NCBI GenBank assembly: GCA_016869045.1
Contig: VGFC01000003.1
Location: forward strand, 2,170-66,169
Direction of reading: 5' to 3'
Length of the DNA stretch: 64,000 nt
Source: Armatimonadota bacterium
GTDB taxonomy: Bacteria > Armatimonadota > Zipacnadia > Zipacnadales > VGFC01
Shown here piece after piece: positions 1 to 64,000 of the stretch; position 1 is the first letter of the stretch, and every line of letters begins with the position of its first letter. The notes below the pieces were generated by a model that saw nothing but the letters and a program-made list of their open reading frames with translations, ran no database searches and was not told where the DNA came from. A program made the position numbers and the translations under genes.

Positions 1-73
1 CCTTGCAGCCTATCCTGAAACTCGAACAGCGACAGGCTGGGAAGCCTGTCCTCCGAGTTCCACTCGTGCTCCC

Positions 74-508
74 CTACTTGTAGTAGCGCGGAGGCGAGTA
101 CTTGCCGCCGCGACCATAGCCCGGCGGCGGGCCGACGTTGCGCTGGGCGTGCGACGGCGCCCGGCGCGCCTGGTAGCTGGTGCGCGGCCCGTCGTAGTAC
201 CCGTCATAGCGGTAGTAGCCGTAGGTCCGCGGCCGGTAGTCATACGGGCGATAGACAACCACCGGCGGACCGTAGTCGTAGTAGGTGTACCCGTAGGACC
301 GGTACACGGGAGGCGGGTAGTAGCCGGGCGAGTGGTAGTAATAGTGGGAGTGGCAGTAGTTGTCGTCGTCCAACATCTCGTAGACGATGGCGCCCGCCAA
401 GATGCCGCCCAACACGGCTCCGGCGTCACCCGCCCGCGCCGCACGCTGCAGCCCGAAGCTCGCAGCCAGCACCAGCAGCAGCGCGATCGCGAAGGTCCGA
501 TAGGCTGT
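74..508 (-). CDS. Small secreted Tyr/Pro/Gly-rich protein with N-terminal signal/TM segment and glycine-zipper (GAVLGGILAGAIV); low-complexity YYYHSPGYYPPPVY... tail
   Basis: ORF 74..583 minus; likely start at MRTTAYRTFAIALLLVLAAS (ATG 508..506). Hydrophobic N-terminus, GxxxG zipper, extreme Tyr content. Confidence 0.45.
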   Translation of the reverse strand, partial: TAYRTFAIALLLVLAASFGLQRAARAGDAGAVLGGILAGAIVYEMLDDDNYCHSHYYYHSPGYYPPPVYRSYGYTYYDYGPPVVVYRPYDYRPRTYGYYRYDGYYDGPRTSYQARRAPSHAQRNVGPPPGYGRGGKYSPPRYYK

Positions 509-661
509 GGTTCTCATCGCAGTGCCCTCCGGCATGAGTCGGCGCCCCCATGCGCGGTACGTCCGGTGAGTCTCGATGCGCAACGCCGTGTCCTTCTATT
601 ACTACAAAACGTAGTAGGCTGTCAAGTAGTTCCCTGGCCGATCCCCGGCGGCGGGAACCGG

Positions 662-2023
662 TCAGGCCTCGATCCGCGCCTCCAGCTGCGACGGCACAGC
701 CTCGAGCGTCATCCGGTGCGCCTCGACTGCCTTCAGGAGGTCCGCCACCACGTCCGGGTGGTCGGCGGCGACATCGAACCTCTCCGAGGGGTCAATGTCG
801 AGGTTGAACAACAGCGGGGGATCGTTCTGCTGGGCTTTCGCCCCGGCGTCCTGGGAGGTCAGGTGGGCCTTCCACGGGCCTTTGCGCACCGCCCAGAGCT
901 GCGCGCCCTGGTAGAAGAACATCGTGTCGCGGGCGCAGGGCCCCTTGCCCGTCAGCGCCGGCAGGAGGTCGTAGCCATCGAGGGTCCGGTCCGTGGGAAT
1001 CGGCGCGCGGGCGAGCGTCAGGCAGGTCGGGAAGAGATTAAGCGTTGAGGAGAGGTCCTGCCGCACGCTCCCCGCGGGAATCGTGCCCGGCCAGTACGCG
1101 AGGCACGGCTCGCGCATTCCGCCCTCCCACGTGCTGCCCTTGCCGCCGCGCAGGAGGCCCGCCGAGCCGCCGCTCAGCTTCTGCGTCAGCCACGGGCCGT
1201 TGTCGCTGGTGAAGAAGACGAGCGTCTCCCTGGCGAGGCCCTCCGTGTGGAGCGCGTCGATGACTTGCCCCACGCTCCAGTCCAGCTCCTCCACCACATC
1301 CCCGTACAGGCCCCGGGTGCTCGTGCCCTCGAAGCGCGCTGAGACATGCAGCGGCACGTGGGGGAATGTGTGGGGGAAGTACAAGAAGAACGGGCGCTTG
1401 CGGTGCTCGCGGATGAACTGCAGCGCGCGCTCGGTATAGCGGCTCGTCAGGGTCGTCTGGTCGGCGGGCTCCTCGATGACCGTCTCGCCCTCCATCAGCG
1501 GGCAGGGCTTCATGTCGTTCGAGTACGGGATGCCGAAGTAGCTGTCGAACCCATGCCGCGTCGGCAGGTACTGCGGCAGATGCCCCAGGTGCCACTTGCC
1601 GATGCACGCCGTCGCGTAGCCCTGGCCCCGCAAGGCCTCGGGGATCAGAATCTCGCTGTCCTGGATGCCGCCCGCCGAATCGGGGAAGAGCACGCCCCGC
1701 TTGCTGCTACACATCCCCGTGCGGATCGGCAGTCGCCCGGTCAGCAGCGCCGCGCGACTGGGCGTGCACACGGGCGCCGCCGAGTAGAACTGCGTCAGCT
1801 TGGCGCCGCCCGCCGCCATCCGATCCAGGTTCGGGGTTCGAATCGTCGGATGCCCAAAGCAGCCCAGGTCCCCATAGCCCAAGTCATCGGCGAAGATGAT
1901 GACGATGTTCGGCCGCCGCCGCCCCGCAGCGACGGATACGCCGCCGAGAAGCTGCGCCGCGGCCAGTCCGCCAACTGCGTGAGCGGCGCGAGTGAGAAAG
2001 GTGCGTCGATCGAGGTTCGCCAT
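662..2023 (-). CDS. Sulfatase (arylsulfatase family) with Tat signal peptide
   Basis: Twin-arginine motif RRTFLTRAA at N-terminus; canonical formylglycine sulfatase signature CTPSRAALLTGR; DDLGYGDLGCFG metal-binding block. Confidence 0.85.
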   Translation of the reverse strand: MANLDRRTFLTRAAHAVGGLAAAQLLGGVSVAAGRRRPNIVIIFADDLGYGDLGCFGHPTIRTPNLDRMAAGGAKLTQFYSAAPVCTPSRAALLTGRLPIRTGMCSSKRGVLFPDSAGGIQDSEILIPEALRGQGYATACIGKWHLGHLPQYLPTRHGFDSYFGIPYSNDMKPCPLMEGETVIEEPADQTTLTSRYTERALQFIREHRKRPFFLYFPHTFPHVPLHVSARFEGTSTRGLYGDVVEELDWSVGQVIDALHTEGLARETLVFFTSDNGPWLTQKLSGGSAGLLRGGKGSTWEGGMREPCLAYWPGTIPAGSVRQDLSSTLNLFPTCLTLARAPIPTDRTLDGYDLLPALTGKGPCARDTMFFYQGAQLWAVRKGPWKAHLTSQDAGAKAQQNDPPLLFNLDIDPSERFDVAADHPDVVADLLKAVEAHRMTLEAVPSQLEARIEA

Positions 2024-2050
2024 GCCGGACCTCCGATCTCCTACGGTACG

Positions 2051-2599
2051 TTACGCCACCAGCAGCTTGACGGCCACCACCGCCAACAGGGCGGCGCCGG
2101 CTCGTTCGGCCCAGACGCCGAGTTTGCTCGAGGCCGTGGAACCCAGGACCATCCCCACCGCGGTCATGACGATGGCGGTCAGGCCGATGACGATGATGTA
2201 GGCGATCTGGTTGCGCTGCAGGCTGCCGAAGGTGAGTCCCACGGCGAGGGCGTCGATGCTCACGGCGAGCGAGAGGCCGACCAGCATCCAGCCCTTGGTG
2301 GGGTTGCAGGTGCGGGGCGCGTCGCTGTCCCGGTGCTTCAGCGACTCGTAGAGCATCTTGGCGGAGATGGCCATCAGCACGCCGAACACGAACCAGTGAT
2401 CCCAACCCCGGATGTAGGGGACGATCTGCTGGCCGAGTTTCCAGCCGATCAGCGGCATGAGCGACTGAAACACCCCAAAGTGCCAGCTCAGGCGGAACCG
2501 CGAGCGGAAGTCGGACCAGCACGCGCCAATTCCTAACGCCACCGAGAAGGCGTCGAAACCTAACGCGATGGCGATTCCGGCGAGTTCGAGCGGCGTCAA
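2051..2599 (-). CDS. mntP: Putative manganese efflux pump MntP (DUF204) family membrane protein
   Basis: 182 aa, ~6 TM segments, two internal repeats typical of the MntP/DUF204 family; apparent TTG start. Confidence 0.7.
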   Translation of the reverse strand: MTPLELAGIAIALGFDAFSVALGIGACWSDFRSRFRLSWHFGVFQSLMPLIGWKLGQQIVPYIRGWDHWFVFGVLMAISAKMLYESLKHRDSDAPRTCNPTKGWMLVGLSLAVSIDALAVGLTFGSLQRNQIAYIIVIGLTAIVMTAVGMVLGSTASSKLGVWAERAGAALLAVVAVKLLVA

Positions 2600-2605
2600 G
2601 GGACC

Positions 2606-5600
2606 CTACCCCTTCGGCAACGCGTGCCACGGCTCGCGGAGGCTGCGTACGAGGCGCGTCGTGCAGGCCTTCACTTGGGATTCCTCTGCAACCAGGATGA
2701 TCGAGAAGCACCGGTCCTGGTCAATCTCCAGCCGGATCGACCCGCCCCTGACCGGCGCCTCGATCCGCTCGTACTCCACCCACTCGCCGCCCCTGACCTC
2801 GCCGACGAGCGCGACAGGCTTGCTCCACTCCGCGCGCGTGTCGAGCCGCACCGTGCCCTCGGTGAGCGGGAGGACGCACAGCTGCGTGGAGCTGCGGACA
2901 TCTTGCCCGTCGAGGGAGTAGGACATGAAGTGCGCACCCTTCCCGTCCTCCAACGCCAGTAAGGCCGAGTTCTTCGCCCAGACCATGCAGCCGGTGCGGT
3001 GCGGGGTGAGTTCGAGGGGCGGGGCGCCGTCCGCCGTCCGCGCGTTGACCTTGGCGTCGGTTGGGTTCACCCACACCTCGCCGCGCGCCGCTGTGCCGGC
3101 CAGGGGCACGGACAGCGGCAGGGCCGCCCCGAGGGCGTCCCTCGCAGCTCCTGTGTCTCCCAGCACTGTCCGGTACACCAGGCTGTTGCGCGCGGCGATC
3201 CCTTCGGCAAAGCCTTCGTCCCGCTCCAGCGGCCAGGTGCAGAAGAGCACGCGGCCCTTGCCCAGCGCGTTGCTCAGGAGCACCGGCGTCTTGTCCGCGT
3301 CCGTTGCCGCGACGAGGACTTGTGCCCCGGTCGGCTTCACGACGATGGCCGGGTTCACCGTGATCTGTTCCCCGCCGATCTCGGCGGGCAGGCCCGTCTT
3401 CTCATCGCAGGCGACGTTGGGGTAGCGCTCGGCGACGAACTCGACACCACATAACTCCTTCAGTCGGTCGGTCAGCGTGCGCGTGCGTAGCATGTCGTAG
3501 GAGACGTCTCCCGAGACGTACAGCGTGCCGCCGGCCTTCACCCAGTCGAGCAGCTTGGCGCATACGTCATCGGGGATCTGGTAGGGGATTGGGTAGAAGA
3601 TCACCTTCGCTGAGGGGGGAATCGCCTCCAGAGAGCACTCATTCAGCGTCCCGCAGCTCACGCCCATCTCCTGCAGCGTGCGGAAGCATGACAGCGTCGC
3701 TTCGAACACCGTCCACACCGGCTGGCCGAGTCGGTGCGTGTCGGGGGTGAGCACGTAGACGCTGGGCGGCTCGTAGCGCCGCTCGAACTGCCGGAAGGTG
3801 AGCCCCGCCGCGCGGTAGACGTCCAGGCAGTCCTTCTTCACCCAGTCGCCGGGGTAGACCATCCCCCACGGGAAGATCCACTCGACGTTGTCCTTCCAGT
3901 CCCAGTTGTGGATCTTGGAGGCGCCGAGGCCCCAGCCGTAGTGGGTGATCGCGAGCCAGAGCTGCTCCTGCTGCTCGTCGGTGCGGGCGATGTGATAGCC
4001 CCAGTCCTTGCCACCGCCCCAGGCGGGGTGCGTCTTGCAGCCGAACTCGCCGGCGCTCATCGACTTGCCGCGCTCGCGCAGGTCCGCATGGCGCATCACC
4101 GAGGGGAAGCGGGCGATGTCACGCTCGGGCTTGTCGAAGTAGCCGATGTTCGCGCAGGTGTGGTCGCCGATGGCCTGGATGATGTCGATGCCCGGCCCGG
4201 GCGTCTGGTAGTACTCCGACGTGATCGCGTGGTGCTGATCGACCTCGCGAATCGCGCGCACGTGCCGGTTGATCCAGCGCGTCATCAGCTCCACCTTGAA
4301 GCGCGCGAGGTCCATGCCGCGCACATCGTCCCAGCTGTCTGCGCCATACTCCTGTAGGGGCACGTGCCCCAGCGGGCCCGTCACGCGCTCGGGCTTCCAG
4401 GCGGCGGCGAGCGTCTCGTCGGTCGCGTATCGAGTCTTCAGAAACTCGTTCCACAGGCGCTCGACATCCGTGCGCGGCGGCTCGCCGCCACGCTCTTCGG
4501 CAAGCCGCAGGTTGTCGTCCAGGCGGAGCTGGAAGTCCCCGTTGATGTACCAGAGAATCCCCGGCACGTCCTTGTAGCGCTTCACGAACGCCTGAACCCA
4601 GGCCGCCTCCCTCTCCAGCACATCGTCCTCAACCACCACGTTCGCGCCGATGAGCAGCCCCGGCATGTAGACTTGCCCGTACTGCTGCGCGAGCTGCACC
4701 ATCGCATCGGTCTTGCGCAAGAGCGACTCGGGCCACTCGTACGGCGGGCTCTGGCTCACCGCGCTGACCTGCAGGTTCTCGGGCAGGTTCATGCCGGAAT
4801 CGCGCATCGTCTCGAAGTCGCGCTTCCAGACCAGCGGGTTCTCATGCGCCGAGTAGAAGGCGAACGAGAAGCTGTCCGTGCCCTGCAGGAAGTGCTCGCG
4901 CCCGTTCAGCCGGAAGAGGTTGCCCTCCAGCACGCAGTCCGGCCCGGACTTCACCACCTTCTCATCCCACACGCAGAAGCCGGTCTCCATCTTGTCCGAC
5001 GGCCTCTCGTCCAGGCTCAGCGTCGCTTCGACACGGTAGAAGTCTGCCTCAAAGCGCCCCGGGCTCCACTCGACGGTGAACTCGCGGGTCTCGTCGGGTT
5101 GGAGTGTAGCGCCCGGCGAGTGGAGCTGGATCGGCTTGCCCTTGCCGTCGGCAGTGACCTGGAAATCGACGCTGACGGCTTGGGGAGCCGGCCCCCAGTT
5201 GCTGACCTGCACCTTGATCTGCACCGGCTCGCCCTGGCGGTACGTGGCGTAGTTCGTCTCGAGGTTGTGCAGGAACGTCTCGGTGACGAGCGCATCCACG
5301 ATGGGTACGAGCAGCTCGGTGGCCGCCGGCGCATCGCGCGGGAAGAAGTCGAAGTCCGTGGAGCCGAAGATCGCCCAGGCCGACCGCGCATAGTGGCCGC
5401 CGTAGCGGTAGGTGATCGAGGCGGCGCTGCCGCGCAGGCGCTGGTAGCGGTCGTAGCAGTTCACCAGCGGGACGCGCCGCGCGTCGTCGTAGCCGAGGAC
5501 CGTCGTCGCCGACCAGCCCTGCATCGGCGCATCGGCGACGAAGTTCTGAGGCACGATGTACTGATCCGGCGCGGCCCTCGCGAACTCCACGCGCTTCAGG

Positions 5601-7075
5601 GGGAACTGCGCGTCGAACACCCCGATCTGCTCCGGCGCCACCTGCAGTCCGTCCAGCGGCGCGCCGCGGGCCGTGTTCATGATGAGTTCACTCGGCCCGG
5701 CCGCCGCCAGCTTCACGCGCGCACACTTGGAGCCAGAGTGCGGAGTCGCCCCGACGATGCTGGCGAGGTCCTTCTGGGTGCGGAACCAGTTGTGGGGGCG
5801 GCGGTCGTCGGGGGCCGTCACATTCTCGAAGCCCCCGTCGGTGACGTACTCCCGGCCCGCGTCGTCGGTGACCGAGATGTCGTCGATGGACGCCGTGCCG
5901 GTGCAGCGGAAGAGCCCCGCCTTGATCTCGACCACCGCCGCGTTCTGGTCCACCCTGAAGGCATACTGGTTCGCGGTCCAGTCCTGGTCGCCGACCAGGT
6001 GGAGCGTGTCGCGCCAGCTGCCGAGCTTGCCGTCCTTGTCGAACTGGTAGACGGCCAGGTAGGCAAAGCCGCCCGTGACGCCCCGGCAGCGGAGGTGCCC
6101 GCGGAAGGTCATCGCCTTCCCCGGCATGTCGGGCTCGACGGGGATGCGGTAGAACCACGAGCACTCCTCGGGCGTGGGCTTCGCCGCCGCCGGCGGCTCG
6201 CCGCCGACCAGGTTGTTGAACGCATACCCGCCCATTGTGAGCATGTTGCCGCCGCCACGCAGGAAGCGCCGGAACGCATCGGCGGCCGGCGCGGGGAAGG
6301 TCTCGCCATAGGGCAGGATCACTGTGCTGAAGCGCTCGGGCGTCAGGAATAGCCGATCCGCAAGCTGCGCCGCGCTGATGAGCGTGGTCTCGTAGGGCTG
6401 CCCGGGGATCGCGTCGAGAATCTCCTTCAGGTACTCCGGCTCCGAGCCGACGCCCACGACGGGCAGGTCATCCTTCAGGATCGCGATTCCCGGCTTGCCG
6501 CCAGCGGCTCCGGCAGACGGCGGCTGGGCGATCTCGCCGACGTCGGCGGCCTGCTCGCCCTCCACCAGCGTGAAGTCATCCACCCACAGCGTCCCCGAGG
6601 CCTGGAACAGCCCGAAGGGGATCACCAGCCGCGTCGTCTCCTCACCTATCGTGAAGGTGTGCGTGTGGCGCTCCCAGTCGAGCGTGCCCACCGGGTGCGT
6701 GAAGTCGAAGTAGGCGACGTAATCCCCGAACTTGTCGTACTGGTACATGGCGACATACCCGTACCCCTGCACCCCCTCGTTCGCCACGATGTCCTGCGCC
6801 CTCACCCACGCCGACACCGTGTAGGTCGCACCCGGCCTGAAGCCCTCAACCGTCCAGGAGCCGCTGCCGCTGGTCCGTTCGCCGGCCCTCGGCTCGACCA
6901 TCACCCGCACGCTGCGCTTGCCCGAATGCGCCACCTGATCGTCGAACGCCGCGCCGGCGCTCAACGTCAGGTCCAACGGCCGGCGCTCGAAGTCGCCGTG
7001 CTGAATCAGCGAGACGGGCTGGGCGAGGCCGACTGAGGCAAGCAGTGCGGATGCAACGACGAGACAGAGGGTCAT
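2606..7075 (-). CDS. Large secreted glycoside hydrolase (~1490 aa) with N-terminal CBM4/9-like carbohydrate-binding domain and TIM-barrel (clan GH-A-like) catalytic region
   Basis: Signal peptide MTLCLVVASALLASVGLAQP (start moved to internal ATG at 7075); CenC-like CBM region; many W/Y-rich glycosidase-like blocks. Exact GH family not assignable by eye. Confidence 0.6.
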   Translation of the reverse strand: MTLCLVVASALLASVGLAQPVSLIQHGDFERRPLDLTLSAGAAFDDQVAHSGKRSVRVMVEPRAGERTSGSGSWTVEGFRPGATYTVSAWVRAQDIVANEGVQGYGYVAMYQYDKFGDYVAYFDFTHPVGTLDWERHTHTFTIGEETTRLVIPFGLFQASGTLWVDDFTLVEGEQAADVGEIAQPPSAGAAGGKPGIAILKDDLPVVGVGSEPEYLKEILDAIPGQPYETTLISAAQLADRLFLTPERFSTVILPYGETFPAPAADAFRRFLRGGGNMLTMGGYAFNNLVGGEPPAAAKPTPEECSWFYRIPVEPDMPGKAMTFRGHLRCRGVTGGFAYLAVYQFDKDGKLGSWRDTLHLVGDQDWTANQYAFRVDQNAAVVEIKAGLFRCTGTASIDDISVTDDAGREYVTDGGFENVTAPDDRRPHNWFRTQKDLASIVGATPHSGSKCARVKLAAAGPSELIMNTARGAPLDGLQVAPEQIGVFDAQFPLKRVEFARAAPDQYIVPQNFVADAPMQGWSATTVLGYDDARRVPLVNCYDRYQRLRGSAASITYRYGGHYARSAWAIFGSTDFDFFPRDAPAATELLVPIVDALVTETFLHNLETNYATYRQGEPVQIKVQVSNWGPAPQAVSVDFQVTADGKGKPIQLHSPGATLQPDETREFTVEWSPGRFEADFYRVEATLSLDERPSDKMETGFCVWDEKVVKSGPDCVLEGNLFRLNGREHFLQGTDSFSFAFYSAHENPLVWKRDFETMRDSGMNLPENLQVSAVSQSPPYEWPESLLRKTDAMVQLAQQYGQVYMPGLLIGANVVVEDDVLEREAAWVQAFVKRYKDVPGILWYINGDFQLRLDDNLRLAEERGGEPPRTDVERLWNEFLKTRYATDETLAAAWKPERVTGPLGHVPLQEYGADSWDDVRGMDLARFKVELMTRWINRHVRAIREVDQHHAITSEYYQTPGPGIDIIQAIGDHTCANIGYFDKPERDIARFPSVMRHADLRERGKSMSAGEFGCKTHPAWGGGKDWGYHIARTDEQQEQLWLAITHYGWGLGASKIHNWDWKDNVEWIFPWGMVYPGDWVKKDCLDVYRAAGLTFRQFERRYEPPSVYVLTPDTHRLGQPVWTVFEATLSCFRTLQEMGVSCGTLNECSLEAIPPSAKVIFYPIPYQIPDDVCAKLLDWVKAGGTLYVSGDVSYDMLRTRTLTDRLKELCGVEFVAERYPNVACDEKTGLPAEIGGEQITVNPAIVVKPTGAQVLVAATDADKTPVLLSNALGKGRVLFCTWPLERDEGFAEGIAARNSLVYRTVLGDTGAARDALGAALPLSVPLAGTAARGEVWVNPTDAKVNARTADGAPPLELTPHRTGCMVWAKNSALLALEDGKGAHFMSYSLDGQDVRSSTQLCVLPLTEGTVRLDTRAEWSKPVALVGEVRGGEWVEYERIEAPVRGGSIRLEIDQDRCFSIILVAEESQVKACTTRLVRSLREPWHALPKG

Positions 7076-7167
7076 GGGAGGCCTCCGTTGGGGGCGGGTG
7101 GTGGGGTGTTCCACGGAGGCGCGAGCACGTCCTGCCGGGACGCACGGGGGCCGATGAGGTCAGGCTG

Positions 7168-7389
7168 TCACAGGAGCCGCACGAACTCCTCCACCGTCAG
7201 GCCTGCATCGCCAATGAGGCCCCGCAGCAGACCGGGGCCGACGTTCCGATGCAGGGGGACGGCAAGCGTGTAGTCGTGTCCCGGTTTCTGCATCATCAGA
7301 TGACTGCCGCGCATACGAACGCCTCGCCAGCCGGCGCGCTCGAAGGCCCGAGCGATCTCGTCGCCCGAGAGACCCCGGGGAAGCCTCAT
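7168..7389 (-). CDS. hicA: HicA-family toxin (mRNA interferase) of type II toxin-antitoxin system
   Basis: 73 aa; YcfA/HicA-like sequence (GSHLMMQKPGHDYTLAVPLHRN); 4-nt overlap with upstream hicB. Confidence 0.8.
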   Translation of the reverse strand: MRLPRGLSGDEIARAFERAGWRGVRMRGSHLMMQKPGHDYTLAVPLHRNVGPGLLRGLIGDAGLTVEEFVRLL

Positions 7390-7601
7390 CCCAACACGAC
7401 CTCACGCAGCAACTGCCCGGGTTGCAGGGCCGACCGCGTGCGGTCCTCCTCAGCTTCGAGCCAGCCCTCGATCGCCTCGCGGATGTTCGCCATCGCCTCC
7501 TCCTCCGTCTGGCCCTGCGACCAGCATCCCTTGAGGGCCGGGCAAGAGGCAACGAAGAAGCCATCCTCATCCTGCTCTATGACCACCGCTAGCTTGTCCA
7601 T
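7386..7601 (-). CDS. hicB: HicB-family antitoxin (UPF0150)
   Basis: 71 aa from internal ATG (MDKLAVVIEQDEDGFFVASCPALKGCWSQGQTEEEAMANIREAIEGWLEA): classic HicB fold signature. The long upstream ORF extension (7386..8291) is spurious. Confidence 0.75.
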   Translation of the reverse strand: MDKLAVVIEQDEDGFFVASCPALKGCWSQGQTEEEAMANIREAIEGWLEAEEDRTRSALQPGQLLREVVLG

Positions 7602-7675
7602 GGTCGGGCTCCCTGAGCGATGTGGGTTCGCATCCGCAGTATACCCAAACGAGTCGATGCCGTGAAGCCTTGCTC

Positions 7676-9019
7676 CTAGCCTTCCCTCGGCCTGCCCTTC
7701 GCGATCCACTCCTCCCAGGCCTTGCCGAGGCTGATGCCGTGAGTGGCGACGGGGTCTTCGGTCAGGCCGTTCTTGGCCATGCCGGCGGCGATCCAGGCTT
7801 CGAGGCGCTCTTCGAGGGTGCGGGCGAGGTCGGGCTGCTGGTCGGCGAGGTTGTGGAGTTCGTCGGGGTCGGTGCGCAGGTCGTAGAGTTCGCGCGTTGG
7901 GTTGCCGTGGAGGTCGGGCAGGCGCGCGAGGATGAGCTTGTGGGTGTCGTCGCGGATCGCCCATTTCGCCTGCCATGTGCATTCCTGGGAGGTGATGAAG
8001 TCCCGCAGCGGCGTGTGGGAGCCGGTTAGCAACGGGACGAGGCTCTGGCCCTCCATCGCCGGCGGCACATCCAGGTCGAAGGCGGAGAGGATCGTGGGGG
8101 CCACGTCCACATGCTGGGCGAAGTCGGTGACGCGCGTGCCGGGCTCGACGACGCCCGGCCAGCGCACGATGAGCGGGCAGCGGATGTTGCCGTCGTAGAG
8201 GCCGTGGTGGTCGAAGAAGATGTCGTGGCGGTAGTGCATCTCGCCATGGTCGCTGAGGAGGATGACGAGCGTATCCTCCGCGTGGCCGCATTCCTGAAGC
8301 GTCTGCAGGACCTGCCCGACGCCCTCATCCGCGTGGCAGATCTCCCCATCGTAGAGCGCGACCACGTACTCCGCGTCACACATCCCCGGCGGCAGCTTCT
8401 CGAACCACTTGCGCCACATGACGCTGAAGTACTGGTCCGCGAGGGGCGCGAGCGTGTTGCGTGAGGGATCGGTCGGGTCGCCCTCGTAGAAGCAGCGGAA
8501 ACGCTCGGGCGGGAGATACGGCGTGTGCGGGTCCCAGTAATGGATGGCGGCGAAGAAGCGTTCATCGCAGTGCGTGCGCAGCCACGGCAGCACGCGCGTG
8601 TTGAGGCGCTCGCAGCTATAGCCGTCGTCCGGTCCGGGGAACGTGGAGTCCACCAGGAACTCGAAGCCGTGGACGAACCAGCTCTTGTAGCGCGGCAGGC
8701 AGTCGAACGACGCGGTCAGGAAGCCCGCCTGCCGCAGCAGCGCGGGGAACCACGGCGTGCCGGGCTTGAGGTCGTTGTCGCCCTGCGCGCCGCCCTTGTG
8801 GCTGACGACACCGTGGGTGAGGCTGTGCTGCCCCGTGTAGACCGTCGTGAACGAGGGCTGCGTCGGCACCGCGGGCGCGAAGAACCGCTCGCACACCGCG
8901 CCCTCGCTGGCGAGGCGGTCGATGTTCGGGCTGGTCGGACGGTGGTACCCGTAGCAGCCGAGGTGGTCGGCGCGGAGTGAGTCGACGAAGACAAGCAGGA
9001 TGTTGCGTGGCTCGGTCAT
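7676..9019 (-). CDS. Sulfatase-like (alkaline-phosphatase superfamily) protein lacking signal peptide and lacking the canonical C-x-P-x-R formylglycine motif
   Basis: N-terminal LLVFVDSLRADHLGCYGY and NIDRLA blocks match sulfatases, but the active-site position reads VPTQPSFTTVYTG instead of CTPSRxxxxTG. Confidence 0.65.
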   Translation of the reverse strand: MTEPRNILLVFVDSLRADHLGCYGYHRPTSPNIDRLASEGAVCERFFAPAVPTQPSFTTVYTGQHSLTHGVVSHKGGAQGDNDLKPGTPWFPALLRQAGFLTASFDCLPRYKSWFVHGFEFLVDSTFPGPDDGYSCERLNTRVLPWLRTHCDERFFAAIHYWDPHTPYLPPERFRCFYEGDPTDPSRNTLAPLADQYFSVMWRKWFEKLPPGMCDAEYVVALYDGEICHADEGVGQVLQTLQECGHAEDTLVILLSDHGEMHYRHDIFFDHHGLYDGNIRCPLIVRWPGVVEPGTRVTDFAQHVDVAPTILSAFDLDVPPAMEGQSLVPLLTGSHTPLRDFITSQECTWQAKWAIRDDTHKLILARLPDLHGNPTRELYDLRTDPDELHNLADQQPDLARTLEERLEAWIAAGMAKNGLTEDPVATHGISLGKAWEEWIAKGRPREG

Positions 9020-9133
9020 GTGGCGGTCGAGTCCCGTCTCTTGCCCCGGCGGAAGGGGCCCGTGATGCGGACTGCCCCGGGCATGGCGGGCAGAACGGGC
9101 GTCTCTTCCCCGGAGCCAAGGAAGGCCCCTTCG

Positions 9134-10198
9134 TCACTTGACCGCCAGGTAACCCTCCCGCCAGTTGTTGTCGATCTCCAGGGAGACGATCGGCTCCAGG
9201 TCACGCATCGCCAGCATGCAGCCACCCTCGAGCCCCTTGCCGCCCGCGCCGAGCGGCGGCCGGGGTGGGTAGAGAAGGTCCGTCGTGCGGCCATCGAGGA
9301 GAGCCGTCGGTTGCCCCTCCGTCAGTTGCAGGCTGTGACCGCCGACGTCAAGGAGCCACGCGGGCCCGTCCCCGACCCGGCGCCAGGTCCAGCCGCGCCT
9401 GGCGGCCAGGGCCGCCACGTCTACCACCGGCGTGTAGCCGTTCGCGAGGTAGGCATGGATCGGGGCTTCGTCCGCGCCCACCCGCACGCGCGTGACGTGC
9501 GGCCACCACTCCACGACGATCCCGTCCACCTCGCCGTCGAAGTTGGTGAGCTCCCAGGTGAGCTTGCGGTTCGCCTCATCAAGCGTGTAGCCGGCGGGGG
9601 CGATGTTGGCGAACGCTCCCGCGACATCGCCGTAGCTGACCGTGATGCTCAGGCGGTCAAGGGTCCCCTTCCAGGTGCCGGCCGTCTTCAGCAGGTACGC
9701 GAACCACTCGAAGCCGAGGTTCGCGCCTGACGCGCTGCCGCCGTGGTAGTGGCTGTAGGTGATCTCGAGGCGCCGAGTCTGATCGGCAGCGAAGGGGACG
9801 CGGGTCACGAACCAGGACTCGGCGCCCTCGTTGGGCGGCACAAGCGGAGGGGCGCCTTCGAGTGGCGGCAACTGCTCCACCGTGACCGCCTGACCATCCA
9901 CCACGAAGGCAACGTCCTGGAGGTTCAGGTCCGGGGGACGGTTGGCCCACCGCACCTGCGGGAAGCCGATCAGCACGTCGTGGGCCGCCCCCTCGTTGCG
10001 GAAGTCCATCACCGCCTTCACCGTAGCCCGCTCCGGCCCGAGGTCCACGGTGAGATCCTCCGCCACCATGCGCACGTCGCACGGGTCCTGGCGGCGAGCA
10101 GCAGCCCCTCCTCGGACCTCGATGGAGACGGGGTCAGCGCGAAGACCGCCGACCGGAGCAGCCACTGCCAACGCGCACACGAGCCAGTACCGCATCAC
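9134..10198 (-). CDS. Hypothetical secreted protein (signal peptide; beta-rich)
   Basis: N-terminal MMRYWLVCALAVAAPVGGLRA signal; no recognisable catalytic motifs. Confidence 0.45.
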   Translation of the reverse strand: MMRYWLVCALAVAAPVGGLRADPVSIEVRGGAAARRQDPCDVRMVAEDLTVDLGPERATVKAVMDFRNEGAAHDVLIGFPQVRWANRPPDLNLQDVAFVVDGQAVTVEQLPPLEGAPPLVPPNEGAESWFVTRVPFAADQTRRLEITYSHYHGGSASGANLGFEWFAYLLKTAGTWKGTLDRLSITVSYGDVAGAFANIAPAGYTLDEANRKLTWELTNFDGEVDGIVVEWWPHVTRVRVGADEAPIHAYLANGYTPVVDVAALAARRGWTWRRVGDGPAWLLDVGGHSLQLTEGQPTALLDGRTTDLLYPPRPPLGAGGKGLEGGCMLAMRDLEPIVSLEIDNNWREGYLAVK

Positions 10199-10274
10199 CC
10201 AAGCCTCCCAGTGACGCTGTTGTCGCGCATCCAGTGGTTGTACGCCTGCGGGGCGACGAAGGTTGAGCGCGCGG

Positions 10275-11372
10275 CTAGCGGACCGCCAACTCGGCGCTCA
10301 GGTCCAGGTAGCGCTTGATCCCCTCGGGTGTGACGTTCCAGGGGATGTGGTTGCCGATGCACATCATGTAGCCGCCGGTCATGCGGGAGGTCTCGACCAT
10401 GCTCTCGACCATGCGGCGGATCTCGTCGGGATCGTTGCGCGTGAGGATGCGGTTGTCGCCCTCGCCGGCAACGAAGGGGTTGTCGTACTTCCGGGCGATT
10501 TGCTTGTAGTTGGTGAAGGGCTCGGAGATGATCCCCCGGGCGCCGCAGGCCATCACGTCGTCCGCGTAGGCGTCAACGCAGCCGTCCACCATGAAGATGA
10601 CCTCGATGCCTTTCGCCCTCAGCAGCCCCCAGAACTCCTCGTAGCGCGGGAAGATGTACTTGTGCATCCAGGCGGGCGAGCAGACCGGGCCGCGGGAGGT
10701 CACGATATCATCGTGGCAGACGGCGAACTTCACCGGCAGGCGGGCGAAGGTGCGGAAGACGCGCCGGTTGATCTCCGCGAACTCGTCCATGATCCGCTCG
10801 AAGCGCGGGTCCAGGCAGCACTCCAGGAACAGCTCCCAGCCAAAGGTCAGCAGCGGCCACATGAACATCGTGTTGTAGAAGCCGCACGAGGACGTTGAGC
10901 CCTCCGGCGCGGTGTCGCCCCACTCGGCGGGGTAGCCCGCGCGGTAGGCCTCGTAGAGCTTCTCCTCGTCGGAGTAGTCGCGCGATTCCACCACGGGGAT
11001 GTGTGTGAAGTCGCCCTGCGCCAGTGGGCTGAAGGCGAAGACCTCCTCGGGCGTGTGGAACTTCAGGCCCCAGTCCCAGATGCCCGTCTCCGAGTCGCCC
11101 CAGCGGACGTGGTGGCGGCCCTGCTCGTCAGTGGAGGAACTCTCGCCCTGCAGATCGAGCTTCGGCCGGGGCTTTGGGTCGTCGGTCTCCGGCACGCCCA
11201 GCTCCAGCATCGGGTACAGCTCCCGCAGCTTCAGCCGACACTCGCGCGGGTGCTCGTAGTAGTCGATGCCCGTGAGATACGTCTCCGCATCAGGACACGA
11301 CCAGTGCTCCCAGTGGGGAATGCGCTTGGGCCACAGGCCCATGTAGGCAAGGTAGCGGTCCGAGTACTCCAT
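10275..11372 (-). CDS. Uroporphyrinogen decarboxylase (URO-D) family protein (MtaA/CmuA-like fold), paralog 1
   Basis: Shares blocks GFYNTMFMWPLLTFGWELF, CHDDIV, GNHIP with the two other URO-D-like ORFs in the window (27409..28494, 28607..29641). Confidence 0.65.
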   Translation of the reverse strand: MEYSDRYLAYMGLWPKRIPHWEHWSCPDAETYLTGIDYYEHPRECRLKLRELYPMLELGVPETDDPKPRPKLDLQGESSSTDEQGRHHVRWGDSETGIWDWGLKFHTPEEVFAFSPLAQGDFTHIPVVESRDYSDEEKLYEAYRAGYPAEWGDTAPEGSTSSCGFYNTMFMWPLLTFGWELFLECCLDPRFERIMDEFAEINRRVFRTFARLPVKFAVCHDDIVTSRGPVCSPAWMHKYIFPRYEEFWGLLRAKGIEVIFMVDGCVDAYADDVMACGARGIISEPFTNYKQIARKYDNPFVAGEGDNRILTRNDPDEIRRMVESMVETSRMTGGYMMCIGNHIPWNVTPEGIKRYLDLSAELAVR

Positions 11373-11430
11373 GCGGCGGGCCTCCCGTGCTCAGGTGGGT
11401 ACGGCGAGGGGCGGACACATGGGTCCGCCC

Positions 11431-12804
11431 CTACGGACGTCTGAGGCTCAGGGCGATTTCCTCAACGTACTCCGGCGACTGCAGCGTCAGCGCGCCGCCC
11501 TCGTGCTCTACCACTCGCGCCCCCTCGCTCTCCCCGCTCCTTGGGTTCAGCCATCCGACGCGGTAGTTGCCTGCAGGGACGTCGAGCGTCAGCTCGACCT
11601 GCGTGCCGCCCTTCAGGTAGATCGCGTACTGCTTGCCGGGCTCGGCGAGGCAGCGCGCGACGGCGCCGTCCGGGACGCCGCTGGTGATGGTCTCGCCATG
11701 GGGCGCCATGCGGAGGAAGTCGAAGCTCTCGAGGAAGCGCTTGAGCGTCGTGAGCTGGCTCCGCAGCCGCGGGCCGCCGCCGCCAGGGGCGGAGACCTCA
11801 GCGGTGCCCTCGGGATGCGCAGCGGTGAACGAGTAGTCCAGGTTGTCGTAGACCGCGCCGCCGGCGAGCATGAACTCCCAGGCGTCCGTGCGGTAAGGCA
11901 GGTCCTCGGAGCCCTTGAAGCCCGTCTCGTCGAAGGCGATGGGGCGGTTGAGGCCCCAGTTCACCTTCACTGCATCGGGCGGGTTCGCGTAGTGGAAGTT
12001 GAGGATCGACACGAGCGGGTTCGGGTCGGTGACCTCCGCCGAACCGTTCGCGATGTTCTGCGCGATGAGGTGCTTGTGAGGGAAGTCCGCCTCGGCCTCC
12101 GCGATCACCCGGGCGATTCGGGCTTGCCAGTCGAGCGTCACGCCGCCGAAGTACGGCTCGTTGCAGATCTCATAGTACAGGTTCGGCACGTCGCGCAGCT
12201 CGCTCACGATCTTGCGGGTCATCGCCTCCTGGATCGCGGTCAGTTGCGGATGCTTCAGGGCCAGGACCTCGGTTCGCGGCACGTCAGGCGTGCCGTTCAC
12301 GTTGTTCGCGGGGTGCAGCGGGCTGAGCCGCCACATCGAGTCCTCGTAGTACGGGCAGAAGAGCGCCAGCTCCACGACGACCCCGCGCTGGCCCGCCTCC
12401 CGGCAGAAGGTCTTCAGGCGCGCGAAGTAGGCTGCATCCCAACGCGTGAGGTCGAACTTGCTCCCGCCATTGGCGTAGCCGGGCTCCGGGCTGCGCGCCC
12501 ACGGGCAGATCAGCCGCCCCTCGGCGGGGGCCAGCGTGTTGTCGCGGATACCAAAGGACCGCGAATCCTCGCAGTAGACCCCGGTGAAGGTGCGGGTGAG
12601 GTTGAACTCGCACTGCTGCAGCTCCGTGAAATACGGAACGCAGTCGAAGTCCAGGTTCAGCACCGCGCCATAGTGCTCCCCGGAGGTGATCAGCACCGTT
12701 GGCTTGCCGCCGAAGGTGAAGTAGCGAGGGTTGTCCGGGTGCAGCGCGATGGGTGGCGGCGCGGAGGCGGCTGAAGCGGCGAGTGAGAGCACCATGGTTA
12801 GCAT
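11431..12804 (-). CDS. Secreted glycoside hydrolase family 5-like (cellulase superfamily) protein
   Basis: Signal peptide MLTMVLSLAASAASA (start moved to ATG 12804); ICNEP catalytic-acid motif characteristic of GH5/clan GH-A. Confidence 0.6.
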   Translation of the reverse strand: MLTMVLSLAASAASAPPPIALHPDNPRYFTFGGKPTVLITSGEHYGAVLNLDFDCVPYFTELQQCEFNLTRTFTGVYCEDSRSFGIRDNTLAPAEGRLICPWARSPEPGYANGGSKFDLTRWDAAYFARLKTFCREAGQRGVVVELALFCPYYEDSMWRLSPLHPANNVNGTPDVPRTEVLALKHPQLTAIQEAMTRKIVSELRDVPNLYYEICNEPYFGGVTLDWQARIARVIAEAEADFPHKHLIAQNIANGSAEVTDPNPLVSILNFHYANPPDAVKVNWGLNRPIAFDETGFKGSEDLPYRTDAWEFMLAGGAVYDNLDYSFTAAHPEGTAEVSAPGGGGPRLRSQLTTLKRFLESFDFLRMAPHGETITSGVPDGAVARCLAEPGKQYAIYLKGGTQVELTLDVPAGNYRVGWLNPRSGESEGARVVEHEGGALTLQSPEYVEEIALSLRRP

Positions 12805-12899
12805 CGCAGTCCTTGCGCGAGGCGCCGAAGATGAACGAGGCGGAGGGCTTTCGCCGGCTCCGCCTCGTGGTTCGTCTGAAGGGTGCGGCACTCCTCGGG

Positions 12900-13823
12900 C
12901 TAGTAGGTGCGCGTGAGCTGCTTCTGATTGGCTCCGTTCGGGTCGCTCACCCAGACCTGACGGTCGCGGGTGAAGGTGATGCGGGTCCCGTCGGGCCTCC
13001 AGTCCGGGTATCCGTCAGAGCGGGCGTCCGAGGTGACCTGCGTCAGGCCCAAACCATCGGGCGCAACGCTCCACAGATCGAAGTCACCCGCGCGGTTCGA
13101 GGTGAAGAGGATCGTGTTCCCGTCCGGCGACCAGGCCGGCTGCTCGTCGCGGTCGGGAGAGGTCGTCACCTGGGTCAGACCGCCGCCGACCAGGTCCTTG
13201 ACCCAGATGTCCGTGTTGCCGGCTCGGTCGGACTGGAAGGCGATCTTCGTGCCCGTCGGGTCGAAGCACGCCCACTGGTCGTTGGCCGGGTCCTGATCCA
13301 CAGCCACCTGCTGCGTCGGATCGGCGACCGTCACCGTGTAGATGTTGTTGTCGCCGTCGCGGTTCGTGGTGAACGCGATCTTCGTGCCGTCGGGAGACCA
13401 GGCGGGCTGGGTGTCGGAGCCCGGGTCGGTCGTGAGCTGGGTCAGGAGCGCCGGGCGGTCGCCGCTGGTGGCGGAGATCAGGTAGAGGTCGTTGCTCGGC
13501 CCGCGCCGCGAGGCCATGGCGACCAACGTGCCATCCGGGCTGTAGGCCGGGTTGAACCCGCCCTCGTCCAGCAGGTCGCTGTCGTTGTCCGACGGCGTCA
13601 GCGTCGTCACTGCGCCGCCCTGCTGGTTGATGGTGTTGATGTAGCGCAGACCGTTTCCGCCAAACGAAGCGAACGCGATCGCGCCGTTCGGGCCGTACGA
13701 GTTGCCCTCCGAGACGGTGAAGAACGCGGCCTCGCCCCCGCTGCCGCCACAACCCGACAGGACCGAGGCGGCAATCAGGGGCACGAGAACCACAGCAAGC
13801 GTCAACAGGGACTTCCGGGTCAT
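12900..13823 (-). CDS. TolB-like beta-propeller (PD40 repeat) lipoprotein
   Basis: Lipobox LSGC after signal peptide (start at ATG 13823); repeated P(A/D)WSPDG(T/N)xIAF PD40-type blades. Confidence 0.7.
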   Translation of the reverse strand: MTRKSLLTLAVVLVPLIAASVLSGCGGSGGEAAFFTVSEGNSYGPNGAIAFASFGGNGLRYINTINQQGGAVTTLTPSDNDSDLLDEGGFNPAYSPDGTLVAMASRRGPSNDLYLISATSGDRPALLTQLTTDPGSDTQPAWSPDGTKIAFTTNRDGDNNIYTVTVADPTQQVAVDQDPANDQWACFDPTGTKIAFQSDRAGNTDIWVKDLVGGGLTQVTTSPDRDEQPAWSPDGNTILFTSNRAGDFDLWSVAPDGLGLTQVTSDARSDGYPDWRPDGTRITFTRDRQVWVSDPNGANQKQLTRTY

Positions 13824-13983
13824 GACTCCCTCTCCTCTAGCGGGCGTACAAGGGCCCGTCGCGAGCGCTTCGCAATGGGCTCCACCGTACCCTTCGGACA
13901 ACGGGGAACGTCCTGAGTTCCGGCGCGGGGATTATAGTCGGTCCCCCCGGCAGGGTCAAGGGAGACGCGCGGCGCGTGTCGGC

Positions 13984-15576
13984 TCAGGCGAAGGCGGCGA
14001 GCAGCTCCCTCCGTGTAGCTCTGAACGCCGCCGGGTCGAGGTCGCAGTCATCCATCGCGCGGATGACCCGCGCGGCGATCCGGTGCGCCTGTTCGGGCTC
14101 CAGGAGGCGCAGAAGCTCGTAGTCCTCGATTCCGTCGCGGAGCGCCTCGAAGCGGATGGAATCAAGTGGCCCGCCGCTACCCGGGTAGACGATGCAGTTG
14201 TCACCGGCCGGCAGGCAGAAGTTCGGGCTGTGGACCGGCTCGACATCGACGAAGGGCACATCCCCCGCCCAGTAGTTGTAGCCCCAGTGCAGGAAGCCCG
14301 TGCTCTCGTAGTGGAAGTTCAGCCAGTGCAGCAGGCGCGTCTTCACGAGATGGTAGTCGATGAAGCGGTTGGCATAGGTCCCGGTCGGCGCGAGGCACGT
14401 GTAGAACCACAGCTCATCCCCGGCGGCGACGCGGCTCCGGTAGAAGTCGTTCCCCGTATGCCAGTCCCCCAACTGCGGGACCCAGATGTCGAGGTTCTGC
14501 GCCTCATGGCACATGTTCGCTTCGATGGTCCGTAGGCGCGGCGCATAGCGCTTCACGGCGGCGCTCAGTTTGTTCCAGCTCTCCACGTTGCAGGGGATCG
14601 GCTCGTCGGCGAGGTGCTGGAAGTACCGGTCGGCCCAGCCGCGCGTGACGAGGTGCGCCTCCAGCGCGGGGAGGAAGTCGGCCAGGAAGGCGTTCGCCTC
14701 CAGGCTCCCGGCGAGCGCCTGCTTGTGCACCAGCCCGTGGCCCTCGGGCTGCCAGGTGCTGATCTCGAACTCCGTGGCCTCCCAGCCGCCCGCCCGGCCG
14801 CCGAGGTGCCCGCCCTCGATGCAGCCGATTACGCCCTCCCGCATGAACAGCTCCACGAACCGGCCGAAGCGCGCGAAGTCGAGGGCCAACCGGCCGCCCT
14901 CGTTGCGCATGTCGATCAACTCGAAGATGGGGGTGATGACCACGTTCTGTCGATGGGCCGCGAGGTTCCGCGCATACACCGCCAGCAAGTCCCAGTATGC
15001 CTCGCTCCACATCTTCACGCTGTGGAAGCGCGCGATGTTCGCCCAACTCACCCAGTTCGTGACCTTCAGCGTGCGCTCGTCGGGAACGGTGGCCGGATAC
15101 ACGGTCACCCGCAGCTCCGCCTCGGCGTCTCCCTGGTCGGTGGCGACGTGAATCGGCCCAACGTACTCGCCCGGCGGAGTGTCCTTCGGCACGGTGACGT
15201 CGATCCAGATGGGGAGGCACTCGCCCTTGCGCACGCGGATGTGGCCCTGCGGGAAGAGCGGATCGGGGAACATCGCCGGCGCCGGGCGCACGAGGTGCTC
15301 GGCCGGCGTGTTCGTCGTGTTCTCGCGAACCGGCACATGCCCCACGAACCGCGCCTGCGCACCTGCCAGCGGGAAGCCGCCCGCGACCGGCTGCAGCGGC
15401 CCGAACGTGACCACCACCGACATGAGGTGGTGCGAGTCGCACTTCAGCGCGAGCTGCCCGGCCTCGGTCTCGTTACGCGCGGCGTCGATCCGCACGACTG
15501 AGGTCGCATCCCCCGGCGGACCGTCATCGGGGAAGACCTTCGTCAGGGCATCAACCGACCAGACTTGCAGGGACAT
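13984..15576 (-). CDS. DUF4091 / GH123-like glycoside hydrolase family protein
   Basis: 530 aa; C-terminal LRDGIEDYELL motif and overall architecture reminiscent of DUF4091/GH123; no signal peptide evident. Confidence 0.5.
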   Translation of the reverse strand: MSLQVWSVDALTKVFPDDGPPGDATSVVRIDAARNETEAGQLALKCDSHHLMSVVVTFGPLQPVAGGFPLAGAQARFVGHVPVRENTTNTPAEHLVRPAPAMFPDPLFPQGHIRVRKGECLPIWIDVTVPKDTPPGEYVGPIHVATDQGDAEAELRVTVYPATVPDERTLKVTNWVSWANIARFHSVKMWSEAYWDLLAVYARNLAAHRQNVVITPIFELIDMRNEGGRLALDFARFGRFVELFMREGVIGCIEGGHLGGRAGGWEATEFEISTWQPEGHGLVHKQALAGSLEANAFLADFLPALEAHLVTRGWADRYFQHLADEPIPCNVESWNKLSAAVKRYAPRLRTIEANMCHEAQNLDIWVPQLGDWHTGNDFYRSRVAAGDELWFYTCLAPTGTYANRFIDYHLVKTRLLHWLNFHYESTGFLHWGYNYWAGDVPFVDVEPVHSPNFCLPAGDNCIVYPGSGGPLDSIRFEALRDGIEDYELLRLLEPEQAHRIAARVIRAMDDCDLDPAAFRATRRELLAAFA

Positions 15577-15607
15577 GATTCCGCTCCTCGGCTGCAGGGG
15601 TGCACGG

Positions 15608-18600
15608 TCACTTCGCGCGGACGACGGGCTCCGCCCAGCGTGCCCAGTCGCAGGTTGCGTCGTCGCGGGCGTCGGCGATCAGGCTCAGGACGATGGTCTG
15701 CCCGGCCCAGCGACTGAGGTCGACCCCCAACGGGTGCCAGCCGTCGGCACGTTCGACCGGTTGCCGGTGCAGGACCTCCCCGTTGACGGCGACCGCGAAG
15801 TCGATGCCGTTGCTTCGATCCGCCCCGTCCTGGATGCCGGCTGAGGTCGTCAGGACGGCGGGATCGCGGGGCAAGGTGAGCAGGTAGTCAACGACCGTCT
15901 CCCCGCCGATCGGCGGGTGGACGGCCAGAGCGGGCCTTTCGACCCCAGCGCACCTGCCTGTCCCTTGCGAGGCGCCGAGGTAGATAGGGCGGTTCTGCTT
16001 CGGCAGCGGCACGCCGCCAACGAGGGGGCTCCAGTCGAACTCCGCGCCCAGCAGATCAAGCGGCAGCGAGGCGGCCTGCGGCTCCGCGAACAGGAGGCAG
16101 AGCGGGCCGGGCGCGGTGGCCTGCAGTCGGTAGCGTGTCAGCGCGCCCTGGCCGCCAACGCGAGTGCAGCCGGCAGGGCGGAGGGACGCGGGCACCTCGC
16201 GCGGTGTCAGCACCTCGAGCGGGAACTCCAGCGCCCCCGCGTCGGAGACCAGCCTCGGCTCTCCCCACGCCGCCCAGGCGTAGCTTCCCCGGCCCTCGGG
16301 GCCCTTGTCCACGGACAGGCGCAGCTTCACGATCCGCCCGGCGAGGTCCGAGAGGTCCACGGAGCAGGGCTGCCACTCGCAGCGCTTCCAGTCCTGGCGG
16401 AAGACCTCGCGCCCGTCCGCATGCACGAGGAAGGTGACGCCCTCGGACTGCTCGGCACCGTCGCGCAGACCGATGGCGAACTCCAGTCGGCTCTGGCCCT
16501 CGGGGACGGGCAGGGCCCACTCGGCGAACACCTGGCCGATGACGCCGGGCTCCGGGTCCCACGGGGGGTGAACCGAGAAGCCCTGCAGGGGCTTGTCGCC
16601 GACGGTCGCGTAGCCCCCGGTGAGCTGCGCACGGTTGCCCAGGGGCTTGTCCTCGCCCCGGACCGTGATGCCGATGGCGGCGTCCGACACGCGCTGGGTC
16701 AGGTCGAGTACCCGCTGGCGGAGCGCGAAGTCCGCCAACAGGAAGCGGTCCGTGCAACGGAAACTGCGCAGGATGACGTCCTCCGGCAGGCGGAGGAGGT
16801 GCGGGCGGCCGGGCTCGGGCGCGCCCGGCTCGCAGAGGTGGAGGCGGTCAGGATCGAGACCGTAGATACCCGACTCGTCGTACGCGGGCCAGCCGTCGAT
16901 GTGCCCGGCGGCGCGGACGGAGGTTCTGCCGCGGACGTAGCGGTAGAGCGTGCGGCCTTCCCCGGAGGCGTCCCGGAACCATGCGTACGAGCCTCCGAAG
17001 CCGTCCTCTTCGCAGACGAGGCGCGCGCCGGAGGGTCCAGTCCACACGCACTTCGTCTCGGGGGAGGCCTCCGCGTCGAAGTCCGGCTGGAGATCGAAGT
17101 GGTCGATGAGGCGCATCTCTTCCAGCCGCACGCGCAAGTCCGGGCCCGGGTCCGCAAGCCGTTCCGCGGTCGGGTGAGACAGCGTGGGCAGGACGCCCCA
17201 GCTTTCGTAGGCGCGCGTCCAGCCCCGGTACAGGTCGGACGGCGCGGGGGCGGGGTAGCCGAGGTAACCGTACCACCGCGTGTGCGGCCCGAGAAGATAC
17301 GCTGAGATGGGATGGCTGCAGTCCGCGCCCGCCAGGTCGAGCGCGAGGCCCGGCTGGCCCGGCGGGCGTGTCATGGCCAGCGAACCGTGTGTCTGGGCGA
17401 AGCACTCGTGGCGGCACGAGACTTCGTTGAGGCCTTCGCCGCCGAGGGCGACCTCCGGCAGTGAACCGCGCAGGTCGCGATGGAAGGCCACGTTGCCCTG
17501 GACCGTGTTCAGCCCGTCGGCGCGTTCGGTGACGTTGGGCATCGCCAGCGTCACGTCGAGGTGCAGCGCGTCGGCGCCGTAGCGCTCCACGATCTCTCGG
17601 CACTTGCGGACATACAGGTTGCGCCAGGCTTGCGCGCCCGGGTGGATCATCGCGATGTGGGGCACGGGTTCGGCCCAGGGCCACTCGTAGGTGTGTAGCG
17701 CCCCGGTGAGGGCGTCGCGCATGTGGTAGGGCTTCAGCTCCTCGTAGGCGGGGTTCTCCAGATTCACGCCGTAGTAACACGTGTGCGGCATCACGCGGTA
17801 GCCCAGCTCGTGAGCGAACGCCACCAGGTCGGCGAAGCCCTCGTAGCTGGTGTAGTCGGGGTAGTTGATGTCGTAGGTGTCGCGGCGCCAGTTGGGGACG
17901 TACAGCAGGCACTTGCTCGGGGTGACCCACTCCGCAAGCTCTTTGAGCGTCGCGCGGACCTCCTCCCGCTGCGAGGGATCGCGGTCTGCGCCCAGGATGA
18001 CGACGGAGCGGATGCCGCTTGCCCACGGCGGGTGGCGCTCTGCCAGCGAGGGGGTGCGGAACGTCTGGGTCATCCATTCCCGGTAGCGACGCGCAGGTAC
18101 CCGCCAGTCGCCCTCGTAGAAGGCGAGTCGCCAGGTGACTGACTCGATGGAGGTGTGCTGCGAGGGCGGGCCCTCATTGTAGGTGCGGAAGGCGAGGTCG
18201 AAGCGGCCCCGATGGTGGCGGATCGCGAGGCCCTTGAAGCGGTCGTCGGGGTCGTCGGCGCGGACCCAGAAGCCGCCCCGGCGGCCCTGGACGATCACCA
18301 TCTGCGCCTCCCAGCCCGTCGGCCAGTCCAGCACGGTGTCGGCGACCGGCGAGCCGTTCCCGAGGCGGACGCCTGACCAGGCCGGGACGATCAGACTGAC
18401 GACTTCGTCGCTCAAGCCACGAATGGCCCACTGACAGCCGTGGAGGCCGGAGGGGGCCGTGCCCTCCTGGTGGATCACCGCGTCACCCGCGGCATCCGCC
18501 GTGACGGTCGTGGCAAGGGCGGCCCCGTCCGCCCACGTCGTGCTGGAGCGCGCTCCGTCTTCTGAGCGTTCCGCCGCAGCGGCGGTCCAGTCGGCCTGGC

Positions 18601-18811
18601 TGCCGTCGTGAAGCAGGCCGCTGTCCAGCCCAGCGCCTGCGGGTGCCGTGTACGTCTCTCCAGTCAGCCGGTTGGTTACCGCGACCAGAACTCCGTCCTC
18701 GAAGGTCAGCGTGCCGCCGGCAAGATGCACCTGCGAAGAGGCCGGCGACGGCTTGGGCACGCATAGCGCCCACAGGACTGCCAGAGCGGCGGCTCGGGGG
18801 AAGATGCGCAT
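15608..18811 (-). CDS. Large secreted glycoside-hydrolase-like protein (1067 aa) with central TIM-barrel-like region and two tandem C-terminal beta-sandwich (CBM-like) repeats
   Basis: Signal peptide; central block YVPNW...HLDV; two similar C-terminal repeats (RDGAEQSEGVTFLVHADGREVFRQ... / QDGADRSNGIDFAVAVNGEVLHRQ...). Confidence 0.5.
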   Translation of the reverse strand: MRIFPRAAALAVLWALCVPKPSPASSQVHLAGGTLTFEDGVLVAVTNRLTGETYTAPAGAGLDSGLLHDGSQADWTAAAAERSEDGARSSTTWADGAALATTVTADAAGDAVIHQEGTAPSGLHGCQWAIRGLSDEVVSLIVPAWSGVRLGNGSPVADTVLDWPTGWEAQMVIVQGRRGGFWVRADDPDDRFKGLAIRHHRGRFDLAFRTYNEGPPSQHTSIESVTWRLAFYEGDWRVPARRYREWMTQTFRTPSLAERHPPWASGIRSVVILGADRDPSQREEVRATLKELAEWVTPSKCLLYVPNWRRDTYDINYPDYTSYEGFADLVAFAHELGYRVMPHTCYYGVNLENPAYEELKPYHMRDALTGALHTYEWPWAEPVPHIAMIHPGAQAWRNLYVRKCREIVERYGADALHLDVTLAMPNVTERADGLNTVQGNVAFHRDLRGSLPEVALGGEGLNEVSCRHECFAQTHGSLAMTRPPGQPGLALDLAGADCSHPISAYLLGPHTRWYGYLGYPAPAPSDLYRGWTRAYESWGVLPTLSHPTAERLADPGPDLRVRLEEMRLIDHFDLQPDFDAEASPETKCVWTGPSGARLVCEEDGFGGSYAWFRDASGEGRTLYRYVRGRTSVRAAGHIDGWPAYDESGIYGLDPDRLHLCEPGAPEPGRPHLLRLPEDVILRSFRCTDRFLLADFALRQRVLDLTQRVSDAAIGITVRGEDKPLGNRAQLTGGYATVGDKPLQGFSVHPPWDPEPGVIGQVFAEWALPVPEGQSRLEFAIGLRDGAEQSEGVTFLVHADGREVFRQDWKRCEWQPCSVDLSDLAGRIVKLRLSVDKGPEGRGSYAWAAWGEPRLVSDAGALEFPLEVLTPREVPASLRPAGCTRVGGQGALTRYRLQATAPGPLCLLFAEPQAASLPLDLLGAEFDWSPLVGGVPLPKQNRPIYLGASQGTGRCAGVERPALAVHPPIGGETVVDYLLTLPRDPAVLTTSAGIQDGADRSNGIDFAVAVNGEVLHRQPVERADGWHPLGVDLSRWAGQTIVLSLIADARDDATCDWARWAEPVVRAK

Positions 18812-18977
18812 TCCGGAGGGGCTCCCGTCTGCGAAGGATGGCGAGAGTCGATGGCCCGGTTCGCTGTGCGTACGGTCACTGCCTGCCGCAGGAGCGAGGA
18901 AGAAGGTGTTCTGCGGCGGGTGGCGAACAGTAGGTTCCGACGCCGAGGGCCCGCGGTTCGGGGGCTGTTGGGGTGCG

Positions 18978-19006
18978 TTGACACTTGCACCTCGAAAGCG
19001 GATAAT
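18978..19006 (+). promoter_or_regulatory. Sigma70-like promoter (TTGACA-17-GATAAT) upstream of S8 protease gene
   Basis: TTGACA at 18978..18983, 17-bp spacer, GATAAT at 19001..19006; ~45-nt leader to the RBS GGAGGA and ATG. Confidence 0.45.
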
Positions 19007-19054
19007 GCCCGCAATCAGTACTTGGCGTACGGTGCAATCTCACCGGCTCGGAGG

Positions 19055-22000
19055 ATGACGGCCATGTATCGGAGTCGATTGGTCGGCAGGTCGCTGCGGT
19101 ACTTGCCGGCGGCCGTGGTCGCGGCTGCCCTTCTCGCGTTGCTCTCCACATCGGCATCGGCGAAGTTCACGATCATCACTGTCCGCGATCCTGCGTCGGG
19201 GCGTACGGCGCAGGCCGTGGACGGGCGCGTGATCGTGGTGACGAGAGCGGGTGCCACGGCGACCCAGATGCGGGCCCTGTTCCATCAGGCGGGCGCGGTC
19301 TCGGCACGGCCCATCTGCCACGCCCTGGCCTGGGTCGTCGAGCTGCCGCCCGGGCAGTCGGTGGCGAGGGGGGTGGAGCGGTACTCGGCCAGCAGCCTCG
19401 TGGCCAGGGCCGGTCCGGACATCCTCGAGCAGTATGCGGGCGTGCGCAGCCTGCCTCTTGCGGTCCGCGACCGGCCGCAGATCATCCCCAACGACCCCAT
19501 GTGGGGCCAGCTGTGGGGCATGCAGAAGATCGGCGCGGACGCCGCTTGGGATACCCAGACGGGCAGTCCCACCGTGGTCTGCGCCGTCATCGACTCCGGG
19601 ACGGACTACACGCACCCAGACCTCACCGGGCGGGAGTGGATCAACGCGGGCGAGACTGCCGGCGACGGCATCGACAATGACAATAACGGGTACGTGGACG
19701 ACGTGCGCGGGTGGGACTTCCTCGACAACGACAATGACCCGGGTCCTGCCGACGCCTCCGGCTTCCCAGAGCCCCACGGGACCCACGTCGCGGGCACGGT
19801 CGGGGCCACGGCGAACAACGCCACCGGCGTTGTGGGCGTGACGTGGACCTGCAAGCTCATGCTCCTGCGGATCGGGAACGCGGCGGGGCTGCCGACGAGC
19901 GCCTCATATGAGGCCATCACGTATGCTGCGGACAACGGCGCCGATGTCGCCAACATGTCCTATGGCGGGATGTTCGACCCGGGATACGACACGCCGCTGG
20001 GGTATGCGTACGGCAATGGCGTGGTGCTCTGTGCCGCGACCGGCAACTCGGCCTGGGAGTTCACCCTCGACCCGAACACGTGGGATTCCCCGGTCTGTAA
20101 CGACGGGATCGCCGGCGTTGACAACAAGGTCATCGGGGTCTCGGCCAGTGACGAGAACGACCTGAAGACGGACTTCTCCAACTACGGAGGCGCCTACAAG
20201 TTCGTGGACGTCTGTGCGCCGGGCATCAACATCCTCAGTACCGTGCCAGGCGGAATCTACGAATCGTGGGCGGGGACCTCGATGGCTTGCCCCCACGTGG
20301 TGGGGCTGGCGGGGCTGGTTGTCTCGGAGATTGGCAAGGACAAGCCGCAGGCCATCATCGACCAGATCCGGGACACTGCGGTCAACATCGATGCCCTGAA
20401 CCCGATGTATGCCGGCAAGCTCGGGACGGGCCGCATCGACGCGGCCGAAGCCGTCAACTTCGACGCGCCACCTAGGCCGGCTACGACGGTCAACGCCTTC
20501 GACACGGCGAACGACGAGGGAGGCAGCTGCACGATTACCTGGCGCAAGTCGCCCGATGACGGCGCGGGGCGAGGCGATGTGGTCGGCTACGAGCTATGGC
20601 GTGGGACCCAGCCCGACCCGACGACGTCAACCTTCGTCAGGGTCGCCGATCGCACGGCCCTCCCGGCGGGGAAGTCCGGGTACATCGACGCTAACCCTCA
20701 CGCCGACCCCAAGCTGGACCTGGTGGATGGGCAGAACTACTACTACTACGTGCGCACGTTCGACAGCTCCTTCTCTGCGGACTCGACCGTAAGCGCGGCC
20801 GCCTCGCCGCGGGACGACTCCTCACCACCGGCCATCGCGAATCTCCTGGCCCAGGACACCCAGGCCGACAACGGGCGGTCGATCACGCTGAGCTGGGTAG
20901 GCTACACCGGCTCGGCCGATCTGCAGCAATTCAAGGTGTACCGCAGTCTCGCCGAGTTTACGTCCGTGACCGAGGACGACGTCGAGTTGGTCGCCGAGGG
21001 CCTCAGCCCGAGCACGCGCAACTACGTGGACAAGGCCACGGACCCCAACGCCGACCCGACCGACCCCGAGGCCCAGCCGCTCGACCAGACCGACTACTGG
21101 TATGCGGTGACGGCGCTCGATGAGGTCGGCAACGCGGTCACGACCGTGACACCCACCGGCCCCGCGCAGTGCGCGCCGAACCTGTCCATCACGTTCAGCT
21201 ACGGCCTGCGCATGATCACCGTGCCCGCCGAGCCGATCGACCCGAGCCCGGTCTCCGTGTTCGGGTTCACGGATGCGACGACTGCGCAGTTCGCGCGCTA
21301 CGACTCGCTGAGCCAGTCGTACCACACGGTCGCGCAGAATCCCGACGACCCCTATCTGACGATCGTCCCGGGCCGAGCGTTCTGGCTGAACCGTGACCTC
21401 CCGAGCTTCATCGGTGTGGGAGGGCGACTGGTGGACGAGGATGAGACCGAAGTGGCGCTCGGGCAGGGATGGAACCAGATCGGCTGCCCGTACGACGCCG
21501 AGTACCCCTTCGAGGGAATCACGGTGCGCGACTCGTTCGGAACCGACACCGCGATTGTGGCGTCAAACCAAGGACTGGTGAGGAAGTACGGGTGGCGCTA
21601 TGATGCGTTCCAGCGCAGCTACCGGCTCGTATCGGCCACGCTTCCCGGCGCGGATACTGCGCTCCCGCAGCGCGAGGGGGTGTGGGTCCATGCCCTGCAG
21701 GCCGGTGCGAAGCTCGTGTTCGCAAAGAACGTGGTCGTTCCCGCCGAGGCCCCGGCGGCCAGCCCCGCCAAGCTCGACGGCTGGCAGATTCGGCTCATCG
21801 CCAAGACCGCGAAGGCGCTGGATACCGACAACTTCATTGGCGTAACGTCGGCGGCCCCCGCGATTGGCCGGATCGTGAGCCCGCCGCCGGTAGCCGGAGG
21901 CGTCGATCTCTACCTGGCGGGCGGCGGCACGGAGCGACTGGCGACGGACCTGCGGAAGACGCTCGGCGCCAAGGCGGAGTGGCAGGTCACGGTTGAGTGC

Positions 22001-22489
22001 GCCCAGGCAGACGCGGATGTCGAGTTGTCGTGGCCCGACCTGACGACGGTCCCGAACGACCTCCGGCCCGTCCTGAAGGACCTGGCGACGGGGCGGTCGG
22101 TCTACATGCGAACCGCGACGGGTTACACGTACCACTCGCGAGCGGCCGGAGAGCAGCGCAAGTTCGAGATCGTGTTGGCGGGCCCGGCGGTTGGCCCGGT
22201 CGTGACGCAGATGGCGGCGACACCGGCAAAGGCCGGCGGCGTCGAGTTGACCTACACGCTGGCGCGGACCGCGGATGTGACGATCGAGGTGCGCAACCTC
22301 GCCGGGCGGCTCGTGGCGACGGTTGCGGCGCCGCAGGGCCAGGTCGGCCTGAACCGCGTCCTCTGGAACGGACAGGCCGCCGGAGGACAGGGCGTACCGA
22401 GCGGACGGTACGTGATCTCTATCACAGCGGTCGCCGATGACAACGGCGAAACCGTCCGCGCGCTGAAGCCGGTGACGTTGGCTCGCTAG
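19055..22489 (+). CDS. Giant secreted subtilisin-like serine protease (peptidase S8) with FN3-like middle domains and C-terminal FlgD-Ig/T9SS-CTD-like domain
   Basis: Catalytic triad blocks AVIDSGTDYTHPDL (Asp), HGTHVAGTVGA (His), GTSMACPHVVG (Ser); signal peptide; start at 19055 or 19064 (RBS GGAGGA); C-terminal ...VTIEVRNLAGRLVATV...WNGQ...GVPSGRYVISI... sorting-domain-like tail. Confidence 0.85.
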   Translation: MTAMYRSRLVGRSLRYLPAAVVAAALLALLSTSASAKFTIITVRDPASGRTAQAVDGRVIVVTRAGATATQMRALFHQAGAVSARPICHALAWVVELPPGQSVARGVERYSASSLVARAGPDILEQYAGVRSLPLAVRDRPQIIPNDPMWGQLWGMQKIGADAAWDTQTGSPTVVCAVIDSGTDYTHPDLTGREWINAGETAGDGIDNDNNGYVDDVRGWDFLDNDNDPGPADASGFPEPHGTHVAGTVGATANNATGVVGVTWTCKLMLLRIGNAAGLPTSASYEAITYAADNGADVANMSYGGMFDPGYDTPLGYAYGNGVVLCAATGNSAWEFTLDPNTWDSPVCNDGIAGVDNKVIGVSASDENDLKTDFSNYGGAYKFVDVCAPGINILSTVPGGIYESWAGTSMACPHVVGLAGLVVSEIGKDKPQAIIDQIRDTAVNIDALNPMYAGKLGTGRIDAAEAVNFDAPPRPATTVNAFDTANDEGGSCTITWRKSPDDGAGRGDVVGYELWRGTQPDPTTSTFVRVADRTALPAGKSGYIDANPHADPKLDLVDGQNYYYYVRTFDSSFSADSTVSAAASPRDDSSPPAIANLLAQDTQADNGRSITLSWVGYTGSADLQQFKVYRSLAEFTSVTEDDVELVAEGLSPSTRNYVDKATDPNADPTDPEAQPLDQTDYWYAVTALDEVGNAVTTVTPTGPAQCAPNLSITFSYGLRMITVPAEPIDPSPVSVFGFTDATTAQFARYDSLSQSYHTVAQNPDDPYLTIVPGRAFWLNRDLPSFIGVGGRLVDEDETEVALGQGWNQIGCPYDAEYPFEGITVRDSFGTDTAIVASNQGLVRKYGWRYDAFQRSYRLVSATLPGADTALPQREGVWVHALQAGAKLVFAKNVVVPAEAPAASPAKLDGWQIRLIAKTAKALDTDNFIGVTSAAPAIGRIVSPPPVAGGVDLYLAGGGTERLATDLRKTLGAKAEWQVTVECAQADADVELSWPDLTTVPNDLRPVLKDLATGRSVYMRTATGYTYHSRAAGEQRKFEIVLAGPAVGPVVTQMAATPAKAGGVELTYTLARTADVTIEVRNLAGRLVATVAAPQGQVGLNRVLWNGQAAGGQGVPSGRYVISITAVADDNGETVRALKPVTLAR

Positions 22490-22567
22490 CCGCCTTGCCC
22501 AATCGGGGGCGCCGCCCCGCCGATGCGGGCGGGGCAGGAACAACACTCCGAACGGGCAAGCAGGCAG

Positions 22568-25500
22568 ATGCCGAGTCCAGAACACAGACATCCGTCTACG
22601 CGTCGTGTGCGAACGGGCTGCCGGGCGCGAATCCTCGCCCACGGCGGCCCGTTGGTGGTTCTACTGGTTGGACTGGGGGCCCTCGTGCTCCCTGGCCGCG
22701 CCCAAGACAGCTTCCTCCCCCTCGTCGATCGTCCGGGCCCTCCCATACGCGGCATCGACAGCCTTGGGCGGCCCCAGTTCCGCCTGCCCCAAGCCGTCGC
22801 CAATCGGCTGGTCGTCCAGCTTCGCCCCGGGCAGCGGCCCGAGGCGGCGGAGGCTGTCGCGCGACGTCTCGGCGGTCGCGTGCGGCGTGTGCTGCCGCGG
22901 TTCGGGATGGCGATCATCGAGCTCCCGCCGGGCTGGGATCTGGCTCAGGCCGAGGTGACGGCCTCGGCCGCCCCGGAGGTGGAGTTTGCCGAGCCCGACA
23001 TGTTGGTCTACCTCACCGCGATGCCGGCCGACCCGCGCTACGGCGAGCAGTGGCATCACCCGCTCATCCGGTCATCCGAGGCCTGGGACGTAACCACCGG
23101 CGTGAGGGGAACCGTCATCGCCGTGATCGACTCGGGAGTGGACCTGGACCACCCCGACTTGGCCAGCAAGATCTGGACCAACCCCGGCGAGACGCCCGAT
23201 AACGGGAAGGACGACGATGGGAACGGGCTCATCGACGACGTGCACGGCTGGGACTTTCTGGCCAACAACAACGACCCGCAGCCCTCGCCGGACGGGAACG
23301 ACAACGACGGCAACGGCGAGGCGGATGACCAAGTGACCCATGGCACGTTGGTGGCCGGGCTGGCGGCGGCGGCGGCGAACACGTTCGGCACCGTCGGCGT
23401 GAACTGGAAGGCGCGGGTCCTGCCCATCCAGGTCTTCCCCGATGACGGCGGCACGGCGGTATCGACGGTCATCGAGGGCATGGACTATGCCATTGCTATG
23501 CACGCGGACGTCATCAACCTCAGCCTCGGAGGCGGGTACACGCCATCGTTCAACGCCCCGATCCGGGCGGCGTACCAGGCGGGCGTAACGGTCGTCGTCG
23601 CCTCAGGCAATGCCGGGCAGGAGTTCACGAAGAACTCCTCGACCTGGGCCTCGCCGGCCTGTAACGACGGGCCGAACGTGGGTGTGGACAACTTCGTCCT
23701 GGGCGTGGGCGGCACCGACCAGAGCAACCGGCACTGCTCCTTCAGCAACCTCGACGGCTCCGGCTACCGCTTCGTGGATGTCTCGGCGCCCGGCCAGGCT
23801 GTGTTCGGACCGGGCTACCAGAACGACAGCTTCCCGGCCTTCCAGGCGTACTTCGCCAAGGGCACGGGCACGTCGTTTTCCTCACCCATCGTGGCCGGCC
23901 TGGCCGCGCTGGTGAAGGCCCACAAGCCGGGGGCCACCAACGCGCAGATCATCGAGCGGATCCGCCAGACGACCGACAACATCGACGGCGTCAACCCGGG
24001 TTTCGTGGGCAAGCTGGGCACGGGGCGAATCAACGCGGCGCGCGCACTGGGCGTCGATCTGCCGCCGGCGGCGGTGCGCAATCTGCGGGCGCAGGATACC
24101 GCCGGCGACCAGGGCGGCTCGACCACGTTGCGCTGGTTGCGTTCGACCGATGATGGCGGCGGCGCGCAGGACGTTGCAGAGTACATCATCAAGCGGTCCC
24201 CCACGGCGGAGGGGCCGTTCAGTACGCAGGCCTCGGTTCCCGCGGGCACCGACACGTACGCCGACACGAACGTCGCCAACCACGTGGACTACTACTACGT
24301 GGTGACGACGCGCGACGCGGTCGGACAGACTACCGATTCGGACGTCGCCGGGCCCGCTCAGGCCCGCGACGATACACCTCCGCCGGCGGTCCAGGGGGTC
24401 ACGGCCGACGACCTCCCGAACGACGCGGGGGGCGCGATCCGCGTCGCGTGGACGCAGTATGCCGCCCCAACCGACTTCGCCGCCCTTCGTGTGTATCGGG
24501 CCAAGTTCAAGTTCGTCAACGTCCTGGGCATGACGCCGATCGCCACACTGACAGACCCGAACGCCACCTCCTACGAGGATGCGGCGACAACGGACGGTGT
24601 AGACTACTGGTACGCCGTCACCGCGGTCGATGCCGAGCCGAATGAGATCACCGACGTGACGGCTGCCGGACCGGTGCAGTCCTTCCCGAACCAGGGCATT
24701 GCGGTTGCGCCCGGATTGCACTTCATGGCCACCCCGATCGTGCCTGCCGACCTCGATCCGGCGGCGTTCTTTGGGATCGCGCCTCAGGACCTCACATACG
24801 CACGATTCGACCCCACGGCACAAGGGGGGCAGGGGCAGTACATCTTCTACGAGATGGCGCCTACCAGCCCTCTCGTGTTGCTCGGTCTCGGAAAGGGGTT
24901 CTGGTTCCACACCGATGGGCAGGTCGTGGTGAACCCCGTGGGCGACGTCGCGGCGAGCGGGCCCTTTGCGATTGACCTGGAGCCGGGCTGGCGGCAGATC
25001 GGGAACCCCTTCCTGACCCAGACGGATTTCACGGCGGCGACGGTAGAGGACGGGTCCATAACAATGGACCTGGCGAGCGCCGAGGCGGCAGGGATCATGC
25101 GGCGCTTCGCCTGGGCGTATGACCCCTCTACGGGGGACTACGTGCTGATCGACCGCGTGGTCGGCGGAGGGCAACGGCTCATTGCGCCATGGGAGGGGTT
25201 CTGGGTCTACGTGATGAAGGCGTGCCGGCTGGTTCTCGACCGGAGACCGACGACGGTCGCGTCGCAGGCCGTGCCGACGAGGCTGCGCAAACCGACGTGG
25301 CAGGTTCAACTCGTCGCGCGCAGCGGAAGCCGCGTCGATGCCCCGAACTACGTCGGTGTGGCCGCCGAGCCGGAGCGACTGGATGTGGAAGCACCCCCGG
25401 CCTTCGGCAGCGGCGTGCGGCTGGACTTGCGGACGGCCACCGGTGGGCGCTATGCCGCGACCTTCCGCAAGCCTTCGGCCGGGACGCTCGAGTGGACCTT

Positions 25501-25996
25501 CACCGTTGCCGTGGACGCGCCGGGGGAGGTCACGATCGCCGCGCCCGATCTGAGCCCTGTCCCGCCCGAGTACGGGGTCGTGCTGACCGACCTGGACGCC
25601 CGGCGGCAGACTCAGCTGCGCACGCTGTCGTCGTATCGGTACACGGCGGAGTCCGCCGGCGACCGGCATTTCCGCCTGACGGTGAAGCGAGAGGCAAGCG
25701 CGCTGGCCATCACGAGCCTGGCCGCCACGCCCCTCCGCGGGGGCGGCACGGAGGTGCGGTTCGCGTTGACCTCGGCCGCGAACTGCGACGTGGAAGTGCT
25801 CAACATCGCGGGGCGCCCGGTCCGACGGCTAATAATGTCGGAGGATTATGCGGCAGGGCAGCAGGTGATCTTGTGGAATGGGCGAACTGATACGGGTGTG
25901 CCGGCGCCCAACGGGACGTACCTGATCCGGGTACGGGCTCGTTCGGCCGCCGGAGCGGTTGTGCACGCGCTCTCAAGCGCCACCATTCTGCGCTAA
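22568..25996 (+). CDS. Second giant subtilisin-like serine protease (S8), paralog of 19055..22489, same C-terminal module
   Basis: AVIDSGVDLDHPDL, HGTLVAGLAAAAAN, GTSFSSPIVAGLAAL triad blocks; C-terminal ...CDVEVLNIAGRPVRRL...WNGRTDTGVPAPNGTYLIRV... Start uncertain (ORF opens at 22523). Confidence 0.85.
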   Translation: MPSPEHRHPSTRRVRTGCRARILAHGGPLVVLLVGLGALVLPGRAQDSFLPLVDRPGPPIRGIDSLGRPQFRLPQAVANRLVVQLRPGQRPEAAEAVARRLGGRVRRVLPRFGMAIIELPPGWDLAQAEVTASAAPEVEFAEPDMLVYLTAMPADPRYGEQWHHPLIRSSEAWDVTTGVRGTVIAVIDSGVDLDHPDLASKIWTNPGETPDNGKDDDGNGLIDDVHGWDFLANNNDPQPSPDGNDNDGNGEADDQVTHGTLVAGLAAAAANTFGTVGVNWKARVLPIQVFPDDGGTAVSTVIEGMDYAIAMHADVINLSLGGGYTPSFNAPIRAAYQAGVTVVVASGNAGQEFTKNSSTWASPACNDGPNVGVDNFVLGVGGTDQSNRHCSFSNLDGSGYRFVDVSAPGQAVFGPGYQNDSFPAFQAYFAKGTGTSFSSPIVAGLAALVKAHKPGATNAQIIERIRQTTDNIDGVNPGFVGKLGTGRINAARALGVDLPPAAVRNLRAQDTAGDQGGSTTLRWLRSTDDGGGAQDVAEYIIKRSPTAEGPFSTQASVPAGTDTYADTNVANHVDYYYVVTTRDAVGQTTDSDVAGPAQARDDTPPPAVQGVTADDLPNDAGGAIRVAWTQYAAPTDFAALRVYRAKFKFVNVLGMTPIATLTDPNATSYEDAATTDGVDYWYAVTAVDAEPNEITDVTAAGPVQSFPNQGIAVAPGLHFMATPIVPADLDPAAFFGIAPQDLTYARFDPTAQGGQGQYIFYEMAPTSPLVLLGLGKGFWFHTDGQVVVNPVGDVAASGPFAIDLEPGWRQIGNPFLTQTDFTAATVEDGSITMDLASAEAAGIMRRFAWAYDPSTGDYVLIDRVVGGGQRLIAPWEGFWVYVMKACRLVLDRRPTTVASQAVPTRLRKPTWQVQLVARSGSRVDAPNYVGVAAEPERLDVEAPPAFGSGVRLDLRTATGGRYAATFRKPSAGTLEWTFTVAVDAPGEVTIAAPDLSPVPPEYGVVLTDLDARRQTQLRTLSSYRYTAESAGDRHFRLTVKREASALAITSLAATPLRGGGTEVRFALTSAANCDVEVLNIAGRPVRRLIMSEDYAAGQQVILWNGRTDTGVPAPNGTYLIRVRARSAAGAVVHALSSATILR

Positions 25997-25997
25997 G

Positions 25998-26015
25998 CCC
26001 GCCGTCGCGATCGAC
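25998..26015 (+). terminator. Short GC hairpin immediately after protease-2 stop
   Basis: gccgtcg-cgat-cgacggc; weak, no U-tract. Confidence 0.25.
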
Positions 26016-26058
26016 GGCGCCGGCACCCACTCCGAATGAGGAAAGGGCTGAAGGAAGC

Positions 26059-27093
26059 ATGATCCGAGGCCGCTGGACATCGATCATCGTCGGGACAGCA
26101 CTCATCACCTTGGCGGCGGGTATCGTCGGCTGCGGCAGTGGCGCGGGGTTTCCGGGCGGCGGCGGACCGCCCCCGCCTCCGCCACCTCCGGCTCAAGGCA
26201 CGGCCAGCATCCAGGGAGTGGTTGTGGACTCGCAGAACACGGCGACCCGGATTGCCGGGGCCGAGGTCCGCCTGGCGGCGGATGGTCAGGCTGACCGTGC
26301 CTGCGTGTTGACGGATGGGAACGGGAGCTTCAGGCTGGACAAGCTACAGGCGGGCGGGGTGAACGTCGAGGTCACGTTCCCCTCGACGCCGACCTATCAG
26401 GCCATGATCGTGCCGGTCGATACGGTCAAGGACAAGACGACCGTTGTGACCATCGCGGCCCTGCGGTCCGGCGTGACCCCGCCAACCTCGGTGACGCTCT
26501 CGCCCTCCGATGCGCAGGTCGATGTGGGCGGCGAGGTGCAGTTCGACGCCGATGTGCGCATCTACGGGGTACCGGCGAACATCGTGCCGAGCTTCTCACT
26601 CCTGGGCGACATCGGCACCTTGCTGCCCTCGGGGCTGTTCACCGCCACGAAGGTCGGCACGGGGGAGGTCACGGCGTTCTTCCCGCAAGCCAGCGTGAGC
26701 GCCAATGTTGAAGTGATCGGACCGAGGGTCCCTCAGCTCGGCACCCTGGCGGTGTCCCCGACGAACCTCCCAGCCGACGGCGGGCCGGTCCGCATCGCGA
26801 TCAGCGCCACCGACGGCAACGGGATCGCCCGCGTGGAGGCGAAGATCGTCACGCTCAACAAGGCGCCCGGTACGCTGGTCCTCCTGCTGGACTCGGGCAA
26901 CGATCGGGACGGCTCCTGGGCCGGCACGTTCACCGCTCCCGCGAACAGCAACCCGATCGGATGGGACGGCGTGCAGCTCGACCAGCGCTACAGCGTGCAG
27001 GTCAAGGTCACCGACCGTAGCGGCACCTCGACGAAGTCCGGCTGGGTGGACTTCGTCGTCGCAGGCCTCGAGGCGCCCCCGGGCCCGCCATAG
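26059..27093 (+). CDS. Lipoprotein with poly-Pro linker, carboxypeptidase-regulatory-like domain and bacterial Ig-like (Big_2-like) domain
   Basis: Lipobox IVGC; GGGGPPPPPPPPAQG linker; GVVVDSQNTATRIAGAEVRL...DGNGSFRLDKL CarboxypepD_reg-like pattern. Confidence 0.55.
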   Translation: MIRGRWTSIIVGTALITLAAGIVGCGSGAGFPGGGGPPPPPPPPAQGTASIQGVVVDSQNTATRIAGAEVRLAADGQADRACVLTDGNGSFRLDKLQAGGVNVEVTFPSTPTYQAMIVPVDTVKDKTTVVTIAALRSGVTPPTSVTLSPSDAQVDVGGEVQFDADVRIYGVPANIVPSFSLLGDIGTLLPSGLFTATKVGTGEVTAFFPQASVSANVEVIGPRVPQLGTLAVSPTNLPADGGPVRIAISATDGNGIARVEAKIVTLNKAPGTLVLLLDSGNDRDGSWAGTFTAPANSNPIGWDGVQLDQRYSVQVKVTDRSGTSTKSGWVDFVVAGLEAPPGPP

Positions 27094-27124
27094 ACGCCCG
27101 GGCGCGGATGGCAGGACATGACGC

Positions 27125-27151
27125 GAGCGCCGCCCACCTTGGGCGGCGCTC
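27125..27151. terminator. GC-rich hairpin (11-bp stem) between convergent genes; bidirectional terminator-like
   Basis: gagcgccgccc-acctt-gggcggcgctc followed by gatgttgg on + strand. Confidence 0.4.
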
Positions 27152-27178
27152 GATGTTGGCAGAGCTTGGCCGGACCTG

Positions 27179-27292
27179 CTAGCGGAGCAGCGCGACTCCG
27201 CTGACCCCCAGCCACGACAGCGCCACCACGATCCCCACGGCAATCTGCCACCACTCGACCCCGCGCTTCGTGGTCTCCGGAACGTACGCCAT
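27179..27292 (-). CDS. Possible small (37-aa) single-TM membrane protein
   Basis: ATG..TAG ORF MAYVPETTKRGVEWWQIAVGIVVALSWLGVSGVALLR; not in supplied ORF track (too short); hydrophobic core; low confidence. Confidence 0.2.
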   Translation of the reverse strand: MAYVPETTKRGVEWWQIAVGIVVALSWLGVSGVALLR

Positions 27293-27408
27293 GCGACTCA
27301 CACCCTTCCCGTGTTGAGGGCTGCCTCTGTTGCTGCCTCTACCACACTTCACGGGATATGCCGCATGGTTTGCGCGTCAGGCCGCGTAAACATGCCGTCA
27401 CGCGGCGC

Positions 27409-28494
27409 CTACGTGTGGTCCTTCAGCCACTTGATCGCGTCGTCGGCTTCGGTCTCGCTGCGCGCCCAGCAGCTGTACATGACCTTCTCGGGCTTCAGGC
27501 GCTCGTGGAAGAAAGGCAGTTGCTCGACACTGCAGTTGATGTCCAGCCCCTTGCCGTAGGTCTGGATCTTCTGGAACAGCTCGATGTAGTGGTCATGGCC
27601 CGGGTTGCGCGCGCCCGGGACCCAGCTGATCACATCGAGGTCCTTGATCGAGCAGATGTCGGCCAGATGGACGAGCGCATCGGGCCCGTCGTAGTGGTAG
27701 ACGGAGTGATCCAGGAAGCTGCACTCCTCCTCGAGGGCGGGGATCACCCAGCGGCGCGCCATCTCGGGAGAGAGCAGACAGATGAAGTCACACTGCGTGT
27801 AGCTCGTCCGCCCTTCGCCGTAGAAGGGTCCCCAGCCAAGCGATCCCCACCGGTCCATCTTCCCCGCGTAGTACACGCCGCAGTAGACCTCGAAGTAGAT
27901 GCGCCGCACGTCCGCGATCGCCCGATCGACGAGTTCCGGGCAATCGTACAGGTCCAGGCACAGGCGCTCGGGCAGGCGCATCGCCGCGAGGGCATCGAAG
28001 TTCGAGTGCAGGTCCAGGTGCGAGCAGAGCACCTTGCCCTCGCAACGCTCGACGAAGCGGCGGACGAAGTCGATCATCTGAACCCACAGCGGGTTGTGCA
28101 CGTCCAGCTCGAGGGGCAACACGTCGGCCCAGCTCTCGACGGTCGGCATCGACCAGCTCGTGCCGGTGCTGTCCGCCGACCGCGCGAGATCGACGCCCAG
28201 GAAGCCGGCGAACATGTCCGGGCCGAAGCTCGGCGTGAAGCACGGCAAGGCCTCGCCCGCGAAGTAGGTGGTCGCGGCGTTCTCCAGCACCATGTCGATC
28301 GCGCGGTCGAAGTTGCCGTCATGGCCGGCCATGTACTCGGGGCCGGGCCTCGGGTCGCAGCCCTCCTTGGGGGCGCGAATCATCACCCCTGGGCGGTCGA
28401 TGATCTCTCCCGCCCAGAAGGCCTCCCAGTACCGGCGGGCTTCGGCGAAGTCGGGCTTGAACTCCAGCGAGTCAGGCATCTCAAAGGCGGGCAT
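27409..28494 (-). CDS. URO-D-family-like protein, paralog 2 (divergent from 28607..29641)
   Basis: Start moved to internal ATG (MPAFEMPDSLEF...) at 28494; same fold-level blocks as other URO-D-like ORFs. The overlapping ORF 28481..29569(-) is spurious. Confidence 0.55.
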   Translation of the reverse strand: MPAFEMPDSLEFKPDFAEARRYWEAFWAGEIIDRPGVMIRAPKEGCDPRPGPEYMAGHDGNFDRAIDMVLENAATTYFAGEALPCFTPSFGPDMFAGFLGVDLARSADSTGTSWSMPTVESWADVLPLELDVHNPLWVQMIDFVRRFVERCEGKVLCSHLDLHSNFDALAAMRLPERLCLDLYDCPELVDRAIADVRRIYFEVYCGVYYAGKMDRWGSLGWGPFYGEGRTSYTQCDFICLLSPEMARRWVIPALEEECSFLDHSVYHYDGPDALVHLADICSIKDLDVISWVPGARNPGHDHYIELFQKIQTYGKGLDINCSVEQLPFFHERLKPEKVMYSCWARSETEADDAIKWLKDHT

Positions 28495-28606
28495 GGTGTC
28501 CTCCGGGCGGGCTGACTGACGCACGGGGCGCGTATTCCAGCGGAGAGGGGCCACCCCCTCCTGGCGCGAACACTCGCGCCGCGACACCCCCCTCCCGAAA
28601 GGACGC

Positions 28607-29641
28607 ATGATGAGCTACGAACGAGGTTGGCAGGCCATTCACCTGCAGATGCCCGACCGCATCCCGCACACGGAGTACATCAGCCATCGGCAGTTCACCA
28701 TGAAGGTCACGGGCATCGACCCCGAAGGGCCCGACGGCGGCAAGGCCGGACCCGCGCTGGCGAAGGCCCTGGACTTCGACTTCATCTGGTCCACGTTCGG
28801 GTCTGACTTCGGCCTGCCGAGCAGCCACATGGGGCGCGCCAAGTTCTACGAGACCGAGACACCCTTCCATTCCTACTATGCCTTCGAGACGGTGGACCAG
28901 GTGCTCGCCTTCGACCCCGTCGCGGCCGCGACCAAGCTGCCGACGATGGACGAGTTGACCACGAGCGTTCGGCAGGCGTGGGAGAGCGGGCAGGCCGCCT
29001 ACCCGGACGCGGTCTATCCGGGCGGCTTCTACAACACGGTCTTCACCTGGCCGATCATCACCTTTGGCTGGGACCTGTTCATGCAGGCGGCGATGGACGA
29101 TCCCGAGCGCTTCGATCGCGTGCTCGAGCGGTTCACCGACATCAGCATGATGGTCGTCCAGGCGCATGTGAGGGCCGAGGTCCCGATCTTCTTGTGCCAC
29201 GACGACATCGTGTGGGCCTCGGGCACGGTCTTCCGGCCGGACTGGATGCGCAAGTACGTCTTCCCCCGGCACCGGCGCCTCTGGCAGCCGCTGCGCGAGG
29301 CGGGGACCAAGGTGCTCTTCTGCTCGGACGGCAACTTCGACGAGTATGTGGACGACCTGGCGGAGGCCGGCGCGGAGGGGTTCATCTTCGAGCCGCTGAC
29401 GGACCTGCGCTACATCGTCGAGCGGTACGGGCAGACACACGTCATCATCGGCAACATCGATTCCCGCATCCTGCAGTTCGGCACCCCCGAGCAGATCCGC
29501 GCCGACGTGAAGCGCTGTGCCGACCTGGGCCGCAACTGCCCCGGCTTCTTCTTCGCCGTGGGCAACCACATCCCGTATGCGGTACCGATTCCCAGCGTGG
29601 AATGCTACCTGGAGGCGATCGCGGAATACGGAGTGAGGTGA
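28607..29641 (+). CDS. URO-D-family protein, paralog 3
   Basis: GFYNTVFTWPIITFGWDLF, CHDDIV, GNHIPYAVP blocks nearly identical in pattern to 10275..11372. Confidence 0.65.
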   Translation: MMSYERGWQAIHLQMPDRIPHTEYISHRQFTMKVTGIDPEGPDGGKAGPALAKALDFDFIWSTFGSDFGLPSSHMGRAKFYETETPFHSYYAFETVDQVLAFDPVAAATKLPTMDELTTSVRQAWESGQAAYPDAVYPGGFYNTVFTWPIITFGWDLFMQAAMDDPERFDRVLERFTDISMMVVQAHVRAEVPIFLCHDDIVWASGTVFRPDWMRKYVFPRHRRLWQPLREAGTKVLFCSDGNFDEYVDDLAEAGAEGFIFEPLTDLRYIVERYGQTHVIIGNIDSRILQFGTPEQIRADVKRCADLGRNCPGFFFAVGNHIPYAVPIPSVECYLEAIAEYGVR

Positions 29642-29677
29642 TGGGTGGTGGGTGATAGGTGATGGGGACGGCGACGG

Positions 29678-30604
29678 CTACGGCGCTTTGGGCTGATCCG
29701 GAGGCTGAGGGGCAGGAGGTGGGGCGGGTGGCTCCTCGCCGGGCTTTGCCTCTTCCTTCTTCTCGCGCTTGAAGGTGCCGATGATCGGGCCGGTCCAGAA
29801 GCGCTCGCCCTCGACTTCGACCTTGACCCAGGGCGTCGTGAAGGTGTTGCCGTTGTCCATGACGGCCTTCACGGGATCGCCCTTGAGGGTCAGCAGGTCG
29901 TCCTTCTCGACGTACTCGGCCTCCTCCCCGTAGACCTTCTTGTCCTCCTGCTCGGCGACGACGTTGCCCGTCGCCACGGCGCGCTTCTCCTCGTACCAGT
30001 AGCGGATCTGGTTGCAGGTGACGGTCGTCAGCTTCTCCTTGTACTCCTCCCACCGGCCCTCCTTCTGCTCGCCTTCCTTCGCGGGCTCGGCGGGGGCCTC
30101 GCCTGTGGCCTCGACTTCGGGCTTCGGTTCCTCCTTCTTCTTCTGCGTGAGGAGGCGCACGTTGCCGACGATGTCGGCGACCTCCTCGCCGAAGTCCGCC
30201 GTGATCAGGTCCCCGGTGATGGTCGTCTCGGGCTGCACGATCTTCAGGTTGCCCGTGGCGCGGGCGGTGTCCTCATCCTCGTTGTACTGGGCCTGATCGC
30301 AGTACAGGTGCGTGTCCTTGTGGCGGAAGTGGACGTTGCCCGTGAGGAAGTACAGGTTCTTCTCGGGGTCGTAGGTCATCAGGTCCGCGTGCTCGATGTG
30401 GACCGGTTCGTCGGCTACCTTCCCCTCCGCGTCCTGCTTCTCGGCGTCGGGAGGCTTCGCTTCGGGTCCCGCTGCCTTCGTGTCTGGTGGCGGCGGCTCC
30501 TGACCGGGCACGGTGACCACCAGCAACCCGCACAAGAGAGCGGCTGAGACGCTGATCCACCAGCGACTGCTCCGGCCCTCGGAGGTCCACCCCAAGTGTC
30601 TCAT
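29678..30604 (-). CDS. lptA: LptA/OstA-like periplasmic protein with Lys/Glu-rich linker and Pro-rich C-terminus
   Basis: Start at ATG 30604 (MRHLGWTSEGRSSRWWISVSAALLCG signal); repeated ...LTGNVHFRHKDTHLYCDQA.../...ATGNVVAEQED... OstA-N-like motifs; 4-nt overlap with upstream LptC-like gene. Confidence 0.5.
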   Translation of the reverse strand: MRHLGWTSEGRSSRWWISVSAALLCGLLVVTVPGQEPPPPDTKAAGPEAKPPDAEKQDAEGKVADEPVHIEHADLMTYDPEKNLYFLTGNVHFRHKDTHLYCDQAQYNEDEDTARATGNLKIVQPETTITGDLITADFGEEVADIVGNVRLLTQKKKEEPKPEVEATGEAPAEPAKEGEQKEGRWEEYKEKLTTVTCNQIRYWYEEKRAVATGNVVAEQEDKKVYGEEAEYVEKDDLLTLKGDPVKAVMDNGNTFTTPWVKVEVEGERFWTGPIIGTFKREKKEEAKPGEEPPAPPPAPQPPDQPKAP

Positions 30605-31338
30605 GGCGAGTGCCCCGTCCGTTCCTTGGCTTCCTGAACGTCGATGACCATCTGTGGGTCCCGCAGGCGGAACCCGCCCGTCTCCAGCTTGTAGGTCAGG
30701 TCCCGCCCGACTCCCTCGCTGCGGTCCGTCTGCATGCGGATCTGGTTTGGGCAGTACACCGTCTGCGTCGGCGTGTCGAACCGCAGCCCGGCGGTGATGA
30801 CGGTGACCTTGTCCTGCGTGCGCAACATCACCTGCCCGGGCGCGGTGAGATTGCGGCTCTTGTTGTCCCAATGCACCTGGTTGGTGGTGATGACGGCGCC
30901 CTTGGGCGAGACCACGCGCACGTTGCCCTCAACATCGAAGTCGTAGCTCGTGGTGTCGTACTTCACCGTGTTGGCGGTCACGCGTACGGCCGGGTGGCCC
31001 TGCTTGTCGTAGATGAGACCCTCTCGCATAGCGCCGGCAGTCACCGTCTGGCCACCCGTCTCAACGGACAGATGCGCGAGCTTCACTTTCCAGGTCGGTC
31101 GGCCGCCCTCGAAGTGCTCCGGCGCGAACTGCTCGACCTCAACGACCGGCTGCTTGCCCTCCTCCTGGGTCGGCCCGACGGTCCCGGGCGTCGCCCCCGC
31201 CGGCTGACGGCGCACATACAGGACCGCGCCGGCGATCAGGCCCACCAGAATGACGAGCAGCACGGTTGTCGTGAGGGCGCGGACGGACACAGAGTTGGCC
31301 TCTTGGCGCGGCGTTCCCAAAGGGTGCGCGGGAAGCAC
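30601..31338 (-). CDS. lptC: LptC-like membrane-anchored periplasmic protein
   Basis: Single N-terminal TM (LTTTVLLVILVGLIAGAVLYV) followed by beta-jellyroll-like region; position immediately upstream of and translationally coupled to the LptA-like gene. Confidence 0.45.
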   Translation of the reverse strand: MLPAHPLGTPRQEANSVSVRALTTTVLLVILVGLIAGAVLYVRRQPAGATPGTVGPTQEEGKQPVVEVEQFAPEHFEGGRPTWKVKLAHLSVETGGQTVTAGAMREGLIYDKQGHPAVRVTANTVKYDTTSYDFDVEGNVRVVSPKGAVITTNQVHWDNKSRNLTAPGQVMLRTQDKVTVITAGLRFDTPTQTVYCPNQIRMQTDRSEGVGRDLTYKLETGGFRLRDPQMVIDVQEAKERTGHSP

Positions 31339-31344
31339 GGCACT

Positions 31345-31508
31345 GGGCGTGATGAATCACGCCCCTACACGGGGGCACGATGAATCGTGCCCCTACATGA
31401 CGGCGATCCACGGCCCTGCGCGAAGTAGGGGCGCGATTCATCGCGCCCGGTTGTGTAGAGGCGCCATTCATGGCGCCCGCCAACCCTTCTCATGCAGCGC
31501 CCCTACAG
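31345..31508. repeat. REP/BIME-like cluster A: 4-5 palindromic units of consensus TGTAGGGGC-NN-GATTCATC-NN-GCCCC in both orientations (REPIN-like)
   Basis: Units at 31345..31369, 31371..31397 (GTAG head on minus), 31425..31448, 31454..31478 (head on plus), partial 31497..31508. Stem dinucleotides vary (GT/AC, AC/GT, GC/GC, CC/GG) but keep complementarity. ORFs called over this region (e.g. 31250..31585) are spurious. Confidence 0.7.
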
Positions 31509-32123
31509 CGGCGGCGGCGGCGGGCCAAAGGAGAGCAGGACGTTGCCGAGGTCGGTGGTCTGGCCCGACGACACCGGCACGTTGAACCGGATGGTGCCGG
31601 CGGTGGTGCTTGGGTCGTAGAAGTTCACCTGCGCCGAACCGGCCGGGACGTTGTAGAGCGTGAAGCGACCCGATCCGTCCGCACGCGACAGCGCCGAGAT
31701 CGTACCGGACTGCACGATCCCGCCGCTGACCGCGGAGTTGTTCGAGGCCAACACGAGCCTGCCCGTGACGGCTCCCCGCCCAAGGTTCAGCGTGGGCGCC
31801 AGATACACGGTGCCCACGCTGTTCTGGCCGGCAGACAGCGTCACGGGCACGTTGGAGGAATCGTGGCCGCCCGCCGTCACACTCAGCATCTGGTTCCCGG
31901 TAGGCGCATCATTGATGGTGAAGCGCCCGTCGGCGCCGGTCTGCGCGCTCGCCGTGTTCCCGACGCGGGCCGTAGCGTTGGCGACCGGCGCCTGGGTTCC
32001 GTCGTCCACCACGCGACCGGTCACGGTCGCGACTCCCCCTCCGGCGCCGCTGCCGCCGCAGCCCGTGATCGTAGCCGCGAGGAAGCCGGCAAGTAGCACC
32101 GCGATTGAGACTCGTGCAGTCAT
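31503..32123 (-). CDS. Lipoprotein with two carboxypeptidase-regulatory-like (CarboxypepD_reg) domains
   Basis: Lipobox ITGC; TVTGRVVDDGTQAPVANATARV...DGRFTINDAP and VTGRLV...DGSGRFTLYNVPAG patterns. Confidence 0.55.
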   Translation of the reverse strand: MTARVSIAVLLAGFLAATITGCGGSGAGGGVATVTGRVVDDGTQAPVANATARVGNTASAQTGADGRFTINDAPTGNQMLSVTAGGHDSSNVPVTLSAGQNSVGTVYLAPTLNLGRGAVTGRLVLASNNSAVSGGIVQSGTISALSRADGSGRFTLYNVPAGSAQVNFYDPSTTAGTIRFNVPVSSGQTTDLGNVLLSFGPPPPPL

Positions 32124-32206
32124 GGGAGTCCCTCAGTTCGGCTCTGGTTTTCACTACAAGCCATGCGACGCCTGTGCCCGGCTCAGCCCCGCCTGGGCCC
32201 CACGGC

Positions 32207-32818
32207 CTACGGCTGCATGGGGTGCTCGTATCGGGGCGCAAGCAGGACCTGTCCGACGTCCACCGTGGCGCGGGGCGTCACCGTGACGGTGCGCTGCGCG
32301 CTGTCCCAGTCGCTGGACTGGAAGTCGATCTGGCGCGTGCCGGCAGGGACGTTGTACAGCGTGAAGCGACCAGCGCCGTCGATGTCGGATCGCGAGACTG
32401 CCCACGCTCTGCCGCACTGAATGCGTGCCCCGCGGACGGGGCCCTCCTGGAAACGCGCAACGGTCCCCGTCACCGCCCCGCAGTGCGCGCGCAGCGTCGG
32501 TGCGATGCGCGCTGTGGTGTCGGGTAGGCGCTTCGGCACCACCACGGTGAGCGGGTCGTAGCCGGTGGCCACGACGAACAGCCCCCGCTCTCCCGCGGGC
32601 ACGCCGTCGAGCCTGAACTCACCCCGGGCGTTCGTCTGCGTGCTCGGCCCGTGGTGGACGCTCACCGTGGCGTTGGCAACGGGCCACTCTGTTCCGTCAT
32701 CCACAACCTGACCCCAGATGCTCCTGACGCCCCCGCCTCCATCCCCGCCACCACAGCCGACCAACAGGGATACCGCCGCACCGGCAAGTAGTACCGCGAG
32801 TAACCCTCGGCAGCTCAC
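32207..32818 (-). CDS. Lipoprotein with carboxypeptidase-regulatory-like domain(s), paralog of 31503..32123
   Basis: Probable GTG start at 32818 preceded by AAAGGGGGAG RBS; lipobox LLVGC; IWGQVVDDGTEWPVANATVSV...RGEFRLDGVPAG and ...DGAGRFTLYNVPAG. Confidence 0.5.
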   Translation of the reverse strand: MSCRGLLAVLLAGAAVSLLVGCGGGDGGGGVRSIWGQVVDDGTEWPVANATVSVHHGPSTQTNARGEFRLDGVPAGERGLFVVATGYDPLTVVVPKRLPDTTARIAPTLRAHCGAVTGTVARFQEGPVRGARIQCGRAWAVSRSDIDGAGRFTLYNVPAGTRQIDFQSSDWDSAQRTVTVTPRATVDVGQVLLAPRYEHPMQP

Positions 32819-32859
32819 AACGACTCCCCCTTTCCCGGTCTCCGTCAGCAGTGCGATCC

Positions 32860-33246
32860 CTAGCCGACCCCCGCCGGGCGCCACGTCGGTTGGAGCTGGT
32901 AGTAGTACCTGACCCGCACGACGGCCGTCGGCGGGACGATACGCCGGAAGATGATGCGGCCGATCTCCCGGTCCACGTCGTAGTCCGCGCCCTCCTGCTG
33001 CTCGACGCCATCGACGAGCACCAGGAGGGCCTCGCGGACGATCGTCTCCTTGCCATTCACGACGGCCCTCGCCCCATCGGCGAGGAGGGGCTGGAACCGC
33101 AAGTCGAACGGCCCCGTCGAGCCGGAGCCCTGGAAGAGGTCCTCGCTGAACCGGGCCGTATCCTGCAGCGCTCCGCCGCTGCAGCCAGCGAGTCCGACCA
33201 GCGTGAGGCCCACCAGCGGTACCGCGAGCCGCATCCCGGCGCGCAA
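32860..33246 (-). CDS. Small lipoprotein carrying one copy of the beta-domain repeated inside the giant OM protein (37548..41111)
   Basis: Lipobox LAGC; ARFSEDLFQGSGSTGPFDLRFQPLLADGARAVVNGKETIVREALLVLVDGVEQQEGADYDVDREIGRIIFRRIVPPTAVVRVRYYYQ is ~65% identical to residues ~296-380 of the giant OM protein. Confidence 0.5.
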   Translation of the reverse strand: MRAGMRLAVPLVGLTLVGLAGCSGGALQDTARFSEDLFQGSGSTGPFDLRFQPLLADGARAVVNGKETIVREALLVLVDGVEQQEGADYDVDREIGRIIFRRIVPPTAVVRVRYYYQLQPTWRPAGVG

Positions 33247-33274
33247 GGCACTCCCTCCCCCGTCCTACACGGCC

Positions 33275-34465
33275 TCAAGGCGCCGTGATCACGAAGTCCA
33301 CGCCCGTCTTCACGCGGCCGGCGCCCTTAAGCTCCACGGACTTGGTGATCGTGACGCCCTTGAAGGAGACCTCGATCACGTACTGCCCGCGTGGGACGAA
33401 CAGGCCGTACTCGCCGGCGGCATTCGTGACGGCGGTGTCGATGACCTGGTCTGTCGCGTCGTCGATGGCCTTGACGGTCGCGCCAGCGTTGTCCGGGTTG
33501 TTGAGAATCGTGACCGTCCCGCTGATCGTCGCCGGGCCGGGCGGAGGCTTGGCCTCGCTCGGCGCGAGCTGGACCTGCAGGTCCGACATCCCCGGCGTGA
33601 CGGTCACCGTGTCGCTGAAGGGATCGTAGTCGGTCGCGGTGACCTGGATGGTCTGGTCGCCGACCGGGACCTCGATCAGCGCGAAGTGCCCATCCTGATC
33701 GGTCGTTGCAGGCCCCACGCCGCCGATTGTTACGCTTGCGTCCTCGATCGGATCGCGGGTGATCAGGTCGGTCACGCGGCCGGAGACGTTCGCCTTGCTG
33801 GTGGTGGCGACGAGCTTGAAGTCCAAGGCGGGGTTGGTGCCCTCGCCCTGCGCAACCACGATCTGCTTCGTGTTCGTCAGGAAGCCCTGGGCGGTCGCCG
33901 TGGCCAGCGTCGCGCCCGTGGGCACGCCGCGAACGGTGTACTCGCCCGCGTTGTCGGTGGCCGCCTTGATGCCCTCCGGCGTGCCGGGAATGTCCGGCGC
34001 GAACTCCAGGCGCACGTTCGCCACCGGGTTGCCGCTGTCCAGGTTGGTGACGGCGCCGGAGACCGTGCCGGTGGTGCTCGGGTCGGCCGCCTCCATGTCC
34101 ACCTGCGTCTGTGTCGTGCCGTTGGGGTTGAGCTGCAGGTCCTCGAAGTAGGTGACAAAACCCTCCGCGTTCACGGTGAGCGGCTGGGTCGGCGGATCGG
34201 AGTTGCCGAAGGGCACAGCCGACACACGGACTCCCTGGTCTCCTGCGGCCGTCGTGGCCTTCTCACCCCCGATGACCACGGTGGCCTCGACCCCGAGGGG
34301 CTCCCCGTTGTCGGCCCGGAGAATCGTGACGTCGATGGTCGCCTTTCCCGCGTCCGGGCCCGGGTTGATCTTGATCATGCTGGCGCTGCACCCGGCCAGG
34401 AGGGGCAACAAGGCCCAGGCCAGTGCGCGACAGTGGTTCGGGTTGCGGATGAGGGAGCGGACCAC
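33275..34465 (-). CDS. Lipoprotein with multiple carboxypeptidase-regulatory-like / Ig-like beta-sandwich domains
   Basis: Lipobox LAGC; four-fold repeats of the VSG(A/R)VT(N/D)L...P(V/I)...A.V......DG.F pattern. Confidence 0.55.
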   Translation of the reverse strand: MVRSLIRNPNHCRALAWALLPLLAGCSASMIKINPGPDAGKATIDVTILRADNGEPLGVEATVVIGGEKATTAAGDQGVRVSAVPFGNSDPPTQPLTVNAEGFVTYFEDLQLNPNGTTQTQVDMEAADPSTTGTVSGAVTNLDSGNPVANVRLEFAPDIPGTPEGIKAATDNAGEYTVRGVPTGATLATATAQGFLTNTKQIVVAQGEGTNPALDFKLVATTSKANVSGRVTDLITRDPIEDASVTIGGVGPATTDQDGHFALIEVPVGDQTIQVTATDYDPFSDTVTVTPGMSDLQVQLAPSEAKPPPGPATISGTVTILNNPDNAGATVKAIDDATDQVIDTAVTNAAGEYGLFVPRGQYVIEVSFKGVTITKSVELKGAGRVKTGVDFVITAP

Positions 34466-34474
34466 TTCGGACTC

Positions 34475-37400
34475 CTAGCGGTTGACCCAGGTTCTGCCGA
34501 TCCCGTGCGCGACCTGGCCATCCTCTGACCGCGCCGTCAGCTCGATCAGATACGCCCCGTTGGGCACCGGCGCGCCGGTGGCACCACGGAGGTTCCACAC
34601 CAAGGTCGAGCAGCCCGTGGTCTGCGGCTTGTCTAACACCAGGTCCCGGACCGGGCGACCCGCGATGTTCAGAATGCGCACGCTGACGGCGGCATCCGCC
34701 GAGAGCGCGTAGGTGATGGCCATGCTCTGCCCGCTCTGGGCGCCAATCAGGCCCGTCACGGCGAGGTTGGCGCCCTTGTCCCGACGCAGGACGATCTCCA
34801 GGCCGCACGGCGTGCCGGTTCCCGTGAACTCATACCCGCCGGAGGTGCGCATGTACACGGTACGGCCGCGCGCTCGGTCAAGCAGCACGGGCCGGAACTC
34901 CTGGGGTACCTGCGACAGGTCCGGCCAGCGCAGGCGCGCGCGCACCCCTCGCGGGAGGTTGGCCACGCGCAGCTTCCAGGGGCCGCGCGCTCGGGGGCCG
35001 CGGAAGTCGGAGGCATACTCGCCCGCGTTGGGGCCCCAGTCGTCGTTCGCGAAGTGCAGCGTCGGCTGGTCGCCGAAGGGCGGGGGCGCCTGCAGGTCAC
35101 ACCGGGCATCGAAGCCGTCGCCCGCGGACCGGGCGGCACCCATCGTGGCCGTGCTGCGAGAACTGCCGACGTCCAACGTCAGCGCCGTCTGCCAGAGGGT
35201 CTTGCCGAAGGGCGAGCTGTCCGCCGAGGCGGTCCGCTCCTTGGTAGATGCGGCCGCAGTGCTCGTCGGGAAGAGGAGCGTGGCGCCCTCGGGCAGCAGG
35301 CAACGCAGCCAGTAGCCCTCGAAGGGCTTCAGCTTCTGGGTCAGCTCATAGCCGGACTGCTGGCTGTAGGCCCACAGGCCGCCCTGGACCCAACCGTCGG
35401 TGATCGCGTCCGCGAAGGGCTCCGAGTCCGCCGCGCCGCGCTGGACCAGCAGTTCCCCCAGGTCCACGTTCCGGTTGCGCGCGCAGCCGATCATGTTCCA
35501 GCCCGCATTCATCTTGACCGGGACGTCGTCGCTGTCCGGCGGCAGGATGCCGTCCACGGCGATGGTCACGTCCGACAGCACGCGCAGCCAGTACCCGAGG
35601 CCCGGCGCCAGCGGGTCGATGGTCGGGTAGATGTCGTACGTGCCGCCGCCGGGCGCATTGGGCTTCCAGCGGGCAAGCAGGAGCTTGTCGTTGGGGATGC
35701 CCAACGCGCGCGCCGGGTCCTGCTCGATGCACCAGAGCGGCACCGAGATCATGTAGAGCCCGTTCGTCCCCACCGGGAGGTTCTTGGCCAGCGCACTGCG
35801 CGCGCCGGCCGGGAAGAGAACGTCGTACGAGTCGAAGGCCACGTTCACCTTGCGGGTGACCTGGTTGCCCTTGCCGTCGTCGAAGGTGATCTCAAGCTGC
35901 GTCGGCGAGAGCCCCGTGTCGCTGACGATTCCGCCCCACACGCCCCTCTTGACCTCCACATCGGTGAGGCCGTCGAGGCCGACAACGTTGATCGTTCCCT
36001 CGATCGGGCCGATGATGCAGCCGTAGAGGTTGTTCTCGCCCGGGTCGAAGCCGCGCACGCCGTACGGGAACGGATACCGCGCCCAGAGGCCGTTGATCTC
36101 GATCTGCACCGTAATGCGTTGCGGGCCGCCCACGTTGAAGAAGGTGGGCAGCAGGAAACCCTCTCCCGCGGAGTCCCCTGTCGCGGGGATCGTGATCTCG
36201 TTGCCCTCCTGGGCGAAGAGTGTGAGCGTGAAGTCGTAGTTGAAGTAGGTCGTGTACGCCGTGCCGCCCTTGGGGATTTCATCCCCCGTCGGAGTCGTCT
36301 CGTAGTGCTCGACGATCAGCGCCACCGCGTCCGTCAGCGGGATATTCCAACAGTACATCTTCGGGCCGACGGTCACGCTGGTATCCAGAGCATACTGCTG
36401 CCGGTACCACGACACGAAGGGGGAGCCCTCCACGTTCGGCAGCACCGTCTGGCAGACTTCCAGTAAGCTCGGCGTGTCGCCCGCGAGAGCGGTTTGCTCG
36501 CCGGCCGACAGCGAGTTCAGCTTCGCGTAGTACCGGGTGTTGAAGCGCAGGAAGAACTGCGGGTCCTCGGTGTAGCACTTGAACCAAGCCACCCGCGCCT
36601 CGGCGATGCGCCAGACGAGCATCCCGGAGAAGCCCGGGGGATACCAGGTGCTGTTGCCGAGCGGCGGCTGGTTCATCGGCTCATACACGGAGCCGGAGTA
36701 GAACGGCCCGGGGTTGGCGGGGTCGTAGCCGGGGGACGCGCCCGGGGAGATCTGCACCGCCGTCGCCGCAGCGCCGATCATCCCCTGCTCCCAGCTGTCG
36801 TAGAAGAGCGCCACGTCGTCGCGGAACGCGTTGAGGACGAGCATGATCAGGACGAACGAGTCCTCCGGGAAGTTGCCGGAGAGCTTCGGCAGCCGCAGCT
36901 CGTTCGTCGTCACATCATAGGTGCCGCCCTGCAGCGTCTGAAGGGTGTCGTCCTGGATGATCTTCACCGTGGTGTCGAAAGCCGGCGGGCCGTAGATCGC
37001 GCGGGCGATGGGCATCGCGTCGTCGAGGTAGGCCTGCAGGGCCTGCTCATCCGACGTGGACCAGCCCTCGTACTGGAAGGTGATGTTGTTGGCCGGGTCG
37101 CCGATCGTGACGCCGCTCGTGCGGGCGCGATAGAGGTCTGGCAGAATGGGTCGCCCGGCGCGCGTGTGCACGATCATACGGGGCACGCGCAGTTCGGCCC
37201 GAGGTTCGATCCCCCTGGTGCGCAGGAAGCGCACCGCCGCGGCGGCCTGGCTGAGCGCCCGCGGGGAGTGTTGCTGGGCGATGGCATCCCGCACGGCTTG
37301 CTTGCGGGCGGCCGTGTCGAGGACGGTCGAGGCAGGGCCGTCGACTACGATGGCGCCCTGCGGCCCATCGCTGATGGACGCGAAGGGAGCGTTCCACACG

Positions 37401-37528
37401 TTGCGGAACCCGTTCGGCCCACCGTAAGCCGCGCTGCCTAGAACGAGAGCGAGAACCGCCACCCCAAGAGCTGCTCGCCCTCGGAGACAGTCGTGCCGAG
37501 CCTTCTCCGCAACTCCACTACTCCGCAT
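34475..37528 (-). CDS. Large secreted protein (~1017 aa) of unknown function with the same ~330-aa C-terminal module (ending in FlgD-Ig/T9SS-CTD-like domain) as the two S8 proteases
   Basis: Likely start ATG 37528 (MRSSGVAEKARHDCLRGRAALGVAVLALVLGSAAYG signal) preceded by GGAG. The ORF's 190-aa N-terminal extension overlaps the upstream gene and is probably not translated. C-terminal blocks GWNMIGC..., WPDLSQVP...RPVL.D...GRTVYMRT..GY, ...VSVRILNIAGRPVRDL...WNLRGATGAPVPNGAYLIEL. Confidence 0.6.
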   Translation of the reverse strand: MRSSGVAEKARHDCLRGRAALGVAVLALVLGSAAYGGPNGFRNVWNAPFASISDGPQGAIVVDGPASTVLDTAARKQAVRDAIAQQHSPRALSQAAAAVRFLRTRGIEPRAELRVPRMIVHTRAGRPILPDLYRARTSGVTIGDPANNITFQYEGWSTSDEQALQAYLDDAMPIARAIYGPPAFDTTVKIIQDDTLQTLQGGTYDVTTNELRLPKLSGNFPEDSFVLIMLVLNAFRDDVALFYDSWEQGMIGAAATAVQISPGASPGYDPANPGPFYSGSVYEPMNQPPLGNSTWYPPGFSGMLVWRIAEARVAWFKCYTEDPQFFLRFNTRYYAKLNSLSAGEQTALAGDTPSLLEVCQTVLPNVEGSPFVSWYRQQYALDTSVTVGPKMYCWNIPLTDAVALIVEHYETTPTGDEIPKGGTAYTTYFNYDFTLTLFAQEGNEITIPATGDSAGEGFLLPTFFNVGGPQRITVQIEINGLWARYPFPYGVRGFDPGENNLYGCIIGPIEGTINVVGLDGLTDVEVKRGVWGGIVSDTGLSPTQLEITFDDGKGNQVTRKVNVAFDSYDVLFPAGARSALAKNLPVGTNGLYMISVPLWCIEQDPARALGIPNDKLLLARWKPNAPGGGTYDIYPTIDPLAPGLGYWLRVLSDVTIAVDGILPPDSDDVPVKMNAGWNMIGCARNRNVDLGELLVQRGAADSEPFADAITDGWVQGGLWAYSQQSGYELTQKLKPFEGYWLRCLLPEGATLLFPTSTAAASTKERTASADSSPFGKTLWQTALTLDVGSSRSTATMGAARSAGDGFDARCDLQAPPPFGDQPTLHFANDDWGPNAGEYASDFRGPRARGPWKLRVANLPRGVRARLRWPDLSQVPQEFRPVLLDRARGRTVYMRTSGGYEFTGTGTPCGLEIVLRRDKGANLAVTGLIGAQSGQSMAITYALSADAAVSVRILNIAGRPVRDLVLDKPQTTGCSTLVWNLRGATGAPVPNGAYLIELTARSEDGQVAHGIGRTWVNR

Positions 37529-37548
37529 CTCCGCATCTCCTGCCGTCT
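37491..37548 (-). repeat. Tandem GGAGATGC GGAGATGC GGAG direct repeat at the 5' end of the 34475..37528 gene
   Basis: Minus-strand sequence ...GCAGGAGATGCGGAGATGCGGAGTAGT...; provides two in-frame ATGs each preceded by GGAG. Confidence 0.4.
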
Positions 37549-40500
37549 CACACATCGCGCATGTCATCGATGGGGAACTCCGTGCCGCTCTGGGCCCAGG
37601 GGTCGGCGACGAGCGGCTGTGGCGCGGGCGGACGTGGACCCGTGTCGCCATAGGGCCCCGACATGCCCGTGCGCCAGCCACCACCGAAGCCGCCCGGGTA
37701 GCTGCCGTAGTCGCCATCGTAGCCCCCGTACCCCTCCAGGCCGCCTCCGTAGCTCTCTCCGTAGGGGCCGCTGTAGGGACTGAAGGCCGAACCGGTGCCG
37801 CCGAAGCTCGGCATCCCTTCGTCGAAGCCACCGAAGTCGCCGGAGAGCCCTCCGCGCGAGTAGTAGCTGCCGCCTCCTGGGAAGTAGCTGCCGCCGCCTC
37901 CTGGCAAGTAGCTGCCGCTGCCAGGGAAGCTGCCGCCCCCGCCTCGGTAGTAGCGGCCGCCGCCGAAGCCTCCCCCCAGCGAGCCGAAGCCCGGCTGACC
38001 GATGTAGCCGTAGCTGCCATAGGAGCTGGAGGCCCCCGTCCCCATGAGCGGGCTGTAGTTCCCGGGCCCGAAGAAGTCGCCGGAGGAGGCGCCACTCCGC
38101 GGCAAGCTCAGCCCACCCAGGAAGCCGCTGCCGTAGCCGCCCCTGCCGTAGCCCATGAGGCCGCCGTAGCCGGGCGTGATCGGGCGGTTCAGGCCCTCGC
38201 CTTGGTCCCGCTCGCCCCGGAGGGTGGACTGGAAGTTCGTGCTCAGCGAGAAGACCAGCAGGTTCGTCGTGTAGTCCTCGCCCTGATAGGTGTAGCCCGG
38301 CGTCGTGCCGCCCCCGGACTGTGACAAGCGCGAGTTGTTGTTGATGAACTGCCAGCCCAAGTTCAGGCCCACCGAGTTGCTCAACTGATACTGGAGCCCG
38401 ATGTCGGCGGTGGCCTTCATGAAGTCGGCGAAACCGCCCTTGAAGTCGCTGACCCCGAACCGGGCCGCCAGGCGCGCACGTTCGGCGAGGCGGTACTCGA
38501 CATTCGCCATGACGTCAAACAGGCTCGTGTCAACGAGGTCCGCGACCTCGTTCTGCCCGAAGCCCGAGTAGTTCGGGCTCACCCCCCACTGCCGGTTGAC
38601 CGAGAGGCCGTAGGTGAAGGGGCTGTTCTGCGGGCGGTAGGTGCCGCTGAAGGTCAGGCTGTTGTTCACCACGCCGCCCCGGCCGGCATCGAGGAACTGC
38701 AGCAGGTCGGAGCCCAGAGAGACGTTGAAGGCCATGTCCTGGTTCGGGAGCCAGCTCAGGGAGACGTTGCCGTAACGCTGGTTGCTGTCGGCCAGATAGC
38801 CGACCGACCCCGCGCTGTCGTAGCTCCGCAGGCCGAAGTTGGCGTCCACGCTCAGTGAGCTGCTCGGCTGAAACGAGATGCCCAGCCGCGCCGACGAGTC
38901 GCGGTACTGGTTGAGTTCGGGTTCCTCGTCGTCGGGTGTCCCGCCGCCACCCCCGATCGGCGCGCGGACCACGTCCCCCGTCAGCCCAAACGGATAGCCG
39001 CCCGGGTTCCCGCCCCAGCCGCCGCCCATCCCCGGCGTATAGCCGCCGAAGCCGATGCCACCGCCGTAGAAGCCGCTCGTGACCGCCCCGAGCGATTCGG
39101 TCTGCGTCCAGTCCAGGTTCACGCTCAGCTTCTGCATCGGTTGCCAGCGCGCGCTGACCTGGAAGTTGCTGGAGTCGCCGCGCTGGTCCTTGTACTGGCT
39201 GCGCGAGGTGTTGCTGTTCCAGTTCGTCGCGAAGGCCAGCTTGTCGGTGGGCATCCAGGACGCGGCGAGGCTGAGCGACTGCGTGTCGCTGGACTGGGCC
39301 GAACCGAAGGGGTCGCTGTCGTCGCCGGTGGTCGTGCCGGCGTAATTCTGCCGCGTGCTGATCCATCCGGCATGGAAGGTCATCGGCGTCTTCGGCGTCT
39401 TCGGCGAGTAGTCGAGGCTCGCGTTCAGCGTCTCCAGCAGGCTGTCGCCGCGGCTGCCCCCCGAGTTTGTCATGCTCTGCCGGGACAGGCGCAGCGAAGG
39501 CCAGCCCGGATAGCTGACCGATAGGTTCGAGTCGTGGCGCACCGCCCGGATGTCCAGTGTCTTGGGCGTCTCGTCCTCCGTCTGCGACCGGCCGTCCCCG
39601 TAGTTGTAGTCGCCCCCGTAGTAGCCACCGTAGCCGCTGTAGCCGTGGGTGTATCCCGAGTTGGTCTTGACATCTGAGAAGGTGTGCGCGAACTGGATGT
39701 GCTGGTTCGGGCGGAAGCCCACGGCGGCGTTGAGGCCCTTCTCACTCCGGAAGAAGCCCACCGTATCGACGTATCGGAAACCCGGATCGATGTTGCGGTA
39801 CTGGAGGTTCACGTCGAGTTTCGACCCGCGGCTGAAGCGCAACCCGCCGCTCAGCGCGTTGCCTGCCGCGGCGCCGCCGACCGGATCGCTGCGGGCGAAC
39901 GCCGCGTCCCAGCTCAGGCTGTTACTCAACTGGTGCCGCAGCGCCAGCCCGGTAACGGCGCTGTCGCCGGAGAAGCTGTCGCCCGGGCCAATCTGGTAGT
40001 AGTACTTGATCCGCACGACCGACGTCGGCGGGACGATCCGGCGGAAGATGATCCGACCGATCTGGCGGAGCGAGTCGAAGTCCACCCCCTCGCGCTGCTC
40101 CACGTTGTCCACCAGCACGATCAGCGCCTCCTCGTGGAGGACCTTCTCCTTGCCGTTGATGATGGCCTTAGCCCCGTAGGCCAGGATGGGGCTGAAGCGG
40201 ACGTCGAACGGCCCTGTCGAACCGGAGCCGTAGAAGATGTCGTCCTGGAAGCGCGCGGTATCGGCGGCGCCGCCGGCGCCCGAGGTGTGCTCCAGGCGCG
40301 TCAACACCAGCTGCAGGCGGTCGCCCAGCAGCGCGCTCTCCATCTGCAGGCCCTGCGTGGTGCCGCCCGATTCGTAGTTGGTGGCCGACTGGTAGCTGAC
40401 CGTGATCGTGTGGGTACTGGGGATGATCCGGGGGGACTTGCCGGGCACCTCGAAGAGGAGTTGGCCGGTGTCGTAATCCAGGACGTAGTCCACCCCGAAG

Positions 40501-41111
40501 TAGACCACGTCCTCATTGATCTTCACGCGCTCGGTTCCCTCGACGATCGGCGTGAAGGTCAGGAAATACGGCCCGGACGTGTTGTTGCCCAGGAAGGTCT
40601 GTCGCCTGACGAGACCTTTCTCCTTCGACTGGAACGCGCGGAACAGGAAGTTCGGCCCGACGAGTTGGTCGAGCTGCCAGCCCTTCAGGCTCTTGGTATA
40701 GGAGGCGAACTCATTCCCCGCCAGCCGGACGTTCAGGTCGCCCCACAGCAGCGCGGAGTGCTTGCTCTGCCACCCAAGCATGAGGCGGTTGTCGTTGTAC
40801 CCGTAGCCGCTATTGGCGATGTGAGCCTGAACGCCGAAGTTCTTCCAGATCGGGCCGAAGACGTCGAAGCTCGTCGTCGCCTGCATCATCCCCGTGTTCC
40901 AGAACTGCGACTCGTAGGCCTCCCGCGAGCCCTGCGTGAAGTCGCCGCGCACGGAGAAGTCGCCCCGCCCGGTGACCTGCAGGCCCTTGAACAGCCCGAG
41001 ACCATCCAGCGCATCGCCGATGGAATCGAAGGCATCCGCGCCGGCCCGACTCGTAGGACACAGCAGCAGACAGGGGATTGCGAGAGCGAAGGCGGCGCCC
41101 CAACCGCGCAC
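37548..41111 (-). CDS. Giant (1187-aa) predicted outer-membrane beta-barrel protein with N-terminal tandem beta-domain repeats and Gly/Tyr/Ser-rich low-complexity C-terminal region
   Basis: Signal peptide MRGWGAAFALAIPCLLLCPTSRAGA; at least two internal copies of the G..(S/T)GP(F/Y).(L/V).F(S/T)PI(L/V)... domain; long run of amphipathic beta-strands (LSVNLDWTQ, LGISFQPS, VSLSWLPNQ, ANVEYRLAE, IGLQYQLSN, VGLNLGWQF, LLVFSLSTNF); C-terminal GGYGSGFLGG...GGSYFPGGGSYYSRGG... tail. Confidence 0.55.
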   Translation of the reverse strand: MRGWGAAFALAIPCLLLCPTSRAGADAFDSIGDALDGLGLFKGLQVTGRGDFSVRGDFTQGSREAYESQFWNTGMMQATTSFDVFGPIWKNFGVQAHIANSGYGYNDNRLMLGWQSKHSALLWGDLNVRLAGNEFASYTKSLKGWQLDQLVGPNFLFRAFQSKEKGLVRRQTFLGNNTSGPYFLTFTPIVEGTERVKINEDVVYFGVDYVLDYDTGQLLFEVPGKSPRIIPSTHTITVSYQSATNYESGGTTQGLQMESALLGDRLQLVLTRLEHTSGAGGAADTARFQDDIFYGSGSTGPFDVRFSPILAYGAKAIINGKEKVLHEEALIVLVDNVEQREGVDFDSLRQIGRIIFRRIVPPTSVVRIKYYYQIGPGDSFSGDSAVTGLALRHQLSNSLSWDAAFARSDPVGGAAAGNALSGGLRFSRGSKLDVNLQYRNIDPGFRYVDTVGFFRSEKGLNAAVGFRPNQHIQFAHTFSDVKTNSGYTHGYSGYGGYYGGDYNYGDGRSQTEDETPKTLDIRAVRHDSNLSVSYPGWPSLRLSRQSMTNSGGSRGDSLLETLNASLDYSPKTPKTPMTFHAGWISTRQNYAGTTTGDDSDPFGSAQSSDTQSLSLAASWMPTDKLAFATNWNSNTSRSQYKDQRGDSSNFQVSARWQPMQKLSVNLDWTQTESLGAVTSGFYGGGIGFGGYTPGMGGGWGGNPGGYPFGLTGDVVRAPIGGGGGTPDDEEPELNQYRDSSARLGISFQPSSSLSVDANFGLRSYDSAGSVGYLADSNQRYGNVSLSWLPNQDMAFNVSLGSDLLQFLDAGRGGVVNNSLTFSGTYRPQNSPFTYGLSVNRQWGVSPNYSGFGQNEVADLVDTSLFDVMANVEYRLAERARLAARFGVSDFKGGFADFMKATADIGLQYQLSNSVGLNLGWQFINNNSRLSQSGGGTTPGYTYQGEDYTTNLLVFSLSTNFQSTLRGERDQGEGLNRPITPGYGGLMGYGRGGYGSGFLGGLSLPRSGASSGDFFGPGNYSPLMGTGASSSYGSYGYIGQPGFGSLGGGFGGGRYYRGGGGSFPGSGSYLPGGGGSYFPGGGSYYSRGGLSGDFGGFDEGMPSFGGTGSAFSPYSGPYGESYGGGLEGYGGYDGDYGSYPGGFGGGWRTGMSGPYGDTGPRPPAPQPLVADPWAQSGTEFPIDDMRDV

Positions 41112-41205
41112 GATGCGACCTCCGGAAGACGACGCTCGACCGCCCAGGATTCGCCGGGCGACTGCGAAGGTTGGACGCGCCGAGCGCCGGGATTGTTCCC
41201 GCGAA

Positions 41206-42279
41206 TCAGGGCGTCAGGTGGGCCTCGACAACATCGAGGTTCCGCTCCGCCTGAGCGCGGAGTTCGTCGGCGAAGGCGGCCCGGGCCGCGGCGGTCGCGT
41301 CGCGCTCGGACCAGGCTCGGTCGATGAGGTGGAGGACCTCCTCGAGGTCCGCCTCCAGGGGGGCCCACAGGGCGTGGGCGCCGCTGGCGAACGCCGCGAC
41401 CTTGGGGTCGTACGACAGCGCCACGAACGGCACCGCCTGCGCCGCGGCGAAGATGCACGCGTGAAGGCGCATCGCGATCACGAAGTCGAGGCTGCGCACC
41501 AGCCCCACCCACTGCGCCGGCGATAGCTCACGGTCCACCCCGACCGCGCGGACACCCAGCATCTCGGCCGCTTGCGAGGCGAGGTGGGTGTCCTCTTTGG
41601 CATGCAGCGCCAGTGGGACGATCTGCGCGCCGTGGCGCTCCGTGAACTGCTTGGCCGCCTCCAGCGCGTGGGTCAGCGCCGCCTCGGCGCCCTGCGCCTC
41701 ACGCAGCGCGAGGCCCACGCGTGGACCGCCCTCTCGCGAGGGCAGCCAGTGCGCCACATCCTCCGGCGGCGCCGGGTCCACCAGCGCGGCGAGGTCAGCC
41801 GTGATGGCGATGCTCTCGGCCGGCACGCCCATCTGGACGAGCAGCCCCGCGGAGTTGCCATCCCGGACGGTGATCCCCGCCGCCCGGCGGAACAGGCGAG
41901 CGGTCAGGGCGCGCGTCAGCCGGTGTCTCAGTGGACCGATGCCTTGGCCCAGCACGACGAAGGGCGTCCGTCGCAGCCTCGCCAGGGCCAGGATGCCCAG
42001 ATAGTACAGCGCCGACCGGACGCTGGTCGAGTCTTGGATCAGCCCTCCGCCCCCCTGCAGGACGAGGTCCGCCGCGCCGATCTGCCGCCAGAGGGTCGGG
42101 TAGTGCCGCCGCGGCGCCGCGTGCACGCCGTGGGCCGCGTGGGTCGCGGGCGGGTCGGCGGACAGGACGACCAGCTCCGCGTCGGGCCGACGGCGTCGCA
42201 GCCCGCCGAACATGCCCGCGAGGATCGCCTCATCACCCGCGTTGCCCAGTCCGTAGTAGCCGCAAATCAGGATGCGCAT
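41206..42279 (-). CDS. csaB: Polysaccharide pyruvyl transferase CsaB family
   Basis: Start at ATG 42279 (MRILICGYYGLGNAGDEAIL...); PF04230-like blocks (GGGGLIQD, LGQGIGP, MRLHA). Confidence 0.75.
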   Translation of the reverse strand: MRILICGYYGLGNAGDEAILAGMFGGLRRRRPDAELVVLSADPPATHAAHGVHAAPRRHYPTLWRQIGAADLVLQGGGGLIQDSTSVRSALYYLGILALARLRRTPFVVLGQGIGPLRHRLTRALTARLFRRAAGITVRDGNSAGLLVQMGVPAESIAITADLAALVDPAPPEDVAHWLPSREGGPRVGLALREAQGAEAALTHALEAAKQFTERHGAQIVPLALHAKEDTHLASQAAEMLGVRAVGVDRELSPAQWVGLVRSLDFVIAMRLHACIFAAAQAVPFVALSYDPKVAAFASGAHALWAPLEADLEEVLHLIDRAWSERDATAAARAAFADELRAQAERNLDVVEAHLTP

Positions 42280-42284
42280 GGGGT

Positions 42285-44279
42285 TCACGCGGCGTCGTCC
42301 GTATCCGGTACGAAGCGCCGCCGGAAGGCCTGCCAAACGCGCTCGCCGAGCTCCACCACGGCGTACAGCAGCCCGCCCAGGACCGCGCCAACCCACAGCC
42401 CGTGCAGCGTGCGCGCGACCGAGATCAGGACCGGTGTGTGGAGATGGCTGAACGTGTTGACCATCGACACCTGGCCGACCGTGCCGAGCGCCAGCAGCGC
42501 CCACAGGCCGCCCCGCTTCCCGGCCATCGCCCGCGCGACCGCGAGCACGAGGAGTGGGTGGCCGATCAGCAGCTCCTTCGTACGCGGTCGCACGCCAAAC
42601 ACGCGATCCAGCACCGCGCGGAACTGCAGCTCGAGGCCGGAGACACCAACCCCGCTCTCGTTCCCGCTACGCAGCAAGAGCAGCCCCAGACCCGCCACGC
42701 CGACCAACAGCAGCGCCGTGTGCCAGTACTTCACGACGGCCTGGCCGGCCACTCGCCAGCCGCGCAGGAGCGTCGTCAGCGGCGCCTCGCCCTCCGCGGC
42801 TCCGTGTCCGCCCAGACCCCAGCCGATCTGCAGCAGGAGCACGGCCAGCATGGGAACGAGATGCGAGATCTTCACACCGGAGAACTGGTCGAGCTTCACC
42901 AGGAATCGCGTGTCTGCGAGGCAGCCGATGATGAACAGGCCGGCCAGGAGACTGATGCCGGACGATGCGGCGAACAGCAGGAGAGCGCGGAAACTAGGGA
43001 CAGGCCCCAATTTCGGACATGGCGTCCGTCCGAAATTGGGGCCTGTCCCTAGTTTCCGCCCGACAGCAAGCGTCGGCAGCGCCAACGCGCCAAGAAGGGC
43101 GCAGAGCTTCGCCATCGGGGTGAGGGCCGCGAAGGCGCCAGCCAGCGCCAGCACCGCTGCAACTGCGATGATCGCGATCACCCAGAGCGGACGGCACCCG
43201 AGCAGTTCGAGGAGGCACAGACCCAGCGCGCCGATCACCCCGAGCATCGCCAGCCAGCGGAGGATCGCCGACACTTCGAGGCGCCCATACGGCTCCGGCG
43301 CACCCAGCTCGAAGCCGTGGGACTTCAGGCGGGTCGCGAGCTTGCTCACATACCCCTCGGCTGCGGCGACCGGGTCGGGCCCGCAGGGCTCGAACAGCCG
43401 AACGTAGCACGCGCGGATGTTGCGCTCGCGCACCGCCAGCGTGAAGCGATCCGCCGCGCGCTGCACACTGGTGCCGAGCATCTCCGTCTCGTTGATGCTG
43501 TGCACGCGGATGAGGCTGTGCGGCAGACGCGAAGCCAGCGCCATGTCGCCATACTGCTTGCCGAACTCGACGTAGCCGAACAGTAGCCCCTGCCGCGCGA
43601 ACGCGTCGGCCACGCGGGCGATGTCCGTGGGATAGCCCGGGGCCGCGGTGCCGGCGAAGATCACCAGCCGCGCGTTGCGCTCCTTCGCGAGGGTCAGCGC
43701 GGCATCGGCTGCCTTCTGCCACTGGTTGCTTTCGGCAAAGGGCCGCGGGACGAAGGCCAGGCCGGCCTGGTTGATCTCCTGCACGGCGGACAGGGGATAG
43801 CCGATCCCGATGTCGAGGATGTCGGCGGGGTCACCGGATCGCAGGTCGAGCCGGTACGTGCGCGCCGCTACCGGAGCGAAGGTTGCCGCTCGCTGCCCGA
43901 GGCGCTCGACGAGGCTGCGATGCAGCCGCTGAATCGTCTCCGAGGGCCCGACGAACGAGGCGGTCGGTGGCGGATAGGGCGCCCCCTCATCGCGCGCGCG
44001 CGGCGCCGAGGCCACCTCACCGGCCTGCATGGCGGTGCGGAGGGTCTGCTCCGTGATGGCGACGTGGGTGGCGCCGGCCTTCTGCAGGCGCGTCAGCACC
44101 TCGCGCGTCGTGAGGCCGCCGACCGTGGACAGCTGACGGAGCTGGTCGTAGTCCAGGATCAGCGCGACGGTCCGGTTCGCGCTCTCCACGCGGACGCGGG
44201 CAGCCGCCGCCACGAGGGCGGCGCCTGCGCCGATGGCCAGTAGGATCAGGCAAGCGTAGCGGGCGTGGTTTGTGGTCAT
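42285..44279 (-). CDS. Multi-TM membrane protein (N-terminal periplasmic domain + ~10 TM), DUF5693-like partner commonly paired with csaB
   Basis: 664 aa; N-terminal TM then ~330-aa soluble domain, then many TM helices; immediately upstream of and co-directional with csaB; contains an in-frame 69-bp palindromic element. Confidence 0.5.
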   Translation of the reverse strand: MTTNHARYACLILLAIGAGAALVAAAARVRVESANRTVALILDYDQLRQLSTVGGLTTREVLTRLQKAGATHVAITEQTLRTAMQAGEVASAPRARDEGAPYPPPTASFVGPSETIQRLHRSLVERLGQRAATFAPVAARTYRLDLRSGDPADILDIGIGYPLSAVQEINQAGLAFVPRPFAESNQWQKAADAALTLAKERNARLVIFAGTAAPGYPTDIARVADAFARQGLLFGYVEFGKQYGDMALASRLPHSLIRVHSINETEMLGTSVQRAADRFTLAVRERNIRACYVRLFEPCGPDPVAAAEGYVSKLATRLKSHGFELGAPEPYGRLEVSAILRWLAMLGVIGALGLCLLELLGCRPLWVIAIIAVAAVLALAGAFAALTPMAKLCALLGALALPTLAVGRKLGTGPNFGRTPCPKLGPVPSFRALLLFAASSGISLLAGLFIIGCLADTRFLVKLDQFSGVKISHLVPMLAVLLLQIGWGLGGHGAAEGEAPLTTLLRGWRVAGQAVVKYWHTALLLVGVAGLGLLLLRSGNESGVGVSGLELQFRAVLDRVFGVRPRTKELLIGHPLLVLAVARAMAGKRGGLWALLALGTVGQVSMVNTFSHLHTPVLISVARTLHGLWVGAVLGGLLYAVVELGERVWQAFRRRFVPDTDDAA
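42989..43057. repeat. Perfect 30-bp inverted repeat with 9-bp spacer (69-bp palindromic element) inserted in-frame in the 42285..44279 CDS; MITE/RPE-like
   Basis: Left arm ggaaactagggacaggccccaatttcggac (42989..43018), spacer atggcgtcc, right arm is its exact reverse complement (43028..43057). 69 bp = 23 codons (RKLGTGPNFGRTPCPKLGPVPSF); ~57% GC versus ~68% background. Confidence 0.7.
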
Positions 44280-44288
44280 AGGGCGGGT

Positions 44289-44954
44289 CTAGGGTTTGAC
44301 GGTCTCGATTCGGTTCAGAGCGCTGTAGTCCAGCGTCGCGTGTGCCTCGAGGAAGGCGGTGATCGCGTCCGCGAGAGTGCCCGTGGCGCCGTCCTGGATC
44401 GTGGTCTCGGTGAAGCAGGGGATCGTGAAGTAGCCCGACCCGCCCTTCGCCAGGTCCTCCGGCATCGCCACGCGGTAAGTGGCGGTGTCCTGCACGGGCT
44501 GTCCGCCGAGCTTCAGGCTCGTGATTCGCGTGCCCGCCGCCGCCTTCGGGTCGTAGGTTACCCGCAGACCCGCGACCTGCAGGAAGTGCGCGCTCTGTTG
44601 CGGGGCGCGCGACAGCGACCGCTCCAGCGCCGCCCCCAAACAGGCGCCGGTGATGTTCGACACCACCCATGGCCGCTGCGGCTTGATGAGCAGCGCCGAG
44701 ATGTCACCGGCGGTGACCTTCCCCGGCGGGATGGGGACCGTGCCGGGCTTGAACTGCGTGGCGTTGACCAGCGCCGCCTGGGCCGACCCCGCCTCCTTAA
44801 TCGCGTCCGCCACGAGGTCACCCAGCGCTGTCTCCTGTTGGAGGACTCCCTCGGTGGTCAGGGCCGTCTCCGTGCGGGCGGCCAACGCGCCGCCCGCTCC
44901 AACGGAGAGGGCTGTCGCCAGACACAGACTTGCTGCTGCGATGCTCTGACGCAT
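44289..44954 (-). CDS. Secreted protein with standalone 5'-nucleotidase C-terminal (substrate-binding) domain
   Basis: Start at ATG 44954 (MRQSIAAASLCLATALSVGAGGALA signal); ETALGDLVADAIKEAG...ALVNATQFKPGTVPIPPGKVTAGDISALL matches 5_nucleotid_C pattern; no metallophosphatase N-domain. Confidence 0.55.
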   Translation of the reverse strand: MRQSIAAASLCLATALSVGAGGALAARTETALTTEGVLQQETALGDLVADAIKEAGSAQAALVNATQFKPGTVPIPPGKVTAGDISALLIKPQRPWVVSNITGACLGAALERSLSRAPQQSAHFLQVAGLRVTYDPKAAAGTRITSLKLGGQPVQDTATYRVAMPEDLAKGGSGYFTIPCFTETTIQDGATGTLADAITAFLEAHATLDYSALNRIETVKP

Positions 44955-44955
44955 G

Positions 44956-46066
44956 TCACTCACCCTCTCGTCCGGCGCTCGACTGCAGGTACGCCCGGAT
45001 GAACTCGTCGATGTCGCCGTTGAGAACCCCCAGTGCGTCTCCGACCTCGACACTCGTGCGATGGTCCTTGACCATCATGTACGGCTGCAGCACGTACGAG
45101 CGAATCTGGTTGCCCCACTCGATGTTGCCCTGATCGCCGCGCAGGGCGTTGATCTCGTCCTTCCGTCTCTGGCGCTCAAGCTCGTAGAGCTTCGCCCGCA
45201 GGATGTTCAGCGCCGTGCGCCGGTTCGAATGCTGGCTGCGCTCGTTCTGGCACGAGACGATGATCCCCGTCGGCAGGTGCGTGATGCGCACCGCCGAGTC
45301 CGTCTTGTTCACGTGCTGCCCGCCTGCGCCGCTGGAGCGGAACGTCTCGACGCGCAGGTCGTCGGGCTTGATGTCCACCTCGATGCTCTCGTCGATCTCC
45401 GGCACCACGTCCACCGCCGCGAAGCTCGTATGCCGGCGCTTGTTGGCGTCAAACGGCGAGATGCGAACGAGGCGATGGACGCCGACCTCCGCCTTCAGGT
45501 AGCCGTACGCATGGGTCCCGATGACCTGGGCGGTCACGTTGCGGAACCCCGCGCTCTCTCCGGGCACCGAGTCCACCACCTGGAACTTCAGTCGATGCCG
45601 CTCCGCCCACATCGAGTACATCCGCAACAGCATCTCCGCCCAGTCGCACGCCTCCGTCCCACCGGCGCCCGCGTTGACCGACAGGATCGCGTTGCTCCGG
45701 TCGTGCTCGCCCCCGAGCACCGTGGCCAGCTCCAGTTCTCCCAGCGTCGAGCGGGCGGCCTGAAGCCCCTCCTGAACCTCCGGCTCGACCGAGTCGTCCC
45801 CCTCCTCCATTCCCAACTCTACGAGCGTACGCAGGTCCTCGACATCCTGCTGCAGCCTGTCCCACGGCTCGATGAAGACCCGAAGCTGGCTGATCTTCTG
45901 CATGTGCTTCTGGGCCGCCTCGGGGTCGTCCCAGAAGCCCTCGTTCTCGATCGTCTTCTCATGGTCGGCCAGCTGCTGCGCCTTGCCGGCGACGTCAAAG
46001 ACGATCCCTCACCTTCGTGATGGTCTGGTGGAACTCGTCCACCTCGCGCTTCAGGTCAAGCAACAT
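44956..46066 (-). CDS. prfB: Peptide chain release factor 2 with programmed +1 ribosomal frameshift
   Basis: Frame 0: MLLDLKREVDEFHQTITKVRDRL then in-frame TGA within CTT TGA C; +1 frame continues DVAGKAQQLADHEKTIENEGFWDD...SGAGGQHVNKT (GGQ motif). Total ~369 aa. Confidence 0.85.
45988..46003 (-). promoter_or_regulatory. prfB autoregulatory +1 frameshift site (AGGGAUCGU CUU UGA C)
   Basis: In-frame UGA at 45997..45995 (minus strand) preceded by CUU and an SD-like AGGGAU, the canonical RF2 recoding cassette. Confidence 0.8.
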
Positions 46067-46239
46067 CACAGTCTCCCCCCTCTATGGGTACGGCGATTCT
46101 CTACATGATATAGACCCTCTCGGGGATCGCAGAGTTCTCCTGCGAAGCCGAGATTCCGGTCACAAGACGCGAACAAGGCGCTCCGCACCGTCGCGAGGAC
46201 GCGGGGAGCGCCTTGGGCAGTCCAGGATGCTGACGGTCG

Positions 46240-46710
46240 CTAGCCTTCTGCGGCCGCAACCGCCCCGGCCGCGCCCTGAGCGGCCGGCTTGGGGCTGGGG
46301 TAGCGGCAACCGGGCCACACTCTCTTCAGGCCGTCCCTCAGGCTCGCGGCCCACTTCGCGGCCAGTTGCTGGGTGCAGATTCCGCCCCCCGCCGCCTCGG
46401 CGTCCCGCGGGTAGACGGTGATCAGCTTGATTCCGTTCACGAAGACCGTCGGCTTCCCGTTAATGGGGGACACGGTCACCGGCCCCGGCTGGCCCGCCGC
46501 GAAGATGTCGATCAGCCGCCCGTTCACCAGCTTCTGCCGCTCCTCCACCGTGTAGCCCGCCGCCGGCGTGAGGATGTCGAAGAACTTGGTGTTGCCGATC
46601 GCGATGTCCATCTGGGTCGGCGGAACGTACTTCGGCGTCTGCGCGACACACACCCCTGCCGCCAGAGACAGAGCGACGACGATCAGTAGCAGATGCTTCG
46701 TGGCTGGCAT
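46240..46710 (-). CDS. Hypothetical secreted protein (156 aa)
   Basis: Signal peptide MPATKHLLLIVVALSLAAGVCVAQ; no recognisable domain. Confidence 0.4.
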   Translation of the reverse strand: MPATKHLLLIVVALSLAAGVCVAQTPKYVPPTQMDIAIGNTKFFDILTPAAGYTVEERQKLVNGRLIDIFAAGQPGPVTVSPINGKPTVFVNGIKLITVYPRDAEAAGGGICTQQLAAKWAASLRDGLKRVWPGCRYPSPKPAAQGAAGAVAAAEG

Positions 46711-46809
46711 GCGAGCACACTCCTCGGTTTGAGACTCGGGGCTCTAGGCTGTCTTGTCATCATACCCCTTCGACGCCGGCGCGCAACCACCTGCTTCGGG
46801 CCGCGGCTC

Positions 46810-47565
46810 TCAACGCACGCCGCCGAAGCGGCGCTCGCGGTTCCGGTACCAGTCCAGGGCCTCGTGCAGGTGCGACTTCCGGAAGTCCGGCCACAAGACC
46901 GGGCAGACGTAGATCTCGGCGTAAGCGATCTGCCAGAGCAGGAAGTTGCTCACCCGCATCTCGCCGCCGGGGCGGATGAGCAGATCGACATCCGGCATCC
47001 ACGGTTGGTAGAGGCTCTCCGCGATCGAGGCTTCCGATACGTCGTCGGGCGACAGCCGACCTTGAGCGACCTGCTCCGCGATGCGACGGCAGGCATCGGC
47101 GAGTTCGCCGCGGCCGCTGTAGTTCACCGCCATGTTCAGGACGAGCCCGGTGTTGTCGGCGGTCGCCGCCCGGCCCTCGGCGATGGTCTGCTGAAGCTCC
47201 TCCGGCAGCTCACTGAGCCGTCCGGAGGCGACGAAACGCACGTTGTTCCGGTCGAGGTCCTCGATCTCTGCAGCCAAGGCAGTGCGGATCAGGAACATCA
47301 GGCCCGCCACCTCTTCCTGCGAGCGCGCCCAGTTCTCCGTGCTGAAGGTGTAGATCGTCAGGAATCCCAGGTTGAGATCGACACACTCCTCAACCAGCCG
47401 ACGCGTCGCCTTCCGCCCCTCGTAGTGCCCCTCAACGCGTGAGAGGCCGCGCTGCCGCGCCCACCGCCCGTTGCCGTCCATGACCACGGCGATGTGGCGG
47501 GGTATCGCGGACTGCTCGGGCGCGGGGGAATCGGCTTCGGGTGTCATGGTCTTCTCCGAGCACAC
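46810..47565 (-). CDS. uppS: Undecaprenyl diphosphate synthase (isoprenyl transferase)
   Basis: HIAVVMDGNGRWA, ...FSTENW..R...E, ...RLSELP... UPP synthase blocks. Confidence 0.85.
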   Translation of the reverse strand: MCSEKTMTPEADSPAPEQSAIPRHIAVVMDGNGRWARQRGLSRVEGHYEGRKATRRLVEECVDLNLGFLTIYTFSTENWARSQEEVAGLMFLIRTALAAEIEDLDRNNVRFVASGRLSELPEELQQTIAEGRAATADNTGLVLNMAVNYSGRGELADACRRIAEQVAQGRLSPDDVSEASIAESLYQPWMPDVDLLIRPGGEMRVSNFLLWQIAYAEIYVCPVLWPDFRKSHLHEALDWYRNRERRFGGVR

Positions 47566-47574
47566 GACCCGTCG

Positions 47575-48024
47575 TCAGCGATAGCGTAGTACCAGGAGTG
47601 GCGTCGCTCCGAGGCGCGCTGACAGCGCTTCGGCCAGCCTGTCCAGGTCAGCCTCGCACAGCGCGAGCAGGTGCCCACTGCACCCGCAATCTGACGCGCC
47701 GAGGCGCGGGACCGCACGCCGGCCCGTTCCCGTGGCAACCAGCGCCTCGGCCAGCAGGCACTCCCGGCCCTCGCGCCAGGGCCAGGCAATGGCGCCGACT
47801 GAATCGGCGCCGCGAGTCAGCGCATCGACATGCCAACGCAACGGCTTACGGCGGCGCGTGTGACGCGCCAGTCTCGCCGCGAGTCCCCGACGCGCACTCC
47901 CGACGTACCCGTAACGCCCCGCCGCCAGGCGAACCATCCCCAGTGCCCCAATGCGCCCGGCGTACTCACGGCAAAGGTCGAACACGAACAGATACACCCC
48001 GGAGGACTCCGGGGCGCCTGTCAC
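47575..48024 (-). CDS. DUF123-like (GIY-YIG nuclease superfamily) protein
   Basis: GVYLFVF...GRYGYVGSARRGLAARLARHTRRRKPLRWHVDAL matches the DUF123 signature (G.Y.YVGSA...L..R..RH....WHIDYL). GTG start overlapping TGA of the upstream small gene (GTGA). Confidence 0.4.
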   Translation of the reverse strand: MTGAPESSGVYLFVFDLCREYAGRIGALGMVRLAAGRYGYVGSARRGLAARLARHTRRRKPLRWHVDALTRGADSVGAIAWPWREGRECLLAEALVATGTGRRAVPRLGASDCGCSGHLLALCEADLDRLAEALSARLGATPLLVLRYR

Positions 48025-48236
48025 GACTGCTCACCGTCGATGCGCGATGGGACGGGGAACGCGACGGTCAGCTCGATCCCGTCGGGCCGTTGACGCTCGC
48101 GGATCACCCGCGGCACCCCTTCCCCCCGGCCGGCGCCCGGCGGTCCCGTCACCAAGACGCCCGCCAGAACCTCTCCCGCCGCGTCGATCCGCGCCATCGC
48201 CTCCGGCAGCGCCAGCGCGACCACGCTCTCGGTCAC
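48021..48236 (-). CDS. Hypothetical 71-aa protein translationally coupled between frr and the DUF123 gene
   Basis: ORF in supplied track; no recognisable motif; 1-nt gap from frr stop and 4-nt overlap with downstream gene. Confidence 0.3.
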   Translation of the reverse strand: MTESVVALALPEAMARIDAAGEVLAGVLVTGPPGAGRGEGVPRVIRERQRPDGIELTVAFPVPSRIDGEQS

Positions 48237-48237
48237 G

Positions 48238-48792
48238 CTAGACCTCCATGATCTCCTTGCGCTTGGCCTCGATGAGATGGTCGATCTTCTCGATCATCTC
48301 GGTAGTGATCTTCTGAACTTCCTTGTCGCCGGCGTGCACCTCGTCCTCGGACAGGCCGTCGCGCTTCTCCATCGCCTTGATGCCCTCGATGGCCTCCCGG
48401 CGCAGGTTGCGCATGCCCACCTTCGAGTCCTCGCCGATTCGCTCCGTGCGCTTCGCCAGGTCGGCCCGCCCCTCTTGCGTAGGCGCGGGGATCTCGATGC
48501 GGATCACGTTGCCGTCGTCCTGAGGGTTGAGGCCCAGGTCGGACGTCATGATCGCCTTCTTGATCGGCGCAATCGCCGCCTTGTCCCACGGCGTGATCGT
48601 CAGGTAGCGCGGCTCGGGCACCGCGATGGCGGCCACCTGGTTGATCGGCATCTTGTTGTCGTAGTACACGACCGTGATGCCGTCCAGCAGGGCCGGCGTG
48701 GCTCTTCCCGCGCGGATGCGAGCGAGTTCGGCCTCGGTGTGCTTGACGCGCTCAAGCATCTTGGCCTTCATCTTGGCGATCAGTCGGTCCAT
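48238..48792 (-). CDS. frr: Ribosome recycling factor
   Basis: 184 aa; characteristic RRF sequence throughout (e.g. ...VYYD...INQVA...RYLTITPWDK...IRIEIP..TQEGRADLAK...). Confidence 0.9.
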   Translation of the reverse strand: MDRLIAKMKAKMLERVKHTEAELARIRAGRATPALLDGITVVYYDNKMPINQVAAIAVPEPRYLTITPWDKAAIAPIKKAIMTSDLGLNPQDDGNVIRIEIPAPTQEGRADLAKRTERIGEDSKVGMRNLRREAIEGIKAMEKRDGLSEDEVHAGDKEVQKITTEMIEKIDHLIEAKRKEIMEV

Positions 48793-48816
48793 GGCAGGCC
48801 TCCTTGGCTGCGCGCG

Positions 48817-49569
48817 CTATTCGGGCGCCCCACCGTGATCGACCAAGGTCCCGATCGGTTCGCCCATCGCAGCGCGTACGATGTTCCCCGGGATCGTGAT
48901 GTTGAACACGATGATCGGCAGGTCGTTGTCCATCGCCAGCGCGATGGCCGCCGAGTCCATCACGCCGAGCCCCTCGTTCAGCACCTGCTTGTAGCTGACA
49001 TGCCTGAGGAGCTTCGCGTTCGGATTGGCCTGGGGATCCGAGTCATACACACCGTCCACGTTCGTGGCCTTCATGATGACCCGGGCGCCAATCTCAACGG
49101 CGCGCAGTACGGCCGCGGTGTCCGTGGTGAAGAACGGGTTGCCGCTGCCCGCCGCGAAAATGACGATCCGCTGCTTCTCCAGGTGGCGGATCGCGCGGCG
49201 CCGGATGAACGGCTCGGCCACCTCGCGCATCTCAATCGCCGTCTGCACCCGCGTGTCGGCCCCCTCACTCTCCAGCGCCTCCTGCAGGACCAGTGAGTTG
49301 ATCACGGTGGCGACCATGCCGACGTAGTCGGCGGTGGCGCGGTCCATGCCCTGCTGGGCGGCGGTCTTCCCGCGCCAGAAGTTGCCCGCTCCCACGACCG
49401 TCGCCACTTCCGCCCCCGCGTCGGCCACGGCCCGCACTTCGTCGGCGATCCGCCGGACCTCCGTCCAGGAGATCCCAAAGTCGCGATCCCCTGCAAACGA
49501 GCCTCCGCTCAACTTCAGCAGAATGCGCGGGTACTTCAGCCCTGTTGGGGCGGCCTCGGTCTGGCTCAC
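48817..49569 (-). CDS. pyrH: UMP kinase
   Basis: RILLKLSGG..., [23 protein letters not shown] blocks; probable GTG start at 49569 overlapping the tsf stop (GTGA). Confidence 0.85.
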
Positions 49570-50171
49570 TCGGGCAGCTCCTCGCCCAGCGCGTAGCGTA
49601 CGAACCGTCGCACGACGACCTTCTCGCCGCACTGGCTGATCAGGTCATCCACGATGTCCTTGACCTTCTTGCTCTCGTCGCGGATGTACTCCTGCTCCAG
49701 CAGGCAGAACTCCTCGTAGAACTTCCGCATCCGGCCCTCGACCATCTTCTCCGCGATGTTCTGGGGCTTGCCCTCGGTCTTGGCCTGCTCAATGAGGACA
49801 TTGCGCTCGCGTTGCAGGTCCGCTTCCGAGACCTCTTCCTTGCTCACCCACTTCGGCTTCGCCGCCGCCACCTGCATCGCCAGCTCCTTCGCCGTCTCGC
49901 GGAACGAGTCGGTGCGCGCCACGAAATCCGTCTCGCAGTTCAGTTCCAGCATGACGCCGATCCGCCCGTCGCCGTGGATATACGCGACCACGGCCCCCTC
50001 GCTGGCGGCCCGATCCGCGCGCTTGGCGGCAACGGCGATACCCTTCTTGCGCAGGATGTCCTTGGCTTCCTCGAAGTCGCCGTTGGCTTCCTGCAGCGCC
50101 TGCTTGCAGTCCATGAAGCCGCAGCCGGTCTGCTCGCGCAGCTTCTTGACATCCGCCGGACCAATGGCCAT
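49566..50171 (-). CDS. tsf: Elongation factor Ts
   Basis: [44 protein letters not shown]: canonical EF-Ts N-terminal UBA-like domain; ~200-aa short form. Confidence 0.9.
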
Positions 50172-50209
50172 CGTCCTACTCCTTCACGGTAAGTAACCGG
50201 CGCGCCGGT

Positions 50210-51016
50210 TCACTCTTCCTCTTCCTCTTCCAGGTCCTCGAACTCGTCGTCGTAGATGTCCAGTCTCCCCGTGTCGGCGGCGACCATGCCCTCCGTCTCC
50301 GCCTCCAGCCGCGCCTCCACCAGCTTCTGCTGGTACATTCCCCGGCCTTCCTGAGCGGCATCGGCGATCTTGTTCGTGATCAGCCGGATTGCCCGGATGG
50401 CGTCATCGTTGCCGGGGATCGGGAAGGTCACCTCATCCGGGTCGCAGTTCGTGTCCAGGATCGCGACGGTCGGGATCCCGAGCTTGGTGCATTCCTTGAC
50501 GCAGATGTGCTCCTTCTTCAGATCGACGATGTAGGCGATCGCCGGCGTCCGGACGAGACCCTTGATCCCGCCGAAGTACAGCTCGAGCTTGTCACGCTCC
50601 TCCCGGAACCGCGCCGCTTCCTTCTTCGTGAACCGCGCCAGCACGCCCATCTCTTCCATCTGGTAGAGGTCATGCAGGCGACGGACGCGGCTGCGCATCG
50701 TCTCGTAGTTGGTGAGCATGCCGCCCAGCCAGCGCTGGTTGACGTAGAACTGCCCACAGCGGTCGGCGGCCTGCTGGATCGACTCCTGCGCCTGACGCTT
50801 CGTCCCGACGAACAGAACCGAGCCGCCGCCCGCCACGATGTCGCGGACGGCGTTGTACGCCTGCTCCAGCCGCCGCAGGCTCTGGTGCAAATCGACGATG
50901 TAGATCCCATCGCGCTCCCCATAGATGTACCGCTTCATCTTGGGGTTCCAGCGACGGGTCTGGTGCCCGAAATGGACACCCGCTTCCAGCAACTCCTTCA
51001 TCGACACCAACGCCAT
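50210..51016 (-). CDS. rpsB: 30S ribosomal protein S2
   Basis: Start moved to [27 protein letters not shown] (ATG 51016) with AGGAGG RBS 7 nt upstream; acidic C-terminal tail. Confidence 0.9.
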
Positions 51017-51391
51017 GGTTCGGCCTCCTGGCCGCGCTGCCACCCTCCGGGCGACAGCGCATGTCCGTTCCCGCTTGGCTCGACGAGCCAGTCGAGTCAG
51101 CGCTCGCGAGGCGTGCGGCGGCCGCGCCGCCGAGCGGGACCGTACATTGGGATGGTGATGCGTGGACGCGCGCAAGACCCCGCCGGCCCGAAGCCGCAGC
51201 GGGCCGGGAGAGGGTCCCCGCCAAGCGCCCAACGCTCTCTGCTGCGCCTCAGCGCAGCGGGCCAGAACCTACCACATTACCACGAGGGCGTCAAGCCACG
51301 GAAGAGCCGTGGGTTACGTTGCCGCGATTGTGCAAGCCGTTGCCGTTGGGCGGGGTGGCAACGAGGGTGGCGTGCCCGTACTTCTGAGGGC

Positions 51392-52270
51392 CTACGCCAC
51401 GACCTTATTGAGCGGGATCTCGATGATGCCCTCGGCGCCGCGCCGCTTCAGTTCGGGGATGAGGTCGCGGAGCGTGTGCTGGTCCACGACCGTCTCGACG
51501 GCGTGCCAGATCTCGTCGGAGAGGTGCGAGATCGTCGGCTTCTTCAGCGCCGGCAGCGCATCGACGACGGCCAGCACGTCATCCTTGTGGACGTTCATCT
51601 TCAGCAAGACCTTCTGCCGCGCGGCGAGGGCGCCGGTCAGCAGCAGGGCGATGTTCTCCAGCTTCGAGCGCTTCCAGCGGTCGGCCCAGGCCGCCTGGTT
51701 CGCGATGAGGCGCGTGCTCGATTCCATCAGCGTATCGACGATTCGCAGGTTGTTCGCGCGGAGGGTGCTGCCGGTCTCGGTCCCCTCGATGATGGCGTCC
51801 ACCAGGTCCGGTATCTTCGCCTCGGTCGCGCCCCACGAGAACTCGACATGCGCGGTCACACCGTGCTTCTCCAGGTACTTCGCAGCGACGTTGACCAGCT
51901 CCGTGGCGATGCGCTTGCCCTGCAGGTCCTTTGCGCAGTGGATGTCGCTGTCCTCGTGGACCGCGAGGACCCAGCGGTACATCCCCAGGCCCTGCTTGGC
52001 GTAGACGAGATTCGCCACCTCGACAACATCGGCGCCGCGCTCCAGAATCCAGTCGAGCCCGGTGATCCCCGCATCGAGCACCCCGTCGGCGACATACGAC
52101 GGCATCTCCTGAGCGCGGAGCAACACCGCGGTGATCTCCGGATCATCGACGCTCGGGAAGTACGCCCGCGCGCCGACGCTGAACCGCCAACCCGCGTGCT
52201 CGAACAGCTCCAGCGTCGCCTGCTGCAGACTGCCCTTCGGAAGACCGATTCTCAGTTGCTGATCAGCCAA
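51392..52270 (-). CDS. hisG: ATP phosphoribosyltransferase, long (HisG-L) form
   Basis: 292 aa, N-terminal [16 protein letters not shown]..., C-terminal regulatory domain present. Confidence 0.85.
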
Positions 52271-52310
52271 CGTGATTCTCTCCCCAGGAGCGTGTGCGAA
52301 GAGCGTGGGC

Positions 52311-52555
52311 GGGCGCCATGAATGGCGCCCCTACGCGATCGGGCGCGATGAGGATTGTGTTGGGAAAGGGCCCCGTCAAAGGAAGAACCCTCTCCTACGC
52401 GCTCTACGTGGCTCGTAGGTCGGGATACCAATCCCGACAATGCGTTTATCAACACAATCTGAACCGCGCTCCTACATCACATAGAGCGGTGCATCGCCGT
52501 CATGTAGGGGCACGATTCATCGTGCCCCAGTGTAGGGGCGTGATTCATCACGCCC
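52311..52555. repeat. REP/BIME-like cluster B: same palindromic family as cluster A plus an enclosed long-range 10-bp inverted repeat (gattgtgttg ... caacacaatc) and inner hairpin gtcggga-taccaa-tcccgac
   Basis: Units 52311..52334 (gggcgccatgaatggcgcccctac), partial 52341..52352, 52502..52527 (tgtaggggcacgattcatcgtgcccc), 52530..52555 (tgtaggggcgtgattcatcacgcccc). IR arms 52353..52362 / 52450..52459. ORFs over this region (52294..52638; N-terminal part of 52477..53583) are spurious. Confidence 0.7.
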
Positions 52556-52586
52556 CATGCCGTGCTTCTCGTACGCCCCCAAGGCT

Positions 52587-52913
52587 TCACCATTCGACCT
52601 CGTTCCGGATCGGGCGCGTCTGGGACACCAGCCAGTAGAACGCGACCGCGAGTGGGAGCCCCACGAGCAGGCCAACCCACCATAGGTGCGTCACGTGCGC
52701 CACGATGTTGCCCGGCACATAGGCCAGCATCCCGCACCCAACGAACCGCATCGTCCAGGCGGGCGACGGCCGGTTGACGGGCGGGATGGGAAGCAGGCCC
52801 GTCGCCTGCCCAACGACCTCGGGCCGGAGGATCAGGTAGGCGGCAGCGGCGAACCACCCCGCCCAGAAGAGCAGCACCCAGGCCCATTGGGCTGCAGAAC
52901 CGTCTGCTTCCAT
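52587..52913 (-). CDS. Small membrane protein (3 TM), unknown function
   Basis: 108 aa, Trp-rich hydrophobic segments. Confidence 0.4.
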   Translation of the reverse strand: MEADGSAAQWAWVLLFWAGWFAAAAYLILRPEVVGQATGLLPIPPVNRPSPAWTMRFVGCGMLAYVPGNIVAHVTHLWWVGLLVGLPLAVAFYWLVSQTRPIRNEVEW

Positions 52914-52916
52914 GGC

Positions 52917-53585
52917 CTACGCGACCTCCGCCGGCTGCCGCGCCGCCCGTAGTCGTCTGACGCCCGCATAGATAAAGTAGCAGCCCAGCGCGAGGAGTGC
53001 AAGCCCGCAGATCGAGATGAGCGCCTGGTGGCCGGTCACGCCGAGGAGGTTGCGGCCTCGGCCGACGGCATACGCGACAAGCGCGTACCAGAGGAAGTCG
53101 GACGAGACGTGCCCCGTGTAGAACGTGGTCCAGGCGATCGGCGAGCGACTGCCGACCGTCGCGATCTGGCCGGCACCCACCGTCGCCCACCAGATCGCGA
53201 AGTAGGGGTTGGCGAGGCTCGCGCCTGCTCCCGATAGGGCCACGCCCAGCAGGCTTGGCGGCTCTGGTGAGCCGCCCCACGCCGCGGCGGCCACGGCGGC
53301 AGCCGACCGCAACATGTCGGCGCCCGCCAGGATCAGCGCCAGCCCGCCGACGAACCCGATGCCCGCGAGGACCTTCGGCTTCTGCACGAAGGCCCCGATC
53401 CCGAACATCAGCATCAGCACGACGGGTATCTCGACCGCCGCGTGCCCCAGGATCGCGACGATCCCCGCCAGCGTCCCATGTCTGGCCGCCGCGCCGATGA
53501 CGAGTGCAAGCACGGGGCCCGGCATCAGGGCCCCGCTCAGTCCCGTCACGAACGCCATGCCGAACAGGCCAACCAGCCGGCACAT
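52917..53585 (-). CDS. LysE/RhtB-family amino-acid exporter
   Basis: 222 aa, 6 TM, N-terminal ...FVTGLSGALMPGPVLALVIGAAARHG... typical of LysE-type translocators. Confidence 0.7.
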   Translation of the reverse strand: MCRLVGLFGMAFVTGLSGALMPGPVLALVIGAAARHGTLAGIVAILGHAAVEIPVVLMLMFGIGAFVQKPKVLAGIGFVGGLALILAGADMLRSAAAVAAAAWGGSPEPPSLLGVALSGAGASLANPYFAIWWATVGAGQIATVGSRSPIAWTTFYTGHVSSDFLWYALVAYAVGRGRNLLGVTGHQALISICGLALLALGCYFIYAGVRRLRAARQPAEVA

Positions 53586-53600
53586 CGGTACGGCCCTCTT

Positions 53601-53666
53601 ACAGGATATGCAGGATGGGCAGGATGACTGCCTCCGCCGTCATCCTCCCCATCCTGCATATCCTGT
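53601..53666. terminator. Long near-perfect hairpin (28-bp stem, 1 mismatch, 10-nt loop) containing tripled CAGGATG motif; likely terminator for the aminotransferase gene
   Basis: acaggatatgcaggatgggcaggatgac-tgcctccgcc-gtcatcctccccatcctgcatatcctgt; sits 13 nt downstream of the 53679..54998 stop. Confidence 0.45.
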
Positions 53667-53678
53667 TACCTTACCGCC

Positions 53679-54998
53679 TTACGCCTTCGTTGCCGCCTTC
53701 ATCGCGGCTTCGAGGATGTCGAGCCCCTCGCGCATCTGCTCGGCGGTGATGACCAGCGGCGGCGCGATTCGGATGACGTTACCGTACATCCCAATCGGCG
53801 CGATGAGACACAGGCCGCGCAGGTACGCCTCGTGGACGATCCGCTTGGTCAACGCCTTGTCCGGCGCCTTGGTCTTGCGGTCGGCGACCATCTCGATCCC
53901 GAACACGAGGCCCTGCCCGCGCACATCGCCGATCTGCTTGATCCGCTTCTGCATCTTCGCGAAGCGCTCGCCCATCTGCGCACCGAGGTCGGCTGCGTGT
54001 TCGTGGAGGCGCTCCCGCTCAATGATGTCAATGGCGGCAAGGGCCGCGCGGCAGGACATCGGGTTGCCGCCGTTGGTGCTGGACAGCTCGCCGGGCTGCA
54101 GCACATCCATGATCTCATGCCGCCCGAGCACCGCCGCGCACGGGATGCCGCTCCCCAGGCCCTTCGCGAGGCACACGAGGTCGGGCTCGATCCCGTAGTG
54201 CTCCATCGCGAACATCTTCCCCGTGCGCCCGAATGATGACTGCACCTCATCGAGGATGAAGTACAGCCCCTTCGCCTTCGCCCAGGCGAACAGCTTCTCC
54301 ATGTACCCCGGCGGCGGGATGATCGAGCCCGCGCCGCCCTGGTAGGGTTCCGTGATCACCGCGCACAGCGCCCCGTCGGACTCCTTGCTGATGACCCAGT
54401 CGAGGTGATCGAGGCACCACAGCCCGCAGCTCGGGTAGTCCTTGTCGAACACGCAGCGGTAGCAGTAGCAGAACGGCGCGTGGATGATCCCGGGCAGCAG
54501 CGGCCCGAAGCCCTTCTTCACTCCCGCCGACCCGCCGAAGCTCATCGCCCCGAACGTCCGCCCGTGGAACGCGCCGTGGAACGCGAGGACCTCGTAGCCC
54601 CCGTGCGCCCGGCGGGCCATCTTCACTGCCGCCTCGGTCGCCTCCGAGCCAGTCGTCAGCAGGAAGCACTTGTCCAAGTGGGGCGGCGTCATCGCCACGA
54701 GCTTCTCGGCCAACGCCACGCGCTCCGCCGTCGGGAAGTCATAGCAGTTGTAGAGCCGCTCGGCCTGGTCCTGCACCGCCGCCACGTACTCAGGATGGCA
54801 GTGCCCGATGTTCGTCACCAGCACCCCGCTGGAGAAGTCCAGGAACACGTTCCCATCCACATCCCCGATCTCACACCCATGCGCCTTCGCCCACACCAGC
54901 GGCGCCTGGTCGCTCATCGAGTTGGGCTCGAAGGCCTTGGACTGCTTGAGGAGTGCCCGCGCCTTCGGGCCGGGCAGCTTCGTCCTGATGTTCGGCAT
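53679..54998 (-). CDS. Class-III (aminotransferase family) PLP-dependent aminotransferase
   Basis: LLTTGSEATEAAVKMAR, ILDEVQSSFGRTGKMFA (PLP-lysine block), overall GABA-AT/AcOAT-like. Confidence 0.8.
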   Translation of the reverse strand: MPNIRTKLPGPKARALLKQSKAFEPNSMSDQAPLVWAKAHGCEIGDVDGNVFLDFSSGVLVTNIGHCHPEYVAAVQDQAERLYNCYDFPTAERVALAEKLVAMTPPHLDKCFLLTTGSEATEAAVKMARRAHGGYEVLAFHGAFHGRTFGAMSFGGSAGVKKGFGPLLPGIIHAPFCYCYRCVFDKDYPSCGLWCLDHLDWVISKESDGALCAVITEPYQGGAGSIIPPPGYMEKLFAWAKAKGLYFILDEVQSSFGRTGKMFAMEHYGIEPDLVCLAKGLGSGIPCAAVLGRHEIMDVLQPGELSSTNGGNPMSCRAALAAIDIIERERLHEHAADLGAQMGERFAKMQKRIKQIGDVRGQGLVFGIEMVADRKTKAPDKALTKRIVHEAYLRGLCLIAPIGMYGNVIRIAPPLVITAEQMREGLDILEAAMKAATKA

Positions 54999-55224
54999 TG
55001 CGCGATACCTCGGGAGTTCAGGAGATCAGGAGTTCCGGAGCTGCGGAGTTCAGGATAACGGCGACGCCTTCGCCGTAGGAGCGCGGACGCCCTCGTCCGC
55101 TGCTGTGGCGGGAGGTGAGTCGTTGGTGTACGGCACGGCAACCGCCACCACCTCGAAGCCACCACCAACCAATCCAGCGGACGAGGGCGTCCGCGCTCCC
55201 ACACAACGACAACGACGTGCCGTC

Positions 55225-55806
55225 CTACGACGAATGCGCTCTCGTGTAGATGACGCCCCACCACTTACGCGTCTGCTCGCTCAGGCTGGCCAGCCCGAGC
55301 GTCAGTTGACGCAGCTCCTCCCAGTCCTGGCGGGTCAGCCCAGGCGGGATGAGGATGCGGCCACCGTCAGACCGCACGTCCAGCCGACCGAAGGGCGCGG
55401 TGACCCCCGAGAGTGGCGCCACCACCCGGAGTTCCCGGACCTCGGTCCAGAAGGCGCGGTGCTGCCGACCCCGTCCGTCCGTGAATGCCAGGCCGACGCG
55501 GCTCACAAGCACAAACCCTCGGCGTAGGAGGTGAAGCGTATCGACGAAGTTGCGGACGGCGGTGGCCGCAATGGCCAGCCAGATCAGGATCAGGGCCCCC
55601 AGGGCCAAGTCCCACCAGAGGTTCCCGAACGGCACCGGCGAGCCCGCCAAGGCTTGTGTCTGCACCACGAGCCAGCCCCAGAAGCCGATGTTGAAGGCGG
55701 CCGCGAGGACGCCGATGGGGAAGCGCCACAGCTGCCGGCGCAAGCCCGCGAACGTGAACTCGCGGTCAGGCCCCAAGTCGGCGAGACTCCCAGCCCAGGC
55801 GCTCAT
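55225..55806 (-). CDS. Membrane protein (2 N-terminal TM + bPH-like C-terminal domain), paralog A
   Basis: Start at ATG 55806 overlapping the stop of paralog B (ATGA). Confidence 0.4.
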   Translation of the reverse strand: MSAWAGSLADLGPDREFTFAGLRRQLWRFPIGVLAAAFNIGFWGWLVVQTQALAGSPVPFGNLWWDLALGALILIWLAIAATAVRNFVDTLHLLRRGFVLVSRVGLAFTDGRGRQHRAFWTEVRELRVVAPLSGVTAPFGRLDVRSDGGRILIPPGLTRQDWEELRQLTLGLASLSEQTRKWWGVIYTRAHSS

Positions 55807-56354
55807 CCTGTCGGCCTCGTGTACAGCGTGCCCCACCGCCTGGGCCTCTGCTCGGTTAGCCCGGAGTGTTGGACGATAGCGGCGATCAGGTGTCGCTTGT
55901 CCTGGACAGAGCCGTCGATCACGACCCGACGCTTGCCGCTGCGCAACTCGAATACCGCGTCGCACGCCAGCCGATCCTTGTCCAGGCCGGTGTACAACCC
56001 GTCGATCTCGGGCCAGAACAGGCGCTCCTGGCGACCGCGCCAGTCGCAGGCAAGAACCCCCACCCGAGTCAGCACGACACGCCCACGGCGGAGCAGCAGC
56101 ACACCGCGGACGAGGGCGTACCCCGAGACGGTTCCCCAGAGGGCAAGCACCAGCCCGATGCCCATCAGCGCGCAGGCGACCGCGGGCCCAGGCGGCACCC
56201 CTCCGGTCCCCCAGACACGCGCCAGTAGCACGGTCGCGGGGAGCACAAGCACCGGCACAGCCGCCGCCAGGGACACGAGGCCAAGGAGCCCGTTCAGGAA
56301 CGGTGACCAGTGGTCCACCTGGAACCGTAACTCGCGATCCCCTCCCAGCTCCAT
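55803..56354 (-). CDS. Membrane protein, paralog B of 55225..55806
   Basis: Start at MELGGDRELRFQVDHW (ATG 56354); same N-TM/C-terminal R.G.V....VG....DGRGRQ...FW.E...L pattern as paralog A. Confidence 0.4.
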   Translation of the reverse strand: MELGGDRELRFQVDHWSPFLNGLLGLVSLAAAVPVLVLPATVLLARVWGTGGVPPGPAVACALMGIGLVLALWGTVSGYALVRGVLLLRRGRVVLTRVGVLACDWRGRQERLFWPEIDGLYTGLDKDRLACDAVFELRSGKRRVVIDGSVQDKRHLIAAIVQHSGLTEQRPRRWGTLYTRPTG

Positions 56355-56367
56355 AGTCCGGCCTCCT

Positions 56368-57435
56368 CTACAACTCCACAATCCCCCCCGCCTCCAGGCT
56401 TCGGTGCACGCCCGCCGCGATCCGCGTAGCTTCCAGGCCATCGACGCCAGACGGATAGGGCGCCAGCTCGCCGAGCTTCGCGCCGTCGAGGAGGACGTTC
56501 ACGTTCTCGGCGAAGTCGGCGATGGAGGTGATGCCGTAGCCGTCGAAGACCTCGCGGCCCTGCTTGTCGATGCGGGGGCGCAGGAAGCTCATGTTGTGGG
56601 TGGCCATGCCGAGGCCCTCGCAGCAAGAACCCGTGCCGCGATCCTGCGAGTCGCACTCGATCAGGCCCTTCTCGCCGACGAGACGGATGCCCTGGTTCAC
56701 GATGGCCTCGAAGCCGTCCGGCAGGATCCAGGCGGTATCGAACGTGACGCACGCGCCGCAGTCGAACTCGACCTTCGCCTGGATGGAGTCCCAGGTGTCT
56801 ACGCCCAGGCTCTGCAGCTTCCCCTTGCAGCCGGTCGCCCAGACGCGCACGCCGTTAGCGTGCAGCAGGAAGCGCGTGAGGTCGTAGAAGTGGATTCCCA
56901 GGAACCACGCGGGCGACGAGTTGCGCGCCCAGTTGGGAAACCAGTCGCGCGGCACCTCGATCCGGTCCTCCATGTGCGAGTACCCGTACTGCACCTTGCC
57001 GATGTCCCCTGCAACGATCTTGCGCCTCATCTCCAGGTGGTACTCGTCGAAGCGCTTGTGGAAGTCCACCTGCAGGAGCACGTCGTTCTGCGCGCAGGCG
57101 TCGATCATCTGTTGGCACCCAGCGACGGTCACATCGAGTGGCTTCTCGCAGAGGATGTGCTTGCCCGCCTCGGCGCAGGTGATGACGATGTCCTTGTGCA
57201 GCGGGTCGGGCGTGACGACGGTGACGCCGTCAAGCTGCTCCTTCTCCAGCATCTCCCGATAGTCCGTGTAGACCGGCATCCCGAACTCGGCCTGACGCTC
57301 AGCGAGCAGCTTCTCGTTGATGTCCGCCGCCGCGACCAGCTCGGCGACGCCGAGATACCCAAGCTGCCGGAAGCAGCGCAGGTGGTTGATCCCAAACGTC
57401 CCGACACCGATGACTCCGATCCGTGCTTGTGCCAA
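56368..57435 (-). CDS. Gfo/Idh/MocA-family NAD(P)-dependent oxidoreductase
   Basis: Rossmann motif RIGVIGVGTFG, EKPL block; TTG start at 57435 with AAGGAGG RBS 6 nt upstream. Confidence 0.75.
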   Translation of the reverse strand: MAQARIGVIGVGTFGINHLRCFRQLGYLGVAELVAAADINEKLLAERQAEFGMPVYTDYREMLEKEQLDGVTVVTPDPLHKDIVITCAEAGKHILCEKPLDVTVAGCQQMIDACAQNDVLLQVDFHKRFDEYHLEMRRKIVAGDIGKVQYGYSHMEDRIEVPRDWFPNWARNSSPAWFLGIHFYDLTRFLLHANGVRVWATGCKGKLQSLGVDTWDSIQAKVEFDCGACVTFDTAWILPDGFEAIVNQGIRLVGEKGLIECDSQDRGTGSCCEGLGMATHNMSFLRPRIDKQGREVFDGYGITSIADFAENVNVLLDGAKLGELAPYPSGVDGLEATRIAAGVHRSLEAGGIVEL

Positions 57436-57505
57436 CGTGGTCCTCCTTGAAGGCAGTGCGAAGCGCGAAGTGCGAAGTGCTGAGCAAGACAACGGCACGT
57501 CAACG

Positions 57506-60397
57506 TCACGGGCGCGCGGCCTGGATGACTCGGTCCACCAACCCGCCCGGCTTGCAGGGCCCGTCCACGGTCTGTCCGGCGAGGGCGGCGGGCAGCGACC
57601 AGAGCATCATGTCCTGGTAGTAGTCGTTGCCGAAGGTCCGCTCGCCGGTATCGACGTCGCCGCGCATAATGTTAGGCATGTCCCACGTGTAGCCCTGCCG
57701 GCAGACGATGTTGTGCCAGGCCTTGCGCGCGAGTTCCAGGCCGAAGTCGCGCTCGCCGTAGTACATGTACGTCATCGCGAGCATCAACAGCTCGGGCGGG
57801 AAGTAGCTGTACGCGCCGTAGCCGCCCGGGTTCGCGACGGTGCCGTCCGGGTTCGCGTAGTTCACGGCGCCGTACTTCGTGACCGCCGCGTTGCAGCGCT
57901 TCACCGTGTCCATGACGGTGTGGATGCGCTCCTCGGGCAGCGCGGGCGTCAGGCCGTGGTGAGCGATGACCCACTCGCCGTCGAGCTGATAGCCGAACAC
58001 GAGGTCCGACCGCCGACCGGTCTCAGGCTCCAGGTAGTTCAGGTAGTAGCCGCGCTCGTCCCAGAGGCGCTGCTCCATGGCCTGCTGCGCGGCGGCGATC
58101 CACTCGGCGCACTGGCGCTCGAAGTCCGTGTCGCCCACCTCGCGCGCCATGCGCTCGACGATGCGCAGCTCCGCGAGGTGCAGGCCGCCGATATGCGCCG
58201 TCATGCCCGCCCAACCGGGTTCCGGGGCCTCGAACCACTCGGTACCCTCGTTCCCGTCGGGCATCGAGATGATCCTCTCCCCGATGGAGTAGGACGGCGT
58301 GGAGCGCAGGGCGACGGTGTGGGAGACGCTGCGCTTCATCATCGGGTACAGCTCGCGGAGGTACGCGTGGTCGGGCGTATCGCGGCAGAGGAGGAAGCGG
58401 TCCACGATCCCCGCGAGGCTGATCCCGTTCGAGGCGAACTGATACCCGCGCGTGGGGCAGGCGAAGTCGATGGGCGGCGTGCTCCCCGTGCAACCGCCGA
58501 AGATCCACGGCGGCGCGCCATCGGGAAGCTGGTAGCCCTGATAGCCGCGGATGGTCGAGAGCTGAAGCTCCGGGAAGAAGTACGCGAGCGGCAGGCTGCC
58601 GTAGAAGCTGCAGGGGATGCACTCGATCTGCGGGCAGCCGCGCGGGCACTCGTTCATGCCGAACAGGCCGTCCTCCTCGCGCACCCAGTCCGGCAGCGGC
58701 GCCTGCTTCTGCGCCCAATACCCGTCCTCGGCGATCATGTAGAGCACGTTGATGAGCGAGTCGCGCAGCCACGGCGGAAGCGACTGCTCGGCGTAGACCA
58801 CCTGCTGCCAGGCGATGACGCGGAGGAGGAGGCGCTGCCTGTCCCGCGCCAGCCGCTTCGCCGTCTCGCCCGCGTCGGGGTAGTGCCGAGCGTACATGTG
58901 GGTGAAGGTGTTGCCCGCCGGCGAGGCATTGAAGCCGCCGCCCTTCCATGTCGGCGCACACCACGACAGCACGAAGGGCACCACGCGGCTCTCGCCCGGC
59001 GCGAGCCGGAAGTCCACGGCTACCGTCGCACCGGCGTCGTCGTCGCGCGGCTCGGGCAACGTCTCACCGGCCGCCGACCATGCCGACCGGCGTGCTCCCA
59101 GGCCCCCGCCGATACGGACGTTCCCCTCGCCCGCGACGGTTAGTGCATACGAGGCGAGAGGACCGTGGACATGAACGCCTCGGCAAGCGCCGCTCACGGC
59201 GTCCCGCGTGAAGCTCGCCGCGCCCGCCTCGTCCGGCGTAGGACCGGGGAATGTGAGGAGGACCGTGCCTTGCTGGGGCTCTGGGCCCGGGTTGCGCCGG
59301 TGCGCCTCGAAGACAGCGCCGGGCATCATCGAGTCCACGACATCGCCGGGGAGGAACGGCGACCACGCACGCAGGCCCACCTGCACGGGCGCATCGGTCT
59401 CGAACTCGATGTCCGCGATGGGGTAGTGACCCCAATAGTGCACCTCGGTCGCCTGGCGGAGCGGACTGCCGGGCCCGAACAGCGCCGCCGGGGCCGCCGG
59501 GCGGCCGGTCGAGTCGTAGGTCCACGGCCCGTTCGGGTTCTGCTCGTCGCTCCAGTCCCGTGCCACATCCCATGTCTGGCCGCCGGCGCTCAGCGTCAGG
59601 TCGATGCCGACGTAGTCGCCGAACGTGCCGATCCGCGTCAGCACGAGTTCGAGCACATCGCCTTCCTCGACCCGCAGACTCAGGGCTTGCGCGCCGCCGC
59701 TCCCCGTCTCAAAGCCTTGCGGCTGCGCCGAGGTCGGGCCCCAGCGCAACTCGCCCTTGGTCAGCGTGAGGCCGTTCCTGCGTAGCTCCCAATTCTGCGG
59801 CCGGTCGAGGTCGCGGGTGAGCCACAAACCTCCGGAGATGGTCAGCGCTCCCGACACGGGGCTGGTCCACCGCAGCACACCCTCGCTGTGGCAGATCACG
59901 CGCCCCGCGGGCATGTCGAAGGGCGCCTCGCCCACGCTCCTGAACCACGCCGGGAGCTGCGTCGGCGAGGGCGCCCACAGGCGCTGATGCGCGCCGAGAT
60001 CGGGCTGAAGCTGCCAGGAGGTCAGCGGCTGCAGGCCTGTCTCAACGGTGCCCGGTGCATGGCACAGCACCCACGTCGCGCCGCCGACACTCAGGCCCAG
60101 GAAGGGTAAGCCCAGCGGCCCGCGCCGGGGCACGTGGGAGTTGAACAGCGTGCAGTACCCGAGCAGCCCGCTCGTCTCCAGGTCCAGGCAGCCCGTGTCC
60201 ACGCCGCCCACCGGCATCCCGTTCGTGGCAGGGCTCGCGGTCCGGTAGATGACGCCGCACACCCGCTCGCGATAGGCCGCCGCGCGGAACTGACACCACT
60301 CGCCGCCCGGGAGGTCGATCGGGAAGAGCCTCTGTGCATCTGCGTGGCTCATGGTCAGACACCCCAGCAGAAGCAGTGGCAACCGGCCGCCTCGCAT
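57506..60397 (-). CDS. Secreted GH116-like (GBA2/non-lysosomal glucosylceramidase-type, DUF608) glycoside hydrolase
   Basis: Start at ATG 60397 (MRGGRLPLLLLGCLTMSHADA signal); N-terminal GH116_N-like beta-sandwich and C-terminal (alpha/alpha)6 catalytic region with conserved W/Y-rich blocks. Confidence 0.6.
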   Translation of the reverse strand: MRGGRLPLLLLGCLTMSHADAQRLFPIDLPGGEWCQFRAAAYRERVCGVIYRTASPATNGMPVGGVDTGCLDLETSGLLGYCTLFNSHVPRRGPLGLPFLGLSVGGATWVLCHAPGTVETGLQPLTSWQLQPDLGAHQRLWAPSPTQLPAWFRSVGEAPFDMPAGRVICHSEGVLRWTSPVSGALTISGGLWLTRDLDRPQNWELRRNGLTLTKGELRWGPTSAQPQGFETGSGGAQALSLRVEEGDVLELVLTRIGTFGDYVGIDLTLSAGGQTWDVARDWSDEQNPNGPWTYDSTGRPAAPAALFGPGSPLRQATEVHYWGHYPIADIEFETDAPVQVGLRAWSPFLPGDVVDSMMPGAVFEAHRRNPGPEPQQGTVLLTFPGPTPDEAGAASFTRDAVSGACRGVHVHGPLASYALTVAGEGNVRIGGGLGARRSAWSAAGETLPEPRDDDAGATVAVDFRLAPGESRVVPFVLSWCAPTWKGGGFNASPAGNTFTHMYARHYPDAGETAKRLARDRQRLLLRVIAWQQVVYAEQSLPPWLRDSLINVLYMIAEDGYWAQKQAPLPDWVREEDGLFGMNECPRGCPQIECIPCSFYGSLPLAYFFPELQLSTIRGYQGYQLPDGAPPWIFGGCTGSTPPIDFACPTRGYQFASNGISLAGIVDRFLLCRDTPDHAYLRELYPMMKRSVSHTVALRSTPSYSIGERIISMPDGNEGTEWFEAPEPGWAGMTAHIGGLHLAELRIVERMAREVGDTDFERQCAEWIAAAQQAMEQRLWDERGYYLNYLEPETGRRSDLVFGYQLDGEWVIAHHGLTPALPEERIHTVMDTVKRCNAAVTKYGAVNYANPDGTVANPGGYGAYSYFPPELLMLAMTYMYYGERDFGLELARKAWHNIVCRQGYTWDMPNIMRGDVDTGERTFGNDYYQDMMLWSLPAALAGQTVDGPCKPGGLVDRVIQAARP

Positions 60398-60407
60398 GTC
60401 TCCGCTC

Positions 60408-61658
60408 CTACGCAGTCCCACACCACTGCGCAATGCCCAGCGCCAAGGCCTTCGCGCCGGTGAGAACCTCGTCGATTCCGATGCTCTCGCCCGCGGCGTG
60501 CGCCTGACGGATGTCGGAGGGGCCGAAGACGACGGTCGGCAGGTCGGCGAGGCACTTGTAGAGCCGCGCATCGCAGCTTACATTCCAGCCGAAGACCTCG
60601 CTCGGCAGACCCAGCTCCCGACACGCGCCGTGCAGCGTGACCGGCAGCGGATGGTCGGCGGGGATCTGGTAGGCGTCGTTGTGGAGCTTGGGGAACTCGA
60701 GCTTGAAGTGCTCCCTCAGCCACTCGTCATCAGTCTGCATGACCGCGTCCCAGAGGTCGCGCTTGATGTCGGCCATGCGCGTGTTGGGGAGGAAGCCGAC
60801 CCCGCCTTGCAGTACGCACTCGCCGGCGACCATCGACGGCCAGCCGCCGGCCTGGATCGTGCCAAGGCAAAGCTGCACGGGGTTCGCATACTTCGCGAAC
60901 ATCGGTTGGCCCTGGCTCGCCGCGATCAGGCGCTCCTCGTATTGCAGCATCAGTCGGGTCGCTTCCATCATCTTCTCAATCGCGTTGACACCCTCGTGGC
61001 GGCGGCCCATGTGCAGGCTCTTCCCGTAGGTCGTCGCGCGGAACCAGATCGCGCCGCGGTTTGCGGGGTGAATCTGCAGGTCCGTGCCCTCGAGCACGAT
61101 GACGCCGTCTGCCGCGCAGCCCTGGCGGATCAGCGCGAGCGCGCCGTTGCCGCCGACCTCCTCCTCGATGACCACCTGACACTCCACGTCGCCCGCGAGC
61201 TTCACGCCGAGGTCGTCGAGCGCCTTGAGCGCGCAGAGCATCGTGACGATCTGGCCCTTGCAGTCCGTCGCGCCGCGACCGATGATCCGGTTGCCCTCGA
61301 TGACCGGCTCGAAGGCCTGCTCCCACTCGCCGGCGGGGATGACGTCCGCGTGGGTCTGCAGGATGGCGCTGCGCCCGCCGCCCGTTCCCTCGCGCGTGGC
61401 AACGAGGTTGCAGCGGCCCTCGTAGGGCTGCTCGAAGTCGCCGTGGGAGTACTCCTCGTCCTCGAAGATCGAGTCGGGGATCGCGCGGTACTCGCCCGGC
61501 CAGCCGGCCTGCTCGAAGAGGTCCTTCACGTGCGCCTGAACTTCGCGCTCCTGGCCCTGCGTGCTCTCGAAGCGGATCAGGGCGGGGAGGGTCTCAACGA
61601 CGAAGCTCCGGTATGAGTCGATGGTTGCGGCAAGCTCGGACAACGCAATGTCGGCCAA
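60408..61658 (-). CDS. M20-family metallopeptidase (ArgE/DapE-like deacylase)
   Basis: TTG start at 61658 (LADIALSEL...) with [13 protein letters not shown]; HADVIPAG, GRGATDCKGQ, EEEVGGNG metal-binding blocks. Confidence 0.7.
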   Translation of the reverse strand: MADIALSELAATIDSYRSFVVETLPALIRFESTQGQEREVQAHVKDLFEQAGWPGEYRAIPDSIFEDEEYSHGDFEQPYEGRCNLVATREGTGGGRSAILQTHADVIPAGEWEQAFEPVIEGNRIIGRGATDCKGQIVTMLCALKALDDLGVKLAGDVECQVVIEEEVGGNGALALIRQGCAADGVIVLEGTDLQIHPANRGAIWFRATTYGKSLHMGRRHEGVNAIEKMMEATRLMLQYEERLIAASQGQPMFAKYANPVQLCLGTIQAGGWPSMVAGECVLQGGVGFLPNTRMADIKRDLWDAVMQTDDEWLREHFKLEFPKLHNDAYQIPADHPLPVTLHGACRELGLPSEVFGWNVSCDARLYKCLADLPTVVFGPSDIRQAHAAGESIGIDEVLTGAKALALGIAQWCGTA

Positions 61659-61672
61659 TGGGCACCTTCCCT

Positions 61673-62629
61673 TCAGGACAATGCGCGCGTGACGGATGCG
61701 CCCTTGAGGCAGACGTCGAGGGTCTTCGTCTCCGCCTTCACGCCGACGTTCGCCAGGGCTCGCACCATCGCCTCGGCGATGGCCTCTTCCCGCTCGTGGG
61801 CAAAGGCGATGATCGTGGGGCCGGAGCCGCTGAGGCACGCGCCGAGAGCGCCGGCTTCGAGCGCCGCGCGAATCGCCTCGTCCATGCCGGGCACGAGATG
61901 CGCGCGATACGGCTGATGCAGGCGGTCCTCCATCGCGGCCCGGAGAGCGTCGTACCGACCCGTGGCGAAGGCTGCCACCACGGCGCCAGCATGGCCCACG
62001 TTCAGGACCGCATCGAGGCGCGGCACCGAAGCCGGCAGGGCGCGGCGCGCTTGCTCGGTCTCGACCTCGTAGTCGGGGATCGCCACCACCGTGCGGGGCG
62101 GGTCCACGGGGTCGAGACGCAGGCAACCCGTGCCCTCGCCCGCCGCGTAACACACCGTGAGTCCACCCAGCAGCGCGGGCGCTACGTTGTCCGGGTGCCC
62201 CTCGATGGCGACGGCGACGGCGAGAAGATCATCCTGCGAGAGCGGCCTACCGAGTAGCTCATTCGCCGCGACACATCCGCCGACGATCGCCGCCGAACTG
62301 CTGCCGAGGCCTCGCGCAAGAGGAATCGCATTCACCTGGCGCACGTCGACCGGCGGCAGCCTCACCCCGGCGCGCTCCGCGACTGCCGCCATCGCGCGGC
62401 GCACGAGGTTCTGCTCATCGCGGGGGAGCACATCGGCGCTCTCCCCCTCAACCTCATGCCCCAGTTCCCCTCTCCCGGAGGGAGAGGGGCTAGGGGTGAG
62501 GCCAACCACCTCCACCGTGTTGAACAGCCCCAGCGCGAGGCCTAGGCTATCGAACCCCGGGCCGAGGTTCGCGGCGGTCGCGGGCACTCTCACACACACG
62601 CGGTCAAGCCGCCCCGGTTGGCCGTTCAC
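61673..62629 (-). CDS. thrB: Homoserine kinase (GHMP kinase)
   Basis: PATAANLGPGFDSLGLAL and PLARGLGSSSAAIVGG GHMP motifs. Confidence 0.8.
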   Translation of the reverse strand: MNGQPGRLDRVCVRVPATAANLGPGFDSLGLALGLFNTVEVVGLTPSPSPSGRGELGHEVEGESADVLPRDEQNLVRRAMAAVAERAGVRLPPVDVRQVNAIPLARGLGSSSAAIVGGCVAANELLGRPLSQDDLLAVAVAIEGHPDNVAPALLGGLTVCYAAGEGTGCLRLDPVDPPRTVVAIPDYEVETEQARRALPASVPRLDAVLNVGHAGAVVAAFATGRYDALRAAMEDRLHQPYRAHLVPGMDEAIRAALEAGALGACLSGSGPTIIAFAHEREEAIAEAMVRALANVGVKAETKTLDVCLKGASVTRALS

Positions 62630-63741
62630 GATTCACCGCCATGGTAGATTCTCGGCAGACGCGGGCCGAGGCGAGTGGGGATTTCGTGGGGGATCGTCCC
62701 CGCGCGTTGCGCGAGCTCCTCGACCGACACGCGCTCATCGCCCTGTCGGCCAATCAGCACGACCTCGTCGCCCGGTCGTACGCCCGGCAGACCGGTCACA
62801 TCCACGGTGATCGAGTCCATGTTGACCGCGCCCACGACGCGCGCGCGCCGGCCCCCGATCAGCACGTCCCCCACGCCCGAGAGGGCCGGCGGGTAGCCGT
62901 CGCCATAGCCCACGGGCACCAGCGCAATCGTGCTGTCGCGCTCCACCCGATACCGACGGCCGTAGCCTACCGTGCACCCCGGCGGCAGCGTCTTCACCTC
63001 CGCGATTCGTGAGACGAGCCGCAGGGCGGGCTCGACGGCAGGCATCTCGGCCTCGGGCATGCCCGGGTTCACGCCGTAGAGGATGGCGCCCGGCCGCACG
63101 AGATCGAAGCGGGCCTCTGGCAGGCGAACCAGTCCCGCGCTGTTGGCGGTGTGGCGGACCAGTGCCTCGTGCGGCAGCGCCGCGAGAGCCCGGCGGAAGT
63201 TCGCAAGCTGCTCCCGGGCGAAGGGCAGGTCGGCGCTCTCCGCCGTGGCGAAGTGCGAGTAGACGCCTGTCAGGCGCACGGGGCCTCGGTGCATCTGTTC
63301 GGCAAGGCCGGCGACCTCGCCAACCTCCACCCCCATGCGGCACATGCCGGTGTTGATCTTCAGGTGCACGTCGATGGTGAGGTCGGAGTTCGCGAGCTGC
63401 GCAGCGACAGAGCGCAGGTCGCCCTCGCTGCCCAGGCCGACGGTGATCCCGTCGCGCGCAAGGGAGGCCGCCTCGGACGCAGGAGGTGGACCAAGGGTGA
63501 GGATCCGGCCGGCGATCCCCTCCGCCCTCAGTGCCAGAGCCTCCTCGCCGCGCGCGACGGCAAGACCCCAGACTCCCGGCTGCCCGTGGACAGCCCGGGC
63601 GACCTCCACCTGACCGTGGCCGTACGCGTTGGCTTTGACCACCGGCGCGATCTGGGTGACGGGGCCGCTGATCTCTCGCAAGGTCGCAAGGTTGCGTTGG
63701 ATGGCCCCGAGATCGACCTCGACCCAGGCTTGGTGCATCAT
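62626..63741 (-). CDS. alr: Alanine racemase
   Basis: PLP-binding motif VKANAYGHG near N-terminus; 4-nt overlap with thrB. Confidence 0.85.
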   Translation of the reverse strand: MMHQAWVEVDLGAIQRNLATLREISGPVTQIAPVVKANAYGHGQVEVARAVHGQPGVWGLAVARGEEALALRAEGIAGRILTLGPPPASEAASLARDGITVGLGSEGDLRSVAAQLANSDLTIDVHLKINTGMCRMGVEVGEVAGLAEQMHRGPVRLTGVYSHFATAESADLPFAREQLANFRRALAALPHEALVRHTANSAGLVRLPEARFDLVRPGAILYGVNPGMPEAEMPAVEPALRLVSRIAEVKTLPPGCTVGYGRRYRVERDSTIALVPVGYGDGYPPALSGVGDVLIGGRRARVVGAVNMDSITVDVTGLPGVRPGDEVVLIGRQGDERVSVEELAQRAGTIPHEIPTRLGPRLPRIYHGGES

Positions 63742-63811
63742 GGTTGGCGATGTGTCGAAGCTGGCGCTTCGACCTACGGCAGCGTTGTAGGACGGAGCGC
63801 CCGCTCCGTCA

Positions 63812-64000
63812 CTCAGTTCGCGTTCGGCTCCAGAGAGACGCCGAAGGCCGCCAGGAAGGTCAGCCCCATCACGTACCGGCCCATCGGCGACATGTGGACA
63901 CCGTCCTGCGTCAGGCGGGCCGGGTCTGCGGGGTCGGAGGCTTCCTGGACGAGACGGAACGTCTCGTGCATCGGGATCAGCAGGAGGTCGTGCTCCGTGG
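63812..64000 (-). CDS. Partial (C-terminal end only) SGNH/GDSL-like hydrolase
   Basis: C-terminal ...LTQDGVHMSPMGRYVMGLTFLAAFGVSLEPNAN* contains the DxxH block-V motif of SGNH hydrolases; gene runs off the window end. Confidence 0.35.

Follow-up and report, generated by a model that had tools for sequence, protein, structure and literature searches.

In the window, as we call the whole 64-kb stretch of DNA analysed here, the 164-bp gap between an LptC/OstA-like ORF and a lipoprotein ORF is wholly occupied by a cluster of short repeats (cluster A, Table 1), as the sequence-only reading of this DNA had described. Between 31345 and 31478 the cluster holds four complete 24-nt units of the form GTAGGGGC-NN-S-ATTCAT-S-NN-GCCC, each with an 8-bp stem and a 4-nt loop, in the order of two minus-strand units, a spacer and two plus-strand units with the GTAG feet facing inward, and a truncated fifth unit follows at 31497-31506. 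The four to five units in both orientations and the inverted, REPIN-like arrangement announced earlier are therefore there, whereas the spacer of 27 bp has to be corrected to 28 nt between the inner GTAG feet. GTAG is present in seven of the seven full units of the window, and to this extent the head is invariant as claimed, but the constancy does not reach beyond these four letters, since unit 4 reads GTAGAGGC.

Table 1. Repeat units and neighbouring genes in the window, and RAYT genes with units of the same family in other contigs
Feature	Positions	Strand	Remarks
LptC/OstA-like ORF, downstream flank of cluster A	30601..31338	-	weak Pfam LptC match, E 3.6e-4
REP unit A1, GTAGGGGCGTGATTCATCACGCCC	31345..31368	-	perfect 8-bp stem; GTAG foot at right end on + strand
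REP unit A2, GTAGGGGCACGATTCATCGTGCCC	31373..31396	-	
Spacer, 28 nt, between inward-facing GTAG feet	31397..31424	.	loop of composite long hairpin
REP unit A3, GTAGGGGCGCGATTCATCGCGCCC	31425..31448	+	variant most frequent in public genomes
REP unit A4, GTAGAGGCGCCATTCATGGCGCCC	31455..31478	+	degenerate: foot-proximal G to A, first stem base mismatched
Truncated fifth unit, GTAGGGGCGC	31497..31506	-	its foot TAG (31503-31505) supplies the stop codon to the lipoprotein ORF
Lipoprotein ORF with CarboxypepD_reg domains, upstream flank of cluster A	31503..32123	-	
Cluster B unit, GTAGGGGCGCCATTCATGGCGCCC	52311..52334	-	upstream of hisG (51392-52270, -)
Cluster B unit, GTAGGGGCACGATTCATCGTGCCC	52504..52527	+	
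Cluster B unit, GTAGGGGCGTGATTCATCACGCCC	52532..52555	+	
Sister flavour, GTAGGGGC foot with other hairpin (GTAGGGGCGGACCCATGTGTCCGCCC)	11409..11434	-	ORF 11431-12891 (-) uses its TAG as stop codon
RAYT gene, L327	3836-4609		units 3863-86 (+), 4211-34 (+), 4261-84 (-), 4523-46 (+), 4570-93 (-)
RAYT gene, L328	10001-10615		units 9920-43 (-), 10285-308 (-), 10508-31 (+)
RAYT gene, L329	296-922		units 303-326 (+), 919-42 (+), 980-1003 (-)
RAYT loci, L330-332			units 6292 (+), 6342 (-), 6583 (+)

A pattern search allowing up to three mismatches gave seven matches in the window, at two loci, clusters A and B, and none of 100 dinucleotide-preserving shuffles of the window gave any; the same direct and inverted relations were recovered by a repeat finder. 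The spacers of the two clusters (28 vs. 169 nt) have no conservation in common. Throughout the window, 14 of 423 GTAG occurrences are followed by a perfect hairpin of 7 bp or more, compared with 1% of occurrences or fewer for most other tetranucleotides examined. The element at 11409..11434 is a sister flavour within the GTAG superfamily, and with it there are two real genes in the window whose TAG stop codon belongs to the foot of a REP. Three ORFs that cross cluster A (31139-31483 and 31365-31493 on the minus strand, 31250-31585 on the plus strand) are most likely spurious, because their products, with peptides such as GAMNRAPT and RGAIHRA, are the repeats in translation, and cluster A thus explains several spurious ORFs of the annotation, as had been suspected. 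In a permissive Rfam scan of 31200-31650 nothing rose above noise (best E 0.1).

The family is dispersed and not limited to the two loci of the window, in keeping with the earlier expectation. REPs typically number more than 100 copies scattered over their host genome, and the 64 kb analysed here contain seven full units and the truncated one. By means of a scan of one genome per GTDB species with the pattern GTAGGGGCNNSATTCATSNNGCCC, in which complementarity was not demanded, at least 118 genome stretches were found in public genomes, all with the 18 fixed bases, and further units were found in viral contigs. None of the loci retrieved resembles the window closely in DNA or protein. Among the matches listed, about 122 of 139 units have full complementarity between triplets 9-11 and 18-20, with at least 12 different Watson-Crick stem combinations. 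For the covariation analysis we took the 105 distinct units from the window and from the 118 genome loci among the matches listed, not selected for pairing, and 98.5% of their stem cells are paired (with one G-U and three U-G wobble pairs). Both sides of a pair had changed in 76 cells, vs. 16.3 +/- 3.2 in shuffles, a value reached in none of 500, and such changes are seen at all three variable stem pairs; when the 3' partners are slid out of register, the paired fraction falls to 31-53%. The compensatory stem variation is real: the pairing is selected, and the letters of the three pairs are not. The view that selection acts on structure and not on sequence is thereby borne out, and so are the joint stem changes, with one amendment, namely that in the variant formerly read as 'CC/GG' it is the third variable pair that has been swapped, G to C and C to G (GCC...GGC). 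The stem letters also track the GC content of the host, given that, among the matches listed, the host loci of TTG/CAA units have a mean of 46% GC and those of GCG/CGC units 63%.

The GTAG foot, in turn, is tied to the hairpin. When viral contigs were scanned with the foot-free pattern GGGCNNSATTCATSNNGCCC, the foot was present in 26 of the 123 matches, and these are the hairpin-forming units of the family type, while most of the non-hairpin matches have no GTAG and many of them recur in near-identical flanks. The base before the foot (-1) is a pyrimidine in 85% of units, and the base after GCCC (+1) is C in just 6%, so that the fourth foot base stays unpaired. The units are biased to intergenic sites, with 43% within long ORFs vs. 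88% of random positions (among the matches listed), and they tend to lie in inverted pairs: among 218 units from all loci examined, 37 neighbouring pairs have their GTAG feet outward, 14 inward and 19 in tandem, i.e., 51 inverted vs. 19 tandem neighbours, with spacings mostly of 17-60 nt.

No RAYT gene was found in the 64-kb window with HMMs of enterobacterial RayT, of the E. coli/Chloroflexota-type RAYT and of the cognate subclass, which agrees with what had been stated before. E. coli RayT in tblastn and the enterobacterial RayT HMM also gave no match in the window and 234 loci, the homologue search with E. coli RayT returned Enterobacteriaceae proteins only, and an all-against-all BLAST of the ORFs of the 118 loci among the matches listed showed no enriched family, its small clusters being nitroreductases and sigma factors. 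A plasmid search with RayT yielded RAYTs of Cyanobacteria and one of Chloroflexota (CP069395.1), all of them with flanking GTAGGG.. or GTAGGA.. hairpins of their own. A metagenome scan with the E. coli/Chloroflexota-type RAYT alignment retrieved 80 REPtrons, which serve as a control: about 65 of them are flanked by hairpins of the GTAGGGTG, GTAGGGCG or GTAGGATG type, with a plus unit upstream and a minus unit downstream, and ATTCAT-type units are found in none of the 80, which belong to another RAYT subclass. A scan of viral contigs for a small RAYT subfamily gave one weak match. The HMM built from the 80 control loci gave one borderline match among the REP-bearing loci, in an ORF cut by the end of an Omnitrophota MAG contig (L046). 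This fragment reads ...VGVRFIEPKNRKQIRLKNYDYKSDGYYFITICT...THIHVIF; at its 5' end it shares sequence with an ATTTAT-loop unit, and about 270 nt further upstream there is a unit of the ATTCAT type. JGI gives the name 'REP element-mobilizing transposase RayT' to the relatives of the fragment, which are Y1_Tnp proteins about 150 aa long. In L325, one gene of this kind (1397-1855) is bracketed by GTAGGGGTTCGATTTATCGAACCC (+, 1415-38) and GTAGGGGTCGGATTTATCCGACCC (-, 1862-85); ATTCAT/ATTTAT units stand at both ends of the gene in L046 and L325.

A further link to an enzyme came from a search for high-GC RAYTs, for which the probe was synthetic, made of a consensus with the REP-encoded peptides VGARFIAP and GRDESRPY at its ends, while the returned proteins are real entries. 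At least 7967 proteins of 180-220 aa matched it at about 60% identity, with names that include RayT and 'REP-associated tyrosine transposase' (Desulfomicrobiaceae), as well as transposases of Calidithermus, Thermogutta, Zixibacteria, Chloroflexi and Bipolaricaulota. Peptides of the ATTCAT unit were found in 6 of the best 120 of these at least 7967 proteins, a count that gives no frequency, since the probe itself held REP-encoded peptides. On the contigs of these proteins, exact units of the family are found at the 5' end, at the 3' end and inside the RAYT gene. Such units flank and interrupt RAYT genes in L327, L328, L329 and L330-332, in support of the REP/BIME-like, RAYT-type family with a GTAG head that had been proposed for cluster A, and the unit at 303-326 of L329 is letter-identical to unit A1 of the window. 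The REPs inside the genes (4211-4284 in L327, 6292-6365 in L330 and 10285-10308 in L328) are in frame, and in a Myxococcales MAG (L086) two units lie immediately upstream of a RAYT remnant, which is truncated. All of these RAYT-linked examples come from metagenome contigs other than that of the window.

The neighbourhood ScpA-ScpB-RAYT-SpoU methylase is common to L327, L328 and L329, and the genes flanking the RAYT in L327 and L328 are about 85% identical, whereas their REP content is different. This combination of like flanks, unlike REPs and a shared site points to RAYT as a chromosomal, vertically kept gene around which the REPs turn over. The linked RAYTs match only NCBIfam NF047646 ('REP-associated tyrosine transposase') and Pfam Y1_Tnp, with NF047646 scores of 66-72 bits (E 1e-18 to 1e-20), under the equivalog cut-off of 80. 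The proteins P0146-P0263 and the L327 gene, of 180-220 aa, have the motifs PNH[IL]HGI, WQRNYYEH and (E)YIxNNP. Within the 120 relatives listed, the six ATTCAT-linked RAYTs are mutual nearest neighbours, which suggests a joint divergence of enzyme and loop. Peptides that begin with VGA, which are GTAGGGGC read in frame, are present in 76 of the same 120 relatives listed, and so the GTAGGGGC foot seems to be the mark of subclass 2.4 as such, with many hairpin flavours.

Judged from their sequences, the linked RAYTs carry the published hallmarks of TnpAREP subclass 2.4 and match the description of Quentin et al. 2018 (PMC6006769) point for point. The GT[AG]G foot is common to the units here and to the REPtrons of subclass 2.4 or RAYT group 4 (PMC6006769, PMC5581495). 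With subclass 2.4 (PMC6006769) the units also share the 'canonical long' hairpin with three G-C pairs at the bottom of the stem, an occasional 'double foot' GTAG...CTAC (here in L002 and L016), the in-frame insertion of REPs in the gene and the scattering over many phyla. The enzymes correspond likewise, those of subclass 2.4 having NH[IFV]H, WQ and YIxNNP in about 194 aa (PMC6006769), compared with NH[IL]H, WQRNYYEH and YIxNNP in about 190-210 aa in the linked RAYTs. The breadth found here, of more than 20 phyla with mostly uncultured lineages, is wider than the 'Cyanobacteria, Bacteroidetes and various phyla' reported for the subclass in 1354 complete genomes.

Beyond this subclass, a GTAG-tagged REP superfamily with dimers, clusters and REPtrons has been defined in eight phyla (Di Nocera, De Gregorio, Rocco 2013, PMC3733652). 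The superfamily agrees with the units here in the unpaired end GTAG, in 6-13 bp stems with complementary substitutions and short loops, in the occurrence of singletons, head-head, tail-tail and head-tail dimers, clusters and REPtrons, and in sites between unidirectional or convergent genes; the flavour here may be among its 24 family consensuses. The E. coli REP/BIME-RayT (YafM) and Pseudomonas REPIN-RAYT systems have in common with the units here the GTAG foot plus hairpin, the inverted pairs, the extragenic position and the dispersal, and their RAYTs resemble the linked ones in being single-copy HUH/Tyr enzymes flanked by their own REPs. Unlike the units here, E. coli REPs are longer, have an obligatory bulge and go with RAYT subclass 2.2, and the linked RAYTs are too far from E. 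coli RayT for the RayT HMM (E = 1.8 for the L046 fragment). The REP GTAGGGTCGCCATT[CT]ATGGCGACC of Pantoea/Erwinia (Pantoea megaplasmids) has the same foot, stem length and ATTYAT centre as the units here and is one compensatory base pair (G-C to T-A) apart from the GCC variant of the window, in a comparison of the REPs; its stem letters are fixed in another way. The subterminal hairpins of IS200/IS605 are analogous in the single-strand hairpin, the Y1 HUH enzyme and the 4-nt 5' guide that selects the cleavage site, but the units here have no transposase or accessory gene between the hairpins and are dispersed alone.

We therefore consider it very probable that cluster A consists of GTAG-footed REP elements, namely those associated with RAYT/TnpAREP subclass 2.4 (Bertels group 4). 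The unit has an unpaired YGTAG foot, a stem bottom of three G-C pairs, three covarying pairs plus an A-T pair, and a fixed TTCA loop (the ATTCAT centre); it varies in the stem as pairing demands, is dispersed, and in identical form is physically linked to RAYT genes in other genomes. By analogy with the TnpAREP enzymes of E. coli, Stenotrophomonas and Marinomonas (PMC8266576, PMC3479197), each unit would fold into a hairpin on single-stranded DNA, to be bound by RAYT, an HUH/Tyr enzyme whose single gene copy would lie at another place in the genome and which would read the foot and the loop; GTAG would then guide RAYT cleavage at a nearby CT/CA, followed by rejoining, and single units or inverted pairs would thereby be copied to other intergenic sites. 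Such a model would account for the fixed foot and loop, for a stem in which only the pairing is kept and for inverted pairs able to form a long hairpin. TnpAREP acts on single-stranded REPs, with GTAG guiding CT/CA cleavage and some enzymes allowing no change of loop positions (Corneloup et al. 2021, PMC8266576); binding and cleavage of single-stranded REPs are shown there for enzymes of subclasses 2.2 and 2.5 only, and this biochemistry of other subclasses agrees with the fixed foot and loop and the covarying stem seen here. For the units of this genome, we infer that they may be mobilised enzymatically, may be active at present and may have a host-level role such as mRNA 3'-end protection.

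In the most serious rival explanation, such a host role comes first, so that the hairpins are kept mainly for what they do in RNA, as 3'-end protectors, processing sites or terminators/attenuators, and their spread is secondary. We regard this as rather unlikely. In its favour, clusters A and B both lie between genes of the same strand, the stems contain the G-U and U-G pairs mentioned above, many GTAG REPs are both transcribed and situated downstream of coding regions in the account of Di Nocera et al. (PMC3733652), and the transcript of cluster A folds strongly. The RNA fold of the transcribed strand has -101.3 kcal/mol (z = -5.7), and the single-stranded DNA of the cluster also folds, into one long composite hairpin of -53.4 kcal/mol (z = -5.8). 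Cluster A, however, has no U-tract, and neither an intrinsic terminator nor a sigma-70 promoter consensus was found in it. Moreover, as both orientations occur, the RNA loops differ (UUCA vs. UGAA) while the features in the DNA are fixed, and a role in RNA leaves the fixed unpaired GTAG foot and the RAYT linkage unexplained. It is also compatible with a REP origin and is not an alternative to it.

We judge it very improbable that the units serve as operators, bound in double-stranded form by a nucleoid factor or a dimeric DNA-binding protein. Such a precedent exists in the E. coli BIMEs, since IHF, gyrase and Pol I are established as binding REP/BIME there (PMC2817692, PMC3479197). The sequence is near-palindromic, as such a site would be, but three of the eight stem pairs covary for pairing, where a protein that reads the duplex would fix the letters; the centre is asymmetric (TC), the foot is on one side only, and the more than 20 phyla in which this element is found have no specific regulator in common. 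Slightly less probable still is the notion that we are dealing with the ends or relics of an autonomous IS200/IS605-type IS or MITE and not with RAYT-dependent REPs, for even though the ends of IS200/IS605 elements, too, form hairpins with a guide tetranucleotide on the 5' side (PMC8266576), the units here are only 24 nt long with nothing conserved between or around them, no tnpA or tnpB was found in the searched flanks of the REP-bearing loci, and the linked genes occur singly, in three related contigs at a syntenic chromosomal site, which is RAYT-like and not IS-like. A CRISPR array, an integron attC and a DNA uptake sequence were also considered and dropped in view of palindromic units in both orientations, irregular spacing and flanks that are not conserved.

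The less expected result concerns the breadth of this REP family. More than 20 phyla are represented by the at least 118 genome stretches, including Chloroflexota, Acidobacteriota, Armatimonadota, Gemmatimonadota, Omnitrophota, Nitrospirota and Zixibacteria, and their phyla and taxa also include Firmicutes, Actinobacteria, Bacteroidota, Patescibacteria, Thermotogae and Gallionella. MAGs make up 117 of the 118 stretches listed, and mis-binning could inflate this range; the one isolate among them, Erwinia sp. S63, matches the pattern exactly. Among the matches listed, several MAGs gave two to five separate contigs, which, together with stem letters that match the GC content of the host, argues that the units are resident. 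Exact 18-22-mers of the ATTCAT flavour (GTAGGGGC-N3-ATTCAT-N3-GCCC) had no match in the searchable literature, and the flavour and its cross-phylum reach may be unreported.

Whatever its reach, cluster A belongs to a described class of REPs, and it extends the accepted REP/RAYT picture without changing it. For practical purposes, the family provides a concrete REP flavour that is easy to search for and is paired with a RAYT clade outside Proteobacteria, and in protein sets from metagenomes the peptides VGARFIAP, GRDESRPY and GAMNRAPT can serve to mark repeats that do not code. The fixed foot and loop, set against the covarying stem, predict which parts would be read by the enzyme. More tentatively, and while leaning somewhat against it ourselves, we propose that the ATTCAT REP and its own clade of subclass-2.4 RAYTs could be a single REPtron lineage, whose 18 fixed nucleotides have stayed unchanged, by spread or by persistence, across more than 20 phyla including Firmicutes, Actinobacteria, Bacteroidota, Patescibacteria, Omnitrophota and Erwiniaceae, with only the three free stem pairs drifting to the GC content of the host. 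If this is true, it would be the most broadly distributed single REP flavour known. REPIN-RAYT systems have been described as lineage-specific and vertically inherited, whereas the ATTCAT flavour crosses phyla, and such a single lineage would be a counter-example to that lineage-bound view. The cross-phylum spread provides a test case of horizontal transfer vs. ancient retention of a REPtron.

In three related public contigs (L327, L328 and L329), the RAYT gene linked to ATTCAT units occupies a common chromosomal slot in the order ScpA-ScpB-RAYT-SpoU methylase, with an additional 558-aa gene separating ScpB from the RAYT in L328, where a REP pair lies just ahead of the start of this extra gene, that is, between it and ScpB. 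In another lineage (contigs L330-L332), the ATTCAT-linked RAYT is placed within a type I restriction-modification operon (genes 3022-11927), between hsdS and hsdR, and an additional REP pair is found at 4387-4455, inside the region called as hsdM.

The RAYT genes of L327 (4211-4284), L330 (6292-6365) and L328 (10285-10308) themselves hold REP units or doublets, in frame and between the HuH motif and WQRNYYEH, giving peptides such as VGARFIAP...GAINRAP; this agrees with the published peculiarity of RAYT subclass 2.4 (PMC6006769).

In two cases in the window, the gene upstream is terminated by the TAG of a GTAG foot, which doubles as its stop codon. The lipoprotein ORF at 31503-32123 (-) has a truncated REP unit as its 3' end and takes its stop from the foot at 31503-31505, and the ORF at 11431-12891 (-) terminates in GTAGGGGCGGACCCATGTGTCCGCCC (11409-11434), with the foot at 11431-11433 as its stop; both gene ends may have been set or reset by REP insertion. 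In cluster B, the units at 52504-52555 overlap the 3' end of a 368-aa ORF (52477-53583, -) that gave no Pfam match, and this ORF is either a spurious or extended call or a case of REP sequence borrowed as a C-terminus by another gene.

Beyond the window, the GTAGGGGC foot is also found with other hairpin flavours (GTAGGGGCAGACCTGCGTGTCTGCCC, GTAGGGGCCGCCCCACGTGGCTGCCC and GTAGGGGCGGCTTTATGCCGCCC) that adjoin ATTCAT units, and therefore several flavours occur within one genome. Besides these, two viral contigs of 42-43% GC, L184 (IMGVR_UViG_3300044212_000114, at 1-1100) and L222 (_000068), carry a 214-bp tandem repeat with two inverted family units per copy, GTAGGGGCCCCATTCATGGCGCCC and GTAGGGGCGTAATTCATTACGTCC, an array structure that differs from the usual REP singletons and dimers.

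Hairpins of the second GTAG-footed family in the window, and loci with other flavours of the GTAGGGGC foot
Feature	Location	Strand	Structure
Second-family hairpin GTAGGTCGGGATACCAATCCCGAC	window 52415-52438	+	8-bp stem, 4-nt loop
Second-family hairpin GTAGGTCGAAGCGCCAGCTTCGAC	window 63754-63777	-	8-bp stem, 4-nt loop
Second-family hairpin GTAGGACGGAGCGCCCGCTCCGTC	window 63787-63810	+	8-bp stem, 4-nt loop
Other GTAGGGGC-foot flavours	L029, L100 and L195 (one viral contig, the others Longimicrobium MAGs)		
Other GTAGGGGC-foot flavours	L284 995-1075		

A different foot extension marks a second family of GTAG-footed hairpins in the window, with three units, the last two of which form a feet-inward pair immediately upstream of the alanine racemase gene. 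These hairpins suggest a second REP type in the source genome, and perhaps a second RAYT as well.

What the first reader, a model, noticed from the sequence alone, without database searches (positions are those of the whole stretch)
32860..41111. Giant (1187-aa) OM beta-barrel with internally repeated beta-domain that is also encoded (~65% identity) in a neighbouring small lipoprotein; possible novel envelope machine
The 37548..41111 product has a signal peptide and at least two tandem copies of an ~85-aa domain (G..SGPF.VRF.PIL...INGKE...EEALIVLVDNVEQREGVDFD...IGRIIFRRIVPPTSVVRIKYYYQ; second copy GNNTSGPYFLTFTPIV...YVLDYDTGQLLFEVPGKSPRIIPSTHTITVSYQ). These are followed by a very long run of amphipathic beta-strands (a large barrel) and a Gly/Tyr/Ser-rich disordered tail. 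The 128-aa lipoprotein 32860..33246 is essentially a single free copy of the same domain. Such high identity between a barrel-embedded domain and a separate lipoprotein suggests recent duplication or a plug/partner relationship. That would be analogous in principle to LptD/LptE or BamA POTRA/lipoprotein pairs. The gene is flanked by a CTD-tail protein, four CarboxypepD_reg lipoproteins, LptC/LptA-like genes and csaB. This is a co-directional envelope-biogenesis array that does not match a described system.
Basis: partly seen in the sequence, partly recalled or inferred. Interest (0 to 1): 0.75.

Follow-up and report, generated by a model that had tools for sequence, protein, structure and literature searches.

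The report
Giant undescribed outer-membrane barrel module
This Armatimonadota gene encodes an unusually large outer-membrane barrel (about 34 strands) from an undescribed family that sits in a conserved operon with lipopolysaccharide-bridge genes, so it may be the outer-membrane LPS inserter, while the small look-alike lipoprotein is only an optional extra copy of one barrel domain.

Summary
The 1187-aa product (37548-41111, minus strand) has a signal peptide and two related beta-sandwich domains, D1 (residues 175-245) and D2 (286-375). It also has a very large beta-barrel and a roughly 225-aa Gly/Ser/Tyr-rich disordered tail. The 124/128-aa lipoprotein (32860-33246) is a free copy of D2: 59% identity over 123 aa, E 8e-45.

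About 90 homologue clusters exist, all unannotated, one copy per Armatimonadota genome. The barrel gene is always followed by a roughly 730-1050-aa orphan secreted protein and a roughly 400-aa CarboxypepD_reg lipoprotein. LptC/LptA genes follow in 33 of about 45 loci with enough sequence. This includes deep lineages where LptC and LptA are fused.

The free lipoprotein occurs in only two lineages, at the same operon position. It is absent from relatives whose barrel is 62-74% identical, so it is an accessory paralogue and not the general partner.

Best inference (about 35-40%): the module is the outer-membrane end of the Lpt bridge, a non-homologous LptDE analogue. I could not check whether a canonical LptD exists elsewhere in these genomes.

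The parts
37548..41111 (-). Giant outer-membrane beta-barrel protein, 1187 aa. Signal peptide, about 34 strands, two inserted beta-sandwich domains and a disordered C-terminal tail.
40590..40979 (-). Barrel strands S1-S7 (residues 45-174), which precede the first inserted domain.
   Evidence: DSSP of the AF2 model. Mean pairwise identity 0.55 across 69 homologues.
40377..40589 (-). Domain D1 (residues 175-245), a beta-sandwich inserted after strand 7.
   Evidence: 28% identity to the lipoprotein, which is a free copy of D2 (E 1e-6). It is the second profile match in all family members. Most conserved region of the protein, mean pairwise identity 0.68.
39987..40256 (-). Domain D2 (residues 286-375), a beta-sandwich inserted after strand 9. 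It is the parent of the free lipoprotein.
   Evidence: 59-67% identity to the lipoprotein. Mean pairwise identity 0.65 among homologues. Fold resembles phage tail and baseplate domains.
38223..39962 (-). Barrel strands S10-S34 (residues 384-963). Includes two Gly/aromatic-rich disordered loops (484-520 and 676-734) and the invariant F960 near the C-terminal end of the last strand.
   Evidence: AF2 DSSP. Alternation of short turns with long loops (my reading). F960 is invariant in 69 sequences. Loop composition.
37551..38222 (-). Disordered Gly/Ser/Tyr-rich C-terminal tail (residues 964-1187), predicted periplasmic, ending in a conserved acidic/aromatic motif.
   Evidence: pLDDT below 35. A tail of 74-260 aa is present in all 69 homologues, with clade-specific W/D-rich ends.
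34475..37528 (-). Conserved partner 'P1017' (1017 aa): a secreted orphan protein whose C-terminal FlgD_ig domain occurs only in the long versions.
   Evidence: Follows the barrel gene in essentially every locus with flank. Pfam shows only FlgD_ig, and the roughly 730-aa versions have no domain at all. No PDB relative by sequence or profile.
33275..34465 (-). Conserved lipoprotein of 396 aa with CarboxypepD_reg repeats.
   Evidence: Pfam CarboxypepD_reg E 1e-31. Lipobox LLAGC. Follows P1017 in every locus that reaches it except the distant L077 and L079.
32860..33246 (-). Small lipoprotein: 124 aa from the ATG at 33234, or 128 aa from the TTG. A free copy of D2 and an accessory component.
   Evidence: AF2 mean pLDDT 85.6. 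Only four clusters of free copies, all with lipoboxes. Found at the same operon position in L110. Absent from L003-L006 and L080-L082.
32207..32818 (-). Lineage-specific extra CarboxypepD_reg lipoprotein (203 aa), a paralogue of the next gene.
   Evidence: 43% identical to Cpd206 and to the single roughly 200-aa gene of relatives. Pfam.
31503..32123 (-). Conserved CarboxypepD_reg lipoprotein of about 200 aa (206 aa here).
   Evidence: 68% identical to the single-copy gene in L081 and L082. Pfam.
30601..31290 (-). LptC, the inner-membrane-anchored OstA-fold protein.
   Evidence: NCBIfam TIGR04409 at 47.5 bits, above its cut-off of 38. Conserved downstream in 33 loci.
29678..30604 (-). LptA-like periplasmic OstA-domain protein (308 aa), the last gene of the array.
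   Evidence: Pfam OstA_2 at 48 bits and LptD_N at 36.5 bits, both above cut-off. Fused to LptC in deep lineages L072 and L076.
41206..42279 (-). CsaB polysaccharide pyruvyl transferase, immediately upstream of the barrel gene.
   Evidence: TIGR03609 at 282 bits. Adjacent to the barrel gene in the window subclade and again in distant Fimbriimonadales loci L076-L078.
42285..44279 (-). DUF5693 membrane protein, paired with CsaB.
   Evidence: Pfam E 2e-140. The pairing is seen in L005-L007, L076-L078 and L080-L082.

Best explanation
**What it is (high confidence, about 0.85).** The 1187-aa protein is the membrane core of an undescribed envelope module that is conserved across Armatimonadota and present once per genome.

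- It is a single-chain outer-membrane beta-barrel of about 34 strands.
- Two phage-tail-type beta-sandwich domains, D1 and D2, are inserted in consecutive loops. They are the most conserved parts of the protein.
- Two Gly/aromatic-rich disordered loops lie on the same side as D1 and D2, which I infer to be the extracellular side.
- A 74-260-aa disordered tail (about 225 aa in this protein) lies on the periplasmic side.
- The gene is co-transcribed with an orphan secreted protein of about 730-1050 aa, one lipoprotein of about 400 aa and one or two of about 200 aa (all CarboxypepD_reg), and usually LptC plus an LptA-type protein.

**How it most likely works (inferred, about 0.35-0.4).** The barrel, the orphan protein and the lipoproteins form the outer-membrane station where the LptC/LptA bridge ends. 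The complex would receive lipopolysaccharide, or a related glycolipid, and insert it into the outer leaflet. That would make it a functional analogue of LptD/LptE built from unrelated parts. D1 and D2 would serve as conserved docking or plug modules for the partner subunits.

**The small lipoprotein.** It is a lipid-anchored spare copy of D2 that arose within one subclade. It has been kept in only two sampled lineages, so it is an accessory subunit and not part of the core mechanism.
For: **Shown**
- Fold, strand count and disorder come from AF2. The strands have dyad hydrophobicity.
- All long insertions fall on the same side of an alternating short-turn/long-loop pattern.
- D1 and D2 are the most conserved regions, 0.68 and 0.65 mean pairwise identity against 0.36-0.55 for the barrel segments.
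- There is one locus per MAG in 74 genome loci.
- The triad of barrel, P1017 and the roughly 400-aa lipoprotein is present in nearly every locus with enough flank, even where the barrel is only 26-28% identical.
- OstA-family genes lie downstream in 33 of about 45 loci with sufficient flank. In the deepest lineages there is a single fused LptC-LptA gene at the end of the same cluster.
- LptC passes its NCBIfam cut-off, and the LptA-like protein passes the OstA_2 and LptD_N cut-offs.
- Genes are tightly spaced, with gaps of 9-83 nt and an LptC/LptA overlap.

**From the literature**
- LptD/E have not been found in LPS-bearing diderm Firmicutes (PMC5007114).
- They are reported as never found in the 'atypical diderm' Terrabacteria, although lptA, B, C, F and G are present (PMC8871954).

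**Lipoprotein as accessory:**
Against: - Neither the barrel protein nor P1017 has a detectable OstA/LptD_N jellyroll to receive LptA. Pfam finds none, and hhalign against the local OstA profile gives probability 1-2%.
- The barrel has about 34 strands, not 26. Structural matches to LptD are no better than those to MtrB, TonB-dependent transporters or porins.
- About 12 loci with adequate flank lack Lpt genes next to the module.
- The related giant barrels of Margulisbacteria sit between queA and an amidase gene, with no Lpt genes nearby.
- I could not check whether these genomes carry a canonical LptD/LptE elsewhere. The literature cited did not analyse Armatimonadota for LptD.
Barrel closure, lumen occupancy and the side on which D1 and D2 lie are therefore inferred from DSSP and loop lengths only.
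Confidence: 0.4

Rival explanations
1. The module is a giant gated pore or surface complex for moving large cargo across the outer membrane. It would take up polymers or export and display P1017 and other proteins, analogous in principle to SprA (type 9 secretion) or SusC/D complexes. D1 and D2 would be surface docking domains, P1017 a cap or cargo, and the Lpt genes merely neighbours in an envelope super-operon.
For: - A 34-strand barrel implies a lumen far wider than a lipid translocon needs.
- P1017 and two subtilases in the same window carry the same C-terminal FlgD_ig domain, which could be a sorting tag.
- The Margulisbacteria relatives lack Lpt neighbours.
- The organism is rich in glycoside hydrolases.
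Against: - There is one copy per genome, set in a housekeeping context, unlike nutrient-specific loci.
- The FlgD_ig domain is absent from the short P1017 versions, so it cannot be the core recognition signal.
- No other type 9 secretion components were seen in the window.
- The Lpt linkage persists down to 26% barrel identity and through an LptC-LptA gene fusion, which is hard to explain by chance neighbourhood.
Confidence: 0.25
2. The barrel is a major structural outer-membrane protein that tethers the outer membrane to the cell wall, as SlpA and OmpM do. Here the tether would be the long flexible periplasmic C-terminal tail, whose conserved aromatic/acidic end binds peptidoglycan or pyruvylated secondary cell-wall polymer.
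For: - DUF5693 and CsaB (polymer pyruvylation) lie immediately upstream in the window subclade and again in distant Fimbriimonadales.
- Every homologue has a 74-260-aa disordered tail after the last strand, with clade-conserved W/D-rich termini.
- The best whole-query TM-scores are to the 30-strand SlpA of Deinococcus, 0.25-0.27.
Against: - No SLH domain is present.
- Armatimonadetes are reported to have OmpM homologues for this role (bioRxiv 10.1101/2021.05.31.446380).
- CsaB adjacency is absent from most clades.
- This reading explains neither P1017, the lipoproteins, the conserved D1/D2 nor the Lpt linkage.
Confidence: 0.15
3. One reading: the small lipoprotein is the dedicated plug or partner of the barrel, in the manner of LptE with LptD or the BamA lipoproteins. 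The high identity would reflect that partnership.
For: - The lipoprotein keeps every invariant residue of D2, so it is a functional domain.
- It is encoded inside the operon at the same position in two lineages whose module proteins are only 50-62% identical.
- All four known free copies have lipoboxes.
Against: - It is absent from 33 of 34 related loci that reach that position. These include relatives whose barrel is 62-74% identical, where the intergenic gaps of 59-160 nt leave no room for the gene.
- Only four clusters exist in the protein collections searched.
- A standard lipoprotein would face the periplasm, whereas D2 is predicted on the opposite side of the membrane.
Confidence: 0.1

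Closest known systems
LptD/LptE outer-membrane LPS translocon (Proteobacteria)
   Same: - A large outer-membrane barrel encoded together with lipoproteins.
- A genetic link to the LptC and LptA bridge proteins.
- One copy per genome.
- LptD is among the top Foldseek matches, E 5e-10.
   Different: - No LptD_N/OstA jellyroll and no PF04453 match.
- About 34 strands rather than 26.
- Two beta-sandwich loop insertions and a long disordered tail.
- The partner lipoproteins have the CarboxypepD_reg fold, not the LptE fold.
- There is an extra orphan subunit of 730-1050 aa.
SprA (Sov), the 36-strand type 9 secretion translocon of Bacteroidota
   Same: - Neighbouring proteins carry an Ig-like C-terminal domain.
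   Different: - SprA has about 2400 aa with a large extracellular cap, whereas this protein has about 1100 aa with minimal loops.
- No sequence similarity was detected.
- No PorV, plug or other type 9 secretion genes were seen in the window.
- Whole-structure TM-score is at most 0.26.
SlpA (Deinococcus-Thermus) and OmpM (diderm Terrabacteria) tether-porins
   Same: - Terrabacterial giant or large barrels.
- csaB lies next door, and CsaB makes the ligand for such tethers.
- SlpA gives the best TM-scores normalised to the query, 0.25-0.27.
   Different: - No SLH domain and no coiled-coil stalk.
- The periplasmic extension is C-terminal and disordered.
- 34 strands against 30 for SlpA.
- A conserved operon with P1017, lipoproteins and Lpt genes.
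DUF2460 / phage distal-tail, baseplate-J and T7 gp17 N-terminal beta-sandwich domains
   Same: - Relatives with more copies pass the Pfam DUF2460 cut-off, E about 1e-10.
   Different: - Here the domain is inserted in loops of an outer-membrane barrel or lipid-anchored, not part of a virion.
- The window proteins score below the Pfam cut-off, 22 bits against 30.4.
Giant outer-membrane proteins of Candidatus Margulisbacteria (1300-1880 aa, unannotated)
   Same: - The same architecture: N-terminal strands, then D-type domains, then a long barrel. The one member inspected (P0115) ends in a C-terminal Phe.
- Also from a Terrabacteria phylum, also unannotated, and in a fixed genomic position.
   Different: - Three to six D domains instead of two.
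- No Gly-rich tail in the member inspected (P0115).
- Genomic context is queA-barrel-amidase, with no P1017, CarboxypepD_reg or Lpt genes.

Membership tests
LptD (LPS-assembly protein) | N-terminal OstA/LptD_N beta-jellyroll that receives LptA | tested here: not met
   No Pfam or NCBIfam hit. hhalign of the family profile against the local OstA profile gives probability 1.7%. AF2 shows only a short helix before strand 1.
LptD (LPS-assembly protein) | C-terminal LptD barrel domain (PF04453) of 26 strands | tested here: not met
   [not shown]
LptD (LPS-assembly protein) | LptE-type lipoprotein plug | tested here: inconclusive
   Lipoproteins are encoded adjacent, but they have the CarboxypepD_reg or D2 fold, not LptE. 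Whether any of them sits in the lumen could not be modelled.
LptD (LPS-assembly protein) | Functional or genetic coupling to the LptC/LptA bridge | tested here: met
   LptC and LptA lie in the same array in 33 of about 45 loci with enough flank, including fused LptC-LptA in deep lineages.
OmpM / SlpA tether-porins | N-terminal SLH domain followed by a coiled-coil stalk | tested here: not met
   No SLH hit. No long helix in AF2.
SprA (type 9 secretion translocon) | A roughly 2400-aa, 36-strand barrel with cap, together with PorV/plug partners | tested here: not met
   [not shown]
TonB-dependent transporter / SusC | N-terminal plug domain (PF07715) and a 22-strand TonB_dep_Rec barrel | tested here: not met
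   [not shown]
MtrB/PioB | PF11854 barrel sheathing a multihaem partner | tested here: not met
   No PF11854 hit for the window protein; one homologue, P0063, carries a precomputed hit. No CxxCH motif in any operon protein.
Chaperone-usher usher (FimD/PapC) | PF00577 24-strand barrel with a mid-barrel plug domain plus N- and C-terminal domains | tested here: not met
   [not shown]
DUF2460-like phage-tail beta-sandwich (for D1, D2 and the lipoprotein) | Match to the PF09343 C-terminal region and a phage-tail-type sandwich fold | tested here: inconclusive
   [not shown]

The most novel reading that the evidence does not exclude
This module is the long-sought outer-membrane LPS translocon of diderm Terrabacteria that lack LptD/LptE. 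It would consist of a roughly 34-strand barrel with phage-tail-like loop domains, an orphan subunit of about 730-1050 aa and CarboxypepD_reg lipoproteins. Together these would form a non-homologous replacement for LptDE at the end of the LptC-LptA bridge. The related giant barrels of Margulisbacteria would then point to an ancient Terrabacterial solution.

A still more speculative variant is that the very wide lumen is gated by the protein's own Gly/aromatic-rich disordered loops and tail, in the manner of a nuclear-pore permeability barrier.
Probability: 0.3. Interest if true: 0.9.

Novelty: new variant of a known kind. Interest (0 to 1): 0.65.

Why it matters
How diderm bacteria outside the classical Gram-negative phyla put LPS into the outer leaflet is an open question. 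LptD/E have not been found in diderm Firmicutes or in other 'atypical diderms', although LptA, B, C, F and G are present (PMC5007114, PMC8871954).

This finding offers a concrete candidate that can be tested. It is a single-copy giant barrel, conserved across a phylum, and genetically welded to LptC/LptA. In some lineages it sits next to a one-piece LptC-LptA fusion.

Whatever its function, a predicted 34-strand single-chain barrel would be among the largest known. SprA has 36 strands (established knowledge), SlpA 30, and LptD and MtrB 26. Its conserved phage-tail-like loop domains and its long disordered tail after the beta-signal-like last strand are unusual for substrates of the barrel-assembly machinery.

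The finding also defines three unannotated protein families:
- the barrel family;
- the P1017 family;
- the Margulisbacteria relatives of the barrel.

Tried and rejected
**Searches that returned nothing useful**
- Pfam, NCBIfam, PDB sequence and PDB profile searches of the barrel found nothing usable. The only hits were a sub-threshold EpsL match of 26 bits against a cut-off of 275.
- Profile and sequence searches of P1017 against the PDB found nothing. Permissive Pfam runs on seven P1017 orthologues gave only FlgD_ig in the long forms.
- hhalign of the barrel and P1017 profiles against the local LptA/OstA profile found no jellyroll.
- The promoter and terminator scan of the array was uninformative, with counts at or below the shuffle expectation.
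- Literature searches for a described 34-strand barrel, for DUF5693, or for LptD in Armatimonadota found nothing relevant.

- The afdb50 fold library was unavailable.
- A Pfam scan of the whole alignment exceeded the size limit.
- The word-index homologue search with the small lipoprotein returned only 3 small proteins and missed the barrels, which are 59-73% identical. The exhaustive profile search was needed to see them.
- The first metagenome scan with the lipoprotein found nothing. The second found 33 loci, and the match lies in a barrel-length or contig-truncated reading frame in all but one, L110, where the frame is 141 codons.

**Readings rejected**
- OmpM/SlpA membership, because there is no SLH domain.
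- MtrB-type electron conduit, because no haem motifs are present.
- TonB-dependent transporter and usher.
- 'Recent duplication', because DNA identity is only about 70% and the copy is shared by two diverged lineages.

Full report
**Source and setting**

The window has 66-71% G+C. The 1187-aa protein is found with exactly the same sequence on JGI contigs from samples 3300020074 and 3300020109. All named homologues come from uncultured Armatimonadota, 'candidate division WS1' or Candidatus Zipacnadia.

GC3-filtered ORFs and the JGI gene calls give a tight minus-strand array:

| Gene | Coordinates | Note |
|---|---|---|
| DUF5693 | 42285-44279 | membrane protein |
| CsaB | 41206-42279 | pyruvyl transferase |
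| barrel | 37548-41111 | 1187 aa |
| P1017 | 34475-37528 | 1017 aa |
| Cpd396 | 33275-34465 | lipoprotein |
| small lipoprotein | 32860-33234/33246 | free D2 copy |
| Cpd203 | 32207-32818 | lipoprotein |
| Cpd206 | 31503-32123 | lipoprotein |
| LptC | 30601-31290 | |
| LptA-like | 29678-30604 | last gene |

Intergenic gaps are mostly 9-83 nt, and LptC overlaps LptA.

**Checking the observation**

- BLASTP of the small lipoprotein against the big protein gives 59% identity over 123 aa (E 8e-45) at residues 254-376. A second match of 28% identity (E 1e-6) falls at residues 173-240.
- Over the 95-aa domain core the identity is 67%.
- At DNA level it is about 70% over the 117 aligned codons, with 40% of third positions different. 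The duplication is real but not recent.
- The small protein has a lipobox, and so do its three other known relatives.
- The Gly/Ser/Tyr-rich tail and the long run of amphipathic strands are confirmed.

**Anatomy of the barrel protein**

AF2 with a 69-sequence alignment gives pTM 0.64. Ten-residue block pLDDT is about 70-95 over the strand regions.

*Strand count.* DSSP lists 34 long strands if 155-164 and 166-174 are read as one kinked strand. An even count is required for both termini to lie in the periplasm.

*Topology.*
- From strand 10 onward, connections alternate between short ones (2-8 residues) and long ones (up to 59 residues).
- D1, D2, the two disordered Gly/aromatic loops (484-520 and 676-734) and the other long loops all fall on the same side.
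- By the usual rule for outer-membrane proteins, this is the extracellular side.
- This is my inference. I had no access to the coordinates.

*Layout.* The order is S1-S7, D1, S8-S9, D2, S10-S34, then the tail. F960, near the C-terminal end of the last strand, is invariant in 69 sequences and looks like a beta-signal. Every homologue nevertheless continues with a disordered Gly-rich tail of 74-260 aa that ends in clade-specific W/D-rich motifs.

*Conservation.* D1 and D2 are the most conserved parts of the protein, at 0.68 and 0.65 mean pairwise identity against 0.36-0.55 for the barrel segments. That argues for a core function rather than variable surface decoration.

**What family is it?**

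- Pfam finds nothing. NCBIfam gives only a far sub-threshold EpsL hit.
- PDB sequence and profile searches find nothing.
- Foldseek ranks MtrB, LptD, SlpA and SprA first, but TM-scores normalised to the query are at most 0.27.

The protein is therefore an outer-membrane barrel that cannot be superposed on any solved one. This is consistent with a different strand number.

**The repeated domain**

- The free lipoprotein models confidently, with the domain at pLDDT about 95, as an 8-strand beta-sandwich.
- Pfam gives a sub-threshold DUF2460 hit for the lipoprotein. Relatives with more copies pass that cut-off.
- It is not a POTRA, OstA or SLBB domain.
- An exhaustive profile search of 1.84 billion representative proteins finds only 257 proteins with the domain. 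They fall into three groups:
  - the Armatimonadota barrels, with 2 copies each;
  - a second family of 1300-1880-aa giant barrels with 3-6 copies, which proved to be Candidatus Margulisbacteria proteins;
  - a handful of free lipoproteins.

**Conserved neighbourhood**

I combined tblastn with two rounds of HMM searching over 79 loci.

- The order barrel, P1017, roughly 400-aa CarboxypepD_reg lipoprotein holds in nearly every locus with enough flank (L077 and L079 are exceptions). This includes Candidatus Thermosaccharophagus loci where the barrel is only 26-28% identical.
- OstA-family genes follow in 33 of about 45 loci with enough downstream sequence.
- In the deepest lineages (L072, L076) the cluster ends with a single fused LptC-LptA gene of 476-511 aa.
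- One subclade with short P1017 proteins of about 740 aa lacks adjacent Lpt genes.
- DUF5693 and CsaB lie upstream in the window subclade and again in distant Fimbriimonadales (L076-L078). They are absent from that position in most other clades.
- The core of P1017, about 730 aa, has no Pfam domain and no PDB relative. The FlgD_ig C-terminal domain occurs only in the long versions.
- There is one barrel locus per MAG.

**The small lipoprotein**

- In all related loci from the first genome scan, the best match to the lipoprotein is D2 inside the barrel gene.
- Relatives whose barrels are 62-74% identical (L080-L082) have the order barrel, P1017, Cpd~400, Cpd~200, LptC, LptA. Their intergenic gaps are too short to hide the gene.
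- The window lineage carries a two-gene insertion made of the lipoprotein and Cpd203. Cpd206 is the orthologue of the single roughly 200-aa gene (68% identity). Cpd203 is a 43% paralogue.
- One further lineage has a free copy at the same operon position without the extra Cpd gene. This is L110, whose module proteins are 50-62% identical to the window's.
- The gene is therefore old within the subclade, patchy and dispensable. It is still under selection, because it keeps every invariant D2 residue.

**Mechanism**

*Shown:* a giant outer-membrane barrel of an undescribed family is the lead gene of a module conserved across the phylum.

*Inferred:* the persistent linkage to LptC/LptA holds across very deep divergence and across a gene fusion. 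The adjacent lipoproteins and the reported absence of LptD/E from other diderm Terrabacteria point the same way (PMC5007114, PMC8871954). Together these make an outer-membrane terminus of the Lpt bridge the single best reading. I put it at about 35-40%.

*Against it:*
- No jellyroll is detectable in the barrel or in P1017.
- The Margulisbacteria relatives sit between queA and an amidase gene, with no Lpt genes nearby.

*Rivals:*
- A SprA- or Sus-like giant pore for protein or polymer traffic, about 25%.
- An SlpA/OmpM-like tether using the C-terminal tail, about 15% and not mutually exclusive with the others.
This is refuted as a general mechanism but remains possible as a lineage-specific accessory role.

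**Verdict**

The protein and its module belong to no described family. I rate the finding a new variant of a known kind (outer-membrane barrel complexes). There is a realistic chance, about 0.3, that it is a non-homologous LptDE replacement. Interest 0.65.

Noticed in passing
window 18851-22489 (+), 22523-25996 (+), 26059-27093 (+): Two large subtilases (Peptidase_S8) each end in the same FlgD_ig domain as P1017. A CarboxypepD_reg protein follows them. The domain may be a phylum-specific surface-sorting or anchoring tag.
   Followed up: partly
L072:18821-20356 and L076:17122-18552: In deep Armatimonadota lineages (Ca. Thermosaccharophagus and an uncultured Fimbriimonas), LptC and the LptA-type jellyroll are fused into one protein of 476-511 aa. 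The fused gene lies at the end of the same barrel cluster.
   Followed up: partly
L083:10001-15166, L084:10001-14644 (and P0245, no DNA held): Candidatus Margulisbacteria carry unannotated giant outer-membrane proteins of 1300-1880 aa with 3-6 copies of the same domain. In the three loci examined the gene immediately follows queA. In two of the three (P0245, L084) it precedes an Amidase_3 gene and lies near dnaN and dnaA.
   Followed up: partly
window 37551-37640 (last ~30 residues of the barrel protein) and alignment A1: The disordered tails end in short clade-specific conserved motifs. Examples are GDPW..GG.EFPIDDMRDV, EDWWLLDD..S.WW and RRWWQWYE. This suggests a binding peptide at the end of a flexible tether.
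   Followed up: no
window 33160-33246 versus 40260-40352: The BLAST alignment runs on from the domain into the lipoprotein's signal peptide, which aligns weakly with the S8-S9 hairpin of the barrel (LQLVLTRLEHTSG against LTLVGLAGCSG). The signal peptide may have been recruited from duplicated strand-coding DNA, or the match may be chance.
   Followed up: no
window 27409-28608 (-), 28607-29641 (+): Two ORFs lie directly after the LptA-like gene. I did not scan them against Pfam. On the JGI contig that carries the same array (L002), the gene next to LptA is called URO-D (PF01208), and a URO-D gene keeps that position in L080-L082.
   Followed up: no
P0063 (homologue of the barrel): One homologue carries a precomputed Pfam hit to MtrB_PioB (PF11854). 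The window protein has no such hit, and no operon protein has a CxxCH motif.
   Followed up: yes
window 41206-44279 and L076-L078, L080-L082: DUF5693 is always paired with CsaB immediately upstream of the barrel gene in two distant Armatimonadota clades. No paper in the searchable library mentions DUF5693.
   Followed up: partly

Follow-up and report, generated by a model that had tools for sequence, protein, structure and literature searches.

A perfect hairpin repeat inside a DUF5693 membrane-protein gene is one copy of a dispersed repeat family of freshwater Armatimonadota

How does a gene for a multi-pass membrane protein come to carry a long, perfect palindrome without losing its reading frame? 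The best-documented palindromic repeats of this in-frame kind come from Rickettsia, and other phyla have yielded scattered examples. The gene studied here lies at 42285..44279 on the minus strand of a 64-kb stretch of Armatimonadota DNA, the whole of which is called the window below. It encodes a DUF5693 protein (Pfam PF18949, E 2e-140, full-length match) and is followed directly downstream, on the same strand, by csaB (41206..42504; TIGR03609). The protein is identical to MBM3471779.1 (FJX75_00735) from an Armatimonadetes MAG, and a literature search found no papers that mention DUF5693.

The palindrome and its host gene

Repeat finding identified a perfect inverted repeat with 32-nt arms (42987-43018 and 43028-43059) that are 100% complementary and separated by a 9-nt spacer. 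A first-pass annotation of this DNA had described arms of 30 nt around 9 bp, for a total of 69 bp at 42989-43057. The palindrome itself stands, but its arms are longer than described and the whole element, as delimited by repeat finding, occupies 73 bp (42987..43059). That such a structure is not expected by chance, as the annotation also held, is supported by the absence of the arm from 100 dinucleotide shuffles of the window. The predicted RNA fold of a 107-nt region reached -78.6 kcal/mol, with z = -11.9 relative to shuffled sequences. As had likewise been noticed, the G+C content of the element is below the local background, at 55% for a 65-bp core and 60% for the full 73 bp versus 70% for the gene. 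No second copy was found in the 64-kb window, either by pattern search allowing up to three mismatches or with a profile built later. The window also holds GTAG-type doublets at 31373-31448 and 63752-63816, which form a family separate from the palindrome.

Alignment of copies and nhmmer (E 5e-25) placed the 65-bp family core at 42991..43055, with the arms AAAYTAGGGACAGGCCCCAATTTCGGAC and GTCCGAAATTGGGGCCTGTCCCTARTTT on either side of 9 nt. This core differs from the family consensus at three positions, two of which make up a single compensating T>C / A>G pair. Outside the core, flank complementarity analysis identified a copy-specific outer stem in which GCGG on the left (42987..42990) pairs with CCGC on the right (43056..43059). 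Orthologue DNA indicates that the GCGG on the gene's 5' side is ancestral and that its complement opposite, CCGC, is new. The 9-nt loop (43019..43027) aligns as ATGGCGTCC on the plus strand, or GGACGCCAT on the gene strand, and the loop consensus of the family, GGACGTCAT, includes the palindrome GACGTC.

The reading frame of 42285..44279(-) continues uninterrupted across the palindrome as an ORF of 664 aa, as originally reported, and translation returned the same inserted peptide, RKLGTGPNFGRTPCPKLGPVPSF. On the minus strand, the element writes codons R408-R431 (42987..43058), RKLGTGPNFGRTPCPKLGPVPSFR, in a predicted disordered loop between helices. The proposed location between membrane helices also agrees with the AlphaFold2 model, in which residues 410-429 form a coil with pLDDT below 50 between helices at 386-410 and 427-453; judging from this model, the element peptide is predicted to occupy a structurally tolerant, disordered loop. 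Compared with the orthologue that is 91% identical in DNA (L009), the gene has a dN/dS of 0.195, and the lineage of the window has not accumulated more changes than expected. The DUF5693 gene therefore looks functional and under purifying selection.

Comparison with orthologues dates the acquisition. DUF5693 orthologues are 658-661 aa long, with protein identities of 90%, 73% and lower, and the protein alignment showed that the element is absent from 17 of them, down to 32% identity. In the same alignment, no part of the membrane domain is less conserved than the stretch that holds the element residues. At this site the orthologues carry a loop of different sequence, RRLPSIEAPFPRWSALGRG, that is homologous among themselves. 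We also compared orthologous DNA from L009 (91% nucleotide identity), L010 (84%) and L011 (77%). All three relatives lack the element while their flanks are colinear with the window, a pattern that favors the acquisition view of the first-pass annotation. The element-free state is therefore ancestral in DUF5693, and the window copy arrived after the split from the lineage of L009.

The event was not, however, the clean insertion of 23 codons that had been envisaged. Relative to the orthologues, the window has lost ~51 bp of loop DNA and gained 69 bp, a net change of +18 bp (664 versus 658 aa), such that ~17 codons were replaced by 23, for a net gain of six. Nor did we detect direct target-site duplications, for which the first-pass annotation had proposed checking other copies; the flanks are instead inverted complements. 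Evolution in place from the ancestral loop was rejected, since L009 and L010 DNA contain no arm-like sequence. Targeting of pre-existing palindrome centers was considered as well and is unsupported for the window, where the orthologues lack GCGGCCGC at the site.

A dispersed repeat family in freshwater metagenomes

The 20-mer of the arm was found, as an exact match, on seven JGI metagenome contigs (samples Ga0194110-113), and in 7/7 both arms are present, 33 nt apart. A separate scan of 596 Gb of genome contigs with the 20-mer GGGACAGGCCCCAATTTCGG gave one match, in coding and non-palindromic sequence of a Bryobacterales contig. It was set aside as consistent with chance, since we roughly estimate that ~1 exact match to a 20-mer would be expected on both strands of a collection of this size. 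BLAST confirmed that the seven contigs match the window across the ~70-bp element only. They collapse to five distinct loci with a G+C content of 66-69%, similar to that of the window, and the 65-bp sequence is 95% identical at these unrelated loci. Thus, the further copies anticipated from the window do exist, at five distinct loci on metagenome contigs, and the same contigs carry diverged copies in addition (L002 at 2899; L007 at 2000 and 2748). A profile search detected looser relatives in L011 (603-659) and L002 (11110-11169). The core AAATTAGGGACAGGCCCCAATTTCGGAC-GGACGTCAT-GTCCGAAATTGGGGCCTGTCCCTAATTT is exactly 65 bp long in 10 of the 11 copies from a regex scan, the exception being a center-deleted copy of 53 bp in L016, and each of the nine full copies is a homodimer in head-to-head arrangement around a 9-nt center. 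With the window included, nine copies at six loci were recorded; outside the source genome assembly they lie on metagenome contigs, possibly from sister populations. A scan of viral contigs gave no matches to the element. No Rfam model matched above threshold; those below it were plant and animal miRNA precursors, with a generic long-hairpin resemblance. The palindrome belongs to a family of hairpin repeats, 65-73 bp in length, that is dispersed in related freshwater Armatimonadota. Our literature search found no published description of such repeats in this phylum.

Seven of the nine copies lie outside genes, squeezed into very short spacers at gene ends. In four cases the TAG that stops the preceding gene (arabinofuranosidase-like, URO-D-like, carB and imuB-like) comes from the element, several copies end 14-25 nt ahead of the next start codon, and one sits between convergent genes. 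The genes adjoining copies include those for arabinofuranosidase, URO-D and oxidoreductases as well as carB, pyrF, imuB and dnaE2; no transposase was found among the adjacent genes. Relative to transcription, the loop occurs in both orientations at a ratio of 4:4. REP sequences are distributed similarly, including the donation of stop codons by repeat termini (PMC3733652).

The second copy within an ORF is located at 2748-2812 of L007, in an imuB-like gene for a Y-family polymerase, where it is read in the same frame as in DUF5693 and gives KLGTGPNFRDDVPRKLGPVPNF. By inspection, the catalytic acidic residues of this ORF appear to be missing. The shared frame follows from the repeat itself. Frames 0 and 2 of the consensus are stopped by TAG (in AAATTAGGG) or TAA (in CCCTAATTT), while frame 1 has no stop in either orientation and yields KLGTGPNFG-xxxx-PKLGPVPNF. 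Because two frames are stopped, any copy that survives within a gene must use frame 1, and because this single stop-free frame is available in either orientation, in-gene copies share the peptide KLGTGPNF...KLGPVPNF. When compared to solved Pol IV structures, the imuB-like peptide stands where Pol IV has its canonical KLASD..KP.G.. segment and differs from it in length by ~2 residues, and distant imuB-like orthologues have an unrelated segment of ~21 aa at the element site. On the basis of these alignments, the imuB-like copy appears to substitute for host sequence of about the same length (about 21-25 codons replaced by 22). Versions of the element occupy this site in three imuB-like orthologues (88%, 70% and 69% identity), and short forms are found there in two more.

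Arm pairing and copy-specific flanks

The orthologous copies at the imuB site have changed in sequence, and their arms are still 96-97% complementary, with symmetric indels. In L012 the arms are 32 nt long and 97% complementary (GGCACCCATTTC / GAAATGGGTGCC). The L014 copy has arms of 34 nt with a symmetric nested expansion, and the L016 copy has lost its center and retains arms of 24 nt. At the imuB stop codon, L007 carries a full copy and L012 a center-deleted remnant.

In order to quantify pairing, we aligned 11 copies over 36 pairs and scored them against 500 shuffles. For the long hairpin, 90% of the cells are paired and 15 pairs have changed on both sides; one-sided or G-U changes occur in 0 pairs, and all 500 shuffles score lower. 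An alternative fold into two small hairpins displayed no compensation, and the variable positions break its pairs. Covariation thus supports the long hairpin only and not the unit hairpins. Pairing also extends beyond the core. The copy-specific complementarity of the flanks has a mean of 4.1 nt, compared with 1.6 nt for permuted flanks and 0.38 nt for random positions (P < 5e-5), and consists of inverted complements of 2-8 nt that vary from copy to copy.

Perfect hairpins of 30 bp are expected to be unstable. Center-deleted remnants are seen, yet many copies are perfect, a point that counts against the account favored below. Strict Watson-Crick symmetry, symmetric indels, outward growth and loop inversion together argue for maintenance at the level of DNA and not for selection on an RNA fold; the arms are therefore probably maintained by copying from one arm to the other. 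Template switching at inverted repeats is reported to produce arm homogenization, arm expansion and spacer inversion (PMC8794818, PMC8604942, PMC13100816).

Related repeats and competing explanations

Each arm alone can form a small hairpin with an 11-bp stem interrupted by one mismatch or bulge, a 5-nt loop, and fold z-scores of -4.2 to -6.2. The stem of the unit, CGAAATTGGGG / CCCTAATTTCG, begins with the pairs C-G and G-C. The element looks like an inverted, head-to-head doublet of a ~27-nt REP-like unit, similar to a REPIN or to a homodimer of CGTC-tagged REPs. The units meet at the central GACGTC, so each half starts with CGTC. This motif reads on both strands of the conserved GACGTC, and TGTC or CGTC also adjoins the unit stems; the assignment of CGTC as the tag is our reading of the alignment and should be taken as putative.

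REPINs are REP doublets that form hairpins and accumulate compensatory changes (Bertels & Rainey 2011, PMC3116915). Similar to REPINs, our element consists of two inverted REP-like units that make one hairpin of ~70 bp with compensatory changes across it; it persists at orthologous sites and leaves decayed or deleted remnants. To the extent of the nine copies recorded at six loci, seven of them extragenic, its distribution would fit as well. It differs from REPINs in that the consensus lacks a GTAG head and in its spacer, which is 9 nt long, while that of REPINs is longer and less conserved; the arms match perfectly over 28-36 bp. Among the genes neighboring the copies, no RAYT (Y1 HUH transposase) gene was seen.

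CGTC-tagged REPs offer a second comparison. Their families have been described from five phyla, mostly from alpha-Proteobacteria, and RPE-4 and RPE-6 are classed among them (Di Nocera et al. 2013, PMC3733652). According to the same paper, dimers inside genes code for 20-30 aa, many of the REPs within genes are in those for DNA repair, dnaE2 among them, and these repeats have no known transposase of their own. The Armatimonadota element shares with them the head-to-head homodimer, the CGTC heads, the 5-nt unit loop and the stop codons provided by repeat ends. Additionally, its intragenic copies fall within the range of 20-30 encoded aa, and one lies in a repair gene (imuB-like). In contrast, the unit stem is 11 bp and starts with C-G and G-C, while theirs are 8-9 bp and start with A-T pairs, and the element has no CCA tail. 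Because of the stem length, the first pairs and the missing tail, we place it outside the four described CGTC families, as these are set apart by description.

The likeness to Rickettsia palindromic elements drawn by the first-pass annotation proved apt, given that RPE-4 and RPE-6 are themselves CGTC REPs and that intragenic dimers of this kind encode 20-30 aa (PMC3733652). Repeats of the RPE-1 type (Ogata et al. 2000, via PMC10969869) are likewise palindromic and located in frame, at tolerant positions, within unrelated housekeeping genes. They are given there as insertions of ~100-150 bp, whereas our element measures 65-73 bp and, in both in-ORF cases, replaces a segment of similar length. 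The host is an Armatimonadota MAG and not Rickettsia, and the likeness to RPEs would be one of behavior only. As far as our literature search went, the family is new, and so is the phylum for this behavior, but the kind of element, an RPE-like REP doublet found in frame in genes, is already known.

We consider it likely that the palindrome belongs to a dispersed family of REPIN-like or CGTC-tagged doublets, that the DUF5693 gene acquired a copy in frame, and that DNA-level copying keeps the arms alike. The data themselves show the family, the acquisition by the host gene, the frame constraint, the position in a loop and the covariation of the arms, while template switching as the means of maintenance and mobilization in trans are inferences. 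On this account, the element wrote 69 bp over ~51 bp of an inter-helix loop of low conservation. The copy would have survived because it landed in the only stop-free frame of the element, which is the same frame in both orientations, so that one flexible, Gly/Pro-rich loop was exchanged for another and the gene stayed open. Template switching at inverted repeats may then have kept the arms complementary and extended the palindrome into its flanks, and mobilization may have been provided in trans by an enzyme. The loss of ~51 bp of target counts against this explanation, as we know of no standard transposition model that accounts for it. The lack of a transposase next to any copy weighs against it too, as does the chance that the other loci stem from sister populations and not from the source genome.

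An alternative that we regard as unlikely is a functional RNA element (an mRNA 3'-end stabilizer, RNase III site or terminator) that is selected in the transcript, with the in-gene copy as a by-product. Most copies lie at or overlap the 3' ends of ORFs, 14-25 nt before start codons, or between convergent genes, and copies persist at orthologous sites, all of which would suit such a role; Di Nocera et al. also argue that REPs act as RNA (PMC3733652). Two observations speak against it: across 11 copies, the 36 scored pairs contain neither G-U pairs nor changes on one side alone, and loop orientation is split 4:4 relative to transcription. In addition, no terminator-like site or T-run was found within 42500-43500, where TTT alone follows the stem and a promoter scan was negative; Rfam matches were sub-threshold and reflected a generic hairpin; and, as RNA, a 32-bp duplex within coding sequence would do harm.

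Rather more doubtful is a spread without any transposase, by templated patch-replacement. In this scheme a hairpin donor would be copied over a target of similar length, for example through ectopic template switching or with priming at microhomology. Copying between the arms would from then on preserve their perfect match indefinitely. The basis for this idea consists of two in-ORF copies only (17 codons replaced by 23 in DUF5693; about 21-25 replaced by 22 in the imuB-like gene), together with complementary flanks specific to each copy and the lack of a target duplication in every copy. Template switching (PMC8794818, PMC8604942, PMC13100816) explains Watson-Crick homogenization of arms, symmetric changes, loop inversion and outward growth that is neutral in length. 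It is, however, a mutational process and not a family of elements, and it leaves the arrival of the core at new loci unaccounted for.

That the repeat is a classical MITE, an IS deletion derivative moved by cut-and-paste through a DDE transposase, seems improbable. Terminal inverted repeats, small size and dispersal are features that it shares with MITEs, but direct target-site duplications occur in 0 of 11 copies, where the flanks are inverted complements, and target DNA was deleted on arrival. Internal sequence is almost nil, amounting to a loop of 9 nt, and in all seven metagenome matches the arms are 33 nt apart, with none flanking a longer insert, a result that holds for exact 20-mers and misses diverged ends. 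We give very little credence to an old, protein-constrained DUF5693 segment that is palindromic by chance, or to mis-assembly at a repeat. The former is contradicted by the 17 element-free orthologues, reaching down to 32% identity, and by the position in the loop where the membrane domain is conserved least. As to mis-assembly, the join is not chimeric, since a single gene runs colinearly and in frame to the left and right of the element, and the identical protein on five contigs (NCBI, JGI), the independence of which is unproven, argues against a one-off error. Finally, a palindrome made in place by a single template switch on a local quasi-palindrome, with no mobile family involved, can be dismissed almost entirely: it is reported that such switches can create perfect hairpins (PMC8794818), and the net change of +18 bp is small, but a 65-bp sequence that is 95% identical recurs at unrelated loci, and the ancestral loop DNA seen in the orthologues has no likeness to either arm. 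Template switching is thus refuted as the origin of the window copy and is favored only for the maintenance and extension of arms.

For the likely account of an acquired REP-like doublet, the consequence is that the in-frame behavior best known from Rickettsia is now seen in freshwater Armatimonadota, a phylum known here from metagenome-assembled genomes only. The family provides a test case for how repeats are maintained, with perfect arms of ~30 bp and Watson-Crick covariation across species whose host proteins are 69-88% identical; also of value in this respect are the growth of the palindrome into copy-specific flanks and the replacement, not merely the interruption, of host sequence. If patch-replacement were true, genes would be colonized by hairpin repeats without a transposase. 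Annotators of this clade should expect KLGTGPNF..KLGPVPNF inside otherwise unrelated proteins, and stop codons or even gene fusions contributed by repeats.

Genes of the window and of the mutagenesis cassette

A candidate prfB +1 frameshift site lies at 45994-46000 on the minus strand of the window, upstream of the ORF at 44956..45903(-). The site reads CTT TGA C, is preceded by a Shine-Dalgarno-like GAGGGA, and resembles the classical site at which a programmed +1 frameshift occurs in the release factor 2 gene; this would be why the listed ORF lacks its N-terminal part. Adjoining csaB on the same strand is a 1187-aa ORF (37548..41111) that has no Pfam match and contains long low-complexity stretches rich in Gly, Tyr and Ser. 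Because of its csaB-DUF5693 neighbourhood, this ORF may encode a cell-surface or S-layer-related protein.

Mutagenesis cassettes consisting of an imuB-like gene, DUF6504 and dnaE2 were found in two of the compared contigs, L012 (4696-9422) and L007 (3-3340). The Y-family protein of the cassette reads LLLPRFQAEVE where a DMD..F motif is expected, and the catalytic acidic residues seem to be absent from it. Additionally, two copies of the dispersed 65-73-bp hairpin repeat are located in and after the imuB-like gene.

Other repeats in the window and related contigs

Classical GTAG-headed REP doublets, e.g. GTAGGGGCGCGATTCATCGCGCCC opposite its inverted partner, occur at 31373-31448 and 63752-63816 of the window and at 6805-6877 of contig L006, the last being 84% identical to the window copy at 63752-63816. 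They are a repeat family separate from the hairpin repeat and suggest that the same genomes have a REPIN system of the RAYT type. The window also carries two long inverted repeats with no sequence relation to the hairpin repeat, at 53601-53666 (31-nt arms, 94%) and 55075-55202 (43-nt arms, 84%); the ORF list suggests that the former is intergenic.

Two copies of a second hairpin family were identified in L007, at 5951-6036 (40-nt arms, 100%) and 7148-7240 (43-nt arms, 98%), which have the outer arm GGGGTCACATCTTTAAATTT(T/C)AATCTT in common. The first is read through in frame, encoding ..GVTSLNFNLGLGTGLSVPRPRLKFKDVTP.., and links a URO-D-like domain to a GH130 domain within a single 691-aa ORF, which may thus be a repeat-mediated gene fusion. 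A further inverted repeat of L007 (3454-3570; 58-nt arms, 84% complementary) falls in what appears to be the N-terminal region of an ORF for a GFO/IDH/MocA oxidoreductase; the Pfam domains of this ORF begin only at residue 133.

Decayed, expanded and diverged hairpin repeats

Two decay products of the 65-73-bp hairpin repeat were detected: a centre-deleted mini-palindrome that is still the source of the imuB stop codon (L012, 5989-6015) and a copy without its inner stem (contig L016, 3941-3997). Growth is represented by a nested, expanded palindrome in contig L014 (7511-7592), in which both arms carry a symmetric duplication. Diverged, partly imperfect relatives lie at 603-659 of L011 (GGGGACAGGCAACGATTTCGCG...), one of the contigs with a DUF5693 orthologue, and at 11110-11169 of contig L002 (GGGGACACGATCCCAATTCG...). 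These relatives indicate a wider superfamily of the repeat across related Armatimonadota.
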